From a candidate division WOR-3 bacterium (GTDB lineage Bacteria > Hydrothermota > Tepidihabitantia > SM23-42): a stretch of DNA of 64,000 bases. The DNA lies in the NCBI GenBank assembly GCA_027026255.1, contig JALVOT010000017.1, forward strand, positions 177,670 through 241,669. Direction: 5' to 3'. The notes under the pieces were generated by a model. That model was not told where the DNA came from. It ran no database searches and saw only the letters and a list, made by a program, of their open reading frames with translations. How positions within the stretch are numbered: position 1 is the stretch's first letter; every line of letters begins with the position of its first letter. Below, piece after piece: positions 1-64,000 of the stretch. A program made the position numbers and the translations under genes.

Positions 1-477
1 AAGATAAGACGAAAAAGGGAAAACTGGGAATATTCCTGGGTTCTAATTATTTCGTTTGTCATCAGTGCCTTTATCGGACTTTTCGGCGGTGTGGCAGGAA
101 CCGGCCCCCTACCAACGAAGATTGCGAATTTTCCCTTTGATATTCAGACATTATATGTCAATATTCTGGTTCCACTCGGTTCTACAATGTTCGCCCTGCT
201 CGCCTTCTTTATGACATCCGCGGCATATCGGGCTTTCCGTGCCCGCTCATTTGAAGCAACCCTGTTACTTATTGCGGCGTTTATTGTTATGCTGGGAATA
301 ATCCCCCTTGGTGGCAGAATTTCCCATCACCTGCCTTCATTTGCCCAGTGGATAATGAATGTCCCCAATGTTGCCGGACAGAGGGGTATTTTATTCGGCA
401 TCGCCTTAGGAATGCTTGCTACTGCGTTAAAAATAATTTTGGGGATTGAACGTGCCTGGCTTGGAGGTGGAGAATGA
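1..477 (+). CDS. Polytopic membrane protein, 5' end truncated by the window edge. Paralogue of the C-terminal half of the protein at 21211..21834.
   Basis: The frame is open from nt 1. The translation aligns with the 207-aa protein at 21211-21834 (RRLRDWQYSIILL / [14 protein letters not shown]; [35 protein letters not shown] / [35 protein letters not shown]). Its stop overlaps the next start (ATGA). Confidence 0.7.
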
Positions 478-1337
478 AGATAATTAATATGCTGACCAAT
501 ATCGACCGCAGAATCATATATCTGATTCTTGCCGCTGCAGTAATCCTGCCCCTGGTTTTTCCATCCGTAGAGAGGGTAAGGGTAATGCCTCCGGTGCAGA
601 AACTCTATAATGCAATCGACCAGATACCCGAAGATAAGGCACTGATTATAGATTTTGATTATGACCCTCAGACCCAGCCTGAATTAGAACCGATGGGCTT
701 TGCTTTACTACGCCATGCATTTAAAAGAAGAATCAAAGTTCTTGTGCTCAGTCTTTATGTGCAGCCTCTGGGTCTGGCAAAAAAGGCACTGACCCAGGTC
801 ATCAAAGAATTCAATGAGAAGGCGACAACATATAATGATAGTATTATCTATGGAAGGGACTATGTATTTTTAGGCTGGCAACCTCCACCCCTTGTTCCGA
901 TACTGGGTATGGGTGAAAGCATCACCCGGGTTTATAAGACTGACTATTACGGTAATAAGACCGATACCCTGCCCCTGATGAAGAAGATTAAAAACTATAA
1001 CGATGTGGGTATGCTTGTCTCCCTGGCGGGCTCGGCGATACCTAAAACCTGGGTCGCCTATGCCCAGAATCGGTTTGGGGTTCAAATCGGCGCCGGTGTA
1101 ACCGCAGTGTCAGCCGCCGACTTTTATCCTTATCTTCAAACCGGCCAGTTCAGTGGACTGATGGTTGGAATGAAAGGCGGAGCAGAATACGAAGAACTGG
1201 TGGAAAGACGATTGGGTTTAAAGGCAAGACGTCGGGCAAGTGAGGCACTACCGTCTTTAACTTATGCCCATCTTATAATGATAATATTCATTACAATCGG
1301 CAATATCGGATATTTCATAAAGAGGAGGTCAAAATGA
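474..1337 (+). CDS. Bitopic membrane protein with N- and C-terminal TM helices and a large central domain. Paralogue of 20376..21209.
   Basis: 287-aa ORF that aligns with the minus-strand protein at 20376-21209 ([17 protein letters not shown] / DRRIIFLLVAVAVIVPL; [12 protein letters not shown] / DYDPGSEAELYP; [12 protein letters not shown] / GAAEYETLVKRR). Translationally coupled to its neighbours. Confidence 0.65.
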
Positions 1338-1975
1338 ATATCTCTTTAGACCCCTGGGTATGGATTAGTGCCTTATTAAGTCTGGCTATTCTATCCTTTC
1401 TGTATCGTGATAACCCCTTTTACAAATTTGCCGAACATCTATTCGTCGGTGTTGCCAATGGTTATGCCGTAACATTCTATTGGCACAACATTCTGGTGCC
1501 TGCATTATTCAATCCTCTCTTCCGTGAGGGCCGATTATATTTTATTATTCCCTTTATTATCGGTATGCTTTATCTCACTCGATTTATCCCCAGAATTTCA
1601 TGGTTGGTCAGGATACCCATCGGTATTGCAATCGGTTACTATACCGGAGCATCGATTCCAGCCACCATTCAGGCGAGTATCATAAAACAAATTCAGGGAA
1701 CTATATTAACCCCGGAAAACTTTGCTTCCTGGCATGCTGGTTCTGCAGGAATTATCTGGTCAATAATTCTCTTTATCGGTGTCCTCTGCACTATATCATA
1801 TTTTTACTTCTCTAAAGAACATAAAGGATTTCTGGGAACAACCTCAAGAATCGGCATCATTTATGTAATGATCGGTTTCGGAGCGGCATTCGGCTACACT
1901 GTGATGGCACGAATCAGCCTCTTAATCGGTCGTCTGCAGTTTTTATTAAGAGACTGGCTGGGTATCATCAGATAA
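1334..1975 (+). CDS. Polytopic (about 6 TM) membrane protein. Paralogue of 19762..20376.
   Basis: 213-aa ORF that aligns over its whole length with the 204-aa protein at 19762-20376 (FLYRDNPFYKFAEHLFVG / FLYKDNPFYKVAEHIFVG; YFYFSKEHKG and FGYTVMARISLLIGR are shared). Confidence 0.65.
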   Translation: MNISLDPWVWISALLSLAILSFLYRDNPFYKFAEHLFVGVANGYAVTFYWHNILVPALFNPLFREGRLYFIIPFIIGMLYLTRFIPRISWLVRIPIGIAIGYYTGASIPATIQASIIKQIQGTILTPENFASWHAGSAGIIWSIILFIGVLCTISYFYFSKEHKGFLGTTSRIGIIYVMIGFGAAFGYTVMARISLLIGRLQFLLRDWLGIIR

Positions 1976-1991
1976 AACCAGAAAAGAGAAA

Positions 1992-2026
1992 AGGGGCAGG
2001 ATAGAAAATCCTGCCCCTTTTTTTTC
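1992..2026. terminator. Bidirectional intrinsic terminator between convergent genes.
   Basis: AGGGGCAGGAT-agaaa-ATCCTGCCCCT followed by T8. The same hairpin has an A-tract on the other strand. Confidence 0.8.
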
Positions 2027-2040
2027 AGTAAATTCCTGTA

Positions 2041-3840
2041 TCAGTGCGTAACCACCACAGTCCTGGATACCTTCTTCTCTGGTGCCTGAAGCAGCACAAA
2101 ATAGGTTCCATTGGCAAGATTGCGGGTAGAAAGATTAACAGAATATGTCCCGGTATTACGATAACCCTGGTCAATCGTCCTTACCTGACGGCCGGTAACA
2201 TCATAGAGATTCAATACTATATTTCCGGAATGTGCAATATTATAAGAAATTGTTGCACAGCCAGAAACCGGATTCGGATATAATGTCAACGAAGTATTAA
2301 CCGGGCGATCAGCCTGACTATGTTCAGCAATACCCATAAATGTATGTTTATCAATAACCCAGCAGCGCACCGGATTTTCCGTACGCTCACTTTCTGGTCC
2401 CCCAACACAAGCACCCGCATCCTTATCCTCGACATAGGTAATAAAGATTGAATCGTTAACAAGTAAAGGACAGACGGTTGCATAATCCTCATCATCACAG
2501 GCACCTGCAGCACCACCCGGGGTCCGGGTATTGGTCAGATTCACATATTTTGCCCAGGTTAAACCATTATCCGTTGAATAAGAAGCATATAACTCACCAT
2601 TAAAATTGGCCGGCTTTCCAACTGTATCTGAATAATCTGTGGTATCATCCTGGCCGTGCCATAAACAGAAAAGGGTATCACTATTCGGGTCAACAATAAG
2701 CTGAGGCTGATCCGCCGCGGTCCTCCAGCCACCAGCCCTATCAAACTCATCAAGCCACCAGCCTTCAGGCTGATTATAATAGGTGCTTGGACTGTTTACC
2801 ACACTAATCGTATTGGAAACCTCATCCCAGTGGAAAATCTTGGCGCGGTCAAACACATGAAGAGTATCATTATCAATATGAGCCTGATAAGCACCCCAGA
2901 CAATATGCAGATGGTCATTGCGGTCAAAGACCCCATTTACATCACAGTATGCCCAGGTTGCAGTATCAGAAACTTGAGAAAAAGGTTTATAATGGGTAAG
3001 ATTCACCGGATTACCCCAAGTCACCCCGCCATCAGTAGAGAGCACATAATAAACATCATTATTAATTTGATCATTATTAGAATCAACTATCTCAATATAT
3101 TGAGTCCAGATATACACCACCTTATTAGAACCGGAGTTCTGTGAGGCACGGACAAATTGAGAAACGGTGCCACAGGAATCAACTGCCATTTTCTCGGTCC
3201 AGGAATTACCTGCGTCTGTCGTCAACCAGAGATGCTGGTCTGCACCTCCATATTTAGCACTTACCATCACGATATTGCCGTTATTTGCCACCGCAATATA
3301 AGGCCAGATCTGGTCTGTTGCAGATGGAGTCTTGGGATCATTGGGCCAGGTTCCCCAGAGATTACCTCCATCAATGTCAATCCAGGAAAAATATCCCTGA
3401 CCGGCATCATAATGGTAGGCGATAACTGTGCGCTGGGTATCGGCGTTGGCATCCCTGGTTATATCAAGCTGGACATAACCGGACCAGGATGGAGAACCCG
3501 GGGTCTCACCAAAATATGTGCCATCCGTATATCGAGCATTCCAGCCACAAAAACGTTTGTTCGCTGCTGAATCCTGTGCCATCCAGTTGATATGCGCCTG
3601 ACCTTTATCATCCACATCAATACGCTGGCCAAAAGAACCGTTTGCCTGATAGTCATACCAGGTAGTTCCTATCTTGTCACCGGGACTGCGTGAACCACCA
3701 AGATACGGTATCGGGTTACCATTAGCAATCCTCTCATTACCAATCAGTTTCTGATACGGTCCCCCACCTTTTATAACCAGACTAAACCCCATTGTAGCAA
3801 CTATTGCTACAACCATCAGTATTTTGCCCATATCCTTCAT
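2041..3840 (-). CDS. Secreted BNR/Asp-box repeat protein (sialidase-like fold) with a T9SS C-terminal sorting domain.
   Basis: 599-aa ORF with an N-terminal signal peptide. BNR motifs are STDGGVTW, YSTDNGLTW and TTDAGNSW. The C-terminus resembles a Por-secretion CTD (GTYFVLLQAPEKKVSRTVVVTH). Confidence 0.65.
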   Translation of the reverse strand: MKDMGKILMVVAIVATMGFSLVIKGGGPYQKLIGNERIANGNPIPYLGGSRSPGDKIGTTWYDYQANGSFGQRIDVDDKGQAHINWMAQDSAANKRFCGWNARYTDGTYFGETPGSPSWSGYVQLDITRDANADTQRTVIAYHYDAGQGYFSWIDIDGGNLWGTWPNDPKTPSATDQIWPYIAVANNGNIVMVSAKYGGADQHLWLTTDAGNSWTEKMAVDSCGTVSQFVRASQNSGSNKVVYIWTQYIEIVDSNNDQINNDVYYVLSTDGGVTWGNPVNLTHYKPFSQVSDTATWAYCDVNGVFDRNDHLHIVWGAYQAHIDNDTLHVFDRAKIFHWDEVSNTISVVNSPSTYYNQPEGWWLDEFDRAGGWRTAADQPQLIVDPNSDTLFCLWHGQDDTTDYSDTVGKPANFNGELYASYSTDNGLTWAKYVNLTNTRTPGGAAGACDDEDYATVCPLLVNDSIFITYVEDKDAGACVGGPESERTENPVRCWVIDKHTFMGIAEHSQADRPVNTSLTLYPNPVSGCATISYNIAHSGNIVLNLYDVTGRQVRTIDQGYRNTGTYSVNLSTRNLANGTYFVLLQAPEKKVSRTVVVTH

Positions 3841-3855
3841 TTTGCCTCCTTTCTT

Positions 3856-6465
3856 TTATTTCAAAAAAACTGCCTTTCTCGCCACGGCCTTGCTGTCTCT
3901 TTTCAGTTGTATAAAATAGACGCCGGCATTTTCGAGTGAAAAACTATATTCATAAGCGCCCGGGCTGAGTACCTTCTGAATAAAATCAATCTGCCTTCCT
4001 GATATATCGTAGATATCCAACCGTATTTTACCGCGAGATTTTAAAGTAAATCCAACCTTAAGAATTCCTTTCTGAGGTGAAGGAATATTAAGAGAGGCGG
4101 AAATCCCTTTTTCTTTATAGGCTTCAATTCCTGTAAGATATTCACGAATTAGATAGACACCGTCAGATTCATCTGCAAGATAAAGCATACGGCCGCTACA
4201 GGCGAGATTGACAGCATTGCCAAAAGACTCCATATATCCAATTTCCCTTGGATTTAAGGAGTCTGAAACATCAATCATCCTGACACCTTCAAAACCATCA
4301 GCCACAAAAAGACCATCACTCAGGAGCACCTTATTGGCAGTGCCCGGCGTATCAAGAGTGCCAAGCTGTTCCGGATTTACAGGATCGGAAATATTAAATA
4401 TCTTTATCCCGCGTCCACCGTCAGCCAGGTATATTAGATTATTTTTTAATACCAGACCCCGGGTAATGCCGTTTGTATTATAAAAACCGATCTCAACCGG
4501 AGCGGTGGGATCTGCGACATTTACCACCCTTAATCCCTTAGTTCCATCTGCCACAAAAGCAATGGTATCTCTTATTACAACATCATAGGCCTGTCCCGGA
4601 CTATCATACCTGCCTTCAAGTGATGGATTAGACGGCCTGGAAATATTAATTATAACAACCCCTGAAATTCGGCAGGCAGCATAAGCATAATTTCCGGAAA
4701 CGCAAATCGCCATTGGCTGGTCAACATTTAATCCCAGTTTTCCCACCTGGGCTGGATTGGTTGGACTGGAAATATCAATTACCCGAAGAGTATCTTCCTG
4801 GTCCAGGACATAAAGGTAAGAACCCGATGCCGCCAGGGCGACACTATTTCCTGGCAGAGCCAGATGATAGACCTCATCAGGCAGACTTGAATCAGAAAAG
4901 TCTGCAACCAATAAACCATCGGTTCCGTTCACAATATATGCATAATTCCCTGACAACACAAGTGCCTTTGCTGAATGAGGCAAACCATAGTGTCCAACCA
5001 GTTTCAGATTCGAACTATGTGCCGGAAAAGTTGATTGAATTTTATTAAAACTTCCGTCTGCAGCGAGCTTCTGATTTGAACTATTTAATCCGGCAATATT
5101 AATTCGGAATACAGAATCTATATCTGGAGCTACCCACAGATATTTACCCGTATTAGAAACATTATCCTTAATAAGCGTCCAGTTAAGAGAATCATAACTC
5201 GAAGATTGCCTGCCAATTGAATACCAGATTTTCAGATGATCAATATCCGAACCAGTTGTTGACCATTTAATCCAGTATTTCAGGTCCTTAAAAACAAATC
5301 CACCCCGGGGAAAATCGAGAAATATATTATCATTCACTGAACCGCCCGGGACAAATGTGACCACATAGTCATTAGAATATGTCCCCTGATAGTAAGTCCA
5401 GAGATTCCAGTACGGCTCGCCGCTCCAGCCCCAGGTAGTATGAACCTGCACAAATGTATCAGGCGGCTCAATCAGATAGCCTATTCCGGTCAAACAATGA
5501 TGGATGAATTGATTTCCATAATAATAATATGAAACCGCCCAGACGCAGGGTCTTCCTCCATCAATCTCATCCTTTAACCAGGAAAAGACCCATTGATTCC
5601 AGGAACTACCCTGGGATGATGTTAAGCTGTTGCAGGAATAGCCATTTACAGAATTAGCGACTGTTATCATACCGGGTTTTATATTGCTGATATAGGTTCC
5701 CCCGGTCATTGAATCGGTATTCATTGCCAGGGCAAGTTCCTTGGCAACATTAACACATTCCTTCCACTGGCTATAAGGTGGGTCATAACGGGTAAAATAG
5801 AAATCAACAAGCCGACCATAGCCGCGCGAATCCCAGTATCCGAAAATCATTGATGCCGATGTCGGACAACAGCCATAAACCCAGTCCTGGAAAGGAACTC
5901 CGGAAATATAAGCCGAATCCTGACGGGTTGTAAATGATGGAGTATTAAAATATCTTTCCCATTTTTCTCTGGTTAAAAGTTCAAGCGCTTTATCAGATTT
6001 AATCCGGGATTTTAAATCCCCTTTATCTATTTTTTTAAGTGTGGCTGAATTAATTAGAATTTCTTTATCCTGACATTTAAATCCGCAATATTCTTCACCC
6101 GGACCAAAATAGTATACCCTTTGAAATTGAGGTTCCATTTTAAATTCTTTCCTTGCCGCATTCAAAATTTTATCATAACCGGTTTTAAATCCTGGTAAAT
6201 CAAATGAAATCTCCCCAATCGGGGATGATGTCCATCTTGCACCCATTACAATATTTATAATATGATTATTAATGTTTTTATAAATCATCGCATAAGCATT
6301 TGGTTTATCATCAATACCGTAATAGGTCACTATCTGGTCCAGTTGATAATTACCAAAGCGTTCATTAATGAATTTTTCAGAAAGCGCCTTAACTTTTCCA
6401 AAAGGGATGAAATCTGAAGCAAAACTTAAACAAAAAATCATCAACAGCATAACCGCCTTTTTCAT
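3856..6465 (-). CDS. Peptidase C10 (streptopain/PrtT-like) domain fused to an LVIVD-repeat beta-propeller and a T9SS C-terminal sorting domain.
   Basis: 869-aa ORF with a signal peptide. The active-site Cys region is GCCPTSASMIFGYWD (compare GCVATAxAQIMKY of C10 peptidases) and the downstream signature is VHTTWGWSGEPYW. Repeated GxYxYxxxxxxGLxVIDISxPxxP units are LVIVD-like. The C-terminal CTD is GVYFIQLKRDSKAVARKAVFLK. Confidence 0.7.
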   Translation of the reverse strand: MKKAVMLLMIFCLSFASDFIPFGKVKALSEKFINERFGNYQLDQIVTYYGIDDKPNAYAMIYKNINNHIINIVMGARWTSSPIGEISFDLPGFKTGYDKILNAARKEFKMEPQFQRVYYFGPGEEYCGFKCQDKEILINSATLKKIDKGDLKSRIKSDKALELLTREKWERYFNTPSFTTRQDSAYISGVPFQDWVYGCCPTSASMIFGYWDSRGYGRLVDFYFTRYDPPYSQWKECVNVAKELALAMNTDSMTGGTYISNIKPGMITVANSVNGYSCNSLTSSQGSSWNQWVFSWLKDEIDGGRPCVWAVSYYYYGNQFIHHCLTGIGYLIEPPDTFVQVHTTWGWSGEPYWNLWTYYQGTYSNDYVVTFVPGGSVNDNIFLDFPRGGFVFKDLKYWIKWSTTGSDIDHLKIWYSIGRQSSSYDSLNWTLIKDNVSNTGKYLWVAPDIDSVFRINIAGLNSSNQKLAADGSFNKIQSTFPAHSSNLKLVGHYGLPHSAKALVLSGNYAYIVNGTDGLLVADFSDSSLPDEVYHLALPGNSVALAASGSYLYVLDQEDTLRVIDISSPTNPAQVGKLGLNVDQPMAICVSGNYAYAACRISGVVIINISRPSNPSLEGRYDSPGQAYDVVIRDTIAFVADGTKGLRVVNVADPTAPVEIGFYNTNGITRGLVLKNNLIYLADGGRGIKIFNISDPVNPEQLGTLDTPGTANKVLLSDGLFVADGFEGVRMIDVSDSLNPREIGYMESFGNAVNLACSGRMLYLADESDGVYLIREYLTGIEAYKEKGISASLNIPSPQKGILKVGFTLKSRGKIRLDIYDISGRQIDFIQKVLSPGAYEYSFSLENAGVYFIQLKRDSKAVARKAVFLK

Positions 6466-6570
6466 AATAATCTCCTTAAATTGTTTCCCGAAAAAAACAA
6501 TTTTTTCTCCATAAACCCCCTGTTCTAATCGGGGTGTGAAGGTATTTTACCTTCACACCCCGGAATTTCC

Positions 6571-7686
6571 CTAAAATTCTATACTCAATCCAAGTCTATG
6601 CGTCGCCTTAAGAATTCCCTTATTCATATATGCATAATCAATACGAAACCCTGTATTACCGGTTTTCACATTAAACCCAACCCCGGCGGTAAGATTATTA
6701 AGCAGCCACTCGGTTTTATCACCCCAATTATAACCGGTTGTCTCATTCGTTGTGGTATCAATTATCGGTTTGCCACCCGTCATCGCCTTCACATAATCAA
6801 TATTCAAATACATCTTGTAACCTGCCCTTAAGAAAAATGTATTGAGATAGGCATATTCAAAACCGAGATTAATTGTTTCGTAATTATCATTAGGATGATT
6901 AAGGTCTAAATCCATTGTCAACCGGGATGACTCATTAGAAATAGGGTCAAATGCCAGACCAAATCGGAATATCAGAGGTAAAGGATACGGTGTGGTCTTG
7001 TAAGTACTCGGTATCGGTTCATAATCAAGTGGGGAATCTGGAAACGGATTTTCCGCAAACTCCAGGTTCCGACCGCTGAAACTTATATCCGAACCGAAGT
7101 TGCTCATTGCCGCAGCAATCTTAAGGCCTTTAAACCCGGTATTATAATGAATTCCAAAATCAGTTGCAATACCGGTTGCGGTCATACTCCAAACAATTTC
7201 CTGGACTCCCTTAATGGTTAATCCTGCTGCGAGTCGATCCGTGAACATTCGACCAAATGATATACCAACGGCAAAATCCGAAGCATTAAAATAAGTTCCT
7301 GTTCCGGTATCCTCACGAATGGTCGTATTGGGATTGTCAACCCCGGTAATCTCCATCTTTCCCATTGTTAATGCCGTCACACTTAATCCCATCGTTCCAA
7401 AATTACCCAGGGGCAAAGCTGCAGTCAGATAGTCATGACGAATATCCGCAATCCATTCATTATGCTGAAGACTTATCTGTCTCTTCTCAATTGTTCCCAA
7501 TCCAGCAGGATTCCAGTAGGTCGCTGAGGCATCATCAGCAATCGCAACAAATGCCTCGCCCATTGCTGCACCCCGACCTACACCAATCTTCAGAAACTGA
7601 GCACCTGAAGTCCCCAGTTTTGCAAAGTCAGCATAGAGGGGCAACATTAAAATCAAGAGTAGGCTGATGTATTTTATCCTTTTCAT
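6571..7686 (-). CDS. PorV/PorQ-family outer-membrane beta-barrel protein (T9SS-associated).
   Basis: 371-aa ORF with a signal peptide. The N-terminal motif is AKLGTSGAQFLKIGVGRGAAMGEAFVAIADDASATYWNPAGL. The C-terminus ends in aromatic residues (EF). Confidence 0.55.
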   Translation of the reverse strand: MKRIKYISLLLILMLPLYADFAKLGTSGAQFLKIGVGRGAAMGEAFVAIADDASATYWNPAGLGTIEKRQISLQHNEWIADIRHDYLTAALPLGNFGTMGLSVTALTMGKMEITGVDNPNTTIREDTGTGTYFNASDFAVGISFGRMFTDRLAAGLTIKGVQEIVWSMTATGIATDFGIHYNTGFKGLKIAAAMSNFGSDISFSGRNLEFAENPFPDSPLDYEPIPSTYKTTPYPLPLIFRFGLAFDPISNESSRLTMDLDLNHPNDNYETINLGFEYAYLNTFFLRAGYKMYLNIDYVKAMTGGKPIIDTTTNETTGYNWGDKTEWLLNNLTAGVGFNVKTGNTGFRIDYAYMNKGILKATHRLGLSIEF

Positions 7687-7695
7687 TCTAACCTC

Positions 7696-10662
7696 CTATC
7701 GAACAACAACAAATTTGCCAACCTGTTCACCGACATCAGATTGAATATGGAAGACATAAACACCGCTCGCAACCAGCTGATGATTCTCACTCAATAAATC
7801 CCATTCCTCATCGCCGCCTAAATCATTAATCACACCACCACCCGAACTCGCCTTATGACAAATTACCTTAACCAACTCACCATTCAAATTGAATATCCGT
7901 ATCGTACAATTCGAAGGCAAATTGATAAACCGCAACCGACGCCGTAAACTCGACTGCTGCCACTCGTTATGAATAATATACGGATTAGGCACCACCTTGA
8001 CATGTAAACTAAAAGTATCCACCGACGCAAATTCCCCGGGCACCGAATGAATCCTGAACAGCCCATTTGCCATCACCGGACTAAACTCCGTATTCGCATG
8101 GACCACCCAAACATCACCACTCCGCGGCAACTCATCTCCCGGCATCAACGGTCCGCCTCTTTTCAACCCCACGAGACCACCGCATATATACAGGAACTTC
8201 GTATTATACTGCGGAGCCGGACTACCATGCAACACCAGTGTATCTGAAAAACCGCGCAGCGACAGAAAACTCCAGCCATCCGCTAAAGTATCATTCAAAG
8301 GATCACCAGAAACCGGTCGATAAGGAGTAAAGTTAATCGTATCCCCGGCATTTAAATCAATCACCACCACACTGTTTGCGGTATTGCTCCCCGCTGTCGA
8401 AAACCAGTGCACCTCATAATCATTACCGCGATAAGGCCAAAAATTCCAATAATTGGCCCAGGCACCAGGTGTAGAAGGCACCAATAAACTCTCGGGATAC
8501 GAACCGGTCTTCACTTCAATCGCCTCAAATATCGACTTATCGGTCGGCAACAAATCCCGGACAAAATGTAAGCCTATACTCAAACCATTATAAACCGGAA
8601 ATGTATGCGGCACATCCAACGAATCATTAACACCAACCACCTTAATACTATCAATATGACCACCATCCGCATCCTCTAAATATCCCTTATAAAGAGGAAC
8701 AACCACAACCACCGTATCTGTATCATGAATAATTCTCACAATGCTCCAATCAATCGGCATAAGCTCCAACTGAATAATATCATCTTTCATCTCAAGCGGA
8801 TTCACAATACTCACATTAATACTATCTCCAAGCAGCTCATTACCATAAATCCGTTCCAACGAATACTCACCAGGAACTAAATTCGCCGGTTCACGCCTCG
8901 GCACAACCGGCACTCCACTCAAACCGCTCTCAAACCAGATTGGACGACCATACTCCTGACCCGACGAATCCACATCCTTTACTAAATTATAATCATAAGA
9001 AGTCACCGCATAATAATAAGTAAACCCATTGCGCACATCCTCATCCACATAAGAATGAACCAAACCCTTATCATCCGCATATATCCTTATCGATTCCGGT
9101 GCGGTCGTATCTTCAAAAACAATGTTGTTAAACAGGTCATAACGGCCAAGCAAGCTCCAGTCTCCGGTCTTCCCGGTCAAACTCTTCCAGACTCCATAAC
9201 CCTCAAAATCATACTGACGGTAAAATGTATCGGTTAAAGGCGTTCCCGGAATACTCACAATATCATAATAAGGATCAGGAGTATGTTCAGGGGCATTATC
9301 CCAAACCAGGGTCACCCGGGCATCACCGGGCACACAGGTTAAAGTCGGGGGCGGGGGCGGACCAGGCAGTAACCAGTTCTTATCATAGATAAATTGACAG
9401 GTATTATCAATATTTACCAGGGCGGTATCCGGGGTGCTGTATGTATCATGCCAGTAGGCAAGAATAATGCCGACCAGAATCGTCGCGACTGAATCCGGAG
9501 CAATGTCAAATGGTCCGCTGCACTGTAAAAACCTCTGATCATCTGGACCTGATGGTGCAGTGTCTACAAACGGCTCATAAACCATCGTCTTAAAGTTATA
9601 ACCGGCAAGGGTCACATACCGCTCATTATCCTTAGTCGGCTCAAGACTAAGTGTGAAACGTTTGAATGCGGTCATACCGAGCTGCGGTATCTCTGAAGGG
9701 TCGCGCCAGTCCGGGGTCCCATCAAGGTCAACATCCCACATTGAATCCGGCAGATTTGTTACATAATAAGAACTATCCCGTTCATACTGGTCAGGAATCC
9801 CGTCCTCATCCTTGTCCATATTCTCTTTTAAATCATAAGGACTCTGTAAATAATCATAACCGATTGTCCCGGGAAATTCACTCCAGCCGGCTTCTTTTGT
9901 ATCCTGCCATTGATAACCGAGGTTATCAACCCAGAGCGATTCTCCATCAACCACATACCATCGACCTACAATACCGGCGATGCGGTCATTGGCGCTTCCA
10001 GGGGACTCATTACCGATATCATTATCAGCACAGACCCCGAAGTAGCATTTTCGCAGGGTATCGCCTGAAACATTTCTCAACTCATATTTGATGAATATTA
10101 TATCCTGTGTTGTGCTCAAATTCCAGGCATAAACCGTTTGATAAATCACCAGACCAATCGGCCTTGTATCTCCCGGGTTATGTTGCGTTTTATCAAGGTC
10201 ATTGATTACACACCAGGAATCCTGATGAGATTTATTTTTCTGCGGCGGTTCTGCAGTGGTCCAGCCTTCAACCGGCGGGGGCCAGGTCTCAGGATACATA
10301 AAAATAATCGCATTGGGATCACTCTGGGACATACCTTTATCACCGGGGACAAATTCAGTCTCAGCGCCGGATGGACCATAACCGATTGAAACCAAGGTAT
10401 CACCGCTTGTTTGATCAATCGTTCCGAACCAGGGTCCAGCACCAAATACATAACTGTGGCGAGAACCTTTGGGCCACCATAGACCTGCTTTTTCACCCTC
10501 ACGCTGGCCAAACTTCCCAAAGTTTGAGACACACATCTCAACCTGGTTCACATTATGAACTTTTATCTGGAACTCACGACCTGCATCAGGATTTATAACC
10601 GCAGGTCGGGCTAAAGCAAAGACTACAATTGTCAAGATTGGAATTAAAACCTTCTTCATCAT
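7696..10662 (-). CDS. Large secreted protein with thrombospondin-type-3-like Ca-binding Asp-rich motifs and a T9SS C-terminal sorting domain.
   Basis: 988-aa ORF with a signal peptide. It contains DKDEDGIPDQYERD and DVDLDGTPDWRD. The C-terminal CTD is GVYVFHIQSDVGEQVGKFVVVR. Confidence 0.6.
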   Translation of the reverse strand: MMKKVLIPILTIVVFALARPAVINPDAGREFQIKVHNVNQVEMCVSNFGKFGQREGEKAGLWWPKGSRHSYVFGAGPWFGTIDQTSGDTLVSIGYGPSGAETEFVPGDKGMSQSDPNAIIFMYPETWPPPVEGWTTAEPPQKNKSHQDSWCVINDLDKTQHNPGDTRPIGLVIYQTVYAWNLSTTQDIIFIKYELRNVSGDTLRKCYFGVCADNDIGNESPGSANDRIAGIVGRWYVVDGESLWVDNLGYQWQDTKEAGWSEFPGTIGYDYLQSPYDLKENMDKDEDGIPDQYERDSSYYVTNLPDSMWDVDLDGTPDWRDPSEIPQLGMTAFKRFTLSLEPTKDNERYVTLAGYNFKTMVYEPFVDTAPSGPDDQRFLQCSGPFDIAPDSVATILVGIILAYWHDTYSTPDTALVNIDNTCQFIYDKNWLLPGPPPPPTLTCVPGDARVTLVWDNAPEHTPDPYYDIVSIPGTPLTDTFYRQYDFEGYGVWKSLTGKTGDWSLLGRYDLFNNIVFEDTTAPESIRIYADDKGLVHSYVDEDVRNGFTYYYAVTSYDYNLVKDVDSSGQEYGRPIWFESGLSGVPVVPRREPANLVPGEYSLERIYGNELLGDSINVSIVNPLEMKDDIIQLELMPIDWSIVRIIHDTDTVVVVVPLYKGYLEDADGGHIDSIKVVGVNDSLDVPHTFPVYNGLSIGLHFVRDLLPTDKSIFEAIEVKTGSYPESLLVPSTPGAWANYWNFWPYRGNDYEVHWFSTAGSNTANSVVVIDLNAGDTINFTPYRPVSGDPLNDTLADGWSFLSLRGFSDTLVLHGSPAPQYNTKFLYICGGLVGLKRGGPLMPGDELPRSGDVWVVHANTEFSPVMANGLFRIHSVPGEFASVDTFSLHVKVVPNPYIIHNEWQQSSLRRRLRFINLPSNCTIRIFNLNGELVKVICHKASSGGGVINDLGGDEEWDLLSENHQLVASGVYVFHIQSDVGEQVGKFVVVR

Positions 10663-10669
10663 CTACCTC

Positions 10670-13429
10670 CTAAAATCCAATGCCGATACCCAAACGCATT
10701 CTGAATGGGCCATTATGATTCCTGGGGTCAATATAGTAATCATTTCGCGCCGCAATATATGCCCGCTTCTGTTCATAAGGATTAATCAGACCATCGTGAT
10801 TATAATCAGCCTGGGGTGAGTAATGAGAACTCGCAATCGATATATAACCGAATTGCCCGATTGACGGTTCCGGGTCACCATGATTATCCGGCTCGCCCGT
10901 GGTTGAATAAACATCAATCACCTGGTCCGTATTGAACAGATTATATATCATACTCTCTAAGGTCAGATTCAACGGACCCAATTTGATTAACCTGCTGAAA
11001 CTCCAGTCGACATTCCAGTATCCAGGCATCCGCGCTGAATTTTCATCACCCAAACGATTTCCCCTCAAATCTTCAGGGGTATATGGATGACCAGAATGGA
11101 ATGAAAAGACCCAGGAACTATTCAGATTCTGTAAAGGGATAAAGAAAAAGTCCTCGGGTAAACTCAAATCGAAATTGGCGTTGACAATATGGCGCTCATC
11201 AAAATCGAGCCAGTAGTCGATAACCGGCGGTTCCACACCATAATAGTAGTTGTCATAATACCATTCACTTGCATAGGCAGCAGTGCCTTTGGCGAACTGA
11301 AGTGTATAAGTAATACCCAATGCCCACATATTCGACATACGCTTGCTAAGGGTAAATTCGAAGCCCTTCACATTCCCGTAATCGACATTCTTGAACTGGA
11401 AATAAGAAGTAGGCAGTGCAATCACCTCACGGATCTGGGAAAGGTCATAGATATCCTTAAAATAGGCGCTGAAACTGAACGCCATATCATCGGTAAGCTG
11501 GTCTTCCATACCAAATTCATACTTTACTGTTTTCTGCGGCTTTATAAAAACATTTCCGATAACTGCATTACCACGCGAAATCAGGGCTCGAATCACCGAG
11601 GTATCGGTTGAACTATACATATTATCGAGTGCCGGAAGCTGGAAATAGTGGCCATAATCAAAACGGAACTTCATCCGATCCGTAACCGGCAGAGAAAATC
11701 CCAGTCGCGGTGAAATTTTATAACTGCCCGGGGCATTAACCAGTGTATCATTCAAAAAATCACTTGGTTTCTTGAATGTGAATGCCTTGGGGTCGAAATA
11801 ATCAAATCGGAATCCGACACGGGCAATAAGCCCTTCAAAATCCATCTTATCCTGAATATATCCGGCAAGTTGAATCGGTGAACGGTCATAGTAATCCCAG
11901 AATGGATTGGATACCCAGGGAAGATTATTATCAAAGAATTTCATTCGGTATTGAATTACATCAAAACCGGACTTGAATTCATGAATTTTGCCCACTGAAT
12001 GGCTGATGTCGGCTCGAACCTGAAGGTTCTGATTCCACCAGTAGCGCCAGACCCGGTAATCTCCATAGGTATAATACATTCCTTCCACACCATAGGGGTT
12101 GTTGCGTAATGCTGCAACACCGCGGTTTGTGTATTGGGTATGATATTGCATCATACTATCAATTACAATATGGCGAATCATTGAATCCGGAGTTGCATCA
12201 TCAAGAAGTAAAGGAATCAGATGCTCTGCACAGAAACGGTAATCCTCATACCACGCCCGACCGGTTGAGTCTTCCCAGGCATAATCCCGATTTCCATAAG
12301 CCCTGTTATAATGGGTCCAGCCTCCTTTTACCGATACCAGAGTCTGGGCAGTTAACATATAATTAAAAGTCGCCGAGAGAATGGAATTTTTAATTCGACT
12401 CATCGGCATATGGTTAAAGTATTTCAGATTACCGCTTCTCCAGTAGACAAACTGCTCGCGGGAATTATGTGCCGATAAAGTAATCTTTCCCTTGGCATTG
12501 GGAAGATGATATGAGAACTTTGCCTGACTACGATAATCCATCCTTGGTGAAGGCACCCGATAATATGCCTCTACCCAGGAATCGGTAAGCATCAATTCGC
12601 CGGAAAGAAAATAGCGAAAGCGCGGAAGTTTTGGTACCGGACCACCCAGAGAAAGGTTATAGAGGTTATATCCATAGTTCAACTTATTTTTCCAGGCATC
12701 CACTGCTGAGAAGACCTCATCGGTCAAATATCGAAAATTGCCGGCGAATTTTGGTCCGCCTTCTTTGGTCACGATATTAACGACTCCGGAAAGTGCATCT
12801 CCATATTCTGCATCAAACCCACCGGTTTCAACATCAACCTCCTCAACCGCATTGGGACTGATTCGTGCCGATTGATATCCGGTATTCGGCACCTTGGTGA
12901 TAATACCGTCGACAAAATAGGCAACCTCATTACCGCGTCCACCCCGGATATGGGTACCAAGACCGCTCTGGACAACACCTGCCTGCAGGGTGATTACCTG
13001 GTTAATCGTCGTCACCGGAAGTCGCTCCATCTCTTTTGCCGTCACCGATCTTCGTGTGTGCACCTGGTCTCGCACAATTATTTCGCGCTCCGCCTCCACT
13101 GTAACACCTTTAACCGTAATCACCGTTGGAGTTAATTTGAAATTAAGTGCTGTAGTTTGATCTGTATTTACTACAACATTTTTGTAAGTATAGGGATCAT
13201 AACTTATGTATGATGCAGTAACCCGATATGTTCCGGCCGGAACATATAAAATTACAAACTCACCATTCTCGTCGGTAGCTGCACCCAGTTCACTCCCTTC
13301 GATAATTACATCTGCACCGATAAGGGGTTCCCCGGTCTCTTTATCGATAACCCGACCGGTGATCCTGCCAAATTCACCGGCAAAGAGGAAAACCCCGGCA
13401 ATAAGTAGACCAATTATTATCTTTTTCAT
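10670..13429 (-). CDS. TonB-dependent receptor, SusC/RagA-like, with an N-terminal carboxypeptidase-regulatory-like domain.
   Basis: The likely start is MKKIIIGLLIAG (a signal peptide). The CarbopepD_reg-like segment is GRITGRVIDKETGEPLIGADVII...ENGEFVI. A plug-like region follows, then a long beta-barrel ending in a C-terminal Phe. Confidence 0.6.
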   Translation of the reverse strand: MKKIIIGLLIAGVFLFAGEFGRITGRVIDKETGEPLIGADVIIEGSELGAATDENGEFVILYVPAGTYRVTASYISYDPYTYKNVVVNTDQTTALNFKLTPTVITVKGVTVEAEREIIVRDQVHTRRSVTAKEMERLPVTTINQVITLQAGVVQSGLGTHIRGGRGNEVAYFVDGIITKVPNTGYQSARISPNAVEEVDVETGGFDAEYGDALSGVVNIVTKEGGPKFAGNFRYLTDEVFSAVDAWKNKLNYGYNLYNLSLGGPVPKLPRFRYFLSGELMLTDSWVEAYYRVPSPRMDYRSQAKFSYHLPNAKGKITLSAHNSREQFVYWRSGNLKYFNHMPMSRIKNSILSATFNYMLTAQTLVSVKGGWTHYNRAYGNRDYAWEDSTGRAWYEDYRFCAEHLIPLLLDDATPDSMIRHIVIDSMMQYHTQYTNRGVAALRNNPYGVEGMYYTYGDYRVWRYWWNQNLQVRADISHSVGKIHEFKSGFDVIQYRMKFFDNNLPWVSNPFWDYYDRSPIQLAGYIQDKMDFEGLIARVGFRFDYFDPKAFTFKKPSDFLNDTLVNAPGSYKISPRLGFSLPVTDRMKFRFDYGHYFQLPALDNMYSSTDTSVIRALISRGNAVIGNVFIKPQKTVKYEFGMEDQLTDDMAFSFSAYFKDIYDLSQIREVIALPTSYFQFKNVDYGNVKGFEFTLSKRMSNMWALGITYTLQFAKGTAAYASEWYYDNYYYGVEPPVIDYWLDFDERHIVNANFDLSLPEDFFFIPLQNLNSSWVFSFHSGHPYTPEDLRGNRLGDENSARMPGYWNVDWSFSRLIKLGPLNLTLESMIYNLFNTDQVIDVYSTTGEPDNHGDPEPSIGQFGYISIASSHYSPQADYNHDGLINPYEQKRAYIAARNDYYIDPRNHNGPFRMRLGIGIGF

Positions 13430-13440
13430 TATGAACCCCC

Positions 13441-14478
13441 TTACTCTACCCTGACAGGAATCAACCATACAACCGCACTATATCCCTTATTCGGGGTAAC
13501 ATAGTAATACGAATCCTTTGCAACCGCTTCAATATACAGATTTTCAATTCCCTGTCCAGTAATCACAAAACTTCCTGTTCCATCGACCAATTGCACTCTT
13601 TTCTGACCACCCAATGATACAAAGTAAAAATAATCATTTTGCAGCTCAGCGGGGGATATGCTAACCCTGGCAAACAAAGTTTCATTCGCCGGATAAGTTA
13701 ACAAAGAATCTACAGCGCGAAGTCTATTCATTGCGTGACCGGTGTAGGTAGTATCATAACTCGAATACCATACGGTATCAGAAATACCCAAATTCTCGTT
13801 ATAAAAAACTACATTATAAATAGATGCCACAACACCACCCCGATTAGGGAAATAATAGATTCCATATGAGACCCTTTTCAAAACCCATTCACGCGGTTCA
13901 ATAAGATTATTTACACTATCCCTTTTCGGCTCCAGAAAGATCAATCTTGTTCCTTCGCCAACGATATTCTTGGTCTGGTATGCCGTACCCGGACCGGGGT
14001 TTATTATCGTATCCATTGTCTTCAGCTTCATAGCGAGTGTTTCGCCGGTGCCAGGATCAATGATTACACTATCATAGTGCCCGACATATCTAATGTCCTC
14101 ATGCATCTTGGAAATTACACTAAATGTATCCCACAGATAAACCGTGCAGGTAGTATCCTTGGCATACCAGAAATCAGCGAAACGGCTGGAATCACTGATT
14201 GACAGTGCACAGCTATCAATATGCTGCTTTACGAGCGGAGAATCAACACGAAAATAACTGTCAACACCAGGAAAATCAACCGAGGGCATCGTAAACGGTA
14301 TATAGTTTTCAACAAATTGATCGACTGTATTAAGGAATTCAGGATGGGCATCAAGCTGAGCTTGAATCAGTGAATCATCTTGCGGTGTTCCGTTATAGAA
14401 TCCCTCTGGTGGTTCATTGCCGCAGGTAATAAATAACACACCCGCACCTACCAAGAGGCTCAGAAGATATCTCTTCAT
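13441..14478 (-). CDS. Lipoprotein of unknown function.
   Basis: The start is chosen at MKRYLLSLLVGAGVLFITC (signal peptide plus lipobox Cys). The ORF track's longer N-terminus would overlap the upstream gene. Confidence 0.5.
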   Translation of the reverse strand: MKRYLLSLLVGAGVLFITCGNEPPEGFYNGTPQDDSLIQAQLDAHPEFLNTVDQFVENYIPFTMPSVDFPGVDSYFRVDSPLVKQHIDSCALSISDSSRFADFWYAKDTTCTVYLWDTFSVISKMHEDIRYVGHYDSVIIDPGTGETLAMKLKTMDTIINPGPGTAYQTKNIVGEGTRLIFLEPKRDSVNNLIEPREWVLKRVSYGIYYFPNRGGVVASIYNVVFYNENLGISDTVWYSSYDTTYTGHAMNRLRAVDSLLTYPANETLFARVSISPAELQNDYFYFVSLGGQKRVQLVDGTGSFVITGQGIENLYIEAVAKDSYYYVTPNKGYSAVVWLIPVRVE

Positions 14479-14582
14479 TATTCCTCCTTTCTTCTTTTTA
14501 TTTTTATTTCTCACTACCAACGAATTTTTTATTTATCACCTCCTTGCTGAATTTTTAAATTTTTCTTCTTTACTAAAAGCAA

Positions 14583-15197
14583 TTATGGCGAACGAAGATT
14601 AAATGTCACGGGAAACGCCAATCGGACTGGAACCGGCTTATCCCGCTGTTTTGCAGGACTCCATCGGGTCTTTCTCGCTGCTGCAATAGCGGCCTCGTCC
14701 AGTAATGGGTTGCCGCTCGATTTCAGAATCCTTGCGTCGGTCACGCTTCCATCGATACCGACAATAATCATAAGAATAACTTTCCCCTCAATGCCGGCTT
14801 TCCTTGCCATCTCAGGGTATTTTGGTTTCACCGGTTTGATAAGCTTTGGTTTAACCTCCACCCGGGCATAAGGAACAACCTCAATCTCGGGACCGGTAGG
14901 AACTGTCCGAATAATATCTTCTTTAAACTCTGTTGCGGCAATCGTCTCCACCGCCTCTTCTTCAGCAACCTTTGACTCCGCCTCAACCGCAACCTTGGGT
15001 CGCTCCTTTGGAGGTGGTTCCTCATATTTATCAATCTCGGCGGAGATCTCTTCAATCATCGTCACCACTTCATGTTTCAATTTATATGGGGTAGGTTCAG
15101 AATAAGGCACAAATGCAAACAGCAAAATAAAAATAACAAGACTGGCAAATATTCCGGTGCGCAGATATACCCCATATAAGAGTTTATGATCACGCAT
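14583..15197 (-). CDS. tonB: TonB-like energy transducer with a C-terminal TonB domain.
   Basis: 204-aa ORF with an N-terminal TM helix and a Pro/Glu/Lys-rich linker (EEPPPKERPKVAVEAE). The C-terminal region is KPKYPEMARKAGIEGKVILMIIVGIDGSV. Confidence 0.65.
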   Translation of the reverse strand: MRDHKLLYGVYLRTGIFASLVIFILLFAFVPYSEPTPYKLKHEVVTMIEEISAEIDKYEEPPPKERPKVAVEAESKVAEEEAVETIAATEFKEDIIRTVPTGPEIEVVPYARVEVKPKLIKPVKPKYPEMARKAGIEGKVILMIIVGIDGSVTDARILKSSGNPLLDEAAIAAARKTRWSPAKQRDKPVPVRLAFPVTFNLRSP

Positions 15198-15199
15198 TC

Positions 15200-15616
15200 T
15201 TACCTCCTGAATTCAGTGGCAAAAGTAATCTTAAATGCCTTCGCCTCTTTCAGTTGATCAAGCACCTTATCAACCGTTCCATAATTCACCACTTCATCAA
15301 CATTCAGGATTGTAATAAGTTCTGGATTCTCCAAAACCTTGGGCCTCATCTTATCAGCAATCACCTGAGGTGAGATTAAATTATCATCAATATATATCTT
15401 ACTGTTATTATCAATCCAGATATGGCTGACATTTCTGCGCATTAAAATTCGTTCTGTAGACATCGCCTGCGGCAAACGGATGTTTAGATGGAGTCGGGTC
15501 GCCCTGAAAACCGTCGTCACCATAAAAAAGAGGATAAGCAAAAATGCGATATCTGCTGTCGAAGCCGTAGGGATTTCCGGTGTCTGTGTAAAGCGTCTAA
15601 TAATACTCTTTCTCAT
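15200..15616 (-). CDS. exbD: ExbD/TolR-family protein, second copy.
   Basis: 138-aa ORF with a single N-terminal TM (IAFLLILFFMVTTVF). Its size and topology are typical of ExbD. Confidence 0.65.
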   Translation of the reverse strand: MRKSIIRRFTQTPEIPTASTADIAFLLILFFMVTTVFRATRLHLNIRLPQAMSTERILMRRNVSHIWIDNNSKIYIDDNLISPQVIADKMRPKVLENPELITILNVDEVVNYGTVDKVLDQLKEAKAFKITFATEFRR

Positions 15617-16089
15617 TATTTCTTCTCCCCACTGGCCGGAATAAGACTTATCTTCTTGGCTCGAACCTCCCGGCCATCAGGCATCGTTACCTTACACAAT
15701 TTAATCTGATCCAGAACCGCAATCATATTTTTATATGGAGCCTCTTTACTGGCACGCAGCGAAACAACCAGCAGGGTATCCCGTTCACGCAGACGTTCTT
15801 CAACAATTTGCCGTATCTTATCATAATCATCCGATTTTATAATTTCATCATAGCCTACGGTCTTTACCTTCACCTCACCAGCCGGGTTGATTGCAATCGT
15901 AACAATATTTTCCTTCACCACCTTAACCTTCTGTTCCTTTTTTGTCTTTTCTGGCAAAAGCATCTTCAGACCTTTATCCCGGGTAAACACCGTGGAGGTA
16001 AGAAAGAATATCAAAATCAAAAACGCCACATCCCCCATTGATGCGGTAGGGATAGCGGGCGGATTTTTTTTCTTTTCTTTTAATTTCAT
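15616..16089 (-). CDS. exbD: ExbD/TolR-family protein, first copy.
   Basis: 157-aa ORF with an N-terminal TM (MGDVAFLILIFFLTSTVF). Translationally coupled to its neighbours. Confidence 0.7.
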   Translation of the reverse strand: MKLKEKKKNPPAIPTASMGDVAFLILIFFLTSTVFTRDKGLKMLLPEKTKKEQKVKVVKENIVTIAINPAGEVKVKTVGYDEIIKSDDYDKIRQIVEERLRERDTLLVVSLRASKEAPYKNMIAVLDQIKLCKVTMPDGREVRAKKISLIPASGEKK

Positions 16090-16093
16090 TATT

Positions 16094-16732
16094 TCATTTC
16101 TTCCTCTTGGGATATTGTTCGATCAAATAATCAATCAAACCACTTGCTGCCTCCTCCATATCCCTGGTATAACCATCCACCTTGCCGCTAAAGAGGATAT
16201 GGATAATCGCCAGAGGTGCAGCAATAATCAATCCCCATTTTGTGGTGATAAGTGCGGTTGAAATTCCGCTGGCAACAACCGTAGGTTCTACCTCACCAGC
16301 CCGCGCGATTGCTGCAAATGCGGTAATCATACCCATAACTGTCCCCAGAAATCCTAAAAAAGGCGCCACGGTGGTAAGACCGGCGAGTAATGCCATCCCG
16401 CGATCAAGAAAACCGAGTTCGGTTGCTGCACTGCGGGTAACCATCTCCTCCATCGCATCCTTTCCCTGATGCGCTTTTTCCAGGACTGAACGCAAAATTT
16501 TGGCTACCGGAGCCGCGGTCTGATCACAAAGTGCAATACCGGCATTAATTCCCTGTGAATCTATTATCGATATTAAACGCTCTAAAAATCCCCGGGGGTT
16601 AAGTCGTGCCTTGATAAAAAGGCTGTATAATCTCTCCAGAATCAATGCAACACCAAGTATCGCACACACCAATAAAAACCACATTGCAAAACCACCACCA
16701 CCTTCTGTCCCCAATTGGAATTCCCTTATCAT
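16094..16732 (-). CDS. exbB: MotA/TolQ/ExbB proton-channel family protein.
   Basis: 212-aa ORF with three TM helices. The C-terminal TM region LTTVAPFLGFLGTVMGMITAF is typical of ExbB/TolQ. Confidence 0.75.
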   Translation of the reverse strand: MIREFQLGTEGGGGFAMWFLLVCAILGVALILERLYSLFIKARLNPRGFLERLISIIDSQGINAGIALCDQTAAPVAKILRSVLEKAHQGKDAMEEMVTRSAATELGFLDRGMALLAGLTTVAPFLGFLGTVMGMITAFAAIARAGEVEPTVVASGISTALITTKWGLIIAAPLAIIHILFSGKVDGYTRDMEEAASGLIDYLIEQYPKRKK

Positions 16733-16785
16733 ACCTATCCTCCTTTCGTTTTTTTGCCTTTAATAAAAATTAATAAACAACAGTG

Positions 16786-16813
16786 AATTATATTAAAAAT
16801 TTCATAAATGTCA
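16786..16813 (-). promoter_or_regulatory. Sigma70-type promoter for the exbB-exbD-exbD-tonB unit, internal to the long minus-strand array.
   Basis: On the minus strand: TTGACA - 16 nt - TATAAT. A 5'UTR of about 50 nt follows, with a GAAAGGAGG Shine-Dalgarno. Confidence 0.6.
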
Positions 16814-16865
16814 AGAGTAAAAAACCTCATATTATCACCGATTTTTTGACTTAAGTCTTGTTCGG

Positions 16866-17216
16866 TTATCTTGAACTCGCGGTGTAATAGAGAAGCCCTC
16901 CGATAAGAGAAAAGATACCGGCACCCAAGAGAAAAAGACTCTCAATCCGGGCAAGATTCAGTGAACCGATAATCAAATCAAACAGGTTCGAGGGACCAGC
17001 GGTTCCCAGTAGAGGAAAGTAAAAAAGCATTCGGTAAATATGGAAAATCGCCAGGACGATTAAAAAAACTCCGCCGATAATCGGTAATATCCAGATCCCT
17101 TTGCCCTGAATCAGGATAAGAAGTCTTTTTATTATCAACCCATAAATCAAAAGAGCTGCTACGGTCAATAATATTGCAACGATGAAAAGTATCTCAGCCG
17201 GTATGTCTGCCTTCAT
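16866..17216 (-). CDS. Small polytopic membrane protein.
   Basis: 116-aa ORF consisting almost entirely of 3-4 hydrophobic helices. Confidence 0.5.
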   Translation of the reverse strand: MKADIPAEILFIVAILLTVAALLIYGLIIKRLLILIQGKGIWILPIIGGVFLIVLAIFHIYRMLFYFPLLGTAGPSNLFDLIIGSLNLARIESLFLLGAGIFSLIGGLLYYTASSR

Positions 17217-17243
17217 AAAACCTCCTTTTAAGACACAACAATT

Positions 17244-17615
17244 CTATTTACCTCTTGTAACTGCGTAAAATCTGAGATTGGCAACCAGCGAAAGAACCCC
17301 GGAGATAAAGAAAAACCCATAAGCAAGATAGTTAACCCCGGCCTTCGGCAACATTATCCTTCCACCAATACCGCAATAAAAAAGTTGAATAATCGCAAAG
17401 ATAAGGATACCCGTAGGTGCAATAATCATAAACTGCCAGTCTGTATGCTCACCCAGGACAATCTCATAGCGTCGGGCGATTATCCCCAAGAAGATGAAGG
17501 CAAGCCATAAAAGAACTGCTCCGAGTATAAGAAGAAAGTTGGGGACAACCGCCAGGGAATGATAGGTGTCCGGGTCCATTCCAAATGGCGCCATAATCAA
17601 CATAATCTGTAGCAT
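17244..17615 (-). CDS. Small polytopic membrane protein.
   Basis: 123-aa ORF with 4 predicted TM helices. Confidence 0.5.
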   Translation of the reverse strand: MLQIMLIMAPFGMDPDTYHSLAVVPNFLLILGAVLLWLAFIFLGIIARRYEIVLGEHTDWQFMIIAPTGILIFAIIQLFYCGIGGRIMLPKAGVNYLAYGFFFISGVLSLVANLRFYAVTRGK

Positions 17616-17649
17616 AAAACCTCCTGAAAATTTAAATAAATTTTTTAAT

Positions 17650-18234
17650 TCACTTCACAAGTTCTAATAATTTATTTGTCAAACTGGCTCCCCGGGATGG
17701 TCCGATAACCATACCTGCAGCCTTACCCAGGGCAAAGATAAAACGTCGGATATCATCCTCATATAGTTCATCAGGATTTATCTTCTGGGTCTTCAATTGA
17801 TTTTTATAGATTCTTTCTGTAAAATCCCCCAAGTAATCACTCATAACGGCCTTGATTTTATCCAGAAGTTCCGGACCCATTACCGACCCGGGTTTTTCTT
17901 CAGCTTCAGCTTCCGGCTTTCCTTTCAGTTCCTCAAGCAGGTTATAAAGTTGAGAAACATCCAGCCCGGCTCTGGAATCAAAAAGGGTTCCCACCAGAAA
18001 ATCATCTTCAAACTCTATAATTAAGGACTTCTTCTCACCCAGTATCTCCAGGGTATCAATCTTCACATCACCCACTGCATTGATTGTCTCAAAGAGCACA
18101 GTCGCGGTATGGGAAAATTTTTCAATCAGTGCCTCACCAGAACCGGTAGTGGAAACCTCACCGGAACTGGTTGCCGTAAAAGGACAGGGAAGTCCCCGGG
18201 ATTCAATCTTTTCCAATATATCTCTTTCTATCAT
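17650..18234 (-). CDS. Roadblock/LC7 (MglB-like) domain protein.
   Basis: 194-aa ORF. The N-terminal roughly 110 aa have the roadblock-like alternation, and an acidic C-terminal extension follows. The assignment comes from pattern and context, not from strict motifs. Confidence 0.4.
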   Translation of the reverse strand: MIERDILEKIESRGLPCPFTATSSGEVSTTGSGEALIEKFSHTATVLFETINAVGDVKIDTLEILGEKKSLIIEFEDDFLVGTLFDSRAGLDVSQLYNLLEELKGKPEAEAEEKPGSVMGPELLDKIKAVMSDYLGDFTERIYKNQLKTQKINPDELYEDDIRRFIFALGKAAGMVIGPSRGASLTNKLLELVK

Positions 18235-18914
18235 TTCATCCTTTCAATAACCGCCTGAACCTTAGCTCTTGCCTGGGATGAACCCATCTCTTCAACCGCC
18301 TCCTTTACCAGAAAGTCTATGATTGTGCGCAGTCCTTTAAGAAAATCTTCTTCTTTATCCTCAGGAGGTTTACTCTTAAAGACAAGTTTATTCTCAACAA
18401 TACCAACGAAAGGAAGCAAATCACCGGCGAACACAGTCAACCCCTTATTTAGACAATCAAGCCAATGTTTCAGATTTCCCTCACCGCCGAATTCACTCAC
18501 CAGAAGATTAATCTGACGCAGCTTGGAACTGAGACTTCGGGGAATCTCAGTCTTTGATTTTTCCTCTACCTCTACCTTTTTCTCTATCTCTACCTTTTCC
18601 TCTGCCTTCTTCCCGGCATCAGCCCGGATTCTTTCGATTATTGCCCGGGGATTGGCCTCGGCTTTAATCTCAAGACCAAGATATTTTGATTCATACAAAA
18701 AGATTAACAGCCGATTGCCGCCGTAATTGAATAATATGTATTTAATCTCACCAAGCTCCAGACTATTCTTTATCACCTCACCGGCTGATGAAAAAAAGGC
18801 GGTCAGGTCACCCAGAGGTCGGGATGAAGAACCCTTGACCTCTTCAACCGAACCATCCTCAGCATTGACAACCGCATACCCCAAAACCTCAACAATCTTA
18901 TCCAGTATCTCCAT
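18231..18914 (-). CDS. Roadblock/LC7 (MglB-like) domain protein.
   Basis: 227-aa ORF. The N-terminal region MEILDKIVEVLGYAVVNAEDGSVEEVKGS...GNRLLIFLYESKYLGLEIKAEANP resembles the LC7/roadblock fold. A charged C-terminal tail follows. Confidence 0.45.
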   Translation of the reverse strand: MEILDKIVEVLGYAVVNAEDGSVEEVKGSSSRPLGDLTAFFSSAGEVIKNSLELGEIKYILFNYGGNRLLIFLYESKYLGLEIKAEANPRAIIERIRADAGKKAEEKVEIEKKVEVEEKSKTEIPRSLSSKLRQINLLVSEFGGEGNLKHWLDCLNKGLTVFAGDLLPFVGIVENKLVFKSKPPEDKEEDFLKGLRTIIDFLVKEAVEEMGSSQARAKVQAVIERMK

Positions 18915-18916
18915 CG

Positions 18917-19762
18917 CTATTTTTCATTCTTCAACTTGTTGTTAAACTCTTCATATTTCTTTTTAAAAAGTAATTTGCCGTAGAGTTTTTGCCCTTCTTT
19001 TTTGAGGAACTGATTAAAATCCTTGAAAAAGTGTTCAATAATATCCTGCCCCACCTTGGCTCCAACCTTAATCTCTAAATATTCCTGCTCAATATGAAGG
19101 GCATTAAAGAGTGCTTTATTTTTCTCATCCAGTTCTGCCCACCGCTTTAACCAGTTGAATCCATTCTTCTTGAAGACCTCAAAAAACCTTTCCAGATAAT
19201 TTACCACCTTTGCCATCACCCGTTCCGCCTCTTTGGGGTCATAAATCAAACCCTTCTCCTTTAACCAGACAATGGTTTTGACCGCCTCATATCCTCCAAT
19301 CTTTGAACCGGCAATAACCTCGGCCAAACTCTTTTTACCATCAATAAGGGCGAGAACCTGCCAGTCGGTTCTTCTTAAAGCAACTGCAGATTCTAATTCC
19401 TTTGTTGACTTGGTGAGCACCGCGTCCATTGGGGGCAGATTATCTTTTATCTTCTGAAATTCAATACGCCGTTTTTCAATCCTTTCCCTTAACTTCCCCA
19501 CCCCTACGGAAATTGTCTGTTGCGGAGGTTCCACCCCGACATCAAAAGCCGCCTTTTCCGCCTCAATAAAAGAAAGATTGATTAACGCCTCCATCCCTTC
19601 CCGGGAACCGTCTGTAGCATGAACAACAAGCCCGTCCTTTAAAAATATCTCACCACCAATATTACCGAGCACCCTCAAAACCCCGGTCTTTTTAACCCGG
19701 CTGAGAAATTCCAGGACATCACCAAGTTTGAATTCCTGAAGGTCAATTTCAAAACAGGACAC
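18917..19762 (-). CDS. DUF4388-domain protein.
   Basis: 281-aa ORF. Its N-terminus (FKLGDVLEFLSRVKKTGVLRVLGNIGGEIFLKDGLVVHATDGSREGMEALINL) matches the DUF4388 pattern (G-L-x-x-F-x-L-x-D-L-L-Q-x-L ... G-x-L ... G-x-I-x-F-x-x-G). Confidence 0.6.
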   Translation of the reverse strand: MSCFEIDLQEFKLGDVLEFLSRVKKTGVLRVLGNIGGEIFLKDGLVVHATDGSREGMEALINLSFIEAEKAAFDVGVEPPQQTISVGVGKLRERIEKRRIEFQKIKDNLPPMDAVLTKSTKELESAVALRRTDWQVLALIDGKKSLAEVIAGSKIGGYEAVKTIVWLKEKGLIYDPKEAERVMAKVVNYLERFFEVFKKNGFNWLKRWAELDEKNKALFNALHIEQEYLEIKVGAKVGQDIIEHFFKDFNQFLKKEGQKLYGKLLFKKKYEEFNNKLKNEK

Positions 19763-20376
19763 TATATTATCCCCAACCAGTTATGAAGCAGAAAATAGAC
19801 CCGGCCGATTAAAAGGGAGATTCGCGCCATTACGGTATAACCAAATGAAGCACCAAATGAAACCATCATAAACCAGATTCCCACTTTTGCAGCAAAACCT
19901 AAGGTTCCTTTATGCTCCTTGGAAAAATAGAAATATATTAATGTAAAAACAACCCCGGCAATGATAAGAAGATTGGAAAAGACCTTGAATGGATGAATCC
20001 CGGCCAGGGGCAAAAATGTCGCCTGAAGTTGAGGCAGGATATCGCCTTGAATAATCTGGGTGATAAAAAGGGCCATTGAAATTCCCATCGTAAAGGTAAG
20101 GGGAATTCTTACCAACCAGCTCAGCTTTGGGATAAAAGGGGCAAACATCAAAAGTCCAATGATAATTGGAATAAGATAGACCATATTACCTTTGACAATC
20201 AGGGGTTCAAACAGATTGGGCCAGGCAAAATCAAACCAGAGAATCACTGCCCAATATCCTGCAGAAATACCAACAAAGATATGCTCGGCAACCTTATAAA
20301 ATGGGTTATCCTTATATAAAAATGAATAGATTGCCAGGGTCAAAAGGGAAGCAATCCAGACACCCAGAACCTCCAT
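19762..20376 (-). CDS. Polytopic membrane protein. Paralogue of 1334..1975.
   Basis: 204 aa; see the reciprocal alignment at 1334..1975. Confidence 0.65.
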   Translation of the reverse strand: MEVLGVWIASLLTLAIYSFLYKDNPFYKVAEHIFVGISAGYWAVILWFDFAWPNLFEPLIVKGNMVYLIPIIIGLLMFAPFIPKLSWLVRIPLTFTMGISMALFITQIIQGDILPQLQATFLPLAGIHPFKVFSNLLIIAGVVFTLIYFYFSKEHKGTLGFAAKVGIWFMMVSFGASFGYTVMARISLLIGRVYFLLHNWLGII

Positions 20377-21209
20377 TACCGTTTACTCCTTTGATAAACG
20401 AGAATCACATTTCCCAGAATAATAAATAGAACAAGCAGTGCATGAACAATTGACTGGGAATCCATACCGGCAAGTGCTCGACCCCTTCTTTTAACCAGGG
20501 TTTCATATTCCGCAGCACCCTTTAATCCACCCATAAGCCCCACCAACTGTCCTGATGCAAGATATGGATATTGCTGGGGAGCCATAATCGCTGTGGTTGC
20601 TGCACAGACCGGAATCCCGAATCGGGCGTGGAAATAGATAATCCAGTGCAGGACCCCGGGATCACCGGCTGATAAACTCATCACCAGCGCCATATCCCGG
20701 GCCGACTTCACCTCTTTACCCAGGGGCAAAGAATCGATCGGCACTCCAGCATAATCAGTTTTAACCATATCACCGACATTTTTCCCTAGGCTGAGCAGCA
20801 TCACCGGACCGCCTGGTTTATATCCTACATTAATATAATCAACTCCATACTTTTTATTGTAATGTGCCCCGATATTTTCCAATGCCATATTACCCAGGGG
20901 AGTTCCTGCGGGCCATAATGCAAGCATAAAGATGCGTAGATTTTTTCGAAAGCAGTGTTCAAGAAATGCCTCGGTTGCAGGATAAAGTTCCGCCTCACTT
21001 CCCGGGTCATAATCAATGGAAACAACCACCACCGAACCTTCAGGCAGGGACTCTACTTTATCATATATATTCTTAACCGGCTTTGTAATATCCACGGGCA
21101 GACCGATCGGGATAAGCAGCGGAACAATTACTGCAACGGCAACCAATAAAAAGATAATTCTTCGATCTAAAGCGGACAATCGGGCAAGTATATTATTCAC
21201 CTGCCCCAT
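20376..21209 (-). CDS. Bitopic membrane protein. Paralogue of 474..1337.
   Basis: The start is trimmed to the Met (MGQVNNILARL...) whose ATG overlaps the upstream stop. This is the same coupling as in the + strand copy. Confidence 0.6.
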   Translation of the reverse strand: MGQVNNILARLSALDRRIIFLLVAVAVIVPLLIPIGLPVDITKPVKNIYDKVESLPEGSVVVVSIDYDPGSEAELYPATEAFLEHCFRKNLRIFMLALWPAGTPLGNMALENIGAHYNKKYGVDYINVGYKPGGPVMLLSLGKNVGDMVKTDYAGVPIDSLPLGKEVKSARDMALVMSLSAGDPGVLHWIIYFHARFGIPVCAATTAIMAPQQYPYLASGQLVGLMGGLKGAAEYETLVKRRGRALAGMDSQSIVHALLVLFIILGNVILVYQRSKR

Positions 21210-21210
21210 A

Positions 21211-21834
21211 CTACTCCTTACCTCCGCCCATATAACTTCTCTCAATCCCTAATAAGACCCTCAAGCCCATAGAAATCATACCCAGGTCAATACCGAATAG
21301 AATTCCCCTTTTTGCTGCGGTATTGGGAACAGTCATTATCCATTCAACCAGATTGGGAAATCCATGCCAGATCCAGTAACCGATTGGAACCCGGCCGATC
21401 ATTACAAGCACGGCGGCAATCAAAAGCAGGGTCGCCTCAGGACTTCTGGCTCGAAACGCCCGAAATGCTGCTGAGGCGACAAAGAACGCCAGCAGTGAAA
21501 ACATCGTCGCACCCAAGGGAATCTGAACATTTTTGTAAAAATATAAAAACAATCCACCTTCGGGTCCGCCGATAAAACCGGCTGCCATCATAACCAGGAG
21601 GCAGATTAAAAGAATGATGCTGTACTGCCAATCCCTTAATCTTCTCTGAATCTTTTCAAGATTTATCTTAATGATATTAAATATTCCGATAAAGATAAAG
21701 AATGCCATCACCCCAATATACCAGTTCTGAAAGGTCTGGGATGTATCCTGAATTCCTTTCAAGGGAATAAAGAAACTTACCAGCATAAAGAAACCAAATC
21801 CAAAAACCACGATTATCGGTAAAATACTTTTCAT
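21211..21834 (-). CDS. Polytopic membrane protein. Paralogue of 1..477.
   Basis: 207 aa with 5-6 TM helices. Confidence 0.65.
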   Translation of the reverse strand: MKSILPIIVVFGFGFFMLVSFFIPLKGIQDTSQTFQNWYIGVMAFFIFIGIFNIIKINLEKIQRRLRDWQYSIILLICLLVMMAAGFIGGPEGGLFLYFYKNVQIPLGATMFSLLAFFVASAAFRAFRARSPEATLLLIAAVLVMIGRVPIGYWIWHGFPNLVEWIMTVPNTAAKRGILFGIDLGMISMGLRVLLGIERSYMGGGKE

Positions 21835-22913
21835 TATCTTGTTGTCTTAAAAAGGTTATAAAAATATTGATTGCCTAAGAGTCTTGTAATAACGCCAATC
21901 ACAATCACCAGAATAAATATCAGTTTGCCAAAATCCTGTCCTTTTAAAGAGCCAATTTGAATCGGTTCCTGGGATAGATAGGCACTTGCCGCATAAAGCT
22001 CTTCACCGAGCAGGGTGTAATCACAGGCCGCCACGAAGAATGGTAATTGATCAGGCATCGCCGTTCCTGCAATCTGGATTGCGCCGGTATAATGTCCGGT
22101 CTCAGCCAGAATGAGTGATTCTGCATAAAAGCAGCCGAGATAGAGATTGGTTGCCGGTTTCTCTCGAACCATCATACCATCCACCGCAGAGACATAACCG
22201 AACTGGTCGTCAGTAAGATACCGGATATTATCGGCATTAAACCAGTCAGGTCTTCCCACCTTGGTCGCTGACTCTTTAACTACCTGCTGCGCCATACTCA
22301 TCGCCATCGCCTTACTGGTCGGCACATAAAGTGGGGTGCCGTATTCTGCAGTCTTTTCCGCAACCCTGGCAAGGATACTCATCGCGGCAATGGTCTGGGG
22401 ATTATCGATATCCATTATCCCGGGGACAAACAGCACCGGCTTACCCATCTCAGTCGCCCGACCGATCGCCTCTTCGACCGCTGTAAGGGCTGGAATCTTT
22501 CTGATGTATAACTTTTCACCCTTGCGGGCACGGGAAATGTAGAAAAGAATTACGGCGAACAGGATAATCATACAGACGGCAATATTCAGACGGCCAAGAT
22601 TGAAAATCTGGGCAATCGGCCTTACCGGCCCCGCAGTATTTGAAAAAAACACCGTATCCAATCCGGCGCCTTTGATGCGATAATAATATTTAGTTCCGGC
22701 CTTTACCGCGGTATCCACATAGGTTGTCTTACCCGATTCAACCCGGGCGATCTCTTTAAAATCATGCTCCGGGAAGATACTGCGCAGGATTTGATAACTA
22801 CTTATTAATGTATCACTACTCCAGGACAGTGTAATACTGGAACCGTCGTCATTGGGTGTATCATAAACATCAAGACTTATCCCCTGCACCAGTATTAATA
22901 ATATCAAAAACAT
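21834..22913 (-). CDS. Membrane protein with an N-terminal fibronectin-III-like domain, two TM segments and a central domain of about 200 aa. First gene of the long minus-strand array.
   Basis: 359-aa ORF. The FN3-like region is SITLSWSS...YYYRIKGAG, followed by a TM helix LNIAVCMIILFAVILFYI. A leaderless sigma70 promoter lies immediately upstream. Confidence 0.5.
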   Translation of the reverse strand: MFLILLILVQGISLDVYDTPNDDGSSITLSWSSDTLISSYQILRSIFPEHDFKEIARVESGKTTYVDTAVKAGTKYYYRIKGAGLDTVFFSNTAGPVRPIAQIFNLGRLNIAVCMIILFAVILFYISRARKGEKLYIRKIPALTAVEEAIGRATEMGKPVLFVPGIMDIDNPQTIAAMSILARVAEKTAEYGTPLYVPTSKAMAMSMAQQVVKESATKVGRPDWFNADNIRYLTDDQFGYVSAVDGMMVREKPATNLYLGCFYAESLILAETGHYTGAIQIAGTAMPDQLPFFVAACDYTLLGEELYAASAYLSQEPIQIGSLKGQDFGKLIFILVIVIGVITRLLGNQYFYNLFKTTR

Positions 22914-22959
22914 TATATTATAATATTCAAATTTAAATAAATGTCAAGATGTAGAGGTT

Positions 22960-23364
22960 CTTACTCCTCTCCACTTTTTTCATTGTGCCTCCCGGATTAA
23001 TTGCAACGGTATTCTGGACAGAATAAATTTCCCTGAGATTATTAAACCAGGACGAAAAATACTCAACAACTTCGTTTTACTTTTTTATATTATTTTATTG
23101 GTCATTTGAAAAATTTCTCTACCATCTTTACTTGGTCCCATTTTCTCAGCGCGGACGGCATTTCCATTTTCTCAGCGCGGGCGGCGTTTCCATTTTTCTC
23201 AGCGCGGGCGGCGTTTCTCATTTTTCTCAGCGCGGGCGGCGTCCCCGCCGCCCGCTGGAGGTTTATCATTCCTGCAGCCCGCCAGGCGCCCTGCCTCGGG
23301 ACGGGACGCCCCCCGGCTATATTGTACTTACAAAAAGCCGGGACAAAAAGTGGAGGGAAATCAG
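22960..23364 (+). repeat. Repeat element copy A. It is full length and carries four 27-bp tandem units.
   Basis: Left terminal inverted repeat (TIR) CTTACTCCTCTCCACTTTTT, right TIR AAAAAGTGGAGGGAAATCAG. Internally, TTTTCTCAGCGCGGGCGGCGTTTCCAT-type units repeat four times and end in the hairpin GCGGGCGGC-gtcccc-GCCGCCCGC. Confidence 0.85.
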
Positions 23365-23523
23365 GTAGAGGTTTAAAACATTGCATCCATCCCAGGAAAA
23401 ATTTTTGAGGTGAAGAAGGATGTCTGTTCAGCAGAAATTATTCTAAAATAACTTCCTTGACTTTCCGATAAAATTTGCTAAACTAACTCACCAATTAACA
23501 ATAAAACTTTTAAAGGAGGTCTG

Positions 23524-24672
23524 ATGGAATATTTTCTTACGGACGAAGAAAAAGAATTAAAAAAACGGATTAGAAAATTTGCCGAAGAAAAGATTCTTCC
23601 GGTGCGTGATAAACTTGATGAAGCTGCAGAATTTCCCTATGAAATAATTAAAGAGATGGGGAAACAGGGATTCTTAAAAATATTTATTCCCAGGGAATAT
23701 GGTGGAACCGGTGCAAGGATTATGGATATGTGCATCGCCTGTGAAGAGGTTGCCCGGATATGTGCCGGCGTAGCAACCGCATATGCAGTTGGTGCCTTGG
23801 GTTCGGGACCAATCGTCTACTTTGCCAGCAAAGAACAGAAACAAAAATACCTCCCCCGAATCGCCACCGGAGAAATGCTCTGTGCCTTCGGCCTTACCGA
23901 AGCCCAGGCGGGAAGTGATGTTGCCAATATCCAGACCACCGCAACGAAAGAGGGTGACTATTATATATTGAACGGGGTGAAACAGTTCATCTCAAATGGC
24001 AGTATTGCCGATGTCTATGTGGTGCTTGCAAATACTGATAAATCGCGTGGACCGAGAGGAATCTCAGCCTTCATTGTTGAAAAGGGTATGCCAGGATTCA
24101 CATTCGGAAGGGAGGAGAATAAACTCGGAATCCGCGCTTCAACCACAACCGAACTTGTCTTTGATAACTGCAAGGTGCCCGGGGAAAATTTAATGGGCCG
24201 GGAAGGTGCCGGCTTTATCTATACGATGCGTAACTTTGATCGCGCCCGTCCGGGGGTTGGTGCCATCGGCCTTGGTATCGCCCAGGGGGCGTTCGAATCG
24301 GCACTCAATTTCGCCTATAACCACCAATTAATGAGTAATCAATATATACAATCGCGTCTTGCTGATATGGCAACCCGGGTCGAATCCGCAAGGGCACTTT
24401 TATATGCTACAGCCCGAATGATCGACGCCGGAATAAAACGATTCTCAATGGAATCTTCATTTGCCAAACTCTACCTTTCAGACCTGGCAATGCAAACGAC
24501 CCGTGAGGCGATTGAAATCTTCGGACCCTATGGACTATTAAAGGAATACAATATAGAGAAGATGCTACGCGACGCCAAAATTACCCAGATTTATGAAGGA
24601 ACAAATGAAATCCAGCGCAGTGTTATTGCATTAGAGCTTATCCATAATATGGATAAAATGGCAAAGGAGTAA
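23524..24672 (+). CDS. Acyl-CoA dehydrogenase.
   Basis: 382-aa ORF with the ACAD signature regions (YGGTG, GEMLCAFGLTEAQAGSD, C-terminal YEGTNEIQRSVIA). Confidence 0.9.
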   Translation: MEYFLTDEEKELKKRIRKFAEEKILPVRDKLDEAAEFPYEIIKEMGKQGFLKIFIPREYGGTGARIMDMCIACEEVARICAGVATAYAVGALGSGPIVYFASKEQKQKYLPRIATGEMLCAFGLTEAQAGSDVANIQTTATKEGDYYILNGVKQFISNGSIADVYVVLANTDKSRGPRGISAFIVEKGMPGFTFGREENKLGIRASTTTELVFDNCKVPGENLMGREGAGFIYTMRNFDRARPGVGAIGLGIAQGAFESALNFAYNHQLMSNQYIQSRLADMATRVESARALLYATARMIDAGIKRFSMESSFAKLYLSDLAMQTTREAIEIFGPYGLLKEYNIEKMLRDAKITQIYEGTNEIQRSVIALELIHNMDKMAKE

Positions 24673-25751
24673 TGATGGAATTAAATCAAACCGCAGCCTT
24701 AATCAAAAATGAATTGAGAAAATTTGCCCAGGAAGTATTACTGGAAAAGGCGGATGAACTGGATAAGAACCGCACCTTTCCCGAAGACAGCTTACAAAAA
24801 CTTGCAGAAATGGGAATCCTTGGTGCCCTGCTACCTGAAGAATATGGTGGAGCGGAACTTGATACACTCAGTTTTATACTGGGACTTGAGGAATTGAGTA
24901 AGGTCTGTCCTTCTACTGCATTTATAATCCTTATCCATAACTGTCTATTCTCAATGCCCATTTTAAAATCAAATAAATCAGAATTAAAAGACCGCTATCT
25001 CAAGCCATCAGCCACCGGAGAAATCATCGGCGGGTTTACGGAAAATCATACAAATAATATTGATTCCAAAAAGGTCTCTGACAAATACATAATTAATGGG
25101 AAAAACCCCTTTCTTTTTAACGGTGCTGCCCGGGGTCCATTTATCGGTCTCATTCCGGATTCAGAAAATCTAAAACTCTTTATCGGCACTAAAGAAAAGT
25201 CCGGGATAAAGATATCCCCCAATCTCCGTTCCCTCGGACTCAATGCCGGCGGAATTTGTGAGGTTCAATTTAATGAATACGAAATAACCGAATCAGAAAT
25301 TATTGATGAGCCGGGATTATTATCTGAAATAAACAGCCTGGTTCAACTTGGCCTTGCTGCAATCTCGCTGGGAATTGGAGAAGGGGCAACCGAATATGCG
25401 GTCAAATATGCCCGGGAAAGAGTTCAATTTGGTAAATCAATCATCAATTTCGGTATGGTTCGGGAGAAACTTGCCTGGTGCTTTACAAGGATTGAACTGA
25501 TCAGGGCGCTGCTCTACGACACCGCATCTAACTTTAATGAAAAAAAGAAAACCGGCCCGGCGATCCTGAAATATTATGCGGGTAAATCCGCAGTTGAAAT
25601 TACTACCCGGGCAATCCAGGTTTATGGTGGATATGGATATATGAAGGACTATCCGGTGGAACGCTATTTCCGTGATGCCCAGATGATAAATGTTCTATTC
25701 CATACTCCGATTGAACTTGAAGAAGAAATCGTCAAAAACAGCATCGAATAA
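24672..25751 (+). CDS. Divergent acyl-CoA dehydrogenase-like protein.
   Basis: 359-aa ORF with ACAD-like N-terminal (LPEEYGGAELD) and C-terminal (AIQVYGGYGYMKDYPVERYFRDAQM) regions, but degenerate central motifs. Its start overlaps the upstream stop. Confidence 0.6.
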   Translation: MMELNQTAALIKNELRKFAQEVLLEKADELDKNRTFPEDSLQKLAEMGILGALLPEEYGGAELDTLSFILGLEELSKVCPSTAFIILIHNCLFSMPILKSNKSELKDRYLKPSATGEIIGGFTENHTNNIDSKKVSDKYIINGKNPFLFNGAARGPFIGLIPDSENLKLFIGTKEKSGIKISPNLRSLGLNAGGICEVQFNEYEITESEIIDEPGLLSEINSLVQLGLAAISLGIGEGATEYAVKYARERVQFGKSIINFGMVREKLAWCFTRIELIRALLYDTASNFNEKKKTGPAILKYYAGKSAVEITTRAIQVYGGYGYMKDYPVERYFRDAQMINVLFHTPIELEEEIVKNSIE

Positions 25752-25862
25752 AATAGCGGCTAAATCGAACCAGAACAAAACAGCAAAAAGGATGAAATAA
25801 AGAAGTTATACGAGAAAACGGAAAAATTTAAAAAACCAGACAGCCTAAATATCATCCGGTAA

Positions 25863-26897
25863 TCAATATAGTGCAATTCTTTCTTTTAAAAACTCGGGTG
25901 AAAGTTTACCTTCCGACACCAATCTCCTTTTTGACTGTTCAAGGTTTTGCATGCCAAACTGACGCCCGGTCTGGATTACCGATTCAATCTGATGTACCTT
26001 TTCCTCACGAATCAGATTGCGCACCGATTGGGTTGCAATCATAATTTCAAATGCCGCAACCCGACCGGAGCTGTCCCGGCGTGGATATAGCCTCTGGGCA
26101 ATCACCGCCTGCAGTGATTCAGAAAGTTGCAGCCTGATTTGATTCTTCTGACCGGCAGGGAAGATATCAATTATTCTTGTGATGGTCTTGGCGGCGCTTG
26201 ATGTGTGCAGGGTAGCAAAAACTAAATGGCCGGTCTCAGCCGCGGTCAGGGCAAGTGAGATTGTCTCCAAATCCCGCATCTCACCGACCAGAATATAATC
26301 AGGGTCCTGACGCAGGGCGCTTCTTAAGGCAATAGAAAAAGAGTGAGCATTGGTTCCCAATTCCCGTTGATTAACCACACATTTTTTTGAATGATGGATA
26401 TACTCAATCGGGTCCTCGATTGTGATAATATGACCTTCTTTATTAGAGTTTAGAAAATCAATCATCGCTGCCAATGTGGTAGATTTACCACTGCCGGTGG
26501 GTCCGGTAACAAGTATTAAACCATAATCAAGATTAATCACTTCTTTAATTATTCTGGGGAGCCCGATCTCTTCCATATCAGGAATTTTTGTCGGAATGAT
26601 TCTAAAGACGGCAGCCAGACCCTGCCTCTGATAAAATACATTCACCCGGAATCTTCCCAATCCAGAAAATTCTAAGGAAAAATCAATCTCCCTGGTCTTT
26701 TGCAATTCTACTTTTTGGCTTTCTGACAAAATCTGATTGATAAACATTTCGATGATTTCATTATCAAGTAATTCTTTATTCAGCGGCTGCATCCGACCAC
26801 ATACCCTCAGCATAATCGGAGAACCGGCGCTGAGATGGAGGTCACTCGCCTTCTGCTCAACTGAATATCCAAGTAATTCCCTGATATCATTCTTCAT
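25863..26897 (-). CDS. pilT: Type IV pilus retraction ATPase PilT.
   Basis: 344-aa ORF with the Walker A motif GPTGSGKSTT and PilT-type length and signature regions. Confidence 0.9.
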   Translation of the reverse strand: MKNDIRELLGYSVEQKASDLHLSAGSPIMLRVCGRMQPLNKELLDNEIIEMFINQILSESQKVELQKTREIDFSLEFSGLGRFRVNVFYQRQGLAAVFRIIPTKIPDMEEIGLPRIIKEVINLDYGLILVTGPTGSGKSTTLAAMIDFLNSNKEGHIITIEDPIEYIHHSKKCVVNQRELGTNAHSFSIALRSALRQDPDYILVGEMRDLETISLALTAAETGHLVFATLHTSSAAKTITRIIDIFPAGQKNQIRLQLSESLQAVIAQRLYPRRDSSGRVAAFEIMIATQSVRNLIREEKVHQIESVIQTGRQFGMQNLEQSKRRLVSEGKLSPEFLKERIALY

Positions 26898-27468
26898 ATT
26901 GTTTCTCCAATTCGATTATAATCTTCACATTCCCCTTCTTTTTTTGTTTACCATCTTTATCTTCAATCTCAATGACCGCCTGGTCGGCTCGTATCTCAAT
27001 CCTTTGCCTCTGTTTAATCGAGGTTTCAATTACCGCCTCCGTCCCTTTATGAAGAAAAAATTTATTGAGTATTTGTTCAATCTTAGCCGGGTCTGCCCCG
27101 GATACTACTACATCTTTATTGAGAGTCTTTTTAATTTTTTCAATAACCGAAATATTCGTCGGGTCACCGATAACTACATAAATCTTGTTCTCGGTCTGAT
27201 AAAGCGGCAGGATGCAGTTGTCCAGTAAAAGTTTTTCAGGGAATTTACTGATTAATTGATTATCGAACATCTCCGGATTCAATTGAACAAAAGGGATATC
27301 CGCCTGTTCACTCAACATCCAGAAAAGATCACTCGAAGATATATAGCCCAGTTCAATCAAAATTTCACCGAGGCGTTTTCCTTTCTCTTTCTGTAATTTC
27401 AAAGCGGTATCAAGCTGTTCCTGAGTAATAATTCCATACTTCACCATCATCTCACCCAGAAGAAACAT
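26887..27468 (-). CDS. Stand-alone T2SSE_N/MshEN-like domain protein (putative c-di-GMP receptor).
   Basis: 193-aa ORF with tandem 24-residue motifs YGIITQEQLDTALKLQ and RLGEILIELGYISSSDLFWMLSEQ. These match the MshEN consensus RLGxxLLxxGLLxxxxLxxxLxxQ. Confidence 0.65.
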   Translation of the reverse strand: MFLLGEMMVKYGIITQEQLDTALKLQKEKGKRLGEILIELGYISSSDLFWMLSEQADIPFVQLNPEMFDNQLISKFPEKLLLDNCILPLYQTENKIYVVIGDPTNISVIEKIKKTLNKDVVVSGADPAKIEQILNKFFLHKGTEAVIETSIKQRQRIEIRADQAVIEIEDKDGKQKKKGNVKIIIELEKQYEE

Positions 27469-27470
27469 TC

Positions 27471-27830
27471 CTATACCCCTATCAATTCAAAGACCTTGGA
27501 CTTCAAGGCACTGATATCAATCGGCTTGGTGATAAATGCCGCAACATCCGAAGTCTTAACCACCATATCATCTTCCATCAAACGATAGGCTGAGCATATA
27601 ATAATAGGAATATTCTTATTCCTTTCCCTTATCCGTTCAATCGCCTCAAGACCATGGGTCCCCGGCATCTTGATATCAATAATGAGCAGGTCAAATGATT
27701 CCCGGGTAATAAGTTTCACCGCCTCCCGACCATCAACCGCCTCACTTATGTCATAGTCATCTCCTAAGGTTTCCCTTAACAGGAGTCGAATCGACTCCTC
27801 ATCATCACAGACCAAAATCCTTTTCTTCAT
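27471..27830 (-). CDS. Single-domain response regulator (CheY-like receiver).
   Basis: 119-aa ORF with the receiver-domain residues DD...D...K (ILVCDDEESIR, LLIIDIKMPG, ITKP). Confidence 0.85.
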   Translation of the reverse strand: MKKRILVCDDEESIRLLLRETLGDDYDISEAVDGREAVKLITRESFDLLIIDIKMPGTHGLEAIERIRERNKNIPIIICSAYRLMEDDMVVKTSDVAAFITKPIDISALKSKVFELIGV

Positions 27831-29410
27831 AAAACCTCCTTTTTCACCCTGGGCAGATAGACCCGGCAGGTCGTTCCAATATTTTCCTTACTGGTTATCT
27901 CAATCTTTCCCTGATAGTCATCAAGAATCTTTTTTACGATTGCCAGACCAAGACCGGTGCCCCGTTGTTTTGTCGTAAAGAAAGGTGTGAAAAGATTCTT
28001 CAAATTTTCTTCAGGTATACCATTACCATTATCGATAATTTCAGTAACACAGAAATCACCGTCTTCGGAAAATCTTATCTTCAAAATACCCTGCTCACCC
28101 ATCGCCTCACAGGCGTTATTAATTAGATTGACGAAAACCCTTCGGATTGATTCAGGGTCACCCCGGATGATCGGTTCGACACCTTCAATCGAAATCTTCA
28201 CATTTTTCAAATCCTTAACAATCGCATCGATTAATGATTTCAGGTTGATCCGGGATAGAACAACCTGACGCCGGGCTCTTCCGAATGCCAGAATATCATC
28301 AATTATATTATTAATTCTTCGAGTGCCCTTTTGAATCTCGGCACTAAACTGTCTTATTTTTTCTTTATCCTCGGTTGTCTGTAAGAGCTGGGCGAAACCG
28401 TCAATTGAGGTTAAAGGATTTCTTATCTCATGGGCAACCCAGCTCGCCATCTTTCCTAAGTAGGTTAAACGTTCAGCATGTTTCAACTTCTGTTCCAATG
28501 CCTTGATTTCAGAAAGGTCCTTTAATATAACAACGCATCCGGAAAATCGATGTTCTGCACCGGTAATCGGTGATATCGAGAAACCGATCGGCACGGACTT
28601 ATCATTTTCAACTGTGATTAAAACCTCATCCCTCTTTATGGTTTCACCGGTCTCCATCGCATGCGCTATCTTCTCCCAAAAATTATTAAGTCTCTCAATA
28701 TTCTTAATATTGGTTCCTTCAGCCTCTTCTTTATTCAATCTCAGAATCCGTGCCGCCTCCGGGTTAATAGTGGTAATAACCCCATCATTGCGTATCGCAA
28801 TTACGCCGCTGGAGACACTGTTTATTATCTTCTCACTGTATTTACGCAGTTCAATCTCTTCAGCCGCAACCCGGGCAACCTCCTTTTTTAAGGCGATATT
28901 AAACCTTTCTAAATCTTCCTTCTCTTTCATCGCCTTACGGGTGGCACTCGACCAATAACTGCTGATAAGAGAAATAATAAAAAAGAAGGGAACCCGGATA
29001 AGGATTGCCGAATCGAGCAATGAAATTCCCGGTTTTGATCGATATATAAGCCAGCCGTAGAGGATACTGGCAACAATCGCAATCGGTAAACTACCACCAA
29101 TATCCTGCCCCACCGATGCGATGAAGATTACAAGAAAATAAATCAGATAAAAATCGGTCTGCATCCCCTCGCTGAAATAGATTGCCAGAGAGATGATAAT
29201 AATATCAAAAAGGAATATGCCAAATGTAGCATAGGGGCGATTGAATAACCTTTCAGGAAGATAATAGAATATAAGGTTTGAAATAAAATAGACGAGCGCG
29301 ATGATATAGCCCGGTTCCGTGGGTTTAAGACCCTTCTTTGCATAGGTCATCACCAAAATCGTGGTCAGGATTAGAAAAAATCTTAAGAATAGCAATGTCC
29401 TCTTATTCAT
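27827..29410 (-). CDS. Membrane-bound sensor histidine kinase (PAS plus HisKA plus HATPase).
   Basis: 527-aa ORF with 5-6 N-terminal TM helices. The H-box is HEIRNPLTSIDGF, and the N/G-boxes are NLINNACEAM and GTGLGLAIVKKIL. Confidence 0.85.
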   Translation of the reverse strand: MNKRTLLFLRFFLILTTILVMTYAKKGLKPTEPGYIIALVYFISNLIFYYLPERLFNRPYATFGIFLFDIIIISLAIYFSEGMQTDFYLIYFLVIFIASVGQDIGGSLPIAIVASILYGWLIYRSKPGISLLDSAILIRVPFFFIISLISSYWSSATRKAMKEKEDLERFNIALKKEVARVAAEEIELRKYSEKIINSVSSGVIAIRNDGVITTINPEAARILRLNKEEAEGTNIKNIERLNNFWEKIAHAMETGETIKRDEVLITVENDKSVPIGFSISPITGAEHRFSGCVVILKDLSEIKALEQKLKHAERLTYLGKMASWVAHEIRNPLTSIDGFAQLLQTTEDKEKIRQFSAEIQKGTRRINNIIDDILAFGRARRQVVLSRINLKSLIDAIVKDLKNVKISIEGVEPIIRGDPESIRRVFVNLINNACEAMGEQGILKIRFSEDGDFCVTEIIDNGNGIPEENLKNLFTPFFTTKQRGTGLGLAIVKKILDDYQGKIEITSKENIGTTCRVYLPRVKKEVL

Positions 29411-29442
29411 TTTAAACTCCTTTAGACTTAAGTATATAATAA

Positions 29443-29470
29443 ATTATAACTAAATTTTTTAATTTGTCAA
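29443..29470 (-). promoter_or_regulatory. Sigma70-type promoter in front of the kinase gene.
   Basis: On the minus strand: TTGACA - 16 nt - TATAAT. A GC hairpin (29487..29510) lies just upstream. Confidence 0.5.
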
Positions 29471-29564
29471 TGCCCAATAATATCCCGGGCCGGGGTGTGT
29501 GCCCCGGCCCAAAAGGAGAAGGTAGAAAAATATACATCTGCTGACCACCTTTACAGGAATCCCG

Positions 29565-30842
29565 TTACATTCGTAAAAAGGCTTTTACAACCGTTGGGTC
29601 AAGTTGTGTACCCGCTACCCTTTGTAATTCCTTTTTTGCTTCGATTCTACTGAACCGCTTCCGATACGGCCGATCACTTATCATTGCTGAATATGTATCA
29701 CACACTGAAAGAATCCTGGCATTTAACGGTATACGATTTCCCTTGAGTCCTGCAGGATAACCTCGACCATCCCAGCGTTCATGATGATAATGAATCCAGG
29801 AACGGATCGACTGCAGTTGAACCAAGGGTTCAATAATTCTGGCACTCTTTTCTGGATGCTGTTTTATTATCTTCCACTCATTATCACTAAGTGGTCCAGG
29901 CTTCTGTAAAATACTTTCAGGCACGGCAATCTTTCCAACATCATGGAGCAGTCCTGCATATCTGATTAACTGCAGTTCCCGTTCTGAAAAATCGAACGCC
30001 TTGCCCAGCTGAAATGACAGATTGGCGACCTGAAGTGAATGTCCCCTTGTGTAGCTGTCTCTAATCTCGATTGCCTGCACCAGGGCAAGCACCGACTCAA
30101 AATTCACCTCCTCTAATCTTTTAATAAACCGCTCCCGGTCAAGGGCAATTCCGATCTGTCTGCTGATACCGTTAATAAACTGAATTTCTTCTTTATTATA
30201 AGAAAACCGTTTATTAGAATACAATGTCAGAATCCCGACCGGGACTCCTCCCTTGGTGATTACCGGTGCAGCAATACAGGACTTAAATTGACCGACCAGG
30301 TCTCCATCATCTTTAAATAACAAAGGACCGCGATTATTCAGAATCGACTGCAGCAATCGCTCTTTTTGATTAATAATTATATTTTGAGAAAACTCCGGCT
30401 CAAGATTTTGCGATACAAGAAGATTTAAATTCCTGCCGTCCTTATTTATTACAAAAAGGCCGATTCCATCCGGGGACAGATTCTTTGACAGTTTCTCCAT
30501 AACCACATTCATTACACCATTATTACTAAAACTGGAAAGTATGGCCTGATCTACCTCCTGCAGGGATTTTAAACGCACCAGACTTTCTTGATGTTCCCTA
30601 ACCATCCTTAGAATAGCAACTATACCAATCAACCAGAGAATACTAATCCCGGAGAGACAGAAATTCAATAATAGATTAGTACTGTGTCTTCCATAGCCGC
30701 CTTCTATCCCTATCAACACCATAAATATCATCCCCAAGGCAATAAATATCCGGGCAATTCCCAGCCTCTTTCTAACCCGCAACAGGATAAATATACCGAT
30801 TGCCAATTCCAGGATAATTGAGATAAAAAAGGCTGACTTCAT
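29565..30842 (-). CDS. Membrane-anchored GAF-domain HD-GYP phosphodiesterase (c-di-GMP hydrolase).
   Basis: 425-aa ORF. The HD-GYP core is IRDSYTRGHSLQVANLS...LLHDVGKIAVPESIL...HHERWDGRGYP. Confidence 0.85.
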   Translation of the reverse strand: MKSAFFISIILELAIGIFILLRVRKRLGIARIFIALGMIFMVLIGIEGGYGRHSTNLLLNFCLSGISILWLIGIVAILRMVREHQESLVRLKSLQEVDQAILSSFSNNGVMNVVMEKLSKNLSPDGIGLFVINKDGRNLNLLVSQNLEPEFSQNIIINQKERLLQSILNNRGPLLFKDDGDLVGQFKSCIAAPVITKGGVPVGILTLYSNKRFSYNKEEIQFINGISRQIGIALDRERFIKRLEEVNFESVLALVQAIEIRDSYTRGHSLQVANLSFQLGKAFDFSERELQLIRYAGLLHDVGKIAVPESILQKPGPLSDNEWKIIKQHPEKSARIIEPLVQLQSIRSWIHYHHERWDGRGYPAGLKGNRIPLNARILSVCDTYSAMISDRPYRKRFSRIEAKKELQRVAGTQLDPTVVKAFLRM

Positions 30843-30860
30843 TTATCGGTTTAAACCCGG

Positions 30861-31061
30861 TCAGCTGGCAAATGCATAGACCCTTTGCCAGCCTATATCA
30901 TGGATTGAAACTATGCCGTTATAGAAGAGCCGCAGTTTCTGCTCAACCGAACTCTGTCTCAGTTTTAATACAATCATCTTATCATCTTTATATGCAATCT
31001 CACCCTGATACCGGGTTCCGTCCACCAGCCTTACCTCATACAGATGCAGTGCCTTCATCAT
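30861..31061 (-). CDS. Small protein of unknown function.
   Basis: The start is chosen at MMKALHLYEV, which is preceded by GGGGG and the stop of the upstream peptide gene. Confidence 0.4.
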   Translation of the reverse strand: MMKALHLYEVRLVDGTRYQGEIAYKDDKMIVLKLRQSSVEQKLRLFYNGIVSIHDIGWQRVYAFAS

Positions 31062-31071
31062 AACCCCCAGA

Positions 31072-31284
31072 TTAATCGATTGGCGGCGGCGGTTGAGGCG
31101 GTGGAATAATACCATCGGCATCCGAATCAGAATCAGCAAAACAGGAAACCGGGGTGAGCGCCTGAAGCACCGAGCCGACAACCGGCGCCTTCTTTACTGT
31201 ATTTATCTGCGGTGACTGAAGTCCGATACCCAGAACACCGCCCAAGAACAATACAATCAATAGATAGATTAAAAGATGCTTCAT
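31072..31284 (-). CDS. Small secreted Pro-rich peptide (70 aa).
   Basis: Signal peptide MKHLLIYLLIVLFLGGVLG, a strong Shine-Dalgarno AAAAGGAGG, and the C-terminal tail DSDSDADGIIPPPQPPPPID. The gene sits directly downstream of a sigma54 promoter. Confidence 0.6.
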   Translation of the reverse strand: MKHLLIYLLIVLFLGGVLGIGLQSPQINTVKKAPVVGSVLQALTPVSCFADSDSDADGIIPPPQPPPPID

Positions 31285-31309
31285 AAAAACCTCCTTTTAC
31301 ATACTTTAT

Positions 31310-31326
31310 GTGCAAAATCCGTGCCA
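31310..31326 (-). promoter_or_regulatory. Sigma54 (RpoN) -24/-12 promoter.
   Basis: The minus strand reads TGGCACG-GATT-TTGCA, a perfect match to TGGCACG-N4-TTGCW. It lies about 25 nt upstream of the small peptide ATG and is followed by an RBS. Confidence 0.75.
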
Positions 31327-31378
31327 GACCATTTTGTCTGGAATTTCAAGGTTTTGCCGAAAAAAGACAAACAAAAAA

Positions 31379-31395
31379 TGTGCCAAAATGGCACA
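31379..31395. promoter_or_regulatory. Palindromic upstream activator sequence 1 (candidate enhancer-binding-protein site).
   Basis: TGTGCCA-AAA-TGGCACA. This is a perfect 7-bp inverted repeat about 65 bp upstream of the -24 element. Confidence 0.55.
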
Positions 31396-31448
31396 TTTTC
31401 GGGCTGTTCTGTAAAGCATTGCAAACACTGCATTCACCAGATAGGAAG

Positions 31449-31465
31449 TGTGTCATTTTGGCACA
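31449..31465. promoter_or_regulatory. Palindromic upstream activator sequence 2.
   Basis: TGTGTCA-TTT-TGGCACA (one mismatch to site 1), about 135 bp upstream of -24. Another TGTGCCA half-site follows at 31468..31474. Confidence 0.5.
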
Positions 31466-31803
31466 TATGTGCCAGCAGCCCTGCAGTTTTTATGCCTGAA
31501 CCGGGCTGACTGAGTAATACTACCTACATATTTATTATGAAATCTCCTGAAATTTAAGCTTTTTCATTAAGGTACCCGCTTCTCTGATGACTTTACCATC
31601 ACAAAAGATTTATCCCCGGGTGTAATCACACATACCTGCCGGAACGACCGATATCCGGGCGAATTATTATCTTAAACCTCTCCCGGATTTCCTGACAATT
31701 ACTCTGCGGTGATTCTTCGCTGAATGACTTTTCTTTCTTTAATAGTCTGCTTCCGACTGAATTCTAAATTCAGGTGAATATCTCCGGTTATCAACCTGAT
31801 AGT

Positions 31804-31915
31804 CTGACTCCTCTCCACTTTTTGTCCTGGTTTTTTGTAAGCTATGTAGGTTACAATATAGCCGGGCGGCGTCTCGCCCCGAGGCGGGGACGCCGCCTTC
31901 GCTGAGAAAAATTGA
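31804..31915 (-). repeat. Repeat element copy F. It is a right-end stub in minus orientation.
   Basis: The reverse complement reads ...GCGGCGTCCCCGCCTCGGGGCGAGACGCC..CCGGCTATATTGTAACCTACATAGCTTACAAAAAACCAGGACAAAAAGTGGAGAGGAGTCAG. Confidence 0.75.
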
Positions 31916-31994
31916 TAAATATATTTTTTGAGAAATGAAACAGAAGATAAAAAGATGGTTAAATTACAATGGTCTTCCGGGGTTACCGGAAAAA

Positions 31995-34900
31995 TCAGTC
32001 GAAGGCGTTAACCTGTGGATGCCTGATCCTTTTTAATGATATCCATACCCTGTTGCCATTGATATCAAGGTCTTTATCTATTTCGCCCGTCTCTTTTTCA
32101 TCCATCGCCTCAATCACCTCAAGGGCAAGGGTTTCGTTTTTCAAATAATCAAGATTATTTATTATGGCATTCTTCAACCTTTCATCGGTTTGATAAAATA
32201 TTATGATGCGATCAACCAGGTTAAAATCCGCCTCTTTACGCAAAAGTTGAATCCTATGAATCAATTCCCGGACCAGACCTTCATCTTCAAGTTCCGGAGA
32301 TAACCGGGTATTGATACCAACCCCCAACTCCCTCTCTCTTACTACACTCCATCCCGCCTTTTCGACAATCACTACCTCAACATCGGTTTCTTCTATCCTG
32401 ACCTTCTTACCATTATAGTCTATGGTCAGAGATTTACTCTTCATAAATTCCTTAATCCTATCCGGACTGAGCGATTTGATAAGCTGGGCGATATTGCCAG
32501 CATCCCTGCCAAATTTGGGTCCGAGCTGGTCGAATCTGGGTTTAAGCTGGTAGGTGATGAGGTTATCCAGGGCACCGGGTTCGGCTGTTTTTATCCCCTT
32601 TACATTTAACTCCTCCTGAATGATTTTGATGTCGTCTTCTGACGGCCGGGGAAAACCATCCGGAATTTCAACAATCATCTCTTTAAGGGGCTGACGAATT
32701 TTGATTCTGACCTTATTGCGTGCGGAACGACCCAATGATACAATCTCCCTTGTTAACTGAACCTCATTTTCCAAATCTTCATCAATCATCTCTTCGCTGA
32801 CTTCAGGAAAATCATTAAGATGGATGCTAACTGGAGATTCCTTATCGACCCGGACCACTATATTCTGATAAATCTCTTCGGTTAAAAATGGCATTATCGG
32901 TGCGATAAGTTTGAGTAATTTAACAAGACATTCATATAACACGCAGTATGCATTCATCTTATCCTGGTCATTCTCAGATTTCCAGAAGCGTCTTCGGGTG
33001 CGCCGGATATACCAGTTGGAGAGCTCATCAAAGAACCGTTCGGTCTGCTTTACCACTGATACGACATCGTAATCATCATAAAATTTTTCACAGTTTCTAA
33101 TCAGGGAATTTAATCGCGAGAGTATCCAGCGGTCAAGTTTTGTAATACTATTTTTATCAACTTCTTTACCAGACGGGTTAAATCCATCGATATTGGCATA
33201 GGTGACAAAGAATGAATAGATGTTCCAGAAGGTTAAAAGGTTCCTCTTGATCTCTTTTGCCGGACCATAACCAAAATTTAAATTTTGAACCGGATTATGC
33301 CCGGCAAACATCCAGCGCATAACATCAGCTCCAATCTTCTCCGCCGCCTCCTCAAACCAGATTGCATTACCCTTGCTCTTATGCATCTCTTCACCGTGTT
33401 CATCCCGAATCAGGGCATGGCCTAAGAGCACCTTAAACGGCGGTTGTTTTTCCAGAACCGTGCTCATCGTAAGGATTGCATAAAACCAGTTGCGGAACTG
33501 CCCGGGAAAACATTCAGTAATGAAATCGGCCGGGAACCAATCTTTCCAGTAAGACTTATCATAAGGATAACCATTTTTTAGATTATGCATATCATCAGGC
33601 GGTCTGATGGTTGAATAAGGAACAATACCGGCATCAAGCCAGGGGTTACCGACATCAGGAATCCGGGAGACAAGTTTTCCACATTTTTCACACTTAATCT
33701 TTATCTTATCAACCCAGGGTCGGTGAGGTGAATGACCCTCAAATTCATCCCAACCTTGAATTGCTTTCTCTTTCAATTCATCCTTTGAACCGATAACTGT
33801 AAAATGGCCGCAGGAGCATTCCCAGATCGGCAGGGCAAGGCCCCAGTATCGTTTTTTCGAGATACACCAATCCGACATATTTTTTAGCCAGTCAAGTTCC
33901 CGGTCCAGACCGTATTCTGGAATCCAGCGTTCTACTTTTCTGGTAACCTCGGCAATTTCATAACGCAAACTATCCATTGAAATAAACCATTCATCAACCA
34001 AACGGAAGATTAATTCACTCTGACAGCGCCAGCAGATTGGGTAACGATGGGTATAATCTTCTACACTATACAGCTGTCCCTGTTTTTTCAAATCCTCAAT
34101 AATCGGATTGGCAACATTTTTTACATCCATATGGCTGAGCCAGTCGAAACCATCAACATAACAACCCAGCTCATCAAGAGGGGCAATGGTTGCCAGGCCA
34201 AATTCCTTACCCAGGGTAAAATCTTCTTTACCACAACCCGGAGCAATATGAACAAGTCCGGTTCCTTCTTCCTCACTGATTTCCTCCCAGGGTATTACCT
34301 TGTGCACTATACCCTTTTGCACAGGCAGATATTCAAAAGGCCCTTTATATGTTAAACCGATAAGTTTCTTACCGGGGAACTCTTCTAAAACCTGATAATC
34401 TCCTTTTAATACCTTTAATAGTTTTTTTGCCAGATAATATATCGCCCCATTATTTTTCACCTTTACATAGATGAGTTCCGGATGCACCGCAACCGCGGTA
34501 TTTGATGTCAGGGTCCAGGGTGTAGTCGTCCAGACCAGTAAATACTCCTGCTGCCGGCCGATAATGGGAAATCGAACAACCACCGCCCTGTGGGTCAACT
34601 CCTGATATCCTTCCGTGGCGATTTCCATATCACTTATTGCGGTTCCGCATCGTGCACACCAGGGCATAACATCCGCACCTTTATAGATCAATCCCCGTTC
34701 ATTACAGCGTTTTAGAAAATGCCAGATTGTATAATTATTTACATCACTCATCGTATAATAGGAATGGCTCTTCTCCATCCATTTTGGGTCATCAAGCGCG
34801 GTGAGCCATTCACCCCAGTCCATCCACATCCCCAGGCGGATTGACTGTTCAGTCTGTATCATTGAATATCGATGAGCCCGTTCCTTACATTTGCAGACAA

Positions 34901-35249
34901 ACTTATCAATACCGTATTTTTCAATATCCCGTTTTGAATTGAAACCGAGTTCCCTCTCCACTTCAACCTCAACCCAGAGCCCCTGACAGTCAAATCCATT
35001 CTGATAGCGTTGCTCAAATCCCTGCATTGTCTTATACCGCTGGAAGATATCCTTATAGGTTCTACCCCAGGCATGATGCACCCCCATCGGATTATTTGCC
35101 GTGATTGGACCATCCTGGAATGACCATTTTTTCTTACCCCTGTTCTTGTTTTTATATCTGGTAAAAATATCCTGACTATCCCAGAACTTGAGGATGCGAT
35201 GTTCGATTTCAACAAAGTTGAGTTCCCTGGGCACCTTATTAAAAAGCAT
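31995..35249 (-). CDS. ileS: Isoleucine--tRNA ligase, type 2.
   Basis: 1084-aa ORF with the HIGH-region variant PMGVHHAWGRTYKD, KMSKS as KMHKSKGN, and a zinc-binding C-terminal domain. A leaderless TTGACA-17-TATAAT promoter lies immediately upstream. Confidence 0.95.
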   Translation of the reverse strand: MLFNKVPRELNFVEIEHRILKFWDSQDIFTRYKNKNRGKKKWSFQDGPITANNPMGVHHAWGRTYKDIFQRYKTMQGFEQRYQNGFDCQGLWVEVEVERELGFNSKRDIEKYGIDKFVCKCKERAHRYSMIQTEQSIRLGMWMDWGEWLTALDDPKWMEKSHSYYTMSDVNNYTIWHFLKRCNERGLIYKGADVMPWCARCGTAISDMEIATEGYQELTHRAVVVRFPIIGRQQEYLLVWTTTPWTLTSNTAVAVHPELIYVKVKNNGAIYYLAKKLLKVLKGDYQVLEEFPGKKLIGLTYKGPFEYLPVQKGIVHKVIPWEEISEEEGTGLVHIAPGCGKEDFTLGKEFGLATIAPLDELGCYVDGFDWLSHMDVKNVANPIIEDLKKQGQLYSVEDYTHRYPICWRCQSELIFRLVDEWFISMDSLRYEIAEVTRKVERWIPEYGLDRELDWLKNMSDWCISKKRYWGLALPIWECSCGHFTVIGSKDELKEKAIQGWDEFEGHSPHRPWVDKIKIKCEKCGKLVSRIPDVGNPWLDAGIVPYSTIRPPDDMHNLKNGYPYDKSYWKDWFPADFITECFPGQFRNWFYAILTMSTVLEKQPPFKVLLGHALIRDEHGEEMHKSKGNAIWFEEAAEKIGADVMRWMFAGHNPVQNLNFGYGPAKEIKRNLLTFWNIYSFFVTYANIDGFNPSGKEVDKNSITKLDRWILSRLNSLIRNCEKFYDDYDVVSVVKQTERFFDELSNWYIRRTRRRFWKSENDQDKMNAYCVLYECLVKLLKLIAPIMPFLTEEIYQNIVVRVDKESPVSIHLNDFPEVSEEMIDEDLENEVQLTREIVSLGRSARNKVRIKIRQPLKEMIVEIPDGFPRPSEDDIKIIQEELNVKGIKTAEPGALDNLITYQLKPRFDQLGPKFGRDAGNIAQLIKSLSPDRIKEFMKSKSLTIDYNGKKVRIEETDVEVVIVEKAGWSVVRERELGVGINTRLSPELEDEGLVRELIHRIQLLRKEADFNLVDRIIIFYQTDERLKNAIINNLDYLKNETLALEVIEAMDEKETGEIDKDLDINGNRVWISLKRIRHPQVNAFD

Positions 35250-35398
35250 AGTAGTATTATATCAGATTTTTAATGACTGTCAAGTGCAACCTGGCAAAAG
35301 TTCAGCATCGGATATTTTCAGGACAATAACTTGATTATTATTTTGTAAGATAACAAATGAAAAAAAAGAAAAAAAAATCATTCCTTATTATTTATTAT

Positions 35399-35769
35399 TT
35401 AACTCCTCTCCATTTTTTTCATTGTGCCTCCCGGATTAATTGCAACGGTATTCTGGACAGAATAAACTTCTCTGAGATTATTAAACCAAGACGAAAAATA
35501 TTCAACAACTTCGTTTTACTTTGTATTTATTTGTCATTTGAAAAATTTCTCTACCATCTTCGCCCGGTTCCGTTTTTCTCAGCGTGGGCGGCGTCCCCGT
35601 TTTTTTCAGCGCGGGCGGCGTTTCCATTTTTTTCAGCGCGGGCGGCGTCCCCGCCGCCCGCTGGAGGTTTATCATTCTTACAGCCCGCCAGGCGCCCTGT
35701 CTCGGGGCGGGACGCCCCCGGCTATATTGTACTTACAAAAAACCGGGACAAAAAGTGGAGGAAAGTCAG
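35399..35769 (+). repeat. Repeat element copy B. It is full length and carries three tandem units.
   Basis: Left TIR ..AACTCCTCTCCATTTTTTT and right TIR AAAAAGTGGAGGAAAGTCAG. The internal sequence is about 90% identical to copy A. Confidence 0.85.
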
Positions 35770-35815
35770 CCTTATTATACCTTGACAACTAAAAAATTAT
35801 GAATAGAATCAGAAT

Positions 35816-36331
35816 ATGAAAGGGATATCAAGGGTGATTCTATTTAAATATTTGACTCCTCAAGAAGTAAACTGGATGCTGGTAAAATGGCAGCCCAAGG
35901 AAGTGCGTGAGGGCACGGTTATTATTAAAGAAGGAACAACCGGTGATGAGATGTACATTATTGAATCAGGTAAGGTCGAGGTCTATCTCACCCGGGGAGA
36001 TGTTGTGCTTCTTCTGTCTGAATTGCAAGAGGCATCATTCTTTGGGGAAATGACCCTGCTAACCGATAAGCCTCGTTCCGCAACGGTTAAGGCAAAAACA
36101 AATTGTCGGTTACTGATCCTGAAAAAACAGGAATTTATGAAAATTATTGATGAGAATCCCCGGATTGCAGCAAAATTTCTTATGGCAATGGGTGAAGACC
36201 TTTCCAATCGAATAATGGCGACCAATGCCAATTTAGAAAATTATTTTCTGATAAATCAGGCGATTGTCGATAACAAATCCTTTCGGGATCTTTATATCCT
36301 TACCCATAAGGCCCCATCGTCTAGCGGTTAG
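35816..36331 (+). CDS. Cyclic-nucleotide-binding domain protein.
   Basis: 171-aa ORF with the cNMP-binding signature (FGEMTLLTDKPRSATVKA). There is no obvious DNA-binding HTH. The 3' end overlaps tRNA-Glu. Confidence 0.7.
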   Translation: MKGISRVILFKYLTPQEVNWMLVKWQPKEVREGTVIIKEGTTGDEMYIIESGKVEVYLTRGDVVLLLSELQEASFFGEMTLLTDKPRSATVKAKTNCRLLILKKQEFMKIIDENPRIAAKFLMAMGEDLSNRIMATNANLENYFLINQAIVDNKSFRDLYILTHKAPSSSG

Positions 36332-36381
36332 GACATCACTCTTTCAAGGTGGAGACACGGGTTCGATTCCCGTTGGGGCCG
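36310..36381 (+). tRNA. tRNA-Glu (anticodon UUC).
   Basis: The cloverleaf is GGCCCCA-UC-GUCUAGCGGUUAGGAC-A-UCACU-CUUUCAA-GGUGG-AGAC-ACGGG-UUCGAUU-CCCGU-UGGGGCC-G. Its Glu-type D-arm is closely similar to E. coli tRNA-Glu. Confidence 0.85.
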
Positions 36382-36404
36382 TATTATTTAATTAAGGAGG
36401 AATT

Positions 36405-38474
36405 ATGAAGAAGCTGTTCTTGGTATTATTAACGGTGCCTTTCCTGCTCCTTGCTCAGGAGATTACCATCTATGGAAATCATGGAATGTTCCGGATACAG
36501 TATGCCCAGCCCCATAATATGGGTATGTTCTCATTCCATTTTGCTCCTCAGGAAAGGTTTGAGAGTTTTAATGTTCAAATCAATGGTCAGACCACAACAG
36601 ACCGACGCCACTATTTTGATTTAACCACTGGATTATCCTATGCAATTACCGATTTCCTTGAAACCCGGTTTCATGCCACGCCGTTTACGAAATGGTATGA
36701 AGCAAATGATTACCCTGAAGAGAGAGGGGACCCTTATCCACCGATTGGGGTCAAAGACTTAGAGCTCGGCGCCAAAGGAGGTTATCTCTTTGCTGTTGAT
36801 AAACAGACACCAATCTCTTATGCGTTGGGTGTTGATGCCTATTTAAGATTTGGCCCGGGTCTTTCTAAAGATTACTTTTCCAATGCCTGGAACAATGACC
36901 GTGCATTATATGCAGATACCTTCCATCATATTGCCCCGCATTTTCCACCCTATATACCCCATGACCCTGATTACGGCGTAACCGGACTTTTCGACTTTCG
37001 AATCGGCCCTTTTGCCACCCACTTCAATGTTGGATACTGGTCCACAGGCCGGGACATAAATCCTGGTTATGTCCGTTATGAAGATATGCACCAGAGACCT
37101 GATTACATAACCAACGCCGCAGGTATTGAGCTGTTACCGTCTGACGATATTAGAATTCTTTTTGAGGCATACGGACTTTTTGATACTGACGCAAGTACGG
37201 AATCATTATGGGTGACCCCGGGGTTGCGATTCGGTGCGCATAGTGTCAGCTTTGATTTAGGATGTGATCTGGGAATAGTTAACCCTGATATTCATACCCC
37301 ATTCTGGTGGAAAGCATTCTTTAACTTATCTACAGGTGCCGATCTGGTCAAAAAAGTAGAAGTCCATATACCTGTGGCGAAAGTTTCCGGTAAAGTAATT
37401 GATTCCCAGACCGAAGAACCGGTTGCTGCGACCATCACCTTCCCGGGTTCAGATAAAGAACCGATAAAAACATCTGCTGATGGTTATTATGAAACAACAT
37501 TCTCGCCGGGCACCTACCGACTCCATTTTGCCGCCCCTAATTACCGCTGGCAGGAAAAAGGTGTGGTCTTAAAGGATGGAGACCAGATTATCCTGGATAT
37601 TAAACTGCATCGCAAACTTGTCACCAAAATTATCGGTAAAGTCTATGATATTGATACCAAGGAACCTCTAATCGCCCAGATCAGCTTTCCTCAGACGAAA
37701 TTTAAACCAATCACCACAGATACTGCAGGTTTCTATTCTGCCACCCTGGGTCCGGGTATATTCCGAATTCATGTTGAGGCAACCAATTATCAATTTGGCG
37801 AAAAGGTGATTACCTTAAAATCCGGTGAATCAAAGGTTGTCGATATTGGATTAAAGAAACTCGGTGTTGCCCAGGCAATATTAACCGGTAAGATTTCCGA
37901 TGTGAAGACTGGAAAACCGCTCCTTGCCCAGGTTACATTCGTGGGCACAAAGATTCCCGTTGTTACAACCGACCCCGGCACCGGTATATATAAGGTAACG
38001 GTTCCACCGGGAACATATTCATTAAAAATAACTGCAGAAAACTATGTACCGGAGAGTGCTCCAATTGTGCTTAAAAAGGATGAGACGAAAATTCAAAATT
38101 TCTCCCTGAAGCCGATACCCAAAGTCGGTGAAAAGATAATTCTTAAGGGAATCTACTTTGACTTCAATTCAGCAGTAATAAAACCTGAATCCTATCCGGT
38201 TCTGGACGACGCAGCCAGGATCCTCAAGGCGAAGCCCAATATGCGGGTAGAAATCGGTGGTCATACCGATAGCATCGGTTCTGATTCCTATAATATGAAA
38301 CTCTCATATCAGCGGGCGAATGCGGTAAGGGATTATCTGATACGCTACCACAATATTGACCCATCAAGGTTGATTGCGGTCGGTTATGGAGAAACCAGAC
38401 CGATTGCCGACAACCGAACCAGGGCGGGTCGGGATCTGAACCGTCGAATTGAGTTCAAGATCTTAAGCTGGTAG
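36405..38474 (+). CDS. OmpA-family outer-membrane protein with four carboxypeptidase-regulatory-like (CarbopepD_reg) repeats.
   Basis: 689-aa ORF with a signal peptide and four repeats of the type KVSGKVIDSQTEEPVAATITFPG...DGYYETTFSPGTYRL. The C-terminal OmpA domain is GIYFDFNSAVIKPES...GHTDSIGSDSYNMKLSYQRANAV. Confidence 0.85.
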   Translation: MKKLFLVLLTVPFLLLAQEITIYGNHGMFRIQYAQPHNMGMFSFHFAPQERFESFNVQINGQTTTDRRHYFDLTTGLSYAITDFLETRFHATPFTKWYEANDYPEERGDPYPPIGVKDLELGAKGGYLFAVDKQTPISYALGVDAYLRFGPGLSKDYFSNAWNNDRALYADTFHHIAPHFPPYIPHDPDYGVTGLFDFRIGPFATHFNVGYWSTGRDINPGYVRYEDMHQRPDYITNAAGIELLPSDDIRILFEAYGLFDTDASTESLWVTPGLRFGAHSVSFDLGCDLGIVNPDIHTPFWWKAFFNLSTGADLVKKVEVHIPVAKVSGKVIDSQTEEPVAATITFPGSDKEPIKTSADGYYETTFSPGTYRLHFAAPNYRWQEKGVVLKDGDQIILDIKLHRKLVTKIIGKVYDIDTKEPLIAQISFPQTKFKPITTDTAGFYSATLGPGIFRIHVEATNYQFGEKVITLKSGESKVVDIGLKKLGVAQAILTGKISDVKTGKPLLAQVTFVGTKIPVVTTDPGTGIYKVTVPPGTYSLKITAENYVPESAPIVLKKDETKIQNFSLKPIPKVGEKIILKGIYFDFNSAVIKPESYPVLDDAARILKAKPNMRVEIGGHTDSIGSDSYNMKLSYQRANAVRDYLIRYHNIDPSRLIAVGYGETRPIADNRTRAGRDLNRRIEFKILSW

Positions 38475-38484
38475 AAATTTAAAA

Positions 38485-38513
38485 GAGGGGGCATTTAGCC
38501 CCCTCTTTTTTTA
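38485..38513 (+). terminator. Intrinsic terminator.
   Basis: GAGGGGGC-attta-GCCCCCTC followed by T7. Confidence 0.8.
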
Positions 38514-38699
38514 TTCCATTCTAAAAAATCTCCGTCTTTTATATATTCACAATTTTTTGTTTCCCTCACAACATCTTATCTTCTTGACTTCACTTTTTTC
38601 AAATTTGCAGTGTATTTTCGGTTTGTAAATTTAAATATATACTACTTAACAACCGTGTATAATTAAATACAATCCATCCATAATAATGAATATCCCTTT

Positions 38700-39236
38700 T
38701 CATTTAATTAAATAATTCCTGCATAAGGCAATTAGATATATTAAAATAATAATCAAAACAGTCGGCCATTCTGCTTTTAAGTTTCTCAGTTGAAATTTTT
38801 CTTTTTTTGTTGTTAGATTTTTCAGATAACGGGTTTCCGCATTGCTGATGATTGAATACTCGGCGATAAAGCAGAGAATAATTATTATTGACAACCAGGG
38901 TTGAGGGTTGAATAGAATTATTACGCCGCAGACAAGAAAGAAATTGCCGAAGTAAATCGGATGTTTTAAAAGTTTGAATGGACCATTTTCTATTTTAGAT
39001 TCTGTATTGAATTCTGAACCCCTCGATTTTTGACCCAGATATCCAACTGCCCATAACCTCAGACCAATACCTGTTATAATAAATGGAATTGACGACAAAT
39101 TCGCTTCCCGGGCAAAAATAATAATTAAAATAAAAAACGGCGCCGGGATGATGCCACGATGGTGATATAAAAAATGTCCTAAATTATAGATTTTTTTCAA
39201 CCCTATTGATTGGTCGATAGATATAATAATCTCCAA
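38700..39236 (-). CDS. Isoprenylcysteine carboxyl methyltransferase-family (ICMT/PEMT-like) membrane methyltransferase.
   Basis: 178-aa polytopic ORF. Its C-terminal region NGPFKLLKHPIYFGNFFLVCG is typical of the family. Confidence 0.6.
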   Translation of the reverse strand: MEIIISIDQSIGLKKIYNLGHFLYHHRGIIPAPFFILIIIFAREANLSSIPFIITGIGLRLWAVGYLGQKSRGSEFNTESKIENGPFKLLKHPIYFGNFFLVCGVIILFNPQPWLSIIIILCFIAEYSIISNAETRYLKNLTTKKEKFQLRNLKAEWPTVLIIILIYLIALCRNYLIK

Positions 39237-40623
39237 TCCTCTGCTGCAGAATGTAATTATCTTTTATCATTTCAGCCATCGCCTCGGTTAATCGGGTTCT
39301 ATCGATGGTTTTATTAAGGTCAAAGGTGAGAATAATTTTAGAAAATTTCCTTTCCCTTATATCCTGAAGAAAATCATTCTGTTTCCAGATTCTCTGGTTT
39401 GACAACTGGGTGAAGATAAAAGGCTGGAATAAAACTTCTTTATTATTAAGCACCAAAAGGCCGGCATCCTCGGATAAAATCGGTTCCGGGCTATGTTTGA
39501 TTACATCGGATAATATCCGCATCTGACGCTGACTTAGTCGCTTTCTGGTATATCCGGTTAAATAAGGAATATGGAAAAAGATTATTAATTGTATCAATAA
39601 AAGGGAATAGATTATAAACTTTTCTTTCTCTAATTTGTTTAAGACGCTTCCAATTATGATGGCACCGGCACCGATGAATTCACAGAAATAATTATAATTG
39701 GAGCCGACCTTCCCGGCACTCAATGCAACAATTCCGGATAGAATAAAGTAGTATATGAATAAATGATTCTGTTTGGGTCTATAAATAATCCAGAAAAATG
39801 TGAGACCGATTATTATTGAATGAATCTGCAGGGTTCTGATATACATCTTTATTAACTGATGCAGACTAAAAGTATTAATATTATAAATATAATTATGGAG
39901 AAAGAATTGTCCGTGGGTAAAATGGTTAATAAAAAAGAAGATTATTAAATAAAGACCAATCAATAAACAGACAAAGATGAGTGCCTTTTTGTAGTCTTTT
40001 GACAGCAGATATACCACTGCGGCGGCCGGTGCCGCGATAAAGGACTGTTTGGTATATAAGGCGAGGATAAAAAAAATTACCGCGCTGAAGACGATTCGGG
40101 AATTTTCAAATCTATAGATAAAATATAAACCTGCAAGGCTGAATAAAAATGCGAGGACATCAACCCTTGCGATTGGGAAATAATTATAGATATACGGTGA
40201 AGCGATAAAGAGCCCGGCAGCCAGAAATGCGCCAGGACGGTTTTTATCTTCTGCCTGATTCGATTTTTTTGATATGATATAGATCAACAATGCAGAAAAA
40301 AGGGTTGCCAGAAAGGTGATAAGACGGCCGGGGATAAATGAGATACCAAATAGTTTGATAAAAATGCTGTTTAAAAATGGAAACAAAGGGGGATAATTAC
40401 TTACAATATAGGGGTAGATATGGATATCTTGATAGATTGATTTTCCTTGGGCAAGCAGATCCGCCTGATTCAAAACAATGCCCTCACCATAGGCGACAGG
40501 AAACGGATAGGTGACTAAAAGATAAGATTGTAAAATAAAGAAAAGGGAATATACAATCAGCCCAACGATGATTGCAATTTTGAGCATCTTAAACATCGTT
40601 TTATGATATGAATCTTCTTTCAT
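39184..40623 (-). CDS. Polytopic glycosyltransferase, family 39/83-like (ArnT/PMT-type).
   Basis: 479-aa ORF with at least 10 TM helices. Its N-terminal architecture resembles dolichyl-phosphate-mannose / undecaprenyl-phosphate sugar transferases. Confidence 0.5.
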   Translation of the reverse strand: MKEDSYHKTMFKMLKIAIIVGLIVYSLFFILQSYLLVTYPFPVAYGEGIVLNQADLLAQGKSIYQDIHIYPYIVSNYPPLFPFLNSIFIKLFGISFIPGRLITFLATLFSALLIYIISKKSNQAEDKNRPGAFLAAGLFIASPYIYNYFPIARVDVLAFLFSLAGLYFIYRFENSRIVFSAVIFFILALYTKQSFIAAPAAAVVYLLSKDYKKALIFVCLLIGLYLIIFFFINHFTHGQFFLHNYIYNINTFSLHQLIKMYIRTLQIHSIIIGLTFFWIIYRPKQNHLFIYYFILSGIVALSAGKVGSNYNYFCEFIGAGAIIIGSVLNKLEKEKFIIYSLLLIQLIIFFHIPYLTGYTRKRLSQRQMRILSDVIKHSPEPILSEDAGLLVLNNKEVLFQPFIFTQLSNQRIWKQNDFLQDIRERKFSKIILTFDLNKTIDRTRLTEAMAEMIKDNYILQQRIGDYYIYRPINRVEKNL

Positions 40624-40631
40624 AAAATAAA

Positions 40632-40715
40632 TGCCGGGAAGGGGATTTGAACCCCTACACCCTTTCAGGCATTAGGTCCTGAACCTAACGCGTCTGCCAA
40701 TTCCGCCATCCCGGC
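40632..40715 (-). tRNA. tRNA-Leu (anticodon CAG).
   Basis: The reverse complement gives GCCGGGA-UG-GCGGAAUUGGCAGACGC-GUUAGG-UUCAGGA-CCUAA-long variable arm-AGGGG-UUCAAAU-CCCCU-UCCCGGC-A. Confidence 0.8.
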
Positions 40716-40867
40716 CTGGTCTATGATATACAATTATTAAAGGATGTCAAGTTTCACCATCTATCATTGGTTTTTAAAAATTACATTCTCAGTAAATTTA
40801 TGGCAATTCACTGACTTATAATTTCAGCCAAAGAAAAACGATTAGAAACCCTGCTTGCTTAAAATAA

Positions 40868-41086
40868 TCATTTCTTATTCAGCTGTTCTTCAAGTTCAAC
40901 AACCCTTCGGGCGAGTTTTTCCTTTTCACCTTCCTTTTCTTTACTCCAGATTCTTGTAAGCATTCCGAATGATATTATCATAAGAATCAGACCCCAGAAC
41001 GGAATAAACCAGGTAAACAGATTGAATATATGAAATAGTAATGCGACCAACCCGATAATAAAGACAATAAATGCCCAGTTAATCAT
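40868..41086 (-). CDS. Small membrane protein (72 aa) with a charged C-terminal coiled segment.
   Basis: Two TM helices and a good Shine-Dalgarno (AAGGAGGG). A repeat-motif-associated promoter lies upstream. Confidence 0.5.
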   Translation of the reverse strand: MINWAFIVFIIGLVALLFHIFNLFTWFIPFWGLILMIISFGMLTRIWSKEKEGEKEKLARRVVELEEQLNKK

Positions 41087-41150
41087 AAAGCCCTCCTTAT
41101 AAACTATAATATTCTAAAGAGAATTTTGTCTTTGTCAAGGGAGTTGTCCC

Positions 41151-41205
41151 CTGACTCCTCTCCACTTTTTATCTTGATTGTTTAAGAAATATGTAAGTTA
41201 CAGTG
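41151..41205 (-). repeat. Repeat element copy G. It is a short right-end stub in minus orientation.
   Basis: The reverse complement reads ...TGTAACTTACATATTTCTTAAACAATCAAGATAAAAAGTGGAGAGGAGTCAG. A further 16 nt separate this from TTGACA. Confidence 0.75.
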
Positions 41206-41339
41206 CAGTTTTCCCCTATATCCTTTATCCCAAAATTTCCTCCGGCCCCTGATGGAAAGATTCACCTCGTATATCCCCCGTCCTTAATGGAAGAAGATTA
41301 AGGAGAAAGTGTATTTTTATGGTGTCAATTAAATTGAAA

Positions 41340-42416
41340 TCACCCTTTTTTAAATTTTTTCTTACCGGAGATTATTCTCTGTTCAAATGGAGATTTTCGG
41401 ATTATCGAAAGTTCTGATTTTGCATCTTTAATAACAGCCTGAGCATTACTGTTTTCTCCAGATATCGTCTGAAAGGCACTTGCCCCGGCAATTCTGCCTT
41501 CCAGCATTGCTGTGGATGCCTCTTCAATTGAGGCAAGGTCTCCACAGACAAAGATATGGGGCCTGGAAGTCATCATATCTTCATTATGAACCGGCACATT
41601 TCCTCCAAGTTCCGGTATATACTGAATCTGGCAACCGGCTTGATAAAGCAGATCACATAAGGGGGAAAGTCCGATCGCAATAAGAATCATATCACATTCT
41701 ATTCTCTTTTCTGTTCCCTTGATGGGTTTGAAATTTTCATCCACCCTGGTGATGAAGGCAGATTCCACAGTTTCTTTCCCCTGCGCCTCGATTATTGTGT
41801 GGCTCAGATAAACAGGAACTCCTGCCCTTTTTATCTTTGCCGCATGCACATAATATCCACCCACCCTATCAAGAATTTCAACGATCCCGGCAACCTCAAC
41901 ACCAGCCTGTAATAATTGATAAGGAACAATTAAACCGATATTTCCGGAGCCTATTACCAATGCCTTTTTTCCCGGTATTACCCCATAAACATTCATTAAA
42001 GTCTGGACTGCACCAGCCCCATATACTCCAGGTAGATCAGAATTTTCAAAGGTGAGCATATTTTCGGTTGCTCCGGTTGCAAAGATATACCTCTTCGCCT
42101 TCACATTAAAAAGACTATCATGCTTCAGAACACCGATTGAATCGTCGTCATAGTATCCAATTACCGTAGCAGGATTTATTGTCTCAACCGCCATTTCTTC
42201 AACCTTATGGCTAAGAATTCTGGCGATATCAATACCACGAATGCCGCAATAATGTTTTTTCGAACCAAAGAATTTATGGGTTTGTTTGATAAGCTGACCA
42301 CCCAGAACCGGATTGTCATCGATTATTAAAACCCGGGCGCCCAATTCCCGGGCAACAATGGCGGCCTGGAGCCCGGCCGGGCCGCCGCCAATTACACATA
42401 TATCGGTCTGTATCAT
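41340..42416 (-). CDS. FAD/NAD(P)-binding oxidoreductase (pyridine nucleotide-disulfide oxidoreductase family; sarcosine/opine oxidase alpha-like or HcnB-like).
   Basis: 358-aa ORF with the dinucleotide-binding motif DICVIGGGPAGLQAA and a second GxGxxG motif (ALVIGSGNIGL). Confidence 0.6.
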   Translation of the reverse strand: MIQTDICVIGGGPAGLQAAIVARELGARVLIIDDNPVLGGQLIKQTHKFFGSKKHYCGIRGIDIARILSHKVEEMAVETINPATVIGYYDDDSIGVLKHDSLFNVKAKRYIFATGATENMLTFENSDLPGVYGAGAVQTLMNVYGVIPGKKALVIGSGNIGLIVPYQLLQAGVEVAGIVEILDRVGGYYVHAAKIKRAGVPVYLSHTIIEAQGKETVESAFITRVDENFKPIKGTEKRIECDMILIAIGLSPLCDLLYQAGCQIQYIPELGGNVPVHNEDMMTSRPHIFVCGDLASIEEASTAMLEGRIAGASAFQTISGENSNAQAVIKDAKSELSIIRKSPFEQRIISGKKKFKKG

Positions 42417-42724
42417 CTAAGCCGTCCCCTGCCTTTTTGACGATAGACCCTCATCCCCTGTTTCAAAGGCTCCATACAGACCATCACATTGGGTCTGCCG
42501 TCCACCTCCATCAGACAGGAAGAACATTTACCCACGGCGCAGAAGAATCCCCGGGGGCGATTGTAGCGTTCTGAATAACGGAGCACCCTTATCCCTGCAG
42601 CATGAAGAGCGGCTGCAATGGGCTGGCCTTCATAACCTTCAAGTTCTTTATCTTCAAAATAGAATTTTACCTTTTTACCTCTGCTGAATTTCAAGATTGG
42701 ATGTTCAAAAATATAACCTTTCAT
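42413..42724 (-). CDS. (2Fe-2S)-binding protein (small subunit of an oxidase, HcnA / sarcosine oxidase alpha N-terminal-like).
   Basis: 103-aa ORF with the Cys cluster CAVGKCSSCLMEV...CME. Its start overlaps the downstream gene. Confidence 0.55.
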   Translation of the reverse strand: MKGYIFEHPILKFSRGKKVKFYFEDKELEGYEGQPIAAALHAAGIRVLRYSERYNRPRGFFCAVGKCSSCLMEVDGRPNVMVCMEPLKQGMRVYRQKGRGRLR

Positions 42725-43488
42725 TATATTTTAAAATATCTTACAGCATTTTTAAAAATAAGTAATCCATCACCGGACTCGGGTAAATTCTTTCGAGTAT
42801 GATTGGGATGCTGAAGATAAGAGATAAAACGTTCAGGATGGGGCATCAATCCCAGAATCCTGCCGGTCGGGTCCGCAATACCCGCGATATTCATCATTGA
42901 ACCGTTGGGATTGAATGGATAACCGGCTGGCTCACCTTTATCATTAACATATTGAAATACGATATAATTTTTTATTTTATCCAGAACTCCATTCTCAGTT
43001 ACAAATTTACCTTCGGCATGGGCGACTGGCAGGGTAATCAGAGATTTGATACCCCGGGTAAACACTGAATGTTCCGCATCGACCTTTAAAAATACCCAGC
43101 GGTCTTCAAATCTCTCGGAATCATTTGTAATGAGACTCACACACTGTTTTTTAAAATAACCATTGATTCCCGGCAGGATACCGGCTTTAACCAGAACCTG
43201 AAATCCATTACAGATTCCAATGATTAATCTGTCCTTTTCAATAAATTTCAGAAGTTTGTCCTGGAGCTTATACTTAATCTCATTGGCGAGAATCTTACCT
43301 GCAGAGATATCATCACCATAGGTAAATCCACCAGGCAGGGCGATGACCTGATATTTCAAAATATCCATCCTGATGATTTCATCGATGTAGACCCTTTCTG
43401 GTTCAGCACCTGCCTTTTCAAAGGCAAAGGCGGTTTCAATATCGCAATTTGTTCCTGCTGCCCTTAGAACCAGAACCTTTGGTTTCAT
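42724..43488 (-). CDS. purQ: Phosphoribosylformylglycinamidine synthase glutaminase subunit PurQ-like.
   Basis: 254-aa ORF with a class I GATase domain. The catalytic Cys is in GICNGFQVL, and the FGAM-synthase glutaminase signature is LGLMPHPER. Confidence 0.7.
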   Translation of the reverse strand: MKPKVLVLRAAGTNCDIETAFAFEKAGAEPERVYIDEIIRMDILKYQVIALPGGFTYGDDISAGKILANEIKYKLQDKLLKFIEKDRLIIGICNGFQVLVKAGILPGINGYFKKQCVSLITNDSERFEDRWVFLKVDAEHSVFTRGIKSLITLPVAHAEGKFVTENGVLDKIKNYIVFQYVNDKGEPAGYPFNPNGSMMNIAGIADPTGRILGLMPHPERFISYLQHPNHTRKNLPESGDGLLIFKNAVRYFKI

Positions 43489-43499
43489 AAAAATGAATT

Positions 43500-44321
43500 T
43501 TATTCCAGGATAATCTTCTTGCTGTCAAATGCAGCCTCAATTTTATAATCAGGAAATTTGGTCCGTAATTCTCCGATCTGTTTATCAATGAATTGGTCCG
43601 AACTCATTGGGTCGTGATGGGTAAAGACGACATATTTTACCTGTGCGGCCTGAACGAGTTCAATCACCTGATTATAGGTCGAATGCCCCCAGCCTTTTTT
43701 GACTTTATATGCTTCATCATCATATTGGGCATCATGAATTAATAAATCACTATCTTTTATAAAATCGACAAAACTTTTATATGAAGTTCGGTGGCTTTCT
43801 GCATATATTTCATTATCGGTGAGAAAGCAAAAACTTCTCCCGCCCTCGGTGAATTTTAATCCGACTGTATAGTTGGGGTGGTTGTTAGTAATGGACTCAA
43901 CCCTGATGTGGTCAAGTGTAAAGGACTTTTCTATTGTTTTAAAGACAATCCTGGAAGGAAGGCCGTCAAACAGTGCCGGGAAAAAGGGCATTGCCATCTG
44001 ATATGAGAGGGCTTTTTTCGCCTCAATCTCTTTTGATGGACCATATATCTGAAGCTGGGTATCTTTAATATAAATCGGAATAAAAAATGGAAATCCCTGA
44101 ATATGATCCCAGTGATAATGGGTGAAGATTAAATTTATATTCTGTATTTTATTCTTAACCAAATAAAGACCAAGTTCGCGAATTCCGGTCCCGGCATCAA
44201 TCACTATTGGATTACCATCTTTTGATTCCACATAGATACAGGTAGTATTTCCTCCATACTTCCTGGTTTGATTGTCAGAAACCGGAATTGAACCACGAGT
44301 GCCGAAAAACTGAATTTTCAT
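43500..44321 (-). CDS. MBL-fold metallo-hydrolase.
   Basis: 273-aa ORF with the motif FTHYHWDHIQG (HxHxDH). Confidence 0.8.
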   Translation of the reverse strand: MKIQFFGTRGSIPVSDNQTRKYGGNTTCIYVESKDGNPIVIDAGTGIRELGLYLVKNKIQNINLIFTHYHWDHIQGFPFFIPIYIKDTQLQIYGPSKEIEAKKALSYQMAMPFFPALFDGLPSRIVFKTIEKSFTLDHIRVESITNNHPNYTVGLKFTEGGRSFCFLTDNEIYAESHRTSYKSFVDFIKDSDLLIHDAQYDDEAYKVKKGWGHSTYNQVIELVQAAQVKYVVFTHHDPMSSDQFIDKQIGELRTKFPDYKIEAAFDSKKIILE

Positions 44322-44324
44322 AAT

Positions 44325-44675
44325 CTATGTTTTATCTTTTGCTGTCTTCTGAGACATCCGACAGTTTCCCTCAAAGAAAACGCCTTTCTGCACAATAAGA
44401 CCCTTACAGACAACATCCCCCAGCATCGCAGCACCGCTCTGAAATTCGATCATCTCCTGGGCATTTATATTACCCTGAACCCGGCCGCCAACAATGGCAT
44501 CGCGGCAGACGATATTTCCTTTCACAACGGAACCCTTACCAATAATCACACTACCCTTAGTTGAGATATTACCTTCGACCGCACCATCAACCTTTGTAGC
44601 ACCATCAACCTTAATATCACCTTTTATCTTAGTCCCTTTTCCAATCACACTATCAATCCGTTCTTCCTTGCTCAT
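44325..44675 (-). CDS. Bactofilin (polymer-forming cytoskeletal protein).
   Basis: 116-aa ORF with the beta-helical repeat pattern IKGDIKVDGATKVDGAVEGNISTKGSVIIGKGSVVKGNIVC. Confidence 0.8.
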   Translation of the reverse strand: MSKEERIDSVIGKGTKIKGDIKVDGATKVDGAVEGNISTKGSVIIGKGSVVKGNIVCRDAIVGGRVQGNINAQEMIEFQSGAAMLGDVVCKGLIVQKGVFFEGNCRMSQKTAKDKT

Positions 44676-44946
44676 TCAACCTCCTTCACTTAAATCTAAA
44701 AATAATTATAATTAAATTTGGAAATAAGTCAATAATTTTTTGTAGCGGTAAAGTTCCGGATACTTCTCCTCAGTACCGCACCGCCTCCTCAATAAAACCA
44801 AACCGCCCCGCATTATCTCCCGACAGGCAGCCGGCTTATCCAGAATCCTCTCCCGCTCTTTCTTTATTCTGATAGATTATGTATTCACATACTGATTATA
44901 GCCAGAATCGAAAAACCATCAAACAAAATCAAACAAAAAAAATCCT

Positions 44947-45162
44947 GCTTCGCGCGGTTCAATTTTTACCAGTGCGGGCGGTATTTCCATTTTTCTCAGC
45001 GCGGGCGGCGTCCCCGCCGCCCGCTGGAAATTTGTCATCCTCAACTCGTTTCAGAATCTCCTGCAGCCCGCCAGGCGCCCTGCCTCGGGGCGGGACGCCC
45101 GCCGGCTATATTGTAACCTACACAGCTTACAAAAACCGGGACAAAAAGTGGAGAGGAATCAG
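44947..45162 (+). repeat. Repeat element copy C. It is the right half only, with a roughly 45-bp internal insertion that is shared with copy E.
   Basis: ...CAGTGCGGGCGGTATTTCCATTTTTCTCAGCGCGGGCGGCGTCCCCGCCGCCCGC...CCGGCTATATTGTAACCTACACAGCTTACAAAAACCGGGACAAAAAGTGGAGAGGAATCAG. Confidence 0.8.
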
Positions 45163-45208
45163 AAATTTAATCTATTGACTTTTCATAATTTTTTATTACA
45201 ATATCAGT

Positions 45209-46312
45209 ATGAAGATATGCGTTGTGGGTGGAGGCAGACAGGGCAGAGTGGCTGCCCAGGATTTGGCTGAATCCGGGTATCGGGTTACGGTCCTGGATAT
45301 AAATAAAAAGAATCTTAAAAATCTTTCACAACATAAAAATATTACCACCAGGGTTTTTACGGTCGAGAACCGAAAACAGTTTGTGAAACTCTTGAAAAAA
45401 TTTGACCTCATTGTCGGTGCTCTGCCGGCAAGATTGGGCAGGTATTTAATGGAATGTGCAATTGATGCAGGGATCGACCTTGTTGACCTATCCTATTTAC
45501 CGGAAGACCCTTTCCTGCTTGATAAAAAGGCAAAGGCGAAGAAGGTGCGTATCGTTCCTGATGCCGGATTCGCCCCTGGTCTCAGTAATATTATTGTTGG
45601 TAGATTCAATGAAGAGTTTGGGGGTCTGGATTATATTAAGATTATGGTCGGTGGATTACCGCAGAAACCGGTTCCGCCATTCAATTACTACATTACCTGG
45701 TCACCGGTGGATCTGATTGAGGAGTATACAAGAACAGCCCGTATTGTAAGGAATGATAAAATATTAAAGATCGAACCCTTAACCGGGATTGAGGAGTTCA
45801 AGATACCCCGGATTGGTCGGCTTGAAGCATTTTATACAGATGGCTTAAGAACGCTGCTTCGCACATTTAAAAAAACCAAAAATATGGAAGAAAAAACAAT
45901 TCGTTATACTGGTCATGCCCGGATTTTCAAAACCCTGATCGATATCGGTCTTTTTTCAGACAGAAAGATTAAAATTAATAGAAGCAACATCATACTTAAA
46001 AATTTTACGCTTGAATTTTTAAAAGAGGCGTTAACCCGGGGTGATGAAAAAGATATCTCCATCCTCAGAATTGAATTGAAAAAAGGAAGAAAAAGATGTC
46101 GGATTGAATGTATTGATTATTATGATACACATAAGAAGATAACATCAATGGCAAGACTCACCGCATATACCGGTTCAATTATTGCCCAGCATATCAAGGA
46201 ATATCCAAAATTTGGTGTTATCGCTCCAGAATACCTCGGTCAGAACCGGGATATCTGGGATAAAATCGAAACCGAACTCAAAAAACGAAGGATTAAATTA
46301 AGCTATAGATAA
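45209..46312 (+). CDS. Saccharopine dehydrogenase-family NAD(P)-binding oxidoreductase.
   Basis: 367-aa ORF with the N-terminal Rossmann motif MKICVVGGGRQGRVAA. A leaderless promoter TTGACT-16-TACAAT-6-ATG lies upstream. Confidence 0.65.
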   Translation: MKICVVGGGRQGRVAAQDLAESGYRVTVLDINKKNLKNLSQHKNITTRVFTVENRKQFVKLLKKFDLIVGALPARLGRYLMECAIDAGIDLVDLSYLPEDPFLLDKKAKAKKVRIVPDAGFAPGLSNIIVGRFNEEFGGLDYIKIMVGGLPQKPVPPFNYYITWSPVDLIEEYTRTARIVRNDKILKIEPLTGIEEFKIPRIGRLEAFYTDGLRTLLRTFKKTKNMEEKTIRYTGHARIFKTLIDIGLFSDRKIKINRSNIILKNFTLEFLKEALTRGDEKDISILRIELKKGRKRCRIECIDYYDTHKKITSMARLTAYTGSIIAQHIKEYPKFGVIAPEYLGQNRDIWDKIETELKKRRIKLSYR

Positions 46313-46574
46313 AAAACCCGCGGTCCCTGAAGATATTGAGGTTGAATGGTATTCAGAAAAAGGGATTCATACAAGGCCGAAGAGACTATGTATCAGGGGT
46401 ATCTGGTATGAGGTCTTCCAATATGAAAAGCGTATTGTTGAGGACAGAAAATCAAAAAAGAGACAGATAATTTTCTCCTGTCATATTGGCGACAACCTTA
46501 TTGTGGAGGTTAAGGTTGAATACAGATAATCCTCCGGTCATAAAACACTCCGGCAGGGTAGTATGTAAAAAAAT

Positions 46575-46857
46575 CAGATAACCGAGATTATTAAACTAAG
46601 ACGGAAAAATACTCAACAACTTCGTTTTACTTTTTTTATATTATTTTATTGGTTATTTGAAAAAATTCTCTACCATCTTCGCCCGGTTCAATTTTTCTCA
46701 GCGCTGACGGCGTCCCCTTTTTTCTCAGCGCGGGCGGCGTCCCCGCCGCCCGCTGGAGGTTTGTCATTCTTACAACCCGCCAGGCACCCTGCCTCGGGGC
46801 GAGACGCCCCCGGCTATATTGTACTTACAAAAAACCGGGATAAAAAGTGAAGCTGAA
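46575..46857 (+). repeat. Repeat element copy D. It lacks the left terminus and has two tandem units and a degenerate right end.
   Basis: GAGATTATTAAACTAAGACGGAAAAATACTCAACAACTTCGTTTTAC...GCGGGCGGCGTCCCCGCCGCCCGC...CCGGCTATATTGTACTTACAAAAAACCGGGATAAAAAGTGAAGCTGAA. Confidence 0.8.
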
Positions 46858-46906
46858 CCATCCCTTTCAACCTTGACATTCAATCTTTTCCAGATATTAT
46901 GTAGTT

Positions 46907-47359
46907 ATGATTCTTTTTCTTATCTCCTTTTCATTGGCTGTTGAAGGCGGTTATTTCCAGCCATTTAATGGTTTTGAAGATATAAATAGGGGTGTTTGTT
47001 TGACCATCACAATGAAGAAAAACGAATCACCTATAATCTATGGTCTTTTTTTTAACACAATGTATTGCCCGGGCAAGAATCCAGATTATTCCCTGAACAA
47101 AACCGACCTGGGGTTTATTATATATCAGGGAAGATGGCGGCTGTCCCCGGTATTTGAGTTCGGCGTCGATTATATTAAGCGTCATCTTTCAGAATATCAA
47201 GAGATCGGTTATGGATTTTCATACGGAATTGGTGTATTATTCAATTTTAATTATGAACAGATTCATATTATTCCCGGGATATATTATGACGGCGTTACTG
47301 ACTTTAAAGAGAACGGGGGATTTCTGGGATTACGATTGGGAATCGATTATGAAATATAA
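46907..47359 (+). CDS. Hypothetical protein.
   Basis: 150-aa ORF rich in Tyr/Gly/Phe, suggesting a beta-rich fold. A leaderless promoter lies upstream. Confidence 0.4.
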   Translation: MILFLISFSLAVEGGYFQPFNGFEDINRGVCLTITMKKNESPIIYGLFFNTMYCPGKNPDYSLNKTDLGFIIYQGRWRLSPVFEFGVDYIKRHLSEYQEIGYGFSYGIGVLFNFNYEQIHIIPGIYYDGVTDFKENGGFLGLRLGIDYEI

Positions 47360-47963
47360 GATAATTTTATTTTTACTATTTATTATTTATTGCGGGGATA
47401 ACCATATCATTCAGCGCAGTGCTGGAAACTATTTCCCGATGAAAGAGAATATGTGGTGGAAGTATGTATCCGACGGAGATACAATATTCACTCTGGTGGA
47501 AGGATTGGATACCTTACTTGGACAAAAATGCTGCCTGTTCAGTCAGAATGGTGTAGCAAATTATTATACCATAACCAATCGCGGTTCAATCAATAAATAT
47601 GTCCGCTTAATCTATAACTACGGCGGAGACGATTATACAGTAATTGAATCATTTGTATTGTATTTAGAATTACCATTTATTACCGGCAATACATTCCAGG
47701 ATTCACTGTGCGACTCAATCCTTGTTGCAAATCAATGGATAGTGGGAAGCTATCGGGTTGAAGGAACGGTATCCGGTTATCAGGTCGATAGTATTTATGG
47801 TGATGTTTACAGGGTGGATAGTAAGGTTGTCGAGTATATTAATAGTCCGGATACAACAATTTCTGATACTACATTTTTCACCGCGTATTATGCAAATAAT
47901 ATTGGGTTGATAAAATTTACCGACCGGAACGGCGAGTATTCTCTTATTGAATACGGTGAATAA
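47349..47963 (+). CDS. Hypothetical lipoprotein.
   Basis: The start is chosen at MKYKIILFLLFIIYCGD (signal peptide plus lipobox). It overlaps the upstream stop by 11 nt. Confidence 0.45.
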   Translation: MKYKIILFLLFIIYCGDNHIIQRSAGNYFPMKENMWWKYVSDGDTIFTLVEGLDTLLGQKCCLFSQNGVANYYTITNRGSINKYVRLIYNYGGDDYTVIESFVLYLELPFITGNTFQDSLCDSILVANQWIVGSYRVEGTVSGYQVDSIYGDVYRVDSKVVEYINSPDTTISDTTFFTAYYANNIGLIKFTDRNGEYSLIEYGE

Positions 47964-47978
47964 TTTCGCCGGAAAGTT

Positions 47979-48647
47979 ATGTCGCAAAAAATAAGAAAAA
48001 AGAAGATTCCATCCCGCGACCTATTAAAGATTTATAAATTACTCTATGATACATTTGGCCCCCAGCACTGGTGGCCGGGAGAAACACCTTTTGAAATAAT
48101 GATTGGTGCAATCCTCACCCAGAATACAAACTGGAATAATGTGGAGTGGGCAATCAACAACATCAAGCAGGCAAGACTTTTAACCCCTGAAAGTCTGCTT
48201 AAAGCGAGGAAGCGGATTCCATTATTGATTCGGCCCTCTGGTTTTTATAGATTAAAGGCGCAAAGGCTTATAGAATTTTTAGAATATTTTGTTGAAAATT
48301 ATCAGGGCAGGGTGGAGTTGATGGCAAAGAAAGGTGTGCAGGATTTAAGAAAAGAATTACTCAGTATTTCCGGAATCGGTAAGGAAACCGCTGACTCAAT
48401 TCTCCTCTATGCACTAAAAAAACCGATCTTTGTTATCGATGCCTATACAAGAAGAATATTCTCCCGTCATAAACTTATCGATTACAACCTTGCCTATGAT
48501 GATATAAGATTAATATTTGAAAAAAATCTTCCCCGACGCATCCAGCTCTTTAATGAATATCATGCCCTGCTTGTGCGCCTGGGAAAGGAGTATTGTAAGA
48601 AGAATGTGCCTCTATGTAATACTTGCCCTGTGCACAATAAATTTTAG
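47979..48647 (+). CDS. Endonuclease III-like HhH-GPD DNA glycosylase.
   Basis: 222-aa ORF with the HhH motif LLSISGIGKETADSILLYAL, the signature GAILTQNTNW, and C-terminal Cys residues (CKKNVPLCNTCPV). Confidence 0.7.
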   Translation: MSQKIRKKKIPSRDLLKIYKLLYDTFGPQHWWPGETPFEIMIGAILTQNTNWNNVEWAINNIKQARLLTPESLLKARKRIPLLIRPSGFYRLKAQRLIEFLEYFVENYQGRVELMAKKGVQDLRKELLSISGIGKETADSILLYALKKPIFVIDAYTRRIFSRHKLIDYNLAYDDIRLIFEKNLPRRIQLFNEYHALLVRLGKEYCKKNVPLCNTCPVHNKF

Positions 48648-49812
48648 TGAAGCCGACTCTCTTGTGCGGGGAATCTACATCAATCCCTATCAGGCGGCAA
48701 GGCGGGTTTATTTAAAAAAGGTATTTGCCCGGGCGGACTCTGGTCTGATAAACACAATTGTGGTTGATTTCAAAAGTGATTATGGATTTCTCAGCTATCG
48801 GTCAAAATTAAAGATAGTAAGAGAACTGAATGCTTACAGGCCATACCTTAATGTCAATTACCTGGTAGAAAATGCCCGGGCGCATAATCTAAAACTCGTT
48901 GCCCGGATTGTCTGTTTCCGCGATAGATACCTTGCATTTTATAAAGATTATGGTATTAAAGATGACCAAGGAAAGGTCTGGCTTGATAATAAAGGTATCG
49001 CCTGGTTAAATCCCTATAAAAAAGGTGTGCAGGATTATCTCATAAAGGTTGCCCGGGAGATAACAGACCTGGGGATAAAATCTATCGTATTTGATTATGT
49101 CCGTTTTCCTGCGGATGGCGATGTGAAAAAGATTCGTTTGACTGCGGTTTCAGGACCCAGAACAAAGCCGATTGTGGAATTTCTAAAAAGGGCGCGTGCG
49201 GAGATTGATGCGGAAATTGGGGTCTGTGTTTATGGCTATGCGGTCTGGCGAACATTGAAGGCCGAGGGTCAGGACATAACAAAGATGAAATACTATATCG
49301 ATATTCTCTGTCCGATGCTCTATCCCTCACATTTCGGTGCAAGTTTTTGCAAGGGTATAAATGAATACTGGCGCAATTACTGGATCTATTTTGATTCAGT
49401 AAAAAGGGCAAAAAAAGAGCTGGCTGGCCGGGTCCGGGTTATCCCATTTATTCAGGGTTTTGATTACCGGGTTGAAGAATTTAACCCTCACTACATAATT
49501 TCCCAGATGGACGGATTATTATCGGCCGGGGCTAATGGATTTATTATCTGGCATGCCGGGGCAGATTACACTATTTCCTGGCCCGCGCTTTCGTGGGCGC
49601 ATAATGCAGTCCTAATTCAAGACGCTCAGAATTTCCTAAGTAACCATAGGAGAGCATTAATCCGCCGACATCAAGAAACAGGGATGGAGAAAGTATTATC
49701 TCCAGGGAAAAGCCGAATGAAAAACCAGAAAGTGTCCCCTCACCATAGCCTGATCGATAACCTGCCATCAGGGCAAACCCTGAAATCTTTTTCTGACCCA
49801 TTGATTCCATAA
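48604..49812 (+). CDS. Putative secreted glycoside-hydrolase-like TIM-barrel protein (DUF4015/GH-like).
   Basis: The start is chosen at MCLYVILALCTINFSEA (a signal peptide), not at the TTG of the ORF track. The low-complexity C-terminal tail overlaps the convergent gene. Confidence 0.4.
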   Translation: MCLYVILALCTINFSEADSLVRGIYINPYQAARRVYLKKVFARADSGLINTIVVDFKSDYGFLSYRSKLKIVRELNAYRPYLNVNYLVENARAHNLKLVARIVCFRDRYLAFYKDYGIKDDQGKVWLDNKGIAWLNPYKKGVQDYLIKVAREITDLGIKSIVFDYVRFPADGDVKKIRLTAVSGPRTKPIVEFLKRARAEIDAEIGVCVYGYAVWRTLKAEGQDITKMKYYIDILCPMLYPSHFGASFCKGINEYWRNYWIYFDSVKRAKKELAGRVRVIPFIQGFDYRVEEFNPHYIISQMDGLLSAGANGFIIWHAGADYTISWPALSWAHNAVLIQDAQNFLSNHRRALIRRHQETGMEKVLSPGKSRMKNQKVSPHHSLIDNLPSGQTLKSFSDPLIP

Positions 49813-50542
49813 ATTCCGGGGCATGGATACGGAGTTCCGCACCCGCGGAAAATGATGGAGCAACATCAGGGTATACTGAGTAGTCAAAACTCAGGGTGAA
49901 TTGATTTCCCCAGAACGGCAATTTCAGGGCAACCCCCTGGCAAAAGTTTACCGGAGGATACTCTAAACGTTCAATAAATCGACGTGGGGTGCCAAGATTC
50001 TTTACTGTGCTTCCGAAATAGAGAAATCTGTAGGGGTTAAATACCAATCCGAAATCCAGCAATCCTCCGTAGGCAGTATATCGATATAACTGACTCCGAA
50101 CAATCTTTATTCCTCCGCCGAATGAGACAATCTTATGTCTTCCATAGGAATAGCCGTATCCGATATTCAACAACATATCTGAATTGGTAAATTCACTGCC
50201 CTGCTCTCCGCGCTCAGAATATTCAACATCATCGGCCCCGAGATAGGATAGTCCAATACCCAGACCACTATGTTTACTTAAAGGAATGGCTGAAGCTAAG
50301 GTGTAGTAATTAAAATAGAGCAGATGGTTCATCGCCATTCCGGAAAGCCAGTATTTTTTTATAATTCCCAGACCTCCAGGATTCCAGAACAGGGCGTTGG
50401 CATCATCGCTGATTGCAGTAAATGCACCACCCATTGCTACAGGCCTTACCCCGATACCCAGTTTAAGAAATGTATAACCGGTTGCCCCGGGTTTGAAGAT
50501 TGAACCGATAATAAAAAAAGCAAATAATATTGGTTGCACCAT
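49571..50542 (-). CDS. PorV/PorQ-family outer-membrane protein, second copy.
   Basis: 323-aa ORF. The N-terminal motif GATGYTFLKLGIGVRPVAMGGAFTAISDDANALFWNPGGLG parallels the protein at 6571..7686. Confidence 0.5.
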   Translation of the reverse strand: MVQPILFAFFIIGSIFKPGATGYTFLKLGIGVRPVAMGGAFTAISDDANALFWNPGGLGIIKKYWLSGMAMNHLLYFNYYTLASAIPLSKHSGLGIGLSYLGADDVEYSERGEQGSEFTNSDMLLNIGYGYSYGRHKIVSFGGGIKIVRSQLYRYTAYGGLLDFGLVFNPYRFLYFGSTVKNLGTPRRFIERLEYPPVNFCQGVALKLPFWGNQFTLSFDYSVYPDVAPSFSAGAELRIHAPEFMESMGQKKISGFALMAGYRSGYGEGTLSGFSFGFSLEIILSPSLFLDVGGLMLSYGYLGNSERLELGLHYAPTKARARK

Positions 50543-51252
50543 TATTTTTTGAATAAAAATTCTAAACTGAATCCCGGAATATCCCTGCTCATAAAGATAT
50601 TAAGGCCTAAACCAAAATATGTGAACCGCCTTATAATGCTGAGGGTGCCGACTGGGTAAAATTTATTTGCCGAATATTCCTCTATCCGGTAATCAGGTTC
50701 TGCTTCTTGCCAGTGCCGACCGGAAATCATAAAGTACTGGACGCCTAATCCGAAATTGATGATAAGCCCGGCACCGGTTGTTTCAATTCCCAGTTTAGTG
50801 ACGATATGATTCAGGGTCTTATATTGGGCTGTGAAATTCGGGTCCTGGTTAAAAAAGTGGAGTCTTTTTAATCGATGGAATGAAATGTCGAGCAGGATAT
50901 TTTTTAGAAAATCATAACGCAGGAGGTTAAATCTTAACCCCACCCCATAGAATGGTTCTGGAGTTCGGGTTCTGTTTTTAATGTATAGACCGATGCCCGT
51001 ATGGATATTTAAGCTATTATTTAAACCGACAGTTAAATGAACCGCACCCGAAGGAACCCATGCCCGCTTTGTATACGGATACAACTGAAAGGGACAGGAG
51101 ATGACCTGCAGAGAAAGGCATACATCTTTTTTATTCAAGAATGGACCGGCTTCGGAAATTAAATTTCCACCCAGTCCGGGCGTAACCTTTTCGAAGAATT
51201 GTTCAGACCCGGACTGGGTAATAAGAATTAATATTAGAATAACCGAATGCAA
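50542..51252 (-). CDS. Putative outer-membrane beta-barrel protein.
   Basis: 236-aa ORF with a hydrophobic N-terminus, an alternating beta-strand pattern and a C-terminus ending in aromatic residues (LEFLFKK). Confidence 0.4.
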   Translation of the reverse strand: MHSVILILILITQSGSEQFFEKVTPGLGGNLISEAGPFLNKKDVCLSLQVISCPFQLYPYTKRAWVPSGAVHLTVGLNNSLNIHTGIGLYIKNRTRTPEPFYGVGLRFNLLRYDFLKNILLDISFHRLKRLHFFNQDPNFTAQYKTLNHIVTKLGIETTGAGLIINFGLGVQYFMISGRHWQEAEPDYRIEEYSANKFYPVGTLSIIRRFTYFGLGLNIFMSRDIPGFSLEFLFKK

Positions 51253-51261
51253 ATTATCCCT

Positions 51262-52350
51262 TTATTTAAATCGATCCTTTAGTTTATTGAGGACCTGGGG
51301 CAGAGTTGTATATTCCATATCTGAAAGGGGCAGGCGCTGCGGTTCAAACGGACCATGCCTGCGGATATAATTGGCAATCTCATTAGCCTTCTGCCTTGCC
51401 AGGTCATAACTGGGATCCGCAAACATATCACGCGGACCGATAAAGGTTCCCTGACTGAGCTGAAAACCAAGGGCAATGACCCGCGGCGGGCCGTCAAATC
51501 GGGTTGGATGGGCATCCTTGACCGAAACCGGCATAAATGGTCCCCAGTGTGAACCCCTCATCCAGCCGGCAACCATATATGGCAGGGAAAATGGTTCAAG
51601 CACCTCGCCTACTGCAGGCAGACCACTCTGGCAGCGGACCATCATCACGGGGTCATCTTTACCAACATACCTCCCGGCGATGAGATTTACCTTCTGAGTG
51701 GATGTTACTGCGGCAATCTCACCATTCTTATTATATACTGATTTAATAATATAATGTTCAGATGCACCGATTAGACATAAAAGGTCATAAATATCCTCAG
51801 GTGAATTAAGCTTTACAATTTTGTTTTCAAAGATATCAAGCACCTCAAAGGTAAATCCGTCATGCATTTTGGGGTCAATCACCAGACCGATTGTGTTAAA
51901 GGGATCAGCAAAGATTTTGTAAAGGGGCATATTCCAGGCACCGGGTGAGGTCTTATCCGCAGCAAAAATTATGATGGGTTCACTCTCGCGTTCCTCAAAT
52001 GTCATCTCGGCACAGCCCGGTCCCATCCCCTTGACATTACCAGCAAAGGCGTCAGAGAGCAAATCCTGTCCCGCACCATATAGTTTTAATTGTTTTGCAA
52101 CCTCGGTGCATTCAACAAAAAGGTCCCATGCCATCTTGTGAATCTCTCCGGAATTTTCCCCCTGGTTATGGGACAAGAGCAATTCCAGGTCATCACCGCA
52201 GTGGGTTACATAAAAGTCAATCAATAACCCTTTTTTCTTCTGGTCATCAAGTATCTGCATTGCCCTGGTAAGAATATTGGGATGCATACTTGAATGGCCA
52301 ACATAGCCGCCAATATCTGCCTTAATTACACTAATCGTGATTTTTGCCAT
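51262..52350 (-). CDS. fbp: Bifunctional fructose-1,6-bisphosphate aldolase/phosphatase (class V FBPase, archaeal type).
   Basis: 362-aa ORF. The N-terminus MAKITISVIKADIGGYVGHSSMHP matches the hallmark MKTTxSVIKADIG...GH of FBP aldolase/phosphatases, and the length is appropriate. Confidence 0.75.
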   Translation of the reverse strand: MAKITISVIKADIGGYVGHSSMHPNILTRAMQILDDQKKKGLLIDFYVTHCGDDLELLLSHNQGENSGEIHKMAWDLFVECTEVAKQLKLYGAGQDLLSDAFAGNVKGMGPGCAEMTFEERESEPIIIFAADKTSPGAWNMPLYKIFADPFNTIGLVIDPKMHDGFTFEVLDIFENKIVKLNSPEDIYDLLCLIGASEHYIIKSVYNKNGEIAAVTSTQKVNLIAGRYVGKDDPVMMVRCQSGLPAVGEVLEPFSLPYMVAGWMRGSHWGPFMPVSVKDAHPTRFDGPPRVIALGFQLSQGTFIGPRDMFADPSYDLARQKANEIANYIRRHGPFEPQRLPLSDMEYTTLPQVLNKLKDRFK

Positions 52351-52378
52351 TTTAAACCTCCTTCTTCAATACACCGAT

Positions 52379-52406
52379 ATTATAATAAAAAAAGGTCTGA
52401 AGTCAA
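52379..52406 (-). promoter_or_regulatory. Sigma70-type promoter of the FBP aldolase/phosphatase gene.
   Basis: On the minus strand: TTGACT - 16 nt - TATAAT, with AGGAGG about 10 nt before the ATG. A repeat-family motif (52471..52490, minus orientation) lies about 70 nt upstream. Confidence 0.55.
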
Positions 52407-52714
52407 CACACTTACTGTGGGTCAAACCTCTTTTTATACTTATCAATTAATTATTAAATTCAAAGATTATCAGGTTATCTTCCACTTTTTGACTTCTCTT
52501 TCTGGATAAGAACAATCCACGATTCCGTATAAAAGATTGAATCGGGATGCCGGCTTAAAAATATGAAGAAGTCATAGAAAAGCGATTTTGAAATAAAACC
52601 ACACAAATCACAAAACCAAATAGGCTCGAATTCTTTGTCTGTAAACAGTTAACCGCTTTTAAAATTTTTAAATATATAATTGACAAATTTTAAAAAATTG
52701 TTATAATGAACAAT

Positions 52715-52790
52715 AGCGCCATCGTCTAGTCTGGCCCAGGACGTCGCCCTCTCAAGGCGAAGATCACGGGTTCAAATCCCGTTGGCGCTA
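52715..52790 (+). tRNA. tRNA-Glu (anticodon CUC).
   Basis: AGCGCCA-UC-GUCUAGUCUGGCCCAGGAC-G-UCGCC-CUCUCAA-GGCGA-AGAUC-ACGGG-UUCAAAU-CCCGU-UGGCGCU-A. Confidence 0.85.
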
Positions 52791-52907
52791 TTTTTATAAT
52801 AATCTGCCGGACATATCGTATTCAGAATCTTGAACCGCTGTATTGTGCTATTGACTTTTTAAAAATTTTGAAGATAATAGATGCCAATATCGAAAGGAGG
52901 TAAGATT

Positions 52908-54035
52908 ATGTACGACAAAAAGACTGACCTTGCTGGACCAGGAGTCTCCACCTATGAAGAACTGGAGAATATTCTGCCCAACGATTATGAACCAATCCTT
53001 CCCCCCAAGGAAAGGATGCATGCGCTATTTGAGGTCAAAAAATATATCGAGGATAATCTCTGCAAAGAGTTGAATCTCTTTATGGTTCAGGTTCCCCTGA
53101 TTGTGGATGAAAAGAGTGGGGTTAATGATATGCTGGACCGGGATGGTTCACGCACACCGGTTACATTCAACTGTGGTCTGGGATTAAAAGAACCGATCCG
53201 TGCCCAGATTGTCCAGGCGGCGACTAAGTGGAAACGTCTTGCCCTGAAGCAGTTTGATTGCAACCTCGGCGAAGGTATCCTTACTGATATGAGGGCGGTG
53301 CGTAAAGACTATTTTCTTGACCACGACCATTCTTCTTATGTTGACCAGTGGGATTGGGAGAGGGTAATTACTGACAAGGACCGTAACTTAGATTTTTTAA
53401 AAGATATCGTAAAGAGAATCTGGAAGGTCATTTATGGCGCCGGGAAATATGTTCAGGAATTATTCCCGAAATTGAAGACCAGTAAGTATTCTGACTTTCC
53501 TGAAGAACTGACATTCTTACATGCCGAGGATATCCTTGATATGTACCCGGACCTTCCCCGTAAACAGCGTGAGACAAAGGTTCTTCAAAAATATCCAGCG
53601 ATATTTATTATCGGCATCGGTTATCCATTAAAGGACGGCTATCCCCATGAAATGAGGGCGGCGGACTATGATGATTGGATTACCGAAACAAAATCCGAGG
53701 ACGGCAGAACAATGCACGGACTTAATGGTGATATTCTGGTCTGGAATCCAGTAACCAGAAGACGGCATGAACTGACCTCAATGGGGATTCGTGTCACCAA
53801 AGAGACATTGGTCAAACAGCTGGAGATGGCCGGACAATTGGAAAATCTCAAACTGCCCTACCATCAGAAGATAATGAATGATGAAATTCCATTATGCATC
53901 GGCGGCGGTATTGGTCAGTCAAGGACCTATATGTATCTTCTGAGAACCGCTCATCTGGGTGAGGTAAGTGTTACGGTCTGGCCTGATGTCCTTAAAAAGA
54001 TGTGCGCAAAGCGAAATATCTTTGTGCTTGAATAA
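52908..54035 (+). CDS. asnA: Aspartate--ammonia ligase (asparagine synthetase A).
   Basis: The start is at MYDKK, preceded by AAGGAGG. Long colinear matches to E. coli AsnA include YVDQWDWERV, DYDDW, LNGDILVWNPV..ELSSMGIRV and IGGGIGQSR. Confidence 0.9.
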   Translation: MYDKKTDLAGPGVSTYEELENILPNDYEPILPPKERMHALFEVKKYIEDNLCKELNLFMVQVPLIVDEKSGVNDMLDRDGSRTPVTFNCGLGLKEPIRAQIVQAATKWKRLALKQFDCNLGEGILTDMRAVRKDYFLDHDHSSYVDQWDWERVITDKDRNLDFLKDIVKRIWKVIYGAGKYVQELFPKLKTSKYSDFPEELTFLHAEDILDMYPDLPRKQRETKVLQKYPAIFIIGIGYPLKDGYPHEMRAADYDDWITETKSEDGRTMHGLNGDILVWNPVTRRRHELTSMGIRVTKETLVKQLEMAGQLENLKLPYHQKIMNDEIPLCIGGGIGQSRTYMYLLRTAHLGEVSVTVWPDVLKKMCAKRNIFVLE

Positions 54036-54099
54036 TACAACCATTTAATCGGTCGTTATCCCGCCCTGCTAAACCAACCCGGGAATTAGCTCTCCTAAA

Positions 54100-54138
54100 C
54101 TTGACATTTCCTGCTGCACCTGAAATGTCAAGTTTAGG
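54100..54138 (+). terminator. Hairpin terminator candidate downstream of asnA.
   Basis: CTTGACATTTC-ctgctgcacct-GAAATGTCAAG followed by TTTAGG. The T-tract is weak. Confidence 0.45.
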
Positions 54139-54156
54139 ATTACCGCTTATTCTCAG

Positions 54157-54496
54157 CTGATTCCTATCCACTTTTTTCATTATGCCTCCGGGATTAATTG
54201 CAACGGTATTCTGGACAGAATAAACTTCCCTGAGATTAGTAAAATAAGATGAAAAATACTCAACAACTTCGTTTTACTTTTTTTATATTATTATTGGTCA
54301 TTTGAAAAATTTCTCTACCATCTCCGCCCGGTTCAATTTTTTCTCAGCGCGGGCGGCGTCCCCGCCGCCCGCTGGAGGTTTGTCATCCTCAACTCGTTTC
54401 ATACTCGCCGGGCGCCCTGCCTCGGGGCGAGACGCCCCTCCGGCTATATTGTAACATAGTTTAAAAAAACCGGGACAAAAAGTGGAGAGAAGTCAG
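54157..54496 (+). repeat. Repeat element copy E. It is full length and carries one tandem unit.
   Basis: Left TIR CTGATTCCTATCCACTTTTT and right TIR AAAAAGTGGAGAGAAGTCAG. Sixteen nt downstream lies TTGATT-16-TATAAT-6-ATG of the pcrB-like gene. Confidence 0.85.
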
Positions 54497-54542
54497 TATT
54501 CTCAGCCCTTGATTTTTTTCCTTACTCAGGTATAATCAAGAT

Positions 54543-55271
54543 ATGGCAATAAAAAAGGTCTCGGCACTTCTTAATAGACTAAAACCCGGGGTGCTGGCTT
54601 TATTCGACCCGGACCGAATACAATGGGGAAACATTGAATCCCTGACCCGGTTCGTATGCGAATCCGGTGTAAAAGGTATCCTTATCGGTTCATCAATCCT
54701 GCTCAACCCCAATTTCGAGCAATTCGTCCTTAAGGTTAAGAAAAATGCTACCTGTCCGGTAATCCTCTTTCCCGGAGGCTCACATCAATTATCTTCCTAT
54801 GCTGATGCCATCTTCTTCCTTTCACTTTTAAGCGGCAGAAATCCTCAATTTTTAATCGGTGAACAGATTAAGGCGGTCTTTTTAATAAAAGAATATAACT
54901 TAGAAGTGATTCCGGTCGGTTATATTCTGATTGAATCAGGAAGCCTTACGGCGGTGGAATATATTTCCGGAACAAAACCCATTCCATATTCCAAACCGGA
55001 GATTGTTATCGCCCATTGTCTTGCCGGACAATATTTCGGGATGAAATATATCTATCTTGAAGCCGGGAGTGGCGCGAAAAGACCGGTTCCGGAAAATGTC
55101 GTCCGGATGGTCAAAAAATATATTAACATCCCCTTAATTGTTGGTGGTGGTATCCGTCGGGAAAAAGATGCCCGGGAGCTTCTGAATGCCGGTGCCGATT
55201 ATATTGTCTTGGGAAGTGTAATTGAGAAATCAAAAAAGACCTTTAAAAAAATTATGAGGAGTTTAATATGA
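54543..55271 (+). CDS. (Hepta)prenylglyceryl-phosphate synthase family protein (PcrB/GGGPS-like TIM barrel).
   Basis: 242-aa ORF with the C-terminal phosphate-binding motif IPLIVGGGIRREKDARELLNAGADYIVLGS. Confidence 0.6.
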   Translation: MAIKKVSALLNRLKPGVLALFDPDRIQWGNIESLTRFVCESGVKGILIGSSILLNPNFEQFVLKVKKNATCPVILFPGGSHQLSSYADAIFFLSLLSGRNPQFLIGEQIKAVFLIKEYNLEVIPVGYILIESGSLTAVEYISGTKPIPYSKPEIVIAHCLAGQYFGMKYIYLEAGSGAKRPVPENVVRMVKKYINIPLIVGGGIRREKDARELLNAGADYIVLGSVIEKSKKTFKKIMRSLI

Positions 55272-56554
55272 AGGTTTTAATTATCGGTGGTGGAGGCAGG
55301 GAACATGCCCTTGCCTGGAAATTGAAGCGTGCCAAAAAGGTGAAACAGATTTATGCGGCACCGGGGAATCCTGGTATTGCCCAGCTCGGAACCTGTGTAA
55401 ATATCCTCACCTCAGATATACCAGGACTCCTGCGCTTTGCCGAAGAGAAAAAGATCGACCTCACGGTAGTGGGTCCAGAACTACCTCTGGCAATGGGCAT
55501 TGTGGATGAATTTCAGAAAAAGGGATTAAAGATATTTGGTCCGAATAAAAAGGCAAGCAAGATTGAGGCAGATAAATCATTTGCCCGTGAATTTATAAAT
55601 AAATTTGGCATCCCGGCACCAAAATTCCAGGTCTATGAGACCGCACACGAGGCTCATCGCTATACCAAGACAATAAATAAGTTTCCCGTGGTTGTAAAGG
55701 CATCCGGGCTGGCGGGCGGTAAAGGGACATTTATTGTGAACAATCGTAAAGAATATGAAAAAGTCGTGGATGAACTTCTGATTCAGCATCGCCTTGGTGA
55801 GGCAGGAAAGAGAATTGTGGTTGAGGAATTTCTTATTGGCCAGGAGATGTCGGTCTTCGTCCTTACTGATGGACTTTCTATTGTCTATCTACCTTCAGCC
55901 CAGGATCATAAAAGATTATATGACCGAAATCGTGGACCCAATACCGGTGGAATGGGTGCCTATGCACCATATCCAACAAATAAAAGAATCACCAATATTA
56001 TAGAACAGGTGATTATTCAACCGACCATACTTTCATTAAGGGACCAGGGTGTAGATTATCAGGGGGTGCTGTATACAGGATTGATTTTAACCTCATTGGG
56101 ACCAATGGTTCTGGAATTCAACTGCCGATTTGGTGACCCGGAAACCCAGGTCATTCTGCCCTTGATTGAAGGTGACTTCTTCACCCCGCTTCTTGCCGTC
56201 GCCGAAAAAAGACTTTCTGAAATCAATCTCAGGGTGAAAAACCTCTGGGCGATATGTGTGGTTCTTGCCTCAGCCGGATATCCTTATGACTATCATATCG
56301 GTGAAGAGATTCAATTCAAACAGAAACTCGATTCCAAAACCCTGCTCTTCCATGCCGGAACAAAGATGGTGGATTCGCATCTGGTTACTGCATCAGGTCG
56401 AGTGCTCAATGTTGTAACCGTCCACGAAAATTTAAAGGTCGCAAAACAGCGTGTCTATGAAGAGATTAAAAAAATTCATTTTTCCGGGATGTATTACCGT
56501 AAGGATATCGGTAATACTGGAATGAAAAAGATGAAGAGGAAGAGACGAAGATGA
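55268..56554 (+). CDS. purD: Phosphoribosylamine--glycine ligase.
   Basis: 428-aa ORF with the N-terminus MKVLIIGGGGREHALAWKL and an ATP-grasp core. Confidence 0.9.
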   Translation: MKVLIIGGGGREHALAWKLKRAKKVKQIYAAPGNPGIAQLGTCVNILTSDIPGLLRFAEEKKIDLTVVGPELPLAMGIVDEFQKKGLKIFGPNKKASKIEADKSFAREFINKFGIPAPKFQVYETAHEAHRYTKTINKFPVVVKASGLAGGKGTFIVNNRKEYEKVVDELLIQHRLGEAGKRIVVEEFLIGQEMSVFVLTDGLSIVYLPSAQDHKRLYDRNRGPNTGGMGAYAPYPTNKRITNIIEQVIIQPTILSLRDQGVDYQGVLYTGLILTSLGPMVLEFNCRFGDPETQVILPLIEGDFFTPLLAVAEKRLSEINLRVKNLWAICVVLASAGYPYDYHIGEEIQFKQKLDSKTLLFHAGTKMVDSHLVTASGRVLNVVTVHENLKVAKQRVYEEIKKIHFSGMYYRKDIGNTGMKKMKRKRRR

Positions 56555-56961
56555 AAGTCTGGATATTTATGGGAAGCAAATCGGATATTGAAATAATGTC
56601 CCATGCCGAGGAGGTCTTAAAATCACAATCTGTTCCCTATGAAAGGTTTATCTATTCTGCACACCGGGAACCAGAAAAGATTCGTGAGTTGATACAAAAG
56701 GCAAAATCTCAAGATGTAGTTGTAATCATCGCCGGAGCGGGATTATCCGCACATCTGCCTGGATTCATCGCCTCACTCACCGATATCCCGGTGCTGGGTG
56801 TTCCCCTGCCCGCATCTTCACTTGGAGGAATCGATTCACTCCTTTCAATTGTGCAGATGCCTAAGGGAGTGCCGGTCGCAACATTCGGAATCGGTAAGCA
56901 TGGGGTAGTAAATGCGGCGATATTCGCCTGCCGACTCTTTAAACAGTTAGAGAAAAAATAA
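56551..56961 (+). CDS. purE: N5-carboxyaminoimidazole ribonucleotide mutase (PurE-family).
   Basis: 136-aa ORF with the regions MGSKSDIEIM, VIIAGAGLSAHLPG and PVLGVP. Confidence 0.75.
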   Translation: MKVWIFMGSKSDIEIMSHAEEVLKSQSVPYERFIYSAHREPEKIRELIQKAKSQDVVVIIAGAGLSAHLPGFIASLTDIPVLGVPLPASSLGGIDSLLSIVQMPKGVPVATFGIGKHGVVNAAIFACRLFKQLEKK

Positions 56962-56973
56962 TCTATATATCCA

Positions 56974-58050
56974 ATGATAATTAATATTAAGCAGGCAGAC
57001 AGGGCTTGTGATAAAATTATTCAGACCCTTGAAAAAGGCGGCATTGTGGCTATTCCCACCGATACGGTCTACGGCCTTGCGGTCGACGGCACAAATAAAT
57101 CAGCGGTGCAGAATCTTCTGGCATTAAAGAAAAGAAAGAATCGTCCCTTCACATTTTTTATTCCCAAAGTAAAGATCGACAACTATGCCGTAATAACAAA
57201 AAAGCAGATAATTGAACACCTTATCCCCGGTCCTCTAACCATAATCCTGGAAAAAAGGTGTAATGTATCACTCCCTTTAATTGACAACAAGATTGGTATA
57301 AGGGTTCCAAAGACCGACTTCGTCATTGAATTATTAAACCGATTTGATAAACCCCTGGCGGTGACAAGTGCTAACCTCACGGGATATCCACCCATAATCT
57401 CGGCATACGAAATTGTCGAAAAATTTCCTGAAGTAGAGATTGTTGTCGATGCCGGAATATTAAGCCCCCGGGTATCAACCATCGTTGATTTAACCACCAC
57501 ACCGCCACTAATAAAAAGAAAGGGCGCCTTACCAATCCTGAAACTGGAAAAGATATACGGCGATTCTCTCTTAATGGATAAAGACCTTAAATTCAATGTC
57601 CTCTTTGTCTGTACCGGTAATACCTGCCGCAGCCCAATGGCAATGGGGCTCCTTGAGACCCTGATCGAACCTCGATTCGCGCAAATCGATTCTGCAGGCA
57701 CCGCAGCAATATCAGGACTGCCCCCGGCACAATTCGCAATCGATATTGTAAAAGAATTTGGCGGTTCAATTGAAAACTATCAAACCAAATATCTATCCTG
57801 TGAACTTATTGAATGGGCCGATTTGATCCTGGTAATGGAACAGAAACATTATAATGCTGTTTTAGAGCTATTGCCCCGTTCAAAGGCAAAGCTGTTTTTC
57901 CTGCGCGCTTATAAAAAAAATGGAGAAGAAAGAGAAGTCCCTGACCCTGTAGGCCGGGGCCGTTCGGCATACGAAAGGGTTGCAAAAATTATGCTCCCAT
58001 CATTAAAAAAAGTGGCACAGGATATAAAAAATCGTTTTAGACAAATATGA
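56974..58050 (+). CDS. Fusion of threonylcarbamoyl-AMP synthase (TsaC/Sua5/YrdC) with a low-molecular-weight protein-tyrosine phosphatase.
   Basis: The N-terminal YrdC domain has GGIVAIPTDTVYGLAVD. The C-terminal domain has the LMW-PTP P-loop VLFVCTGNTCRSPMA (CX5R) and an Asp loop. Confidence 0.8.
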   Translation: MIINIKQADRACDKIIQTLEKGGIVAIPTDTVYGLAVDGTNKSAVQNLLALKKRKNRPFTFFIPKVKIDNYAVITKKQIIEHLIPGPLTIILEKRCNVSLPLIDNKIGIRVPKTDFVIELLNRFDKPLAVTSANLTGYPPIISAYEIVEKFPEVEIVVDAGILSPRVSTIVDLTTTPPLIKRKGALPILKLEKIYGDSLLMDKDLKFNVLFVCTGNTCRSPMAMGLLETLIEPRFAQIDSAGTAAISGLPPAQFAIDIVKEFGGSIENYQTKYLSCELIEWADLILVMEQKHYNAVLELLPRSKAKLFFLRAYKKNGEEREVPDPVGRGRSAYERVAKIMLPSLKKVAQDIKNRFRQI

Positions 58051-59519
58051 AAGTTATACTTGCCGGTTATAATATCGATATCAATCTCTTAAAGCAGAAA
58101 GAAAAAAATATTGTTTTAAGCCCGGAATCGATCTCTGCTGCCTACGCCCGGATCAGTCGAAGTCCAAAATCGGTCAATAAATTGAGAGAGGAGGCAAGAA
58201 ATGAGGTTACCAGGGCACGCCGTTCTAACCGAAGAATCATCTTTGAAATGGGGCACCATTCGGTTGCCGAACATTCGGTCTTCAATTTTGATATTATTGG
58301 AATTTCAAGAAGGGCGGTGGAAGAGTTGGAAAGATTTCGACTCTGCTCATACACTGAAAAATCCCAGCGTTATGTAACATTAAAGGGGGATTTTACCATT
58401 CCGGATGAAATAAAAGGTTCTAATCTTGAAGATGATTTCTGTAATATAATTCATATTCAGAATAACCTTTATAAGACCCTTTTTGTGAAATTAAAAAACT
58501 ATTATTTCAAAAAATTTTCTGATTTAGTCAAAGAAAAAAAATCACAACGCCTTTTAGAAAATCGGGCGAAGGAAGATGCCCGGTACATCCTGCCCTTAGC
58601 AACCCAGACCCAGCTCGGGGCGACAATCAACGCCCGGAATCTTGAATTGATGATTCGCAGATTTGCCTCCCATCCCCTTGCCGAAATAAGAGAACTGGGT
58701 AAAAAACTTTACACAAAAGTAAAAAAAATTGCCCCCTCAATAATCCTCTTTTATCAGGCAAATGACTATGACCGTTTTACCTATGCTGAACTTTCGGCAT
58801 TTGCACAGAAGCTGAAGTTCAGCCAGAGAAATGCAAAATTCGATGATGTAGAACTGATATACTGCACCCCTGATGCCGACAACAGGATTCTTGCCGGCTT
58901 ATTATTCAGGGTATCGGATAAGGATTTTAAAACCTGTCTGCAGACTGTGCAAAAGATGGATAAAAAGAAAAAGGTTGAACTCTTCAAAAGGGCCTGCTGC
59001 CACTTAGAATTATATGATACTTTATTAAGGGAATTTGAGTTTGTAAATCTCTGTTATGGATTAGTGGTATCCGGCGCCTGTTTCGGACAATTAAAAAGGC
59101 ATCGGATGGCATCAATCACCTGGCAGGCATATAATCCTGACCTTGGGGTAACAGTGCCAGAGGCAATCAGGAAAATTGGCGCCAAAACAGAGTTTATGAA
59201 AATTATAAAAAAAACCGAAAATATGTATAAAAAGATTGAGAAAAAACATCCCGGGATTGGCAGTTATATCCTCACCAACGCCCATCAGAGAAGGGTATTA
59301 CTCAATATTAATTTAAGGGAACTCTACCACATTTCAAGATTAAGAGAAGACCCAACCGCCCAATGGGACATCAGAAACAAAGCTGAAAAACTTTCCCGAT
59401 TGGCAAAAAGTCGGCTGCCGATTACTACACTGCTGCTTGGGGGTAAAAGCGATTACCCCGGATTATATAAAAGATTATTCGGCAAAAACCCGAAGGTTAC
59501 CGCGGTCCCTGAACCTTAA
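58047..59519 (+). CDS. thyX: Tandem-domain flavin-dependent thymidylate synthase (ThyX-ThyX).
   Basis: 490-aa ORF. The N-terminal repeat has GHHSVAEHSVFNFDIIGISRRAVEELERFR..S (RFR in place of RHR). The C-terminal repeat has the canonical QLKRHRMAS (RHR-x7-S-like). Confidence 0.75.
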   Translation: MKVILAGYNIDINLLKQKEKNIVLSPESISAAYARISRSPKSVNKLREEARNEVTRARRSNRRIIFEMGHHSVAEHSVFNFDIIGISRRAVEELERFRLCSYTEKSQRYVTLKGDFTIPDEIKGSNLEDDFCNIIHIQNNLYKTLFVKLKNYYFKKFSDLVKEKKSQRLLENRAKEDARYILPLATQTQLGATINARNLELMIRRFASHPLAEIRELGKKLYTKVKKIAPSIILFYQANDYDRFTYAELSAFAQKLKFSQRNAKFDDVELIYCTPDADNRILAGLLFRVSDKDFKTCLQTVQKMDKKKKVELFKRACCHLELYDTLLREFEFVNLCYGLVVSGACFGQLKRHRMASITWQAYNPDLGVTVPEAIRKIGAKTEFMKIIKKTENMYKKIEKKHPGIGSYILTNAHQRRVLLNINLRELYHISRLREDPTAQWDIRNKAEKLSRLAKSRLPITTLLLGGKSDYPGLYKRLFGKNPKVTAVPEP

Positions 59520-59694
59520 GCGTCAGAGACGGGGTTTAACATTCGACATATTATTCCGGAAATCAAAATTGCTGGCGAAGAGTGTCATAACAGTATAGGT
59601 GTAACAAAATTTTCTTAAGTGTTGAACACAGTGTCCGGAAACATTCTGGGTTGACACAACCAGGATTATGAATATCATAATCCTGAGGTGAAAT

Positions 59695-60138
59695 ATGTTA
59701 AATCAAAAAATTTCTGAAAGGAACAGAATTGTGGCCAGATATCAGGATGGAAGGATTATAAAAGGTTATACCCATGACTTCTCCCCGGCAAAAGAGACCT
59801 TTCATCTAACCGTTGTCAAAGAAGGAGTTGAAGGCGAAGTAATTGAAATTAACACCACAGAACTGAAGGCGATATTTTTTGTCAAATCATTTGAAGGCAA
59901 AAAAGACTACAATGAGAAGAAACAATTTAACGAAGTTGATATATCGAATCTGCGTGGGATGAAGATTAAAGTAGAATTTAATGACGGTGAGATTATTCGC
60001 GGTGTAAGTCTGGGCTATAGTAAACAGAGAAAAGGATTTTTCATCGTCCCCCTTGACCCGGAAAGCAATAACGAAAGAATCTATGTTATCGCCCGCTCCG
60101 TAAAAGATGTTAAATTAGGAAGTTTAGCCGATTCATAG
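59695..60138 (+). CDS. Hypothetical protein.
   Basis: 147-aa ORF with a TTGACA-17-CATAAT promoter upstream. I found no recognisable motifs. Confidence 0.4.
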   Translation: MLNQKISERNRIVARYQDGRIIKGYTHDFSPAKETFHLTVVKEGVEGEVIEINTTELKAIFFVKSFEGKKDYNEKKQFNEVDISNLRGMKIKVEFNDGEIIRGVSLGYSKQRKGFFIVPLDPESNNERIYVIARSVKDVKLGSLADS

Positions 60139-60440
60139 GCGGCGATGGTTAATTGATACTCTGGTCTCAAGCCACAATATAAAAATCCACCCCCGGGCAA
60201 AACACTGTCCGGTGAAATAATCGGCACGGTGGATTTTGTAAAAAACTAACGATGCACTATCCCCCCATAAGAATGGGAAATGTTTCCAACCACTGAACAG
60301 ATTGTAAGCCGTTGATGGAATCATTCAGGGATTTGAAAATAGACATCGTGTTGATGTAAATGATTCGGCTAAGATGGACTGAAGAGGAATAAATAACATT
60401 CGATAAACTAAAAAATTCTCAACCACCGTTCTCAAAGAAA

Positions 60441-60476
60441 AAGGGGGATGGTAAAACCATCCCCCTTTTTTGTTTT
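60441..60476. terminator. Bidirectional intrinsic terminator.
   Basis: AAGGGGGATGG-taaaa-CCATCCCCCTT followed by TTTTGTTTTT, with an A-tract on the opposite strand. Confidence 0.8.
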
Positions 60477-60483
60477 TCTTTCG

Positions 60484-63375
60484 CTATTTCACTATAATAA
60501 ATGATCTATTCGTATTTTTCTCCGGAGTTTCAACGCGAATAAAGTATATTCCGCTTGCAAAATCAGCACTATTAATCTTTAAACTGTATTCTCCGGGTTT
60601 TTTCGTTTCATCCACAAGCCGTTTTTGTAATCTTCCAGTAATATCATAGACCGAAATTTTCACGGGTCCCTTCTTCTGCACATTGTAATTCAACTGCGCT
60701 GTTCTTCGCACCGGGTTGGGCGCCAGAGAAATTTCCTTAATATAACCGGTCTTTACCTCGGCCATTCCTGCAACCCAGTCACTGCGGTCAAAATAGGCAG
60801 CCTGAACATATGGGCTTGTCCAGCTCAGATAGACAATACCGAAAACACCATCACCGATATATTCAATTGACGGCTTATTGTAGTATGGTTGATGATCGGC
60901 GATGCTGACCGGAGATGACCAGGAACCACTGTAATTACGCCAGGTATATCTCAATTCCCGGGGCGAAGTGTAAATCCGGTAAATCACGCCTTCACCGCCG
61001 CCGTCCCGACAGGTGACATCCGGAGATTCCTGAATTATTGTCGTATCATCAAAGAAATCCCAGCGCCAGTTATTACCTCCATTATAACTTGTGCTGTAGC
61101 GAACCCAGAGCCTTGCCCCATGATAATCATAAGCAACAATCATCGTATCTTTATAAGCACTAATTGCGGTGTAATCTGTACCTGTACCCACATTATAAGT
61201 ATAGAGAGTAGAAAAACTCTCACGAACAACCGGAACATTGGCGGTATAGCGCCGGTAATTTGCTTTGGTAACGGTAACAAGCATTGTATCACCCACGCTC
61301 TGTGCAGGTATATGAATAGCAACCGGAGACCCGGTCCCCTGAGCAACCCCGATTATCTCACCGTTGACTGTCAAGGCGATAACAGATTGATTATTGGCGG
61401 TAACTCTGAATATAGTATCACCTTCAAACAGATAGGAATTATGACTCACATTGAGATTCTGGGGCACCCTGCTGTATAAAGTCATAAAACAATCACCATG
61501 ATGATGGAACAGTCCATAGGTTATAGATTTACTACTGGTATTATAAGGCCAGTTATGTGCGGAAAGATAGTATTTACCATAGGTCTGAGCCATACAGGGT
61601 CGAAGATTATCAGGCCCGGTCATTTCATAGGTTGGGTATCCCGGATCAAATTGAGGCCAGAGACAGTCATAGGTTCCCCATACATAGGTATCATTAACAA
61701 AAGAATAACTGATTCTCGTTGCCGCATTTACACCAAGGGCACCGTGTGTTATCCGATGGAATTTTTCAGTAAAACAGCGTCTTGAGTAATCATACCAACC
61801 GGTCCGACAATTGGTTGAATATACAAATGGGAACATAGTATTGGTCAAACTATTAAGGTTTGTAGTATCATAACTGGGTTCACCCCAACCATCAATATTT
61901 CCGTGGTCCCGATGCTGAACAATAAATGCCCCTGAATTTATGGCATTATTGATTCCATTCACTGAACCGCTATTCCACCAGGTTGAATTATGCTGATTTA
62001 AGGTGTCATCAAGCCAGCCTGTATTATACCAGTATTGAACCACAGTGCGGGTATTGGGTGCCGTAGACCAGGGTCCGCCAACAGTTGGTGTTCCTGAATA
62101 GATCTTATATTGTCGCGCCGGAGTTTTATGCAAACTATGAATAAAGAAACCCCTTACCACCTCACAACAGAGCTGAAACCATCTTTGGGTCTGCCAGGCA
62201 CCGGCAACCAGAGGGTGGTCATAAAAATTGGTCGAGGTGTAGGGATTTCGTTCATAGTTCAGCATTTTATTAATCATTGTGGAAAGGTCAGCACCTGTTC
62301 GGGCACAGATTCTTCCATGATGAAGTTCCGGCAGTGTATCACCATCAAAATCTGCATACCAGTTATCAGAAGTCATAGTCCCCTCGTGTGGATGACGGAT
62401 ATGGGGGGATGTAATACCATAGGCATCACCGCTTGCCGGATAGTCTGACAACAATAAAAAGGCAACGGGTGCAGGATCCCAGTTATTATATGCATTCCGC
62501 AAGAAATTTTTGATTGAAGCAGAATCTGAACCGCCCACATCGTTTAGAGTATAGACTTCACATGATATACCCTGCAGTTTCCGCCACCGCTTCAGGGTAT
62601 CAGCCCAGGCTTCAAATGTCGCATCATTAGGAACGATAATAATATATTCATAACCGGCCCGTGCCTGCATTCGTTTACGAGAGTAGAAGTCAATCTTCGG
62701 CAGTGATTTATAATTCAGAATATTACCCTGTAATATCGGTTCCCAGAATCTGCTCCTTAATCGGTCCTCACCAAAATGGCCGTTGCCGCCGATGAACTTA
62801 ACCTTAAGTTTGACATCCTTATAGACGATCAATTCCTTAGTCACCGGATTATATCTAAATGGATTGATTGCCAGCATAACAACATCCACACCCCGAATCT
62901 TTTTTGGTTTAGAAACCACCACAATCTTTTCCGGGAAATAGGCATTGCGTGCATAAATCTCGGGGTCTTTATGAAACCGTAAGGGAGAATCATCATTCTC
63001 TTCAGGAATATTCGGTGCCGGGGCAACAAGGACATTATGATAGACCTCGGTGCGCATATTTAGAATTTCCACCTCAACCCGTGCTCCCTGAGGAATTGCG
63101 ATATATCTTGAGACCGCACCAAGATTGGGTGAGCCTTCGTCAGTAGGCAGGAAAATACCGGGGACGCCGAAATTCTTCATCATCACGCCATCAATATTCA
63201 CATCTTCAATCACCATTTCGTGCATACTGAAGACAAGATCCACACCCTGGGATGACTGGTTCGTGACATTAATTAATGGATTCTCTGCCCAATTGTTGTC
63301 AAATTTTACTGTCCGAGCAAAACTTGCAACAAAGACCATCAAAAACAAAGTAATTATTTTCTGTTGAGTAGACAT
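60484..63375 (-). CDS. Gingipain-like peptidase C25 with a T9SS C-terminal sorting domain.
   Basis: 963-aa ORF with a signal peptide and a propeptide/catalytic arrangement (YEYIIIVPNDATFEAWADTLKRWRKLQGISCEVYTLNDVG) that is typical of C25. The C-terminal CTD is GIYFIRVETPEKNTNRSFIIVK. Confidence 0.75.
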   Translation of the reverse strand: MSTQQKIITLFLMVFVASFARTVKFDNNWAENPLINVTNQSSQGVDLVFSMHEMVIEDVNIDGVMMKNFGVPGIFLPTDEGSPNLGAVSRYIAIPQGARVEVEILNMRTEVYHNVLVAPAPNIPEENDDSPLRFHKDPEIYARNAYFPEKIVVVSKPKKIRGVDVVMLAINPFRYNPVTKELIVYKDVKLKVKFIGGNGHFGEDRLRSRFWEPILQGNILNYKSLPKIDFYSRKRMQARAGYEYIIIVPNDATFEAWADTLKRWRKLQGISCEVYTLNDVGGSDSASIKNFLRNAYNNWDPAPVAFLLLSDYPASGDAYGITSPHIRHPHEGTMTSDNWYADFDGDTLPELHHGRICARTGADLSTMINKMLNYERNPYTSTNFYDHPLVAGAWQTQRWFQLCCEVVRGFFIHSLHKTPARQYKIYSGTPTVGGPWSTAPNTRTVVQYWYNTGWLDDTLNQHNSTWWNSGSVNGINNAINSGAFIVQHRDHGNIDGWGEPSYDTTNLNSLTNTMFPFVYSTNCRTGWYDYSRRCFTEKFHRITHGALGVNAATRISYSFVNDTYVWGTYDCLWPQFDPGYPTYEMTGPDNLRPCMAQTYGKYYLSAHNWPYNTSSKSITYGLFHHHGDCFMTLYSRVPQNLNVSHNSYLFEGDTIFRVTANNQSVIALTVNGEIIGVAQGTGSPVAIHIPAQSVGDTMLVTVTKANYRRYTANVPVVRESFSTLYTYNVGTGTDYTAISAYKDTMIVAYDYHGARLWVRYSTSYNGGNNWRWDFFDDTTIIQESPDVTCRDGGGEGVIYRIYTSPRELRYTWRNYSGSWSSPVSIADHQPYYNKPSIEYIGDGVFGIVYLSWTSPYVQAAYFDRSDWVAGMAEVKTGYIKEISLAPNPVRRTAQLNYNVQKKGPVKISVYDITGRLQKRLVDETKKPGEYSLKINSADFASGIYFIRVETPEKNTNRSFIIVK

Positions 63376-63386
63376 ACTTAACCTCC

Positions 63387-64000
63387 TTATCGATTCGATG
63401 CGGGTTTAAAATTACCTGATTCATTCTGCGCCGATTTTCCTGGATTTTTTGCAATCACTTTAACCTGGTTACTGGTATTAATATAGGAGGCAATAAGATA
63501 ATATCGTTCATAGCCTTCATTAAAACTCGCATCAAGCCCCCGGTCTGCATCAGTAATATAGGTATCAACATCAGTCCAGGAAACAGCCTGGGGATCATCC
63601 CATAGAAAGTGCAGGGTGCCACTATAGCAAATAGCAAAGTAATAGAGCCGATTATTAAGGCCATCCTGATTACTGGTAAGCGCTACCTCTTTTATTGAAT
63701 CCCCTGCGACTGAAAAGACATTGATATACGGCCGTCCATTGCTAAAGTTCTCTGCGAGACCATTTGTAACCTTGAACTGACGCAGCCTGGCATCGGTCTG
63801 TCCCGTGCCGCCGGTATACGCCACAAAACAATGCGTATCCACTACGGTTGCCGACAAATCATTAATCCTGTAAGCAGCACCGAACTGGAATGTCTCGGCC
63901 CAGGTTGAACCTCCATTGGTTGAAAGATTGACCGACCAGTAATAATTTGGCCCTGATCGATAGAGTAGTATTGCAAAGAGATTTCCTGAAGCACGATGGA
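63387..64000 (-). CDS. C-terminal part of a BNR-repeat protein, truncated by the window edge.
   Basis: The reading frame stays open upstream of the annotated TTG start all the way to the window end and contains STNGGSTW (BNR/Asp-box). Confidence 0.5.
   Translation of the reverse strand, partial: HRASGNLFAILLYRSGPNYYWSVNLSTNGGSTWAETFQFGAAYRINDLSATVVDTHCFVAYTGGTGQTDARLRQFKVTNGLAENFSNGRPYINVFSVAGDSIKEVALTSNQDGLNNRLYYFAICYSGTLHFLWDDPQAVSWTDVDTYITDADRGLDASFNEGYERYYLIASYINTSNQVKVIAKNPGKSAQNESGNFKPASNR

Follow-up and report, generated by a model that had tools for sequence, protein, structure and literature searches.

The window analysed here, a 64,000-nucleotide (64 kb) stretch of DNA from an uncultivated WOR-3-like bacterium, contains a genuine-looking sigma-54 promoter of the -24/-12 type upstream of a small c-di-GMP signalling operon. 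This is very probably a sigma-54 (RpoN)-dependent promoter, the activity of which depends on an enhancer-binding protein (EBP). Dimers of such a protein would bind two 17 bp palindromes, with centres at about -87 and -157 relative to the predicted start of transcription, and assemble into an AAA+ ring; this ring would reach the closed complex of the sigma-54 holoenzyme at TGGCAC-N5-TTGCA through DNA looping, and ATP hydrolysis would then drive opening of the promoter. The resulting transcript is expected to encode a secreted proline-rich protein, a 65 aa Sm-like beta-barrel and a GAF-HD-GYP c-di-GMP phosphodiesterase. The sequence elements and their rarity are evident in the window itself; in related genomes, equivalent elements are conserved with a fixed geometry, EBP genes adjoin them, and the type of palindrome is paired with the HTH of the adjoining EBP.

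The promoter region and its transcription unit

The features of the locus, all of which lie on the minus strand, are as follows:

31474..31468 (-), extra half-site, TGGCACA
31465..31449 (-), distal upstream activator site, TGTGCCAAAATGACACA (TGTGCCA-AAA-TGACACA), a palindrome with one mismatch
31437..31418 (-), semi-conserved block between the palindromes, GTGAATGCAGTGTTTGCAAT
31395..31379 (-), proximal upstream activator site, TGTGCCATTTTGGCACA (TGTGCCA-TTT-TGGCACA), a perfect palindrome
31350..31336 (-), semi-conserved AT-rich block directly upstream of the -24 element, CTTGAAATTCCAGAC
31341..31336 and 31329..31324 (-), inverted repeat of CCAGAC and GTCTGG separated by AAAATG, the right arm overlapping the TGG of the -24 element
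31326..31311 (-), -24/-12 promoter, TGGCACGGATTTTGCA, consisting of TGGCAC (31326..31321), GGATT (31320..31316) and TTGCA (31315..31311), with the GG dinucleotide at 31325-31324 and the GC dinucleotide at 31313-31312
31296..31290 (-), ribosome-binding site, AAGGAGG
31284..31282 (-), ATG start codon of the first gene
31072..31284 (-), first gene, encoding a 70 aa protein that begins with a hydrophobic signal or anchor and has a proline-rich C-terminal end (...PPPQPPPPID)
30861..31058 (-), second gene, encoding a 65 aa protein restricted to WOR-3-like bacteria
29565..30842 (-), third gene, encoding a 425 aa membrane-anchored GAF-HD-GYP protein with HD and HHERWDGRGYP motifs
29514..29483 (-), GC-rich hairpin of 13 pairs following the HD-GYP gene
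29443..29470 (-), sigma-70-type promoter, TTGACA-16-TATAAT, matching at 12 of 12 positions

An initial annotation, made from the sequence alone, had described a perfect sigma-54 promoter upstream of a strong ribosome-binding site and the ATG at 31284, and had suggested scanning the genome with a sigma-54 PWM. When the window was scanned for the promoter pattern, the promoter proved to be an exact match to TGGCACG-N4-TTGCA and the sole perfect instance of TGGCAC-N5-TTGCW in 64 kb, against a mean of 0.03 in shuffled sequences (three of 100 shuffles contained one). Its GG and GC dinucleotides are one helical turn apart and it is co-oriented with the gene, as is characteristic of sigma-54 promoters. 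TTGCA is separated from the ATG by 26 nt that include the AAGGAGG motif, the corresponding distance in relatives being 14-32 nt, and transcription is predicted to start near 31300. Two other sites in the window match the promoter pattern with a single mismatch, one within a CDS at 3508 and the other the proximal palindrome itself, and a scan tolerating up to two mismatches found no second credible sigma-54 promoter in the window. The TGTGCCA and near-promoter matches at 3508-3581 fall inside a 599 aa CDS and were discounted as chance occurrences; the proximal palindrome was likewise rejected as a second promoter (TGGCACATTTTTTGTT), being without the -12 GC and not conserved.

The two near-identical TGTGCCA-N3-TGGCACA palindromes reported by the same annotation were also found, one perfect and one with a single mismatch. 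With up to two mismatches allowed, these are the only matches to the palindrome pattern in the 64 kb, compared with an expectation of 0.14. Measured from the -12 G, their centres are 74 and 144 bp upstream, 70 bp from one another; an enhancer would be expected to have at least two dyad sites at a distance of about 70-200 bp from the -24/-12 element, as is the case here.

The remaining intergenic elements are less readily assigned a role. The extra half-site of the initial annotation is present, and together with the left half of the distal site forms TGGCACA-TA-TGTGCCA, but it is missing from those relatives with a proximal site near -85, although TGGCAC is kept at the aligned position in a sister species; its status as a functional element is doubtful. 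The hairpin proposed between CCAGAC and GTCTGG exists as an inverted repeat, but with a spacer of N6 rather than N7, and complementarity between its arms is lost in relatives. As the left arm falls in the conserved AT-rich block and the right arm in the -24 element, it was rejected as a functional hairpin, and this pattern of conservation suggests that the repeat is probably incidental. The AT-rich block itself (family consensus ccCGAAATTTCAAGAC), recognised through an anchored comparison of 23 promoters and two alignments of homologous loci, A1 and A2, may be the site of a bending protein or an accessory site. The block between the palindromes has the family consensus GCAAAYGYARTATTTnCAA, derived from alignment A1 and the 23-promoter comparison.

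Downstream of the promoter, the first gene encodes a protein with no Pfam family, homologues of which occupy the same position in relatives. The product of the second gene is predicted to form a five-stranded Sm/Hfq-like beta-barrel, based on an AlphaFold model (pLDDT 83) and a Foldseek match of this model to Hfq (TM ~0.6, E ~3e-3). That of the third gene is likely to be a c-di-GMP phosphodiesterase, and its orthologues lie downstream of the same type of promoter in relatives. The sigma-54 transcription unit most likely ends at the 29514..29483 hairpin, before a histidine kinase gene. The genes beyond, encoding a PAS histidine kinase, a response regulator, MshEN and PilT, probably constitute a separate unit, because they have their own perfect sigma-70-type promoter. 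On the other side of the intergenic region, in the position at which relatives often have an EBP gene, is ileS, which stops approximately 500 bp upstream of the site and has a GC-rich hairpin of its own after the stop.

Conservation of the arrangement among relatives

A scan of 185,579 species genomes for the palindrome, followed after 35-65 nt by TGGCAC-N5-TTGC, identified 58 loci, compared with an estimated two or so expected by chance, the chosen pattern biasing the scan toward the TGTGCCA type. When 15 WOR-3, Stahlbacteria and TA06 loci were aligned (A1), almost every invariant column fell within the promoter hexamers or one of the two palindromes, the rest of the intergenic DNA having diverged; conservation of the promoter amid diverging flanks at orthologous loci is likewise apparent in alignment A2 and the 23-promoter comparison. 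The genes downstream in these three groups are homologues of the three genes of the window, and encode a small secreted proline-rich protein, a 64 aa Sm-like protein and a GAF-HD-GYP phosphodiesterase.

The geometry of the sites is similarly constrained. In 14 loci they are positioned at -84 to -86 and -156 to -158 from the -12 G, and the spacing between sites across homologous loci is 70-73 bp. In the window and in the sister species (L062-L065) they are instead found at -74 and -144, 11 bp closer to the promoter; as this shift corresponds to one helical turn, the helical phase relative to the promoter is kept. Alignment A2 shows that the sister species retains both the promoter and the spacing, yet both of its palindromes are (T/A)GGGACAAATTGTCTCA, of the GGGACA/TGTCTC type, rather than the TGTGCCA type of the window, an apparent swap of palindromes in place. 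No palindrome of the sister type occurs in the window. Hence close lineages are likely to differ in the activator of this operon, and the EBP acting here is less certain in its identity than in its existence.

In relatives, a gene for an EBP containing the GAFTGA motif, a Sigma54_activat domain and an HTH_8 domain lies directly upstream at L006, L013, L018, L020, L028, L034, L035, L046, L051 and L070. Full-length examples of these proteins are around 1,630 aa long and comprise Pkinase, STAND, TPR, GAF, Sigma54_activat and HTH_8 domains. Four classes of recognition helix correspond to four types of palindrome among these relatives: class A/A' is paired with TGTGCCA-N3-TGGCACA, class B (GINRKTIQRY) with GCGACA...TGTCGC (L069) and class C (VTRRTIYKY) with GTATAC-N3-GTATAC (L067), each class being represented by just two to about six loci. 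Three predictions of palindrome type from helix class were confirmed, in L070, L071 and L072. From these sequence comparisons, the type of palindrome appears to follow the recognition helix of the EBP. A broader interpretation, for and against which the balance seems even, is that paralogous EBPs of approximately 1,600 aa each use a private 17 bp palindrome at a fixed position. Together they would form a c-di-GMP circuit specific to the WOR-3, TA06 and Stahlbacteria lineages, with the site described here as one of its outputs and with palindrome swaps in place rewiring operons.

The activator and alternative explanations

The initial annotation had viewed the region as a classic EBP architecture controlled by a regulator acting in trans, with neither an EBP nor an rpoN gene in the window. 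The first of these points is strengthened by the conservation, the fixed geometry, the EBPs adjoining the sites in relatives and the pairing of helix with site. As to the last, a six-frame search of the 64 kb found no GAFTGA-like or RpoN-box motif, and the EBP of a relative, used as a tblastn query against the window, gave a best E value of 0.11. Neither gene was found in the 10 kb beyond the start of the window, and two EBP candidates (P0033 and P0055), when traced to their samples, both came from other metagenomes. As these searches located no EBP gene nearby, the activator is likely to act in trans. Precedents for such an arrangement are found among relatives: in two WOR-3 loci (L008 and L043), the same palindromes and promoter precede genes for HD-GYP proteins, kinases and regulators, and the approximately 4 kb upstream contain no EBP gene; the chromosome of WOR-3 bin77 has, besides a copy adjoining an EBP gene (L035), another with the same type of palindrome (L021).

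By analogy with relatives, the activator is most likely a giant protein of approximately 1,630 aa, combining a kinase, a STAND NTPase, TPRs, a GAF domain, a sigma-54 AAA+ domain and a Fis-type HTH, and would be expected to have the recognition helix (L)GIGRR(S/T)LHRY or IGRTSIYRY. The presence of rpoN in this genome is inferred solely from the sigma-54-type EBPs of related genomes.

It is possible, though unlikely, that the promoter and EBP sites are as described and the activator is an EBP from outside the giant family, such as a compact NtrC-like or NifA-like protein. The searches described above found no EBP for this genome, and the type of palindrome has already switched in the sister species. 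Furthermore, the same palindrome pattern and sigma-54 promoter are found together in Lentisphaerota, Firmicutes and Betaproteobacteria, where other types of EBP must act, an example being a 656 aa Clostridium EBP with the helix MSRSTLYRKI. However, all the readable EBP neighbours of TGTGCCA-type sites in WOR-3, Stahlbacteria and TA06 belong to the giant family and have a class A/A' helix, and the genes under control come from the same family-specific set, both of which argue for a giant EBP here as well.

Alternatively, the palindromes might be bound by a regulator other than an EBP, such as a CRP/FNR-like protein or a dimeric repressor, that modulates the promoter, with the true enhancer being elsewhere or absent. 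The gene for a cNMP-binding protein lies at 35816..36331, some 4.5 kb from the site, and the outer bases of CRP-type sites resemble the TGTG...CACA outline of the palindromes. Nevertheless, CRP sites have N8 between TGTG and CACA, compared with N9 here, and the cNMP-binding protein, at 165-171 aa, has no DNA-binding domain on record. Moreover, the palindrome type tracks the HTH helix of the adjacent EBP, as the three confirmed predictions attest, and the positions at -85 and -156 or at -74 and -144, phased by one turn, are those that looping activators need. Binding by a non-EBP regulator is consequently very improbable.

That the palindromes are RNA hairpins, for instance terminators of upstream read-through, rather than DNA sites bound by protein seems hardly tenable. 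A simple scan flagged 31400..31374 as terminator-like, with a T-rich tail after a stem of 12 pairs, and the symmetry of the inverted repeats is retained as their sequence changes between lineages. Yet G-C pairs make up just four of the 12, relatives do not conserve the T-run (...GGCACACATGGG in L020 and ...GGCACACTATTGAG in L008), and ileS, which ends 500 bp upstream, already has its own hairpin; on these grounds the proximal palindrome was rejected as an intrinsic terminator. In addition, the half-site is invariant over phylum-level distances, over which a hairpin would drift with compensating changes, and two or three copies are present at intervals of 70-73 bp, all in register with the promoter. 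It is scarcely credible that the elements are a chance match or a decayed relic without present function, as might be suggested by the imperfect distal site, the lack of a cognate EBP nearby and the position of the operon next to ileS rather than an EBP gene, given the expectations of 0.03 perfect promoters and 0.14 palindromes per window, the correct order and phase of all elements upstream of intact, conserved genes, and the retention in the sister species of the promoter and of a pair of palindromes in matching positions.

Implications and comparison with known systems

Sigma-54 control through an EBP, the preferred explanation, allows a confident regulatory annotation of 190 bp of intergenic DNA, consisting of a promoter, two activator sites and a three-gene unit controlling a c-di-GMP phosphodiesterase. 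The architecture is a textbook one, and understanding of sigma-54 mechanisms is unchanged by it. The comparison with other genomes brings to light very large sigma-54 activators with kinase-STAND-TPR-GAF modules that form a family in WOR-3, TA06 and Stahlbacteria. The sites of this family can be read from the genome and covary with the recognition helix, providing testable pairings of helix and DNA that offer a route to assigning regulons to paralogous activators in uncultivated bacteria. If the paralogous EBPs do indeed form a rewired, lineage-specific circuit, they would represent a compact natural readout of the DNA specificity of Fis-type recognition helices, as well as an unstudied example of giant signal-integrating sigma-54 activators.

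Sigma-54 regulons have been predicted across little-studied phyla through the computational identification of -24/-12 promoters and EBPs, and these predictions tie sigma-54 to the cell exterior and signalling (PMC12316311; PMC3162934). Neither HD-GYP proteins nor c-di-GMP are mentioned in PMC12316311. A full-text literature search for WOR-3 with sigma-54 found no paper, and searches that combined TGTGCCA or TGGCACA with terms for sigma-54 or EBPs yielded unrelated papers only. The organism has no cultured representative.

The locus resembles the NtrC-regulated promoters of the glnAp2 type, involved in enterobacterial nitrogen regulation, which similarly have a -24/-12 element and two strong dyad sites around 100-150 bp upstream. 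At these promoters the sites nucleate an AAA+ oligomer that contacts the sigma-54 holoenzyme through looping and can act from a distance, a design that would be shared by the promoter in the window. By contrast with NtrC, the likely activator here is not a receiver-domain response regulator, and its targets are involved in c-di-GMP turnover, not nitrogen assimilation. NifA, acting at nifH, and EBPs of the NorR type have a GAF domain before the sigma-54 AAA+ domain and Fis-type HTH, and recognise palindromes with the TGT...ACA outline also seen here; among PDB sequences, that of NifA matches the core of the relatives' EBP best (E = 3.8e-76). The EBP found in relatives, however, is some three times larger than NifA and NorR and carries N-terminal protein kinase, STAND NTPase and TPR modules. 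The initial annotation had proposed comparing the palindromes with known sites, and they match neither the NtrC nor the NifA consensus: the NtrC site is TGCACC-N5-GGTGCA, as opposed to TGTGCCA-N3-TGGCACA here, and the NifA site is TGT-N10-ACA, as opposed to TGT-N11-ACA, such that both assignments were rejected.

The DNA-binding domain of the relatives' EBP is closest to those of Aquifex aeolicus NtrC1 and NtrC4 (4l5e, E = 3e-6; 4fth, E = 4e-3). These proteins are receiver-domain response regulators, but their DNA-binding domains are of the same Fis type. NtrC4 is said to have two sites upstream of lpxC, near -145 and -85, a layout much like that of the window and one that provides a lead for further comparison.

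A predicted sigma-54 promoter with paired upstream palindromes

The segment ahead of the ATG at 31284 contains the following features, all on the minus strand:

31326..31321 and 31315..31311, minus: sigma-54 -24/-12 promoter, TGGCAC and TTGCA separated by GGATT, a perfect match to TGGCACG-N4-TTGCW
31296..31290, minus: ribosome-binding site AAGGAGG, 14 nt after TTGCA
31395..31379, minus: proximal palindrome TGTGCCATTTTGGCACA, perfect
31465..31449, minus: distal palindrome TGTGCCAAAATGACACA, one mismatch
31474..31468, minus: additional half-site TGGCACA
overlapping the -24 TGG, minus: inverted repeat CCAGAC-N6-GTCTGG

The initial annotation had proposed a sigma-54 promoter, two upstream palindromes and an extra half-site, all of which are confirmed in the sequence. 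The promoter is the sole perfect match to TGGCAC-N5-TTGCW in the 64-kb window, against 0.03 per window in dinucleotide-preserving shuffles, and the two palindromes are the only sites matching their pattern at two or fewer mismatches (0.14 expected). The CCAGAC/GTCTGG inverted repeat, proposed as a hairpin, has a spacer of six rather than seven nucleotides. Centre to centre, the palindromes are separated by 70 bp, with distances of 74 and 144 bp to the G of the -12 element. Two other promoter matches in the window, each with one mismatch, were rejected: one is internal to the coding region for a 599-aa protein, and the other is the proximal palindrome itself.

Two further blocks on this strand are semi-conserved in related loci: ccCGAAATTTCAAGAC (31336-31350), immediately 5' of the -24 element, which often includes the palindrome GAAATTTC and is present irrespective of the activator-palindrome type, and GCAAAYGYARTATTTnCAA (31418-31437), halfway between the two activator sites. 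A bending protein or a second regulator may bind at these blocks.

The predicted transcription unit and its surroundings

The genes and signals around the promoter are:

downstream, minus: gene 1, 70 aa, hydrophobic N-terminus and proline-rich C-terminus
downstream, minus: gene 2, 65 aa, no Pfam family
downstream, minus: gene 3, 425-aa GAF-HD-GYP protein, HD and HHERWDGRGYP motifs intact
29514..29483: GC-rich hairpin of 13 pairs, between the HD-GYP and kinase genes
29470..29443: sigma-70 promoter, 12/12 consensus, after the hairpin and ahead of the kinase gene
downstream, minus: genes 4-7, PAS histidine kinase, stand-alone receiver, MshEN-domain protein and PilT
35249..31995: ileS, the upstream neighbour, with its own GC-rich hairpin

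As the hairpin and the 12/12 sigma-70 promoter precede the kinase gene, the sigma-54 transcription unit most likely consists of the first three genes only. The gene 2 family comprises 30 clusters, assigned to WOR-3 in every match for which the source names an organism, with invariant residues D13, G14, Y17, G19, E20, I21, G48, I49, S51, G56 and W57. Its AlphaFold model is a five-stranded beta-barrel (pLDDT 83) whose top structural matches are Hfq proteins (TM about 0.6, E about 3e-3), and the product is tentatively assigned as Sm-like. The HD-GYP target, the nearby MshEN and PilT genes, and a GAF-GGDEF gene beside a paralogous activator at locus L069 of the public-genome scans together point to an output in c-di-GMP signalling, possibly tied to type IV pili.

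The GC-rich hairpin 3' of ileS, GGCGGCGTCCCCGCCTCGGGGCGAGACGCCGCC, lies at 31865-31905 (minus strand). A spurious ORF at 35357-35785 (plus strand) translates as a short repeated motif, SAWAASPFFSARAAFPFFSARAASPP, and the underlying DNA is therefore repetitive; these two sequences may belong to a REP-like repeat family in this genome of approximately 42% GC. Several large secreted proteins ending in Por_Secre_tail (T9SS) domains are encoded at positions 1-10700, along with a protein, taken as PorV-like, that has weak FadL/Toluene_X-family Pfam matches, content which fits an FCB-group or WOR-3-like origin. The window corresponds to scaffold_39 of ENA assembly ERZ23491057, and the locus is also found on a 242-kb contig in NCBI and ENA.

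A family of putative activators with matching palindromes

A scan of 185,579 species, one genome each, for TGTGYCA-N3-TGRCACA followed after 35-65 nt by TGGCAC-N5-TTGC returned 58 loci, where approximately two are estimated to arise by chance. One group comes from metagenome-assembled genomes (MAGs) of WOR-3, Stahlbacteria and TA06, in which the proximal palindrome is centred 84-86 bp from the -12 G and a second lies 70-73 bp farther upstream, with a third in some. When 15 of these regions are aligned, invariance is confined almost exactly to the two palindromes and the -24/-12 hexamers, the remainder having diverged. The downstream genes are homologues of genes 1-3, followed in WOR-3 by the same kinase and receiver (58-63% and 70-73% identity). 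In Stahlbacteria each locus has a pair of these promoters with separate palindrome sets, one ahead of the gene 1-gene 2 pair and the other ahead of a gene 2 paralogue and HD-GYP. Relative to this group, both sites in the window are 11 bp nearer the promoter with the 70-bp spacing between them unchanged, a one-turn deletion common to the window and its closest relatives, the sister species L062-L065, in which gene 2 is 81% identical and the gene order is unchanged up to PilT and the acyl-CoA dehydrogenases. If a looping activator must stay on one face of the helix, a displacement by a single turn would be tolerated.

In several relatives (L006, L013, L018, L020, L028, L034, L035, L046, L051 and L070), the gene for a sigma-54 enhancer-binding protein (EBP) ends just 5' of the palindromes. 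These proteins carry ESELFGH(K/R)KGAFTGA and the Sigma54_activat, AAA_lid_14 and HTH_8 domains; when full-length they span 1,540-1,660 aa, in the order Pkinase, STAND NTPase (AAA_16/AAA_22/nSTAND3), TPR, GAF, Sigma54_activat, HTH_8. Named sources are usually WOR-3 or Stahlbacteria, although one match bears a Theionarchaea MAG label; in several JGI records the name given is "Nif-specific regulatory protein". Among solved structures, the core is nearest to NifA, ZraR and the Aquifex NtrC-family regulator of entry 4l4u, and the nearest DNA-binding domain is that of the Aquifex NtrC-family protein NtrC1 (4l5e). Several paralogues of this family, whose members are about 1,630 aa long, can occur per genome, with two in WOR-3 bin77 (CP070664), each having its own palindrome type at an unchanged promoter distance (L069, L067/L068, L071, L072, P0031-P0069). 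When the EBPs were classed by HTH helix 3 and palindromes compared at equal position, the two corresponded.

Recognition-helix classes and the palindromes at their loci
Class A: GIGRR(S/T)(L/M)HRY; TGTGCCA-N3-TGGCACA; L006, L018, L020, L035, L046
Class A': IGRTSIYRY; TGTG(C/T)CA-N3-TG(G/A)CACA; L013, L028, L034, L051
Class B: GINRKTIQRY; GCGACA-TTT-TGTCGC; L069
Class C: VTRRTIYKY; GTATAC-N3-GTATAC; L067, L068

The palindrome was also predicted from the helix for three EBP-family proteins whose flanks had not been seen beforehand, correctly in each case: TGTGCCAAAGTGGCACA and TGTGCCAGAAAGGCACA beside P0033 (class A), GCGACT-TATA-TGTCGC and GGGACA-ATCA-TGTCGC beside P0048 (class B), and GTATAC-TAA-ATATAC and GTATAC-TTT-GTATAC, centred at -157 and -86, beside P0059 (class C). 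This pairing is the strongest argument supporting the palindromes as putative EBP binding sites and, together with the conservation across genomes, supports the EBP architecture originally proposed; it also predicts that the activator acting at the window carries a class A or A' helix.

That activator is not encoded locally. As the initial annotation stated, neither an EBP nor an rpoN gene is present in the window, where no reading frame contains a GAFTGA-type or RpoN-box motif and tblastn with a relative's EBP gave a best E of 0.11; ileS occupies the position at which relatives carry the EBP gene. No EBP was found in the 10 kb past the window start, and neither EBP nor rpoN of this genome was recovered from the window, the adjoining 10 kb or tracing of EBP homologues to the samples they came from. 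The regulator would thus act in trans, for which there are WOR-3 precedents. HD-GYP, kinase and receiver genes at L008 and L043 are preceded by the same palindromes and promoter, with no EBP within roughly 4 kb upstream, and the bin77 chromosome harbours an EBP-adjacent TGTGCCA-type operon (L035, its EBP interrupted by an assembly gap), another operon of the TGTGCCA type that includes kinase and receiver genes (L021) and the paralogous EBP at L069 with GCGACA-type sites.

The one live alternative is that this genome uses another type of EBP as the activator. L062-L065 retain the promoter TGGCATAGATTTTGCA, the spacing and the AT-rich block 5' of the -24 element, but have both palindromes swapped in situ to (T/A)GGGACAAATTGTCTCA in place of TGTGCCA-N3-TG(G/A)CACA, suggesting that the operon was transferred to a different paralogous activator. 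This replacement supports function at those positions, while making it less certain which EBP serves which lineage. Binding by a CRP-like regulator is unlikely, given that the spacing does not fit, that no DNA-binding domain is recorded for the nearby cNMP-binding protein and that the site sequence changes with the EBP helix. The proximal palindrome was flagged as terminator-like, but this reading fails on its AT-rich stem, the lack of a conserved T-run, conservation residing in the half-site sequence and copies being in register with the promoter. Chance is excluded by both the statistics and the conservation.

5' of the distal site, TAGGTAGTATTACT…CAGG…AAAAA (31485-31530, minus strand) is conserved with L062-L065 despite different upstream neighbours, ileS in the window and a Por_Secre_tail protein in the sister species. 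At about -214, it is roughly at the position expected for a third site, but it does not form a palindrome like the other two.

Wider occurrence and comparison with known systems

The scans also found perfect sigma-54 promoters directly 5' of dnaK (MSKIIGIDLGTTNS…) or clpB (L015, L019) in Lentisphaerota, Victivallales, Kiritimatiellia and Opitutales MAGs, and an equal layout ahead of hsp20 in a Spirochaetaceae MAG (L059). In these chaperone loci (L003, L004, L007, L009-L011, L014-L016, L019, L022, L024, L026, L029, L036, L037, L041, L044, L045, L047, L053-L056, L058, L059), the promoter follows TGTGTCA-N3-TGGCACA by 41-43 or 61-64 nt, several additional GGCACA half-sites are close by, and no EBP was found within the 8-kb loci. 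Sigma-54 promoters ahead of chaperone genes have been predicted in Planctomycetota and Bacteroidota by a 2025 survey of sigma-54 regulons, which does not mention HD-GYP or c-di-GMP (PMC12316311); no description of the TGTGTCA-N3-TGGCACA chaperone palindrome or of its phyla was found in the literature.

The same palindrome outline with a perfect sigma-54 promoter occurs in Firmicutes (L012 and L025 from Erysipelotrichaceae, both also carrying rpoN, and L050 and L060 from Clostridium), adjoining LevR-like or 656-aa EBPs ahead of PTS or dehydrogenase genes, and in Hydrogenophaga/Bosea (L023, L031, L032), the Betaproteobacteria form being TGTGCCAGATTGGCACA. From these occurrences, TGTG(Y)CA-N3-TG(R)CACA appears to be used by unrelated EBPs.

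The activator family with its private palindromes is a more interesting by-product than the window feature itself. Within the literature searched, no paper linked WOR-3 to sigma-54 and none matched the full kinase-STAND-TPR-GAF EBP architecture, although earlier descriptions may exist elsewhere. The NifA site is TGT-N10-ACA. Comparison with known EBP sites, as the initial annotation had suggested, finds a layout like that of NtrC, NifA and NorR enhancers, whereas the site sequences are unlike them: those in the window are TGT-N11-ACA rather than the N10 of NifA, and also differ from the NtrC dyad.

Follow-up and report, generated by a model that had tools for sequence, protein, structure and literature searches.

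A bacterial insertion sequence and its MITEs probably insert at one exact position upstream of predicted -35 boxes

We found that AAAAAGTGGAGAGGAGTCAG is the 19-20 bp terminal inverted repeat (TIR) of an insertion sequence (IS) of the IS4 family, IS10 subgroup, and of the MITEs derived from it. There is good reason to believe that this element targets bacterial promoters and enters at a single position, exactly 12 bp upstream of the -35 box, the promoters being consensus predictions from hexamers, their spacing and their position before gene starts. Over 70 independent insertions, from different phyla, show the exact offset. Insertion at a single exact position makes the fixed spacing a footprint of targeted transposition, not a regulator-binding site. 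Non-random, site-specific insertion had been the alternative explanation in a preliminary description of the window (the whole 64-kb stretch of DNA analysed); it now has strong support, and it applies far outside this genome as well.

Results

The motif and its spacing in the window

The fixed spacing between motif and hexamer that was first noticed in the window is real. The pattern GTGGAGNNNNNTNAG-N12-TTGAY has five matches, as against none in 100 dinucleotide-preserving shuffles:

22943-22974, minus strand
35755-35786, plus strand
41134-41165, minus strand
45148-45179, plus strand
54482-54513, plus strand

Besides these five matches to the pattern, which can also be written GTGGAG-N5-TNAG-N12-TTGA[CT], there is one decayed copy. 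The 11-mer, with at most one mismatch, occurs six times where 0.48 occurrences are expected. The 16 intervening nucleotides, described earlier as unique in each case, are not arbitrary; they consist of 4 nt of TIR tip (TCAG), a 9-bp target-site duplication (TSD) and 3 nt. The element copies and their predicted promoters are as follows:

44940..45162, plus strand, MITE copy C, left-truncated, with no left TIR and an approximate left boundary
45143..45162, plus strand, TIR of copy C (IRL-type end, AAAAAGTGGAGAGGAATCAG), the motif under study
45163..45171, plus strand, TSD position of copy C, AAATTTAAT, assigned by analogy with A, E and 15 other complete elements
45172-45174, plus strand, 3-nt gap CTA between the TSD position of copy C and the -35 box
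45175..45202, plus strand, predicted promoter at copy C: -35 TTGACT 45175-45180, 16-nt spacer, -10 TACAAT 45197-45202
22960..23364, plus strand, MITE copy A, complete, 405 bp
22951-22959 and 23365-23373, TSDs of copy A, GTAGAGGTT, perfect 9-bp
22947-22942 (-35), 22925-22920 (-10) and 22913 (ATG), minus strand, predicted promoter and start faced by the IRR-type end of copy A
35399..35769, plus strand, MITE copy B, 371 bp, left TIR degenerate, TSD match 7/9
35782-35787 (-35), 35804-35809 (-10) and 35816 (ATG), predicted promoter and start faced by the right end of copy B
46584..46860, plus strand, MITE copy D, both ends decayed, boundaries approximate
46873-46878 (-35), 46895-46900 (-10) and 46907 (ATG), predicted promoter and start at copy D, 15 nt past the residual 11-mer
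54157..54496, plus strand, MITE copy E, complete, 340 bp
54148-54156 and 54497-54505, TSDs of copy E, TATTCTCAG, perfect 9-bp
54509-54514 (-35 TTGATT), 54531-54536 (-10) and 54543 (ATG), predicted promoter and start faced by the right end of copy E
41151..41202, minus strand, MITE fragment G, with its TIR at 41151-41169
41138-41133 (-35), 41116-41111 (-10 TAGAAT), Shine-Dalgarno, 41086 (ATG), minus strand, predicted promoter and start at fragment G
31804..31915, minus strand, MITE fragment F, with its TIR at 31804-31822, an exception to the rule

The gene downstream of copy C, whose product is saccharopine/lysine dehydrogenase-like, has its ATG at 45209, 6 nt past the -10 box, and a leaderless mRNA is therefore predicted. 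The 17-nt promoter spacer reported for copy G becomes 16 nt when TAGAAT is taken as the -10 box. The 15-nt motif-to-hexamer spacing at copy D stands, but the TIR there is decayed (GTGAAGCTGAA). At the expected phase, the promoter-distal ends of A, B and E lack a -35, as should be the case because only one end per insertion can face a promoter. The seventh end, that of fragment F (minus strand), also has no -35 at the expected +12; TTGATA is found instead at +9. About 15 consensus promoters are present in the window, six of them with a MITE immediately upstream. An Rfam scan of the 32 kb that contain the MITEs returned tRNAs only and no family inside the MITEs.

Identity of the element

The complete MITEs of the window measure 340-405 bp and have 9-bp TSDs; seven copies or fragments are present. 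They are short, carry the TIRs of a parent IS and TSDs of the parental length, lack a transposase ORF and occur in multiple copies. These MITEs are non-autonomous, internal-deletion derivatives populating this WOR-3-type genome. Full-length parents of about 1.19 kb with the same TIRs are found in WOR-3/Stahlbacteria (L046:3655-4838 and L037:103-1298), and the copy C TIR is homologous to the ends of both. Further, the window MITE can be aligned over its left ~70 bp with the 3' end of the parental IS, and its subterminal sequence shows homology to the L046 IS at both ends. Matches to the 20-mer in Clostridium, SAR116, Salinimicrobium and others were chance or coding matches with no element features, and were excluded.

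The parental transposase is a single ORF of 363 or 368 amino acids that fills the element and contains no frameshift. The L046 and L037 proteins match PF01609 (DDE_Tnp_1) at E = 1.3e-15 and 3.6e-11, respectively; against the NCBIfam IS4-family model NF033591, with a cut-off of 152, they score 166.8 and 136.3 bits. The IS4 family is defined by a Y-(2)-R-(3)-E-(6)-K signature in region C1 (PMC2266710), and this signature is present in the L046 transposase (YRRRMTIEEGFRDLK). Its residues Y264, R267, E271 and K278 are invariant over 12 aligned transposases; over 52, R267, E271 and K278 remain invariant and Y264 is kept in at least 90%. The IS10 subgroup is characterized by 5'-CT ends, 9-bp direct repeats and lengths of 1200-1350 bp (PMC2266710, Table 1). 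The elements described here have CTGA... ends and 9-bp TSDs, with sizes of 1184-1257 bp, some slightly below 1200. Cut-and-paste chemistry may be inferred from this family membership.

A structure model of the transposase was predicted with a pLDDT of 91.1. A fold search with this model gave the Tn5 transposase as the best PDB match (3ecp and 1muh; E about 2e-11, best 1.6e-11; TM 0.64), and a PDB search with the transposase sequence alone gave no match. The fold of the modelled enzyme is Tn5-like.

The insertion site

Among 82 element ends in WOR-3/Stahlbacteria genomes, 43 have TTGACA (with at most one mismatch) at offset 12, as against two at most for any other offset; these are occupancy counts from loci picked for containing the TIR, not genome-wide rates. 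The binomial probability of the excess at offset 12 is about 1e-73. TTGAC is invariant across all 43 sites, and 40 of them have TAnnnT, the predicted -10 box, 15-18 nt further on. The element occurs in both orientations relative to the promoters. Seventeen complete elements, 167-479 bp long, are flanked by 9-bp TSDs that differ at 0-2 positions. At +12, fifteen of these have TTGAC on exactly one side and one has TTGATT; the remaining element has TTGACA at +11.

The nine TSD positions carry 0.01-0.22 bits each, i.e. no sequence information. The information in the site is located 3-8 bp outside the TSD and on one side only. In the preliminary description, a spacing explained by a target site duplicated on both sides was to count against its idea, and this holds by half: the TSD is part of the spacer, but the constant 3 bp between TSD and TTGAC are not explained by it. 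In several full-length copies (L046, L091/092, L016 and L042), matching TSDs are missing or promoters are present on both flanks; these aberrant copies may stem from recombination of one copy with another, or else from chimeric assembly.

Promoters without the element

The predicted promoters pre-exist the insertions. In the related genome L116, the promoters of genes C and D are present and there is no MITE. The L116 ortholog of gene C reads TTGATT-16-TAAAAT-6-ATG; at the empty site of copy D, 14 nt lead from the upstream stop codon to the same TTGACA-16-TATTAT-GTAGTT-ATG. Likewise, the promoter of L018 has an ortholog in L065, at which the element is absent. For the window genome itself, contigs with identical proteins yielded no polymorphic empty sites, as each of them either is that same scaffold or ends at the MITE.

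Because the -35 and -10 hexamers recur beside the repeat, one might suppose that the promoter belongs to the repeat, making the latter a mobile promoter cassette with an internal spacing. This reading, to which we give practically no credence, is already refuted by the orthologous empty sites, which keep the promoter and even the spacer sequence. The TSDs also lie between TIR and -35 box, and the sequence between and around the hexamers is unrelated among copies.

In the preliminary description, the 20-mer, lying at about -68 to -49, was suggested to be a selected cis-regulatory site and the signature of a regulon, either as a class I activator site or as part of an extended UP element. The fixed position relative to promoters agrees with such a role, and the transposase certainly binds the sequence, such that secondary effects on transcription are conceivable. 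We nevertheless consider a regulatory site very improbable. The motif is a transposon TIR bordered by 9-bp TSDs, and the transposon has transposase-encoding parents; the motif is found equally at promoter-distal, promoter-free ends, and orthologous promoters are conserved units that lack it. The downstream genes are unrelated (a dehydrogenase, a PcrB-like protein and small ORFs), as they are in Thermus (lacI-family, ABC-transporter and cytochrome P460 genes). Further, there is no set of positions with the 10-11 bp periodicity that a face-of-helix activator would tolerate. Nor is the motif region A/T-rich in the manner of a UP element: the TIR is purine/G-rich, and -38 to -46 is random TSD.

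Reach of the rule beyond this lineage

The same arrangement is seen in relatives with 43-50% identity (L094 and L096) and in the high-GC L098 (29% identity). It holds for transposases that are only 28-45% identical, as judged from metagenomic flanks and ISTth2-type copies. Four Thermus thermophilus loci (L107, L109, L110 and L111), including an annotated ISTth2, read TSD + 3 + TTGAC + 16-17 + -10 box; those of L109 and L111 lie directly upstream of an annotated gene start.

In 65 metagenomic IS, TTGAC stands at offset 12 in 29 of 109 flanks and in at most two elsewhere (p about 5e-47); TTG is found at offset 12 in 45 of these flanks. A -10 box at 15-19 nt follows in 34 of the 43 TTG-at-12 flanks that are long enough to score, compared to 9 of 60 controls (p = 5e-11). 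Roughly a quarter of the metagenomic IS with both flanks have no TTG at +12 on either side. To tell in-gene from intergenic sites, stop-free frames were scored across the metagenomic junctions; they run through in 21/31 versus 21/46 cases, a comparison that is uninformative because stop codons are few in high-GC DNA. We think it rather likely that a widespread IS10-subgroup clade (ISTth2-like, in WOR-3/Stahlbacteria, Thermus and diverse metagenomic contigs, some of them high-GC) has evolved nucleotide-precise homing to the sigma-70 -35 box.

Another possibility is that insertion is random or weakly biased, and that selection alone keeps copies at this position. Purifying selection must indeed remove most intragenic insertions, and some copies are old enough to be common to the species-level MAGs L082 and L089. 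Harmlessness, however, would allow any intergenic position, whereas 43 ends are at offset 12 and at most two at any other. An identical single-nucleotide rule in unrelated hosts also argues against it, as does the 3-bp gap to TTGAC, which is kept even when the TSD is 8 or 10 bp long (L109, L110, L101 and L127). We therefore regard selection alone as a most implausible account.

How the target may be found

Under targeted insertion, the transposase would make its usual ~9-bp staggered cut with the nearer cut 3 bp ahead of 5'-TTGAC-3', which forms the core of the sigma-70-type -35 box. Repair would then leave the element end, the 9-bp duplication, 3 bp and the -35 box in succession. Promoter and gene would stay intact, with the element in a harmless place, and copies landing beside an intragenic TTGAC would presumably be removed by purifying selection.

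Most likely, the transposase itself reads TTGAC, preceded by [T/C][C/A], in the flank that it contacts. We count three observations as evidence for this direct readout. The first is the variation in TSD length noted above. The second is an insertion (L101/L103) beside a TTGAC that is enclosed in an uninterrupted reading frame and is followed by no -10 box. Finally, positions -1 and -2 are more restricted in occupied sites than in unoccupied promoters (p = 0.01 and 0.003, respectively). Direct readout is the favored reading, but the evidence that carries this step is one in-gene insertion and modest flank statistics.

A less likely but serious alternative is that the transposase does not read TTGAC itself and instead docks on the promoter-bound RNA polymerase holoenzyme, or on its DNA bend; sigma region 4, the beta-flap and the alpha-CTD were considered as partners. 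Among the targeted sites, 79-93% look like bona fide promoters (40/43 in WOR-3, 34/43 in metagenomes), and the natural -35 variants TTGCAT, TTGAAA, TTGTCA and TTGCAG are used at the same offset; both facts fit recognition by sigma/RNA polymerase equally well. The cuts, at about -38 and -47, would also fall in the region that polymerase bends and the alpha-CTD contacts. The L101/L103 insertion, within an ORF and without a -10 box, speaks against docking. The ruler is exact to the base pair though the -35/-10 spacers of the hosts differ (16-18 nt), and it is kept in phyla with divergent sigma factors. Further, TTGAC is invariant in 43/43 WOR-3 sites, and the transposase has no extra domain beyond its Tn5-like architecture. 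The separate idea that the -35 TTGAC serves as a pseudo-end by mimicking the TIR tip CTGAC was rejected, since the two share TGAC only and the positions beyond are unlike the TIR.

Discussion

One close known relative is IS10/Tn10, which likewise encodes a single-ORF DDE transposase with the YREK motif. The WOR-3 transposase is ~29% identical (tblastn) to that of the L106 element, which we take to be IS10 from its ends (CTGATGAATCCCCTAATGATTTT); the best plasmid matches in PLSDB carried no annotated feature. The TIR tip CTGA is shared and, in relatives, an xATCCCC block too. The transposase here is shorter (363-368 amino acids), and the element is 1.18-1.26 kb long. The hotspot consensus of IS10, NGCTNAGCN, is symmetric and lies inside the 9-bp duplication. 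Here, in contrast, those 9 bp are uninformative, and the determinant is an asymmetric TTGAC located 3 bp outside the duplication. The 9-bp TSD and the CT ends are traits of the IS10 subgroup as a whole (PMC2266710, Table 1).

In Thermus thermophilus, the ISTth2 transposase is annotated as “IS4-like element ISTth2 family transposase”. ISTth2 has been assigned to the IS4 family, IS10 subgroup, with 9-bp direct repeats (PMC6352166, Table 2), the only relevant mention of this element that we found in the open-access literature. Its transposase is 28-29% identical to that of WOR-3, and its copies obey TSD + 3 + TTGAC in spite of a different phylum, a different GC content and a different TIR (CTGAGyTCTCATCAC). 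No MITE derivatives of ISTth2 were seen in the Thermus records examined.

Safe-haven targeting is known from yeast Ty3, which inserts at Pol III start sites, and from Tn7, which inserts at attTn7; IS1397/ISPpu-type elements insert into REP sequences. The likeness to Ty3, Tn7 and IS1397 is one of outcome: a landmark at a non-essential position leads insertions away from coding DNA. The parallel to Ty3 goes further, in that the landmark is part of a transcription initiation signal and is hit with nucleotide precision; by this analogy, the clade would be a bacterial DDE-transposon counterpart of Ty3 homing to Pol III start sites. In Ty3, targeting depends on TFIIIB as a protein tether, and Tn7 relies on TnsD, its dedicated target selector. 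The enzymes and landmarks are different here, and the 1.19-kb element has no accessory gene.

Correia elements, RUP and Nezha are short, non-autonomous elements with TIRs and TSDs that derive from, and are mobilized by, a parent IS, and that are abundant in intergenic DNA. The WOR-3 MITEs resemble them in size class, TIRs, TSDs, dependence on a parent and intergenic abundance. Correia elements, RUP and Nezha either target di- or tetranucleotides or have no set target, stand at variable distances from promoters, and in some cases carry promoters of their own. The WOR-3 MITE, unlike them, has no outward promoter and stands at one fixed position by a host promoter.

Specificity for homing to the -35 box seems to be undescribed. 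We found no report of -35- or promoter-targeted IS insertion in the open-access literature, which is not proof of novelty; neither the IS4-family review (PMC2266710) nor the Thermus mobilome paper (PMC6352166) contains the word “promoter”. Direct reading of the -35 box, if true, would be a second, independent protein solution to the recognition of TTGAC. If instead docking on sigma or RNA polymerase is true, this transposase would be the first known in bacteria to take its guidance from the transcription machinery.

With the -35 box as a landing beacon, such elements would multiply in compact genomes without killing genes, and the beacon would explain why MITEs stand immediately upstream of six of the ~15 promoters in the window. 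Insertion replaces everything upstream of about -47, and can therefore separate a promoter from activator or UP sites farther upstream. If copies recombined with one another, promoter-gene units would be moved intact. The elements may also mark promoters in uncultured phyla that lack transcription data, and a transposase with -35 specificity could serve as a promoter-tagging tool. Because ISTth2 resides in the genetically tractable Thermus thermophilus, the mechanism is directly testable.

The repeat is a MITE of an IS4-family element

The repeat occurs in the window as seven copies and fragments (A to G). Copies A and E are complete: both start with CT, finish with AG, have imperfect 19-20 bp terminal inverted repeats (TIRs; CTGACTCCTCTCCACTTTTT) and lie between perfect target-site duplications (TSDs). 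By this anatomy, the repeat is a miniature inverted-repeat element (MITE). When one genome per species was scanned with the 20-mer, many matches emerged in unclassified MAGs as well as in candidate division WOR-3 and Candidatus Stahlbacteria, frequently at contig ends, as is expected of repeats. Matches in unrelated taxa had no element features. Two WOR-3/Stahlbacteria loci, L046 and L037, hold full-length elements.

Complete MITEs and full-length elements
22960-23364, MITE copy A, complete, perfect 9-bp TSD GTAGAGGTT
54157-54496, MITE copy E, complete, perfect 9-bp TSD TATTCTCAG
L046:3655-4838, full-length element with the same ends as the MITE, one protein
L037:103-1298, full-length element with the same ends as the MITE, one protein

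The encoded proteins (363-368 aa) match Pfam DDE_Tnp_1; they also match the NCBIfam model "IS4 family transposase" NF033591, the L046 protein above and the L037 protein below its curated cut-off. They contain the transposase signature Y-2-R-3-E-6-K (YRRRMTIEEGFRDLK), and the catalytic residues D109, D172 and E271 are invariant in alignments; the top structural matches of the modeled transposase (pLDDT 91.1) are to Tn5 transposase. The left ~70 bp of the window MITE, including the stop-codon region immediately inside the TIR, align with the 3' end of the L046 insertion sequence (IS), so the MITE derives from this IS by internal deletion. The nearest widespread relative found by tblastn is an enterobacterial element of ~29% identity, the ends of which we take to be those of IS10. 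The type of element is already known, namely an IS4-family IS with MITE derivatives; it agrees with the IS10 subgroup of the table in PMC2266710 in its size, its CT ends, the YREK motif and the 9-bp repeats.

The MITE interior contains one to four copies of a 27-bp tandem repeat (TTTTTCTCAGCGCGGGCGGCGTCCCCG), the number differing among MITE copies (window 23141-23269, 35547-35675, 44964-45038, 46666-46767 and 54312-54386). This repeat terminates in a perfect GC hairpin, GCGGGCGGCG-TCCC-CGCCGCCCGC, and the interior matched no Rfam family. The same MITE insertion is present at L082:1206-1624 and L089:6734-7152, with flanks 95.5% identical, in MAGs that are separate species representatives; it follows that some insertions are old and have been passed on by vertical descent.

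Element ends lie at a fixed distance from the -35 box

The arrangement is exemplified by copy C.

45143-45211, forward strand, TIR, TSD position and predicted promoter: AAAAAGTGGAGAGGAATCAG; AAATTTAAT; CTA; TTGACT; 16-nt spacer; TACAAT; ATCAGT; ATG

The 11-mer GTGGAGAGGAG (<=1 mismatch) occurs six times in the window, where 0.48 occurrences would be expected, and the composite GTGGAG-N5-TNAG-N12-TTGAY five times, against none in 100 shuffles. These counts bear out the fixed motif-to-hexamer spacing proposed in a preliminary description. Five of its six phased instances are exact, and the sixth is the decayed copy D (46847), in which the hexamer is 1 nt nearer; the 17-nt spacer ascribed to copy G becomes 16 nt if the -10 is taken as TAGAAT. 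The 16 nt between 11-mer and -35, described there as unique in each case, have a defined structure: the TIR tip TCAG (4 nt) comes first, then the 9-bp TSD and 3 further nt. The hexamer thus begins at offset 12 from the TIR end, a rule to which fragment F is an exception.

Eighty-two TIR ends (<=3 mismatches) from WOR-3-type loci and the window had at least 60 nt of flank. Among these ends, whose loci were chosen for carrying the TIR, TTGACA (<=1 mismatch) stood at offset 12 in 43 (binomial p ~1e-73); no other offset from 0 to 44 had a count above 2. About half is the highest attainable share, because only one end per insertion can face the promoter. TTGAC was invariant in all 43 offset-12 sites, preceded by C or A at -1 and T or C at -2, and TAnnnT followed 15-18 nt beyond the -35 in 40; the nine TSD positions carried essentially zero information. 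In 15 of 17 complete elements with recognizable TSDs, TTGAC lay at +12 on exactly one side; the other two had TTGATT at +12 and TTGACA at +11. Either end may be promoter-proximal: the transposase-3'-derived end abuts the promoter in copy A, the opposite end in copies B, C and E. The fixed phase to the -35 arises at integration.

Some full-length copies do not show a matching pair of TSDs, or are bordered by a promoter at either end. At L046:3655-4838, L091/L092, L016:38-292 and L042:176-651, a consensus promoter is found at +12 in both flanks, and the TSDs do not match. We tentatively attribute these elements to recombination among copies or to chimeric metagenome assembly. If recombination is the explanation, promoter-gene units would be shuffled.

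Predicted promoters exist at empty sites

On L116, a contig of a related organism, the ortholog (67% identical) of the gene at 45209 is preceded by TTGATT-16-TAAAAT-6-ATG with no MITE. The next L116 gene has TTGACA-16-TATTAT-GTAGTT-ATG, nearly letter-identical to the promoter of window gene D and located 14 nt past the stop codon before it; at this site, ~350 more bases are present in the window, MITE copy D among them. The L018/L065 pair provides a third empty site. Since empty sites retain the promoter, the promoter is not part of the repeat, nor is the motif necessary for the promoter's existence.

The motif had been interpreted as an activator site and regulon signature. This interpretation is not supported, given that the motif is a transposon TIR with TSDs and that promoters exist without it. 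Furthermore, the helical-phase alternatives (+10, +21) are not seen among the 82 ends, and the genes downstream have unrelated functions. A transposase bound at about -47 to -66 may have a secondary regulatory effect. Site-specific insertion, which had been offered as the alternative, is correct.

The rule is family-wide

Full-length relatives with divergent transposases, and copies of two ISTth2-type elements on Thermus thermophilus plasmids, obey the same rule of TSD + 3 + TTGAC.

Insertions of related elements
L094, transposase 43% identical: perfect TSD AAATTTTAA + CTA + TTGACA, then 16 + TATAAT
L096, transposase 50% identical: perfect TSD CTGAGTTAG + CCC + TTGACT
L098, high-GC contig, transposase 29% identical: perfect TSD CCCCGCAAA + ACC + TTGACC
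L107, T. thermophilus: GAAGGCCCC + CCC + TTGACA + 16 + TATAGT; LacI-family regulator on the promoter-facing flank
L109, T. thermophilus: AAGCCCTGGG + GTA + TTGACA; sugar ABC transporter substrate-binding protein directly downstream
L110, T. thermophilus: GGGCCTGGCC + GGG + TTGACA; arsenate reductase (azurin) small subunit on the promoter-facing flank
L111, T. thermophilus: GTCCTCCAG + GGC + TTGACG + 17 + TTAATA; cytochrome P460 family protein directly downstream

Scanning metagenomes with a transposase alignment yielded 80 loci, with both TIRs placed in 65 and 109 distinct flanks. At offset exactly 12, TTGAC was present in 29 of the 109 and TTG in 45, compared with at most 2 and 6, respectively, at other offsets. 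TAnnnT followed at 15-19 nt in 34 of 43 scorable TTG-at-12 flanks versus 9 of 60 other flanks (p = 5e-11). The two sides of the transposase gene were used about equally.

This target rule appears to be undescribed. Neither an IS4-family review (PMC2266710) nor a paper on the Thermus mobilome (PMC6352166), the latter being the only relevant paper with a mention of ISTth2 found in the open-access literature, ever mentions promoters, and a search of that literature for the rule returned nothing pertinent. Three features set it apart from known target rules: the determinant is asymmetric, it falls beyond the duplication, and its position is that of the -35 box. The effect is both strong and general, and it can be tested in T. 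thermophilus.

One ISTth2 insertion is shared by two T. thermophilus plasmids, pTT27 of HB27 (L108) and pHC11 (L111). The HB27 flank diverges inside the -35 hexamer (GGCT followed by GGGCTTGCC..., versus GGCTTGACGGGG) and a second annotated transposase gene comes next; in HB27, another IS has apparently inserted into that promoter.

How the site is found

The -35 core is the point from which the cuts are measured: the nearer one falls 3 bp upstream of TTGAC, and the farther one usually another 9 bp out. Judging from family membership, transposition would be cut-and-paste by a Tn5/Tn10-like dimeric transposase, and the dimer would contact target DNA several bp past the staggered cuts. That only one offset is permitted, in hosts that are unrelated, cannot result from random insertion and subsequent selection alone.

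Somewhat probable, and favored here for four reasons, is that the transposase itself reads [T/C][C/A]TTGAC directly. First, the 3-bp gap is held with TSDs of 10 bp (L109, L110, L101) or 8 bp (L127). Second, the element of L101/L103 adjoins GTG GTT GAC in a continuous frame with no -10 nearby, and that frame is unbroken across the reconstructed empty site. Third, the two positions before TTGAC vary less in occupied than in unoccupied promoters. Finally, the 1.19-kb element encodes a Tn5-like transposase alone. It is also conceivable, if rather unlikely, that the transposase docks on sigma/RNA polymerase at the promoter, which is favored by the very high share of target sites that have a -10 and by the fact that natural -35 variants, among them TTGCAT and TTGAAA, also serve as targets. 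TTGAC occurs 908 times in the 398 kb examined, 130 of them promoter-like; under direct reading and docking alike, purifying selection would have to purge insertions beside the far commoner intragenic TTGAC.

The IS at L127:45-1240 lies between inverted TTGACA boxes and has an apparent 8-bp duplication (TGTCAA-CGC-CGGGCGGG-CCG-TTGACA), and this symmetric target retains the 3-bp gap on each side.

Downstream genes

At least six window genes have TTGACA, a 16-nt spacer and a consensus -10, with the ATG exactly 6 nt past the -10 and no Shine-Dalgarno sequence.

Genes with the ATG 6 nt past the -10
22913, reverse strand
35249, reverse strand
35816, forward strand
45209, forward strand
46907, forward strand
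54543, forward strand

The predicted transcription start falls at the A of the ATG; leaderless mRNAs therefore seem to be common in this WOR-3-type genome. The L116 ortholog keeps this leaderless-type arrangement (-10, 6 nt, ATG). Two Rfam-identified tRNA genes, at 52680-52790 (forward) and 40632-40750 (reverse), start 7-8 nt past the -10 of consensus promoters. Their predicted primary transcripts would start at or beside the mature 5' end, with at most a minimal leader for RNase P to trim. Directly past the stop of the dehydrogenase-like gene, a short reading frame (window ~46330-46530; L116 2310-2500) is conserved as protein (...WYEVFQYEKRIVEDRKSKK...) and is absent from the list of ORFs of at least 80 aa.
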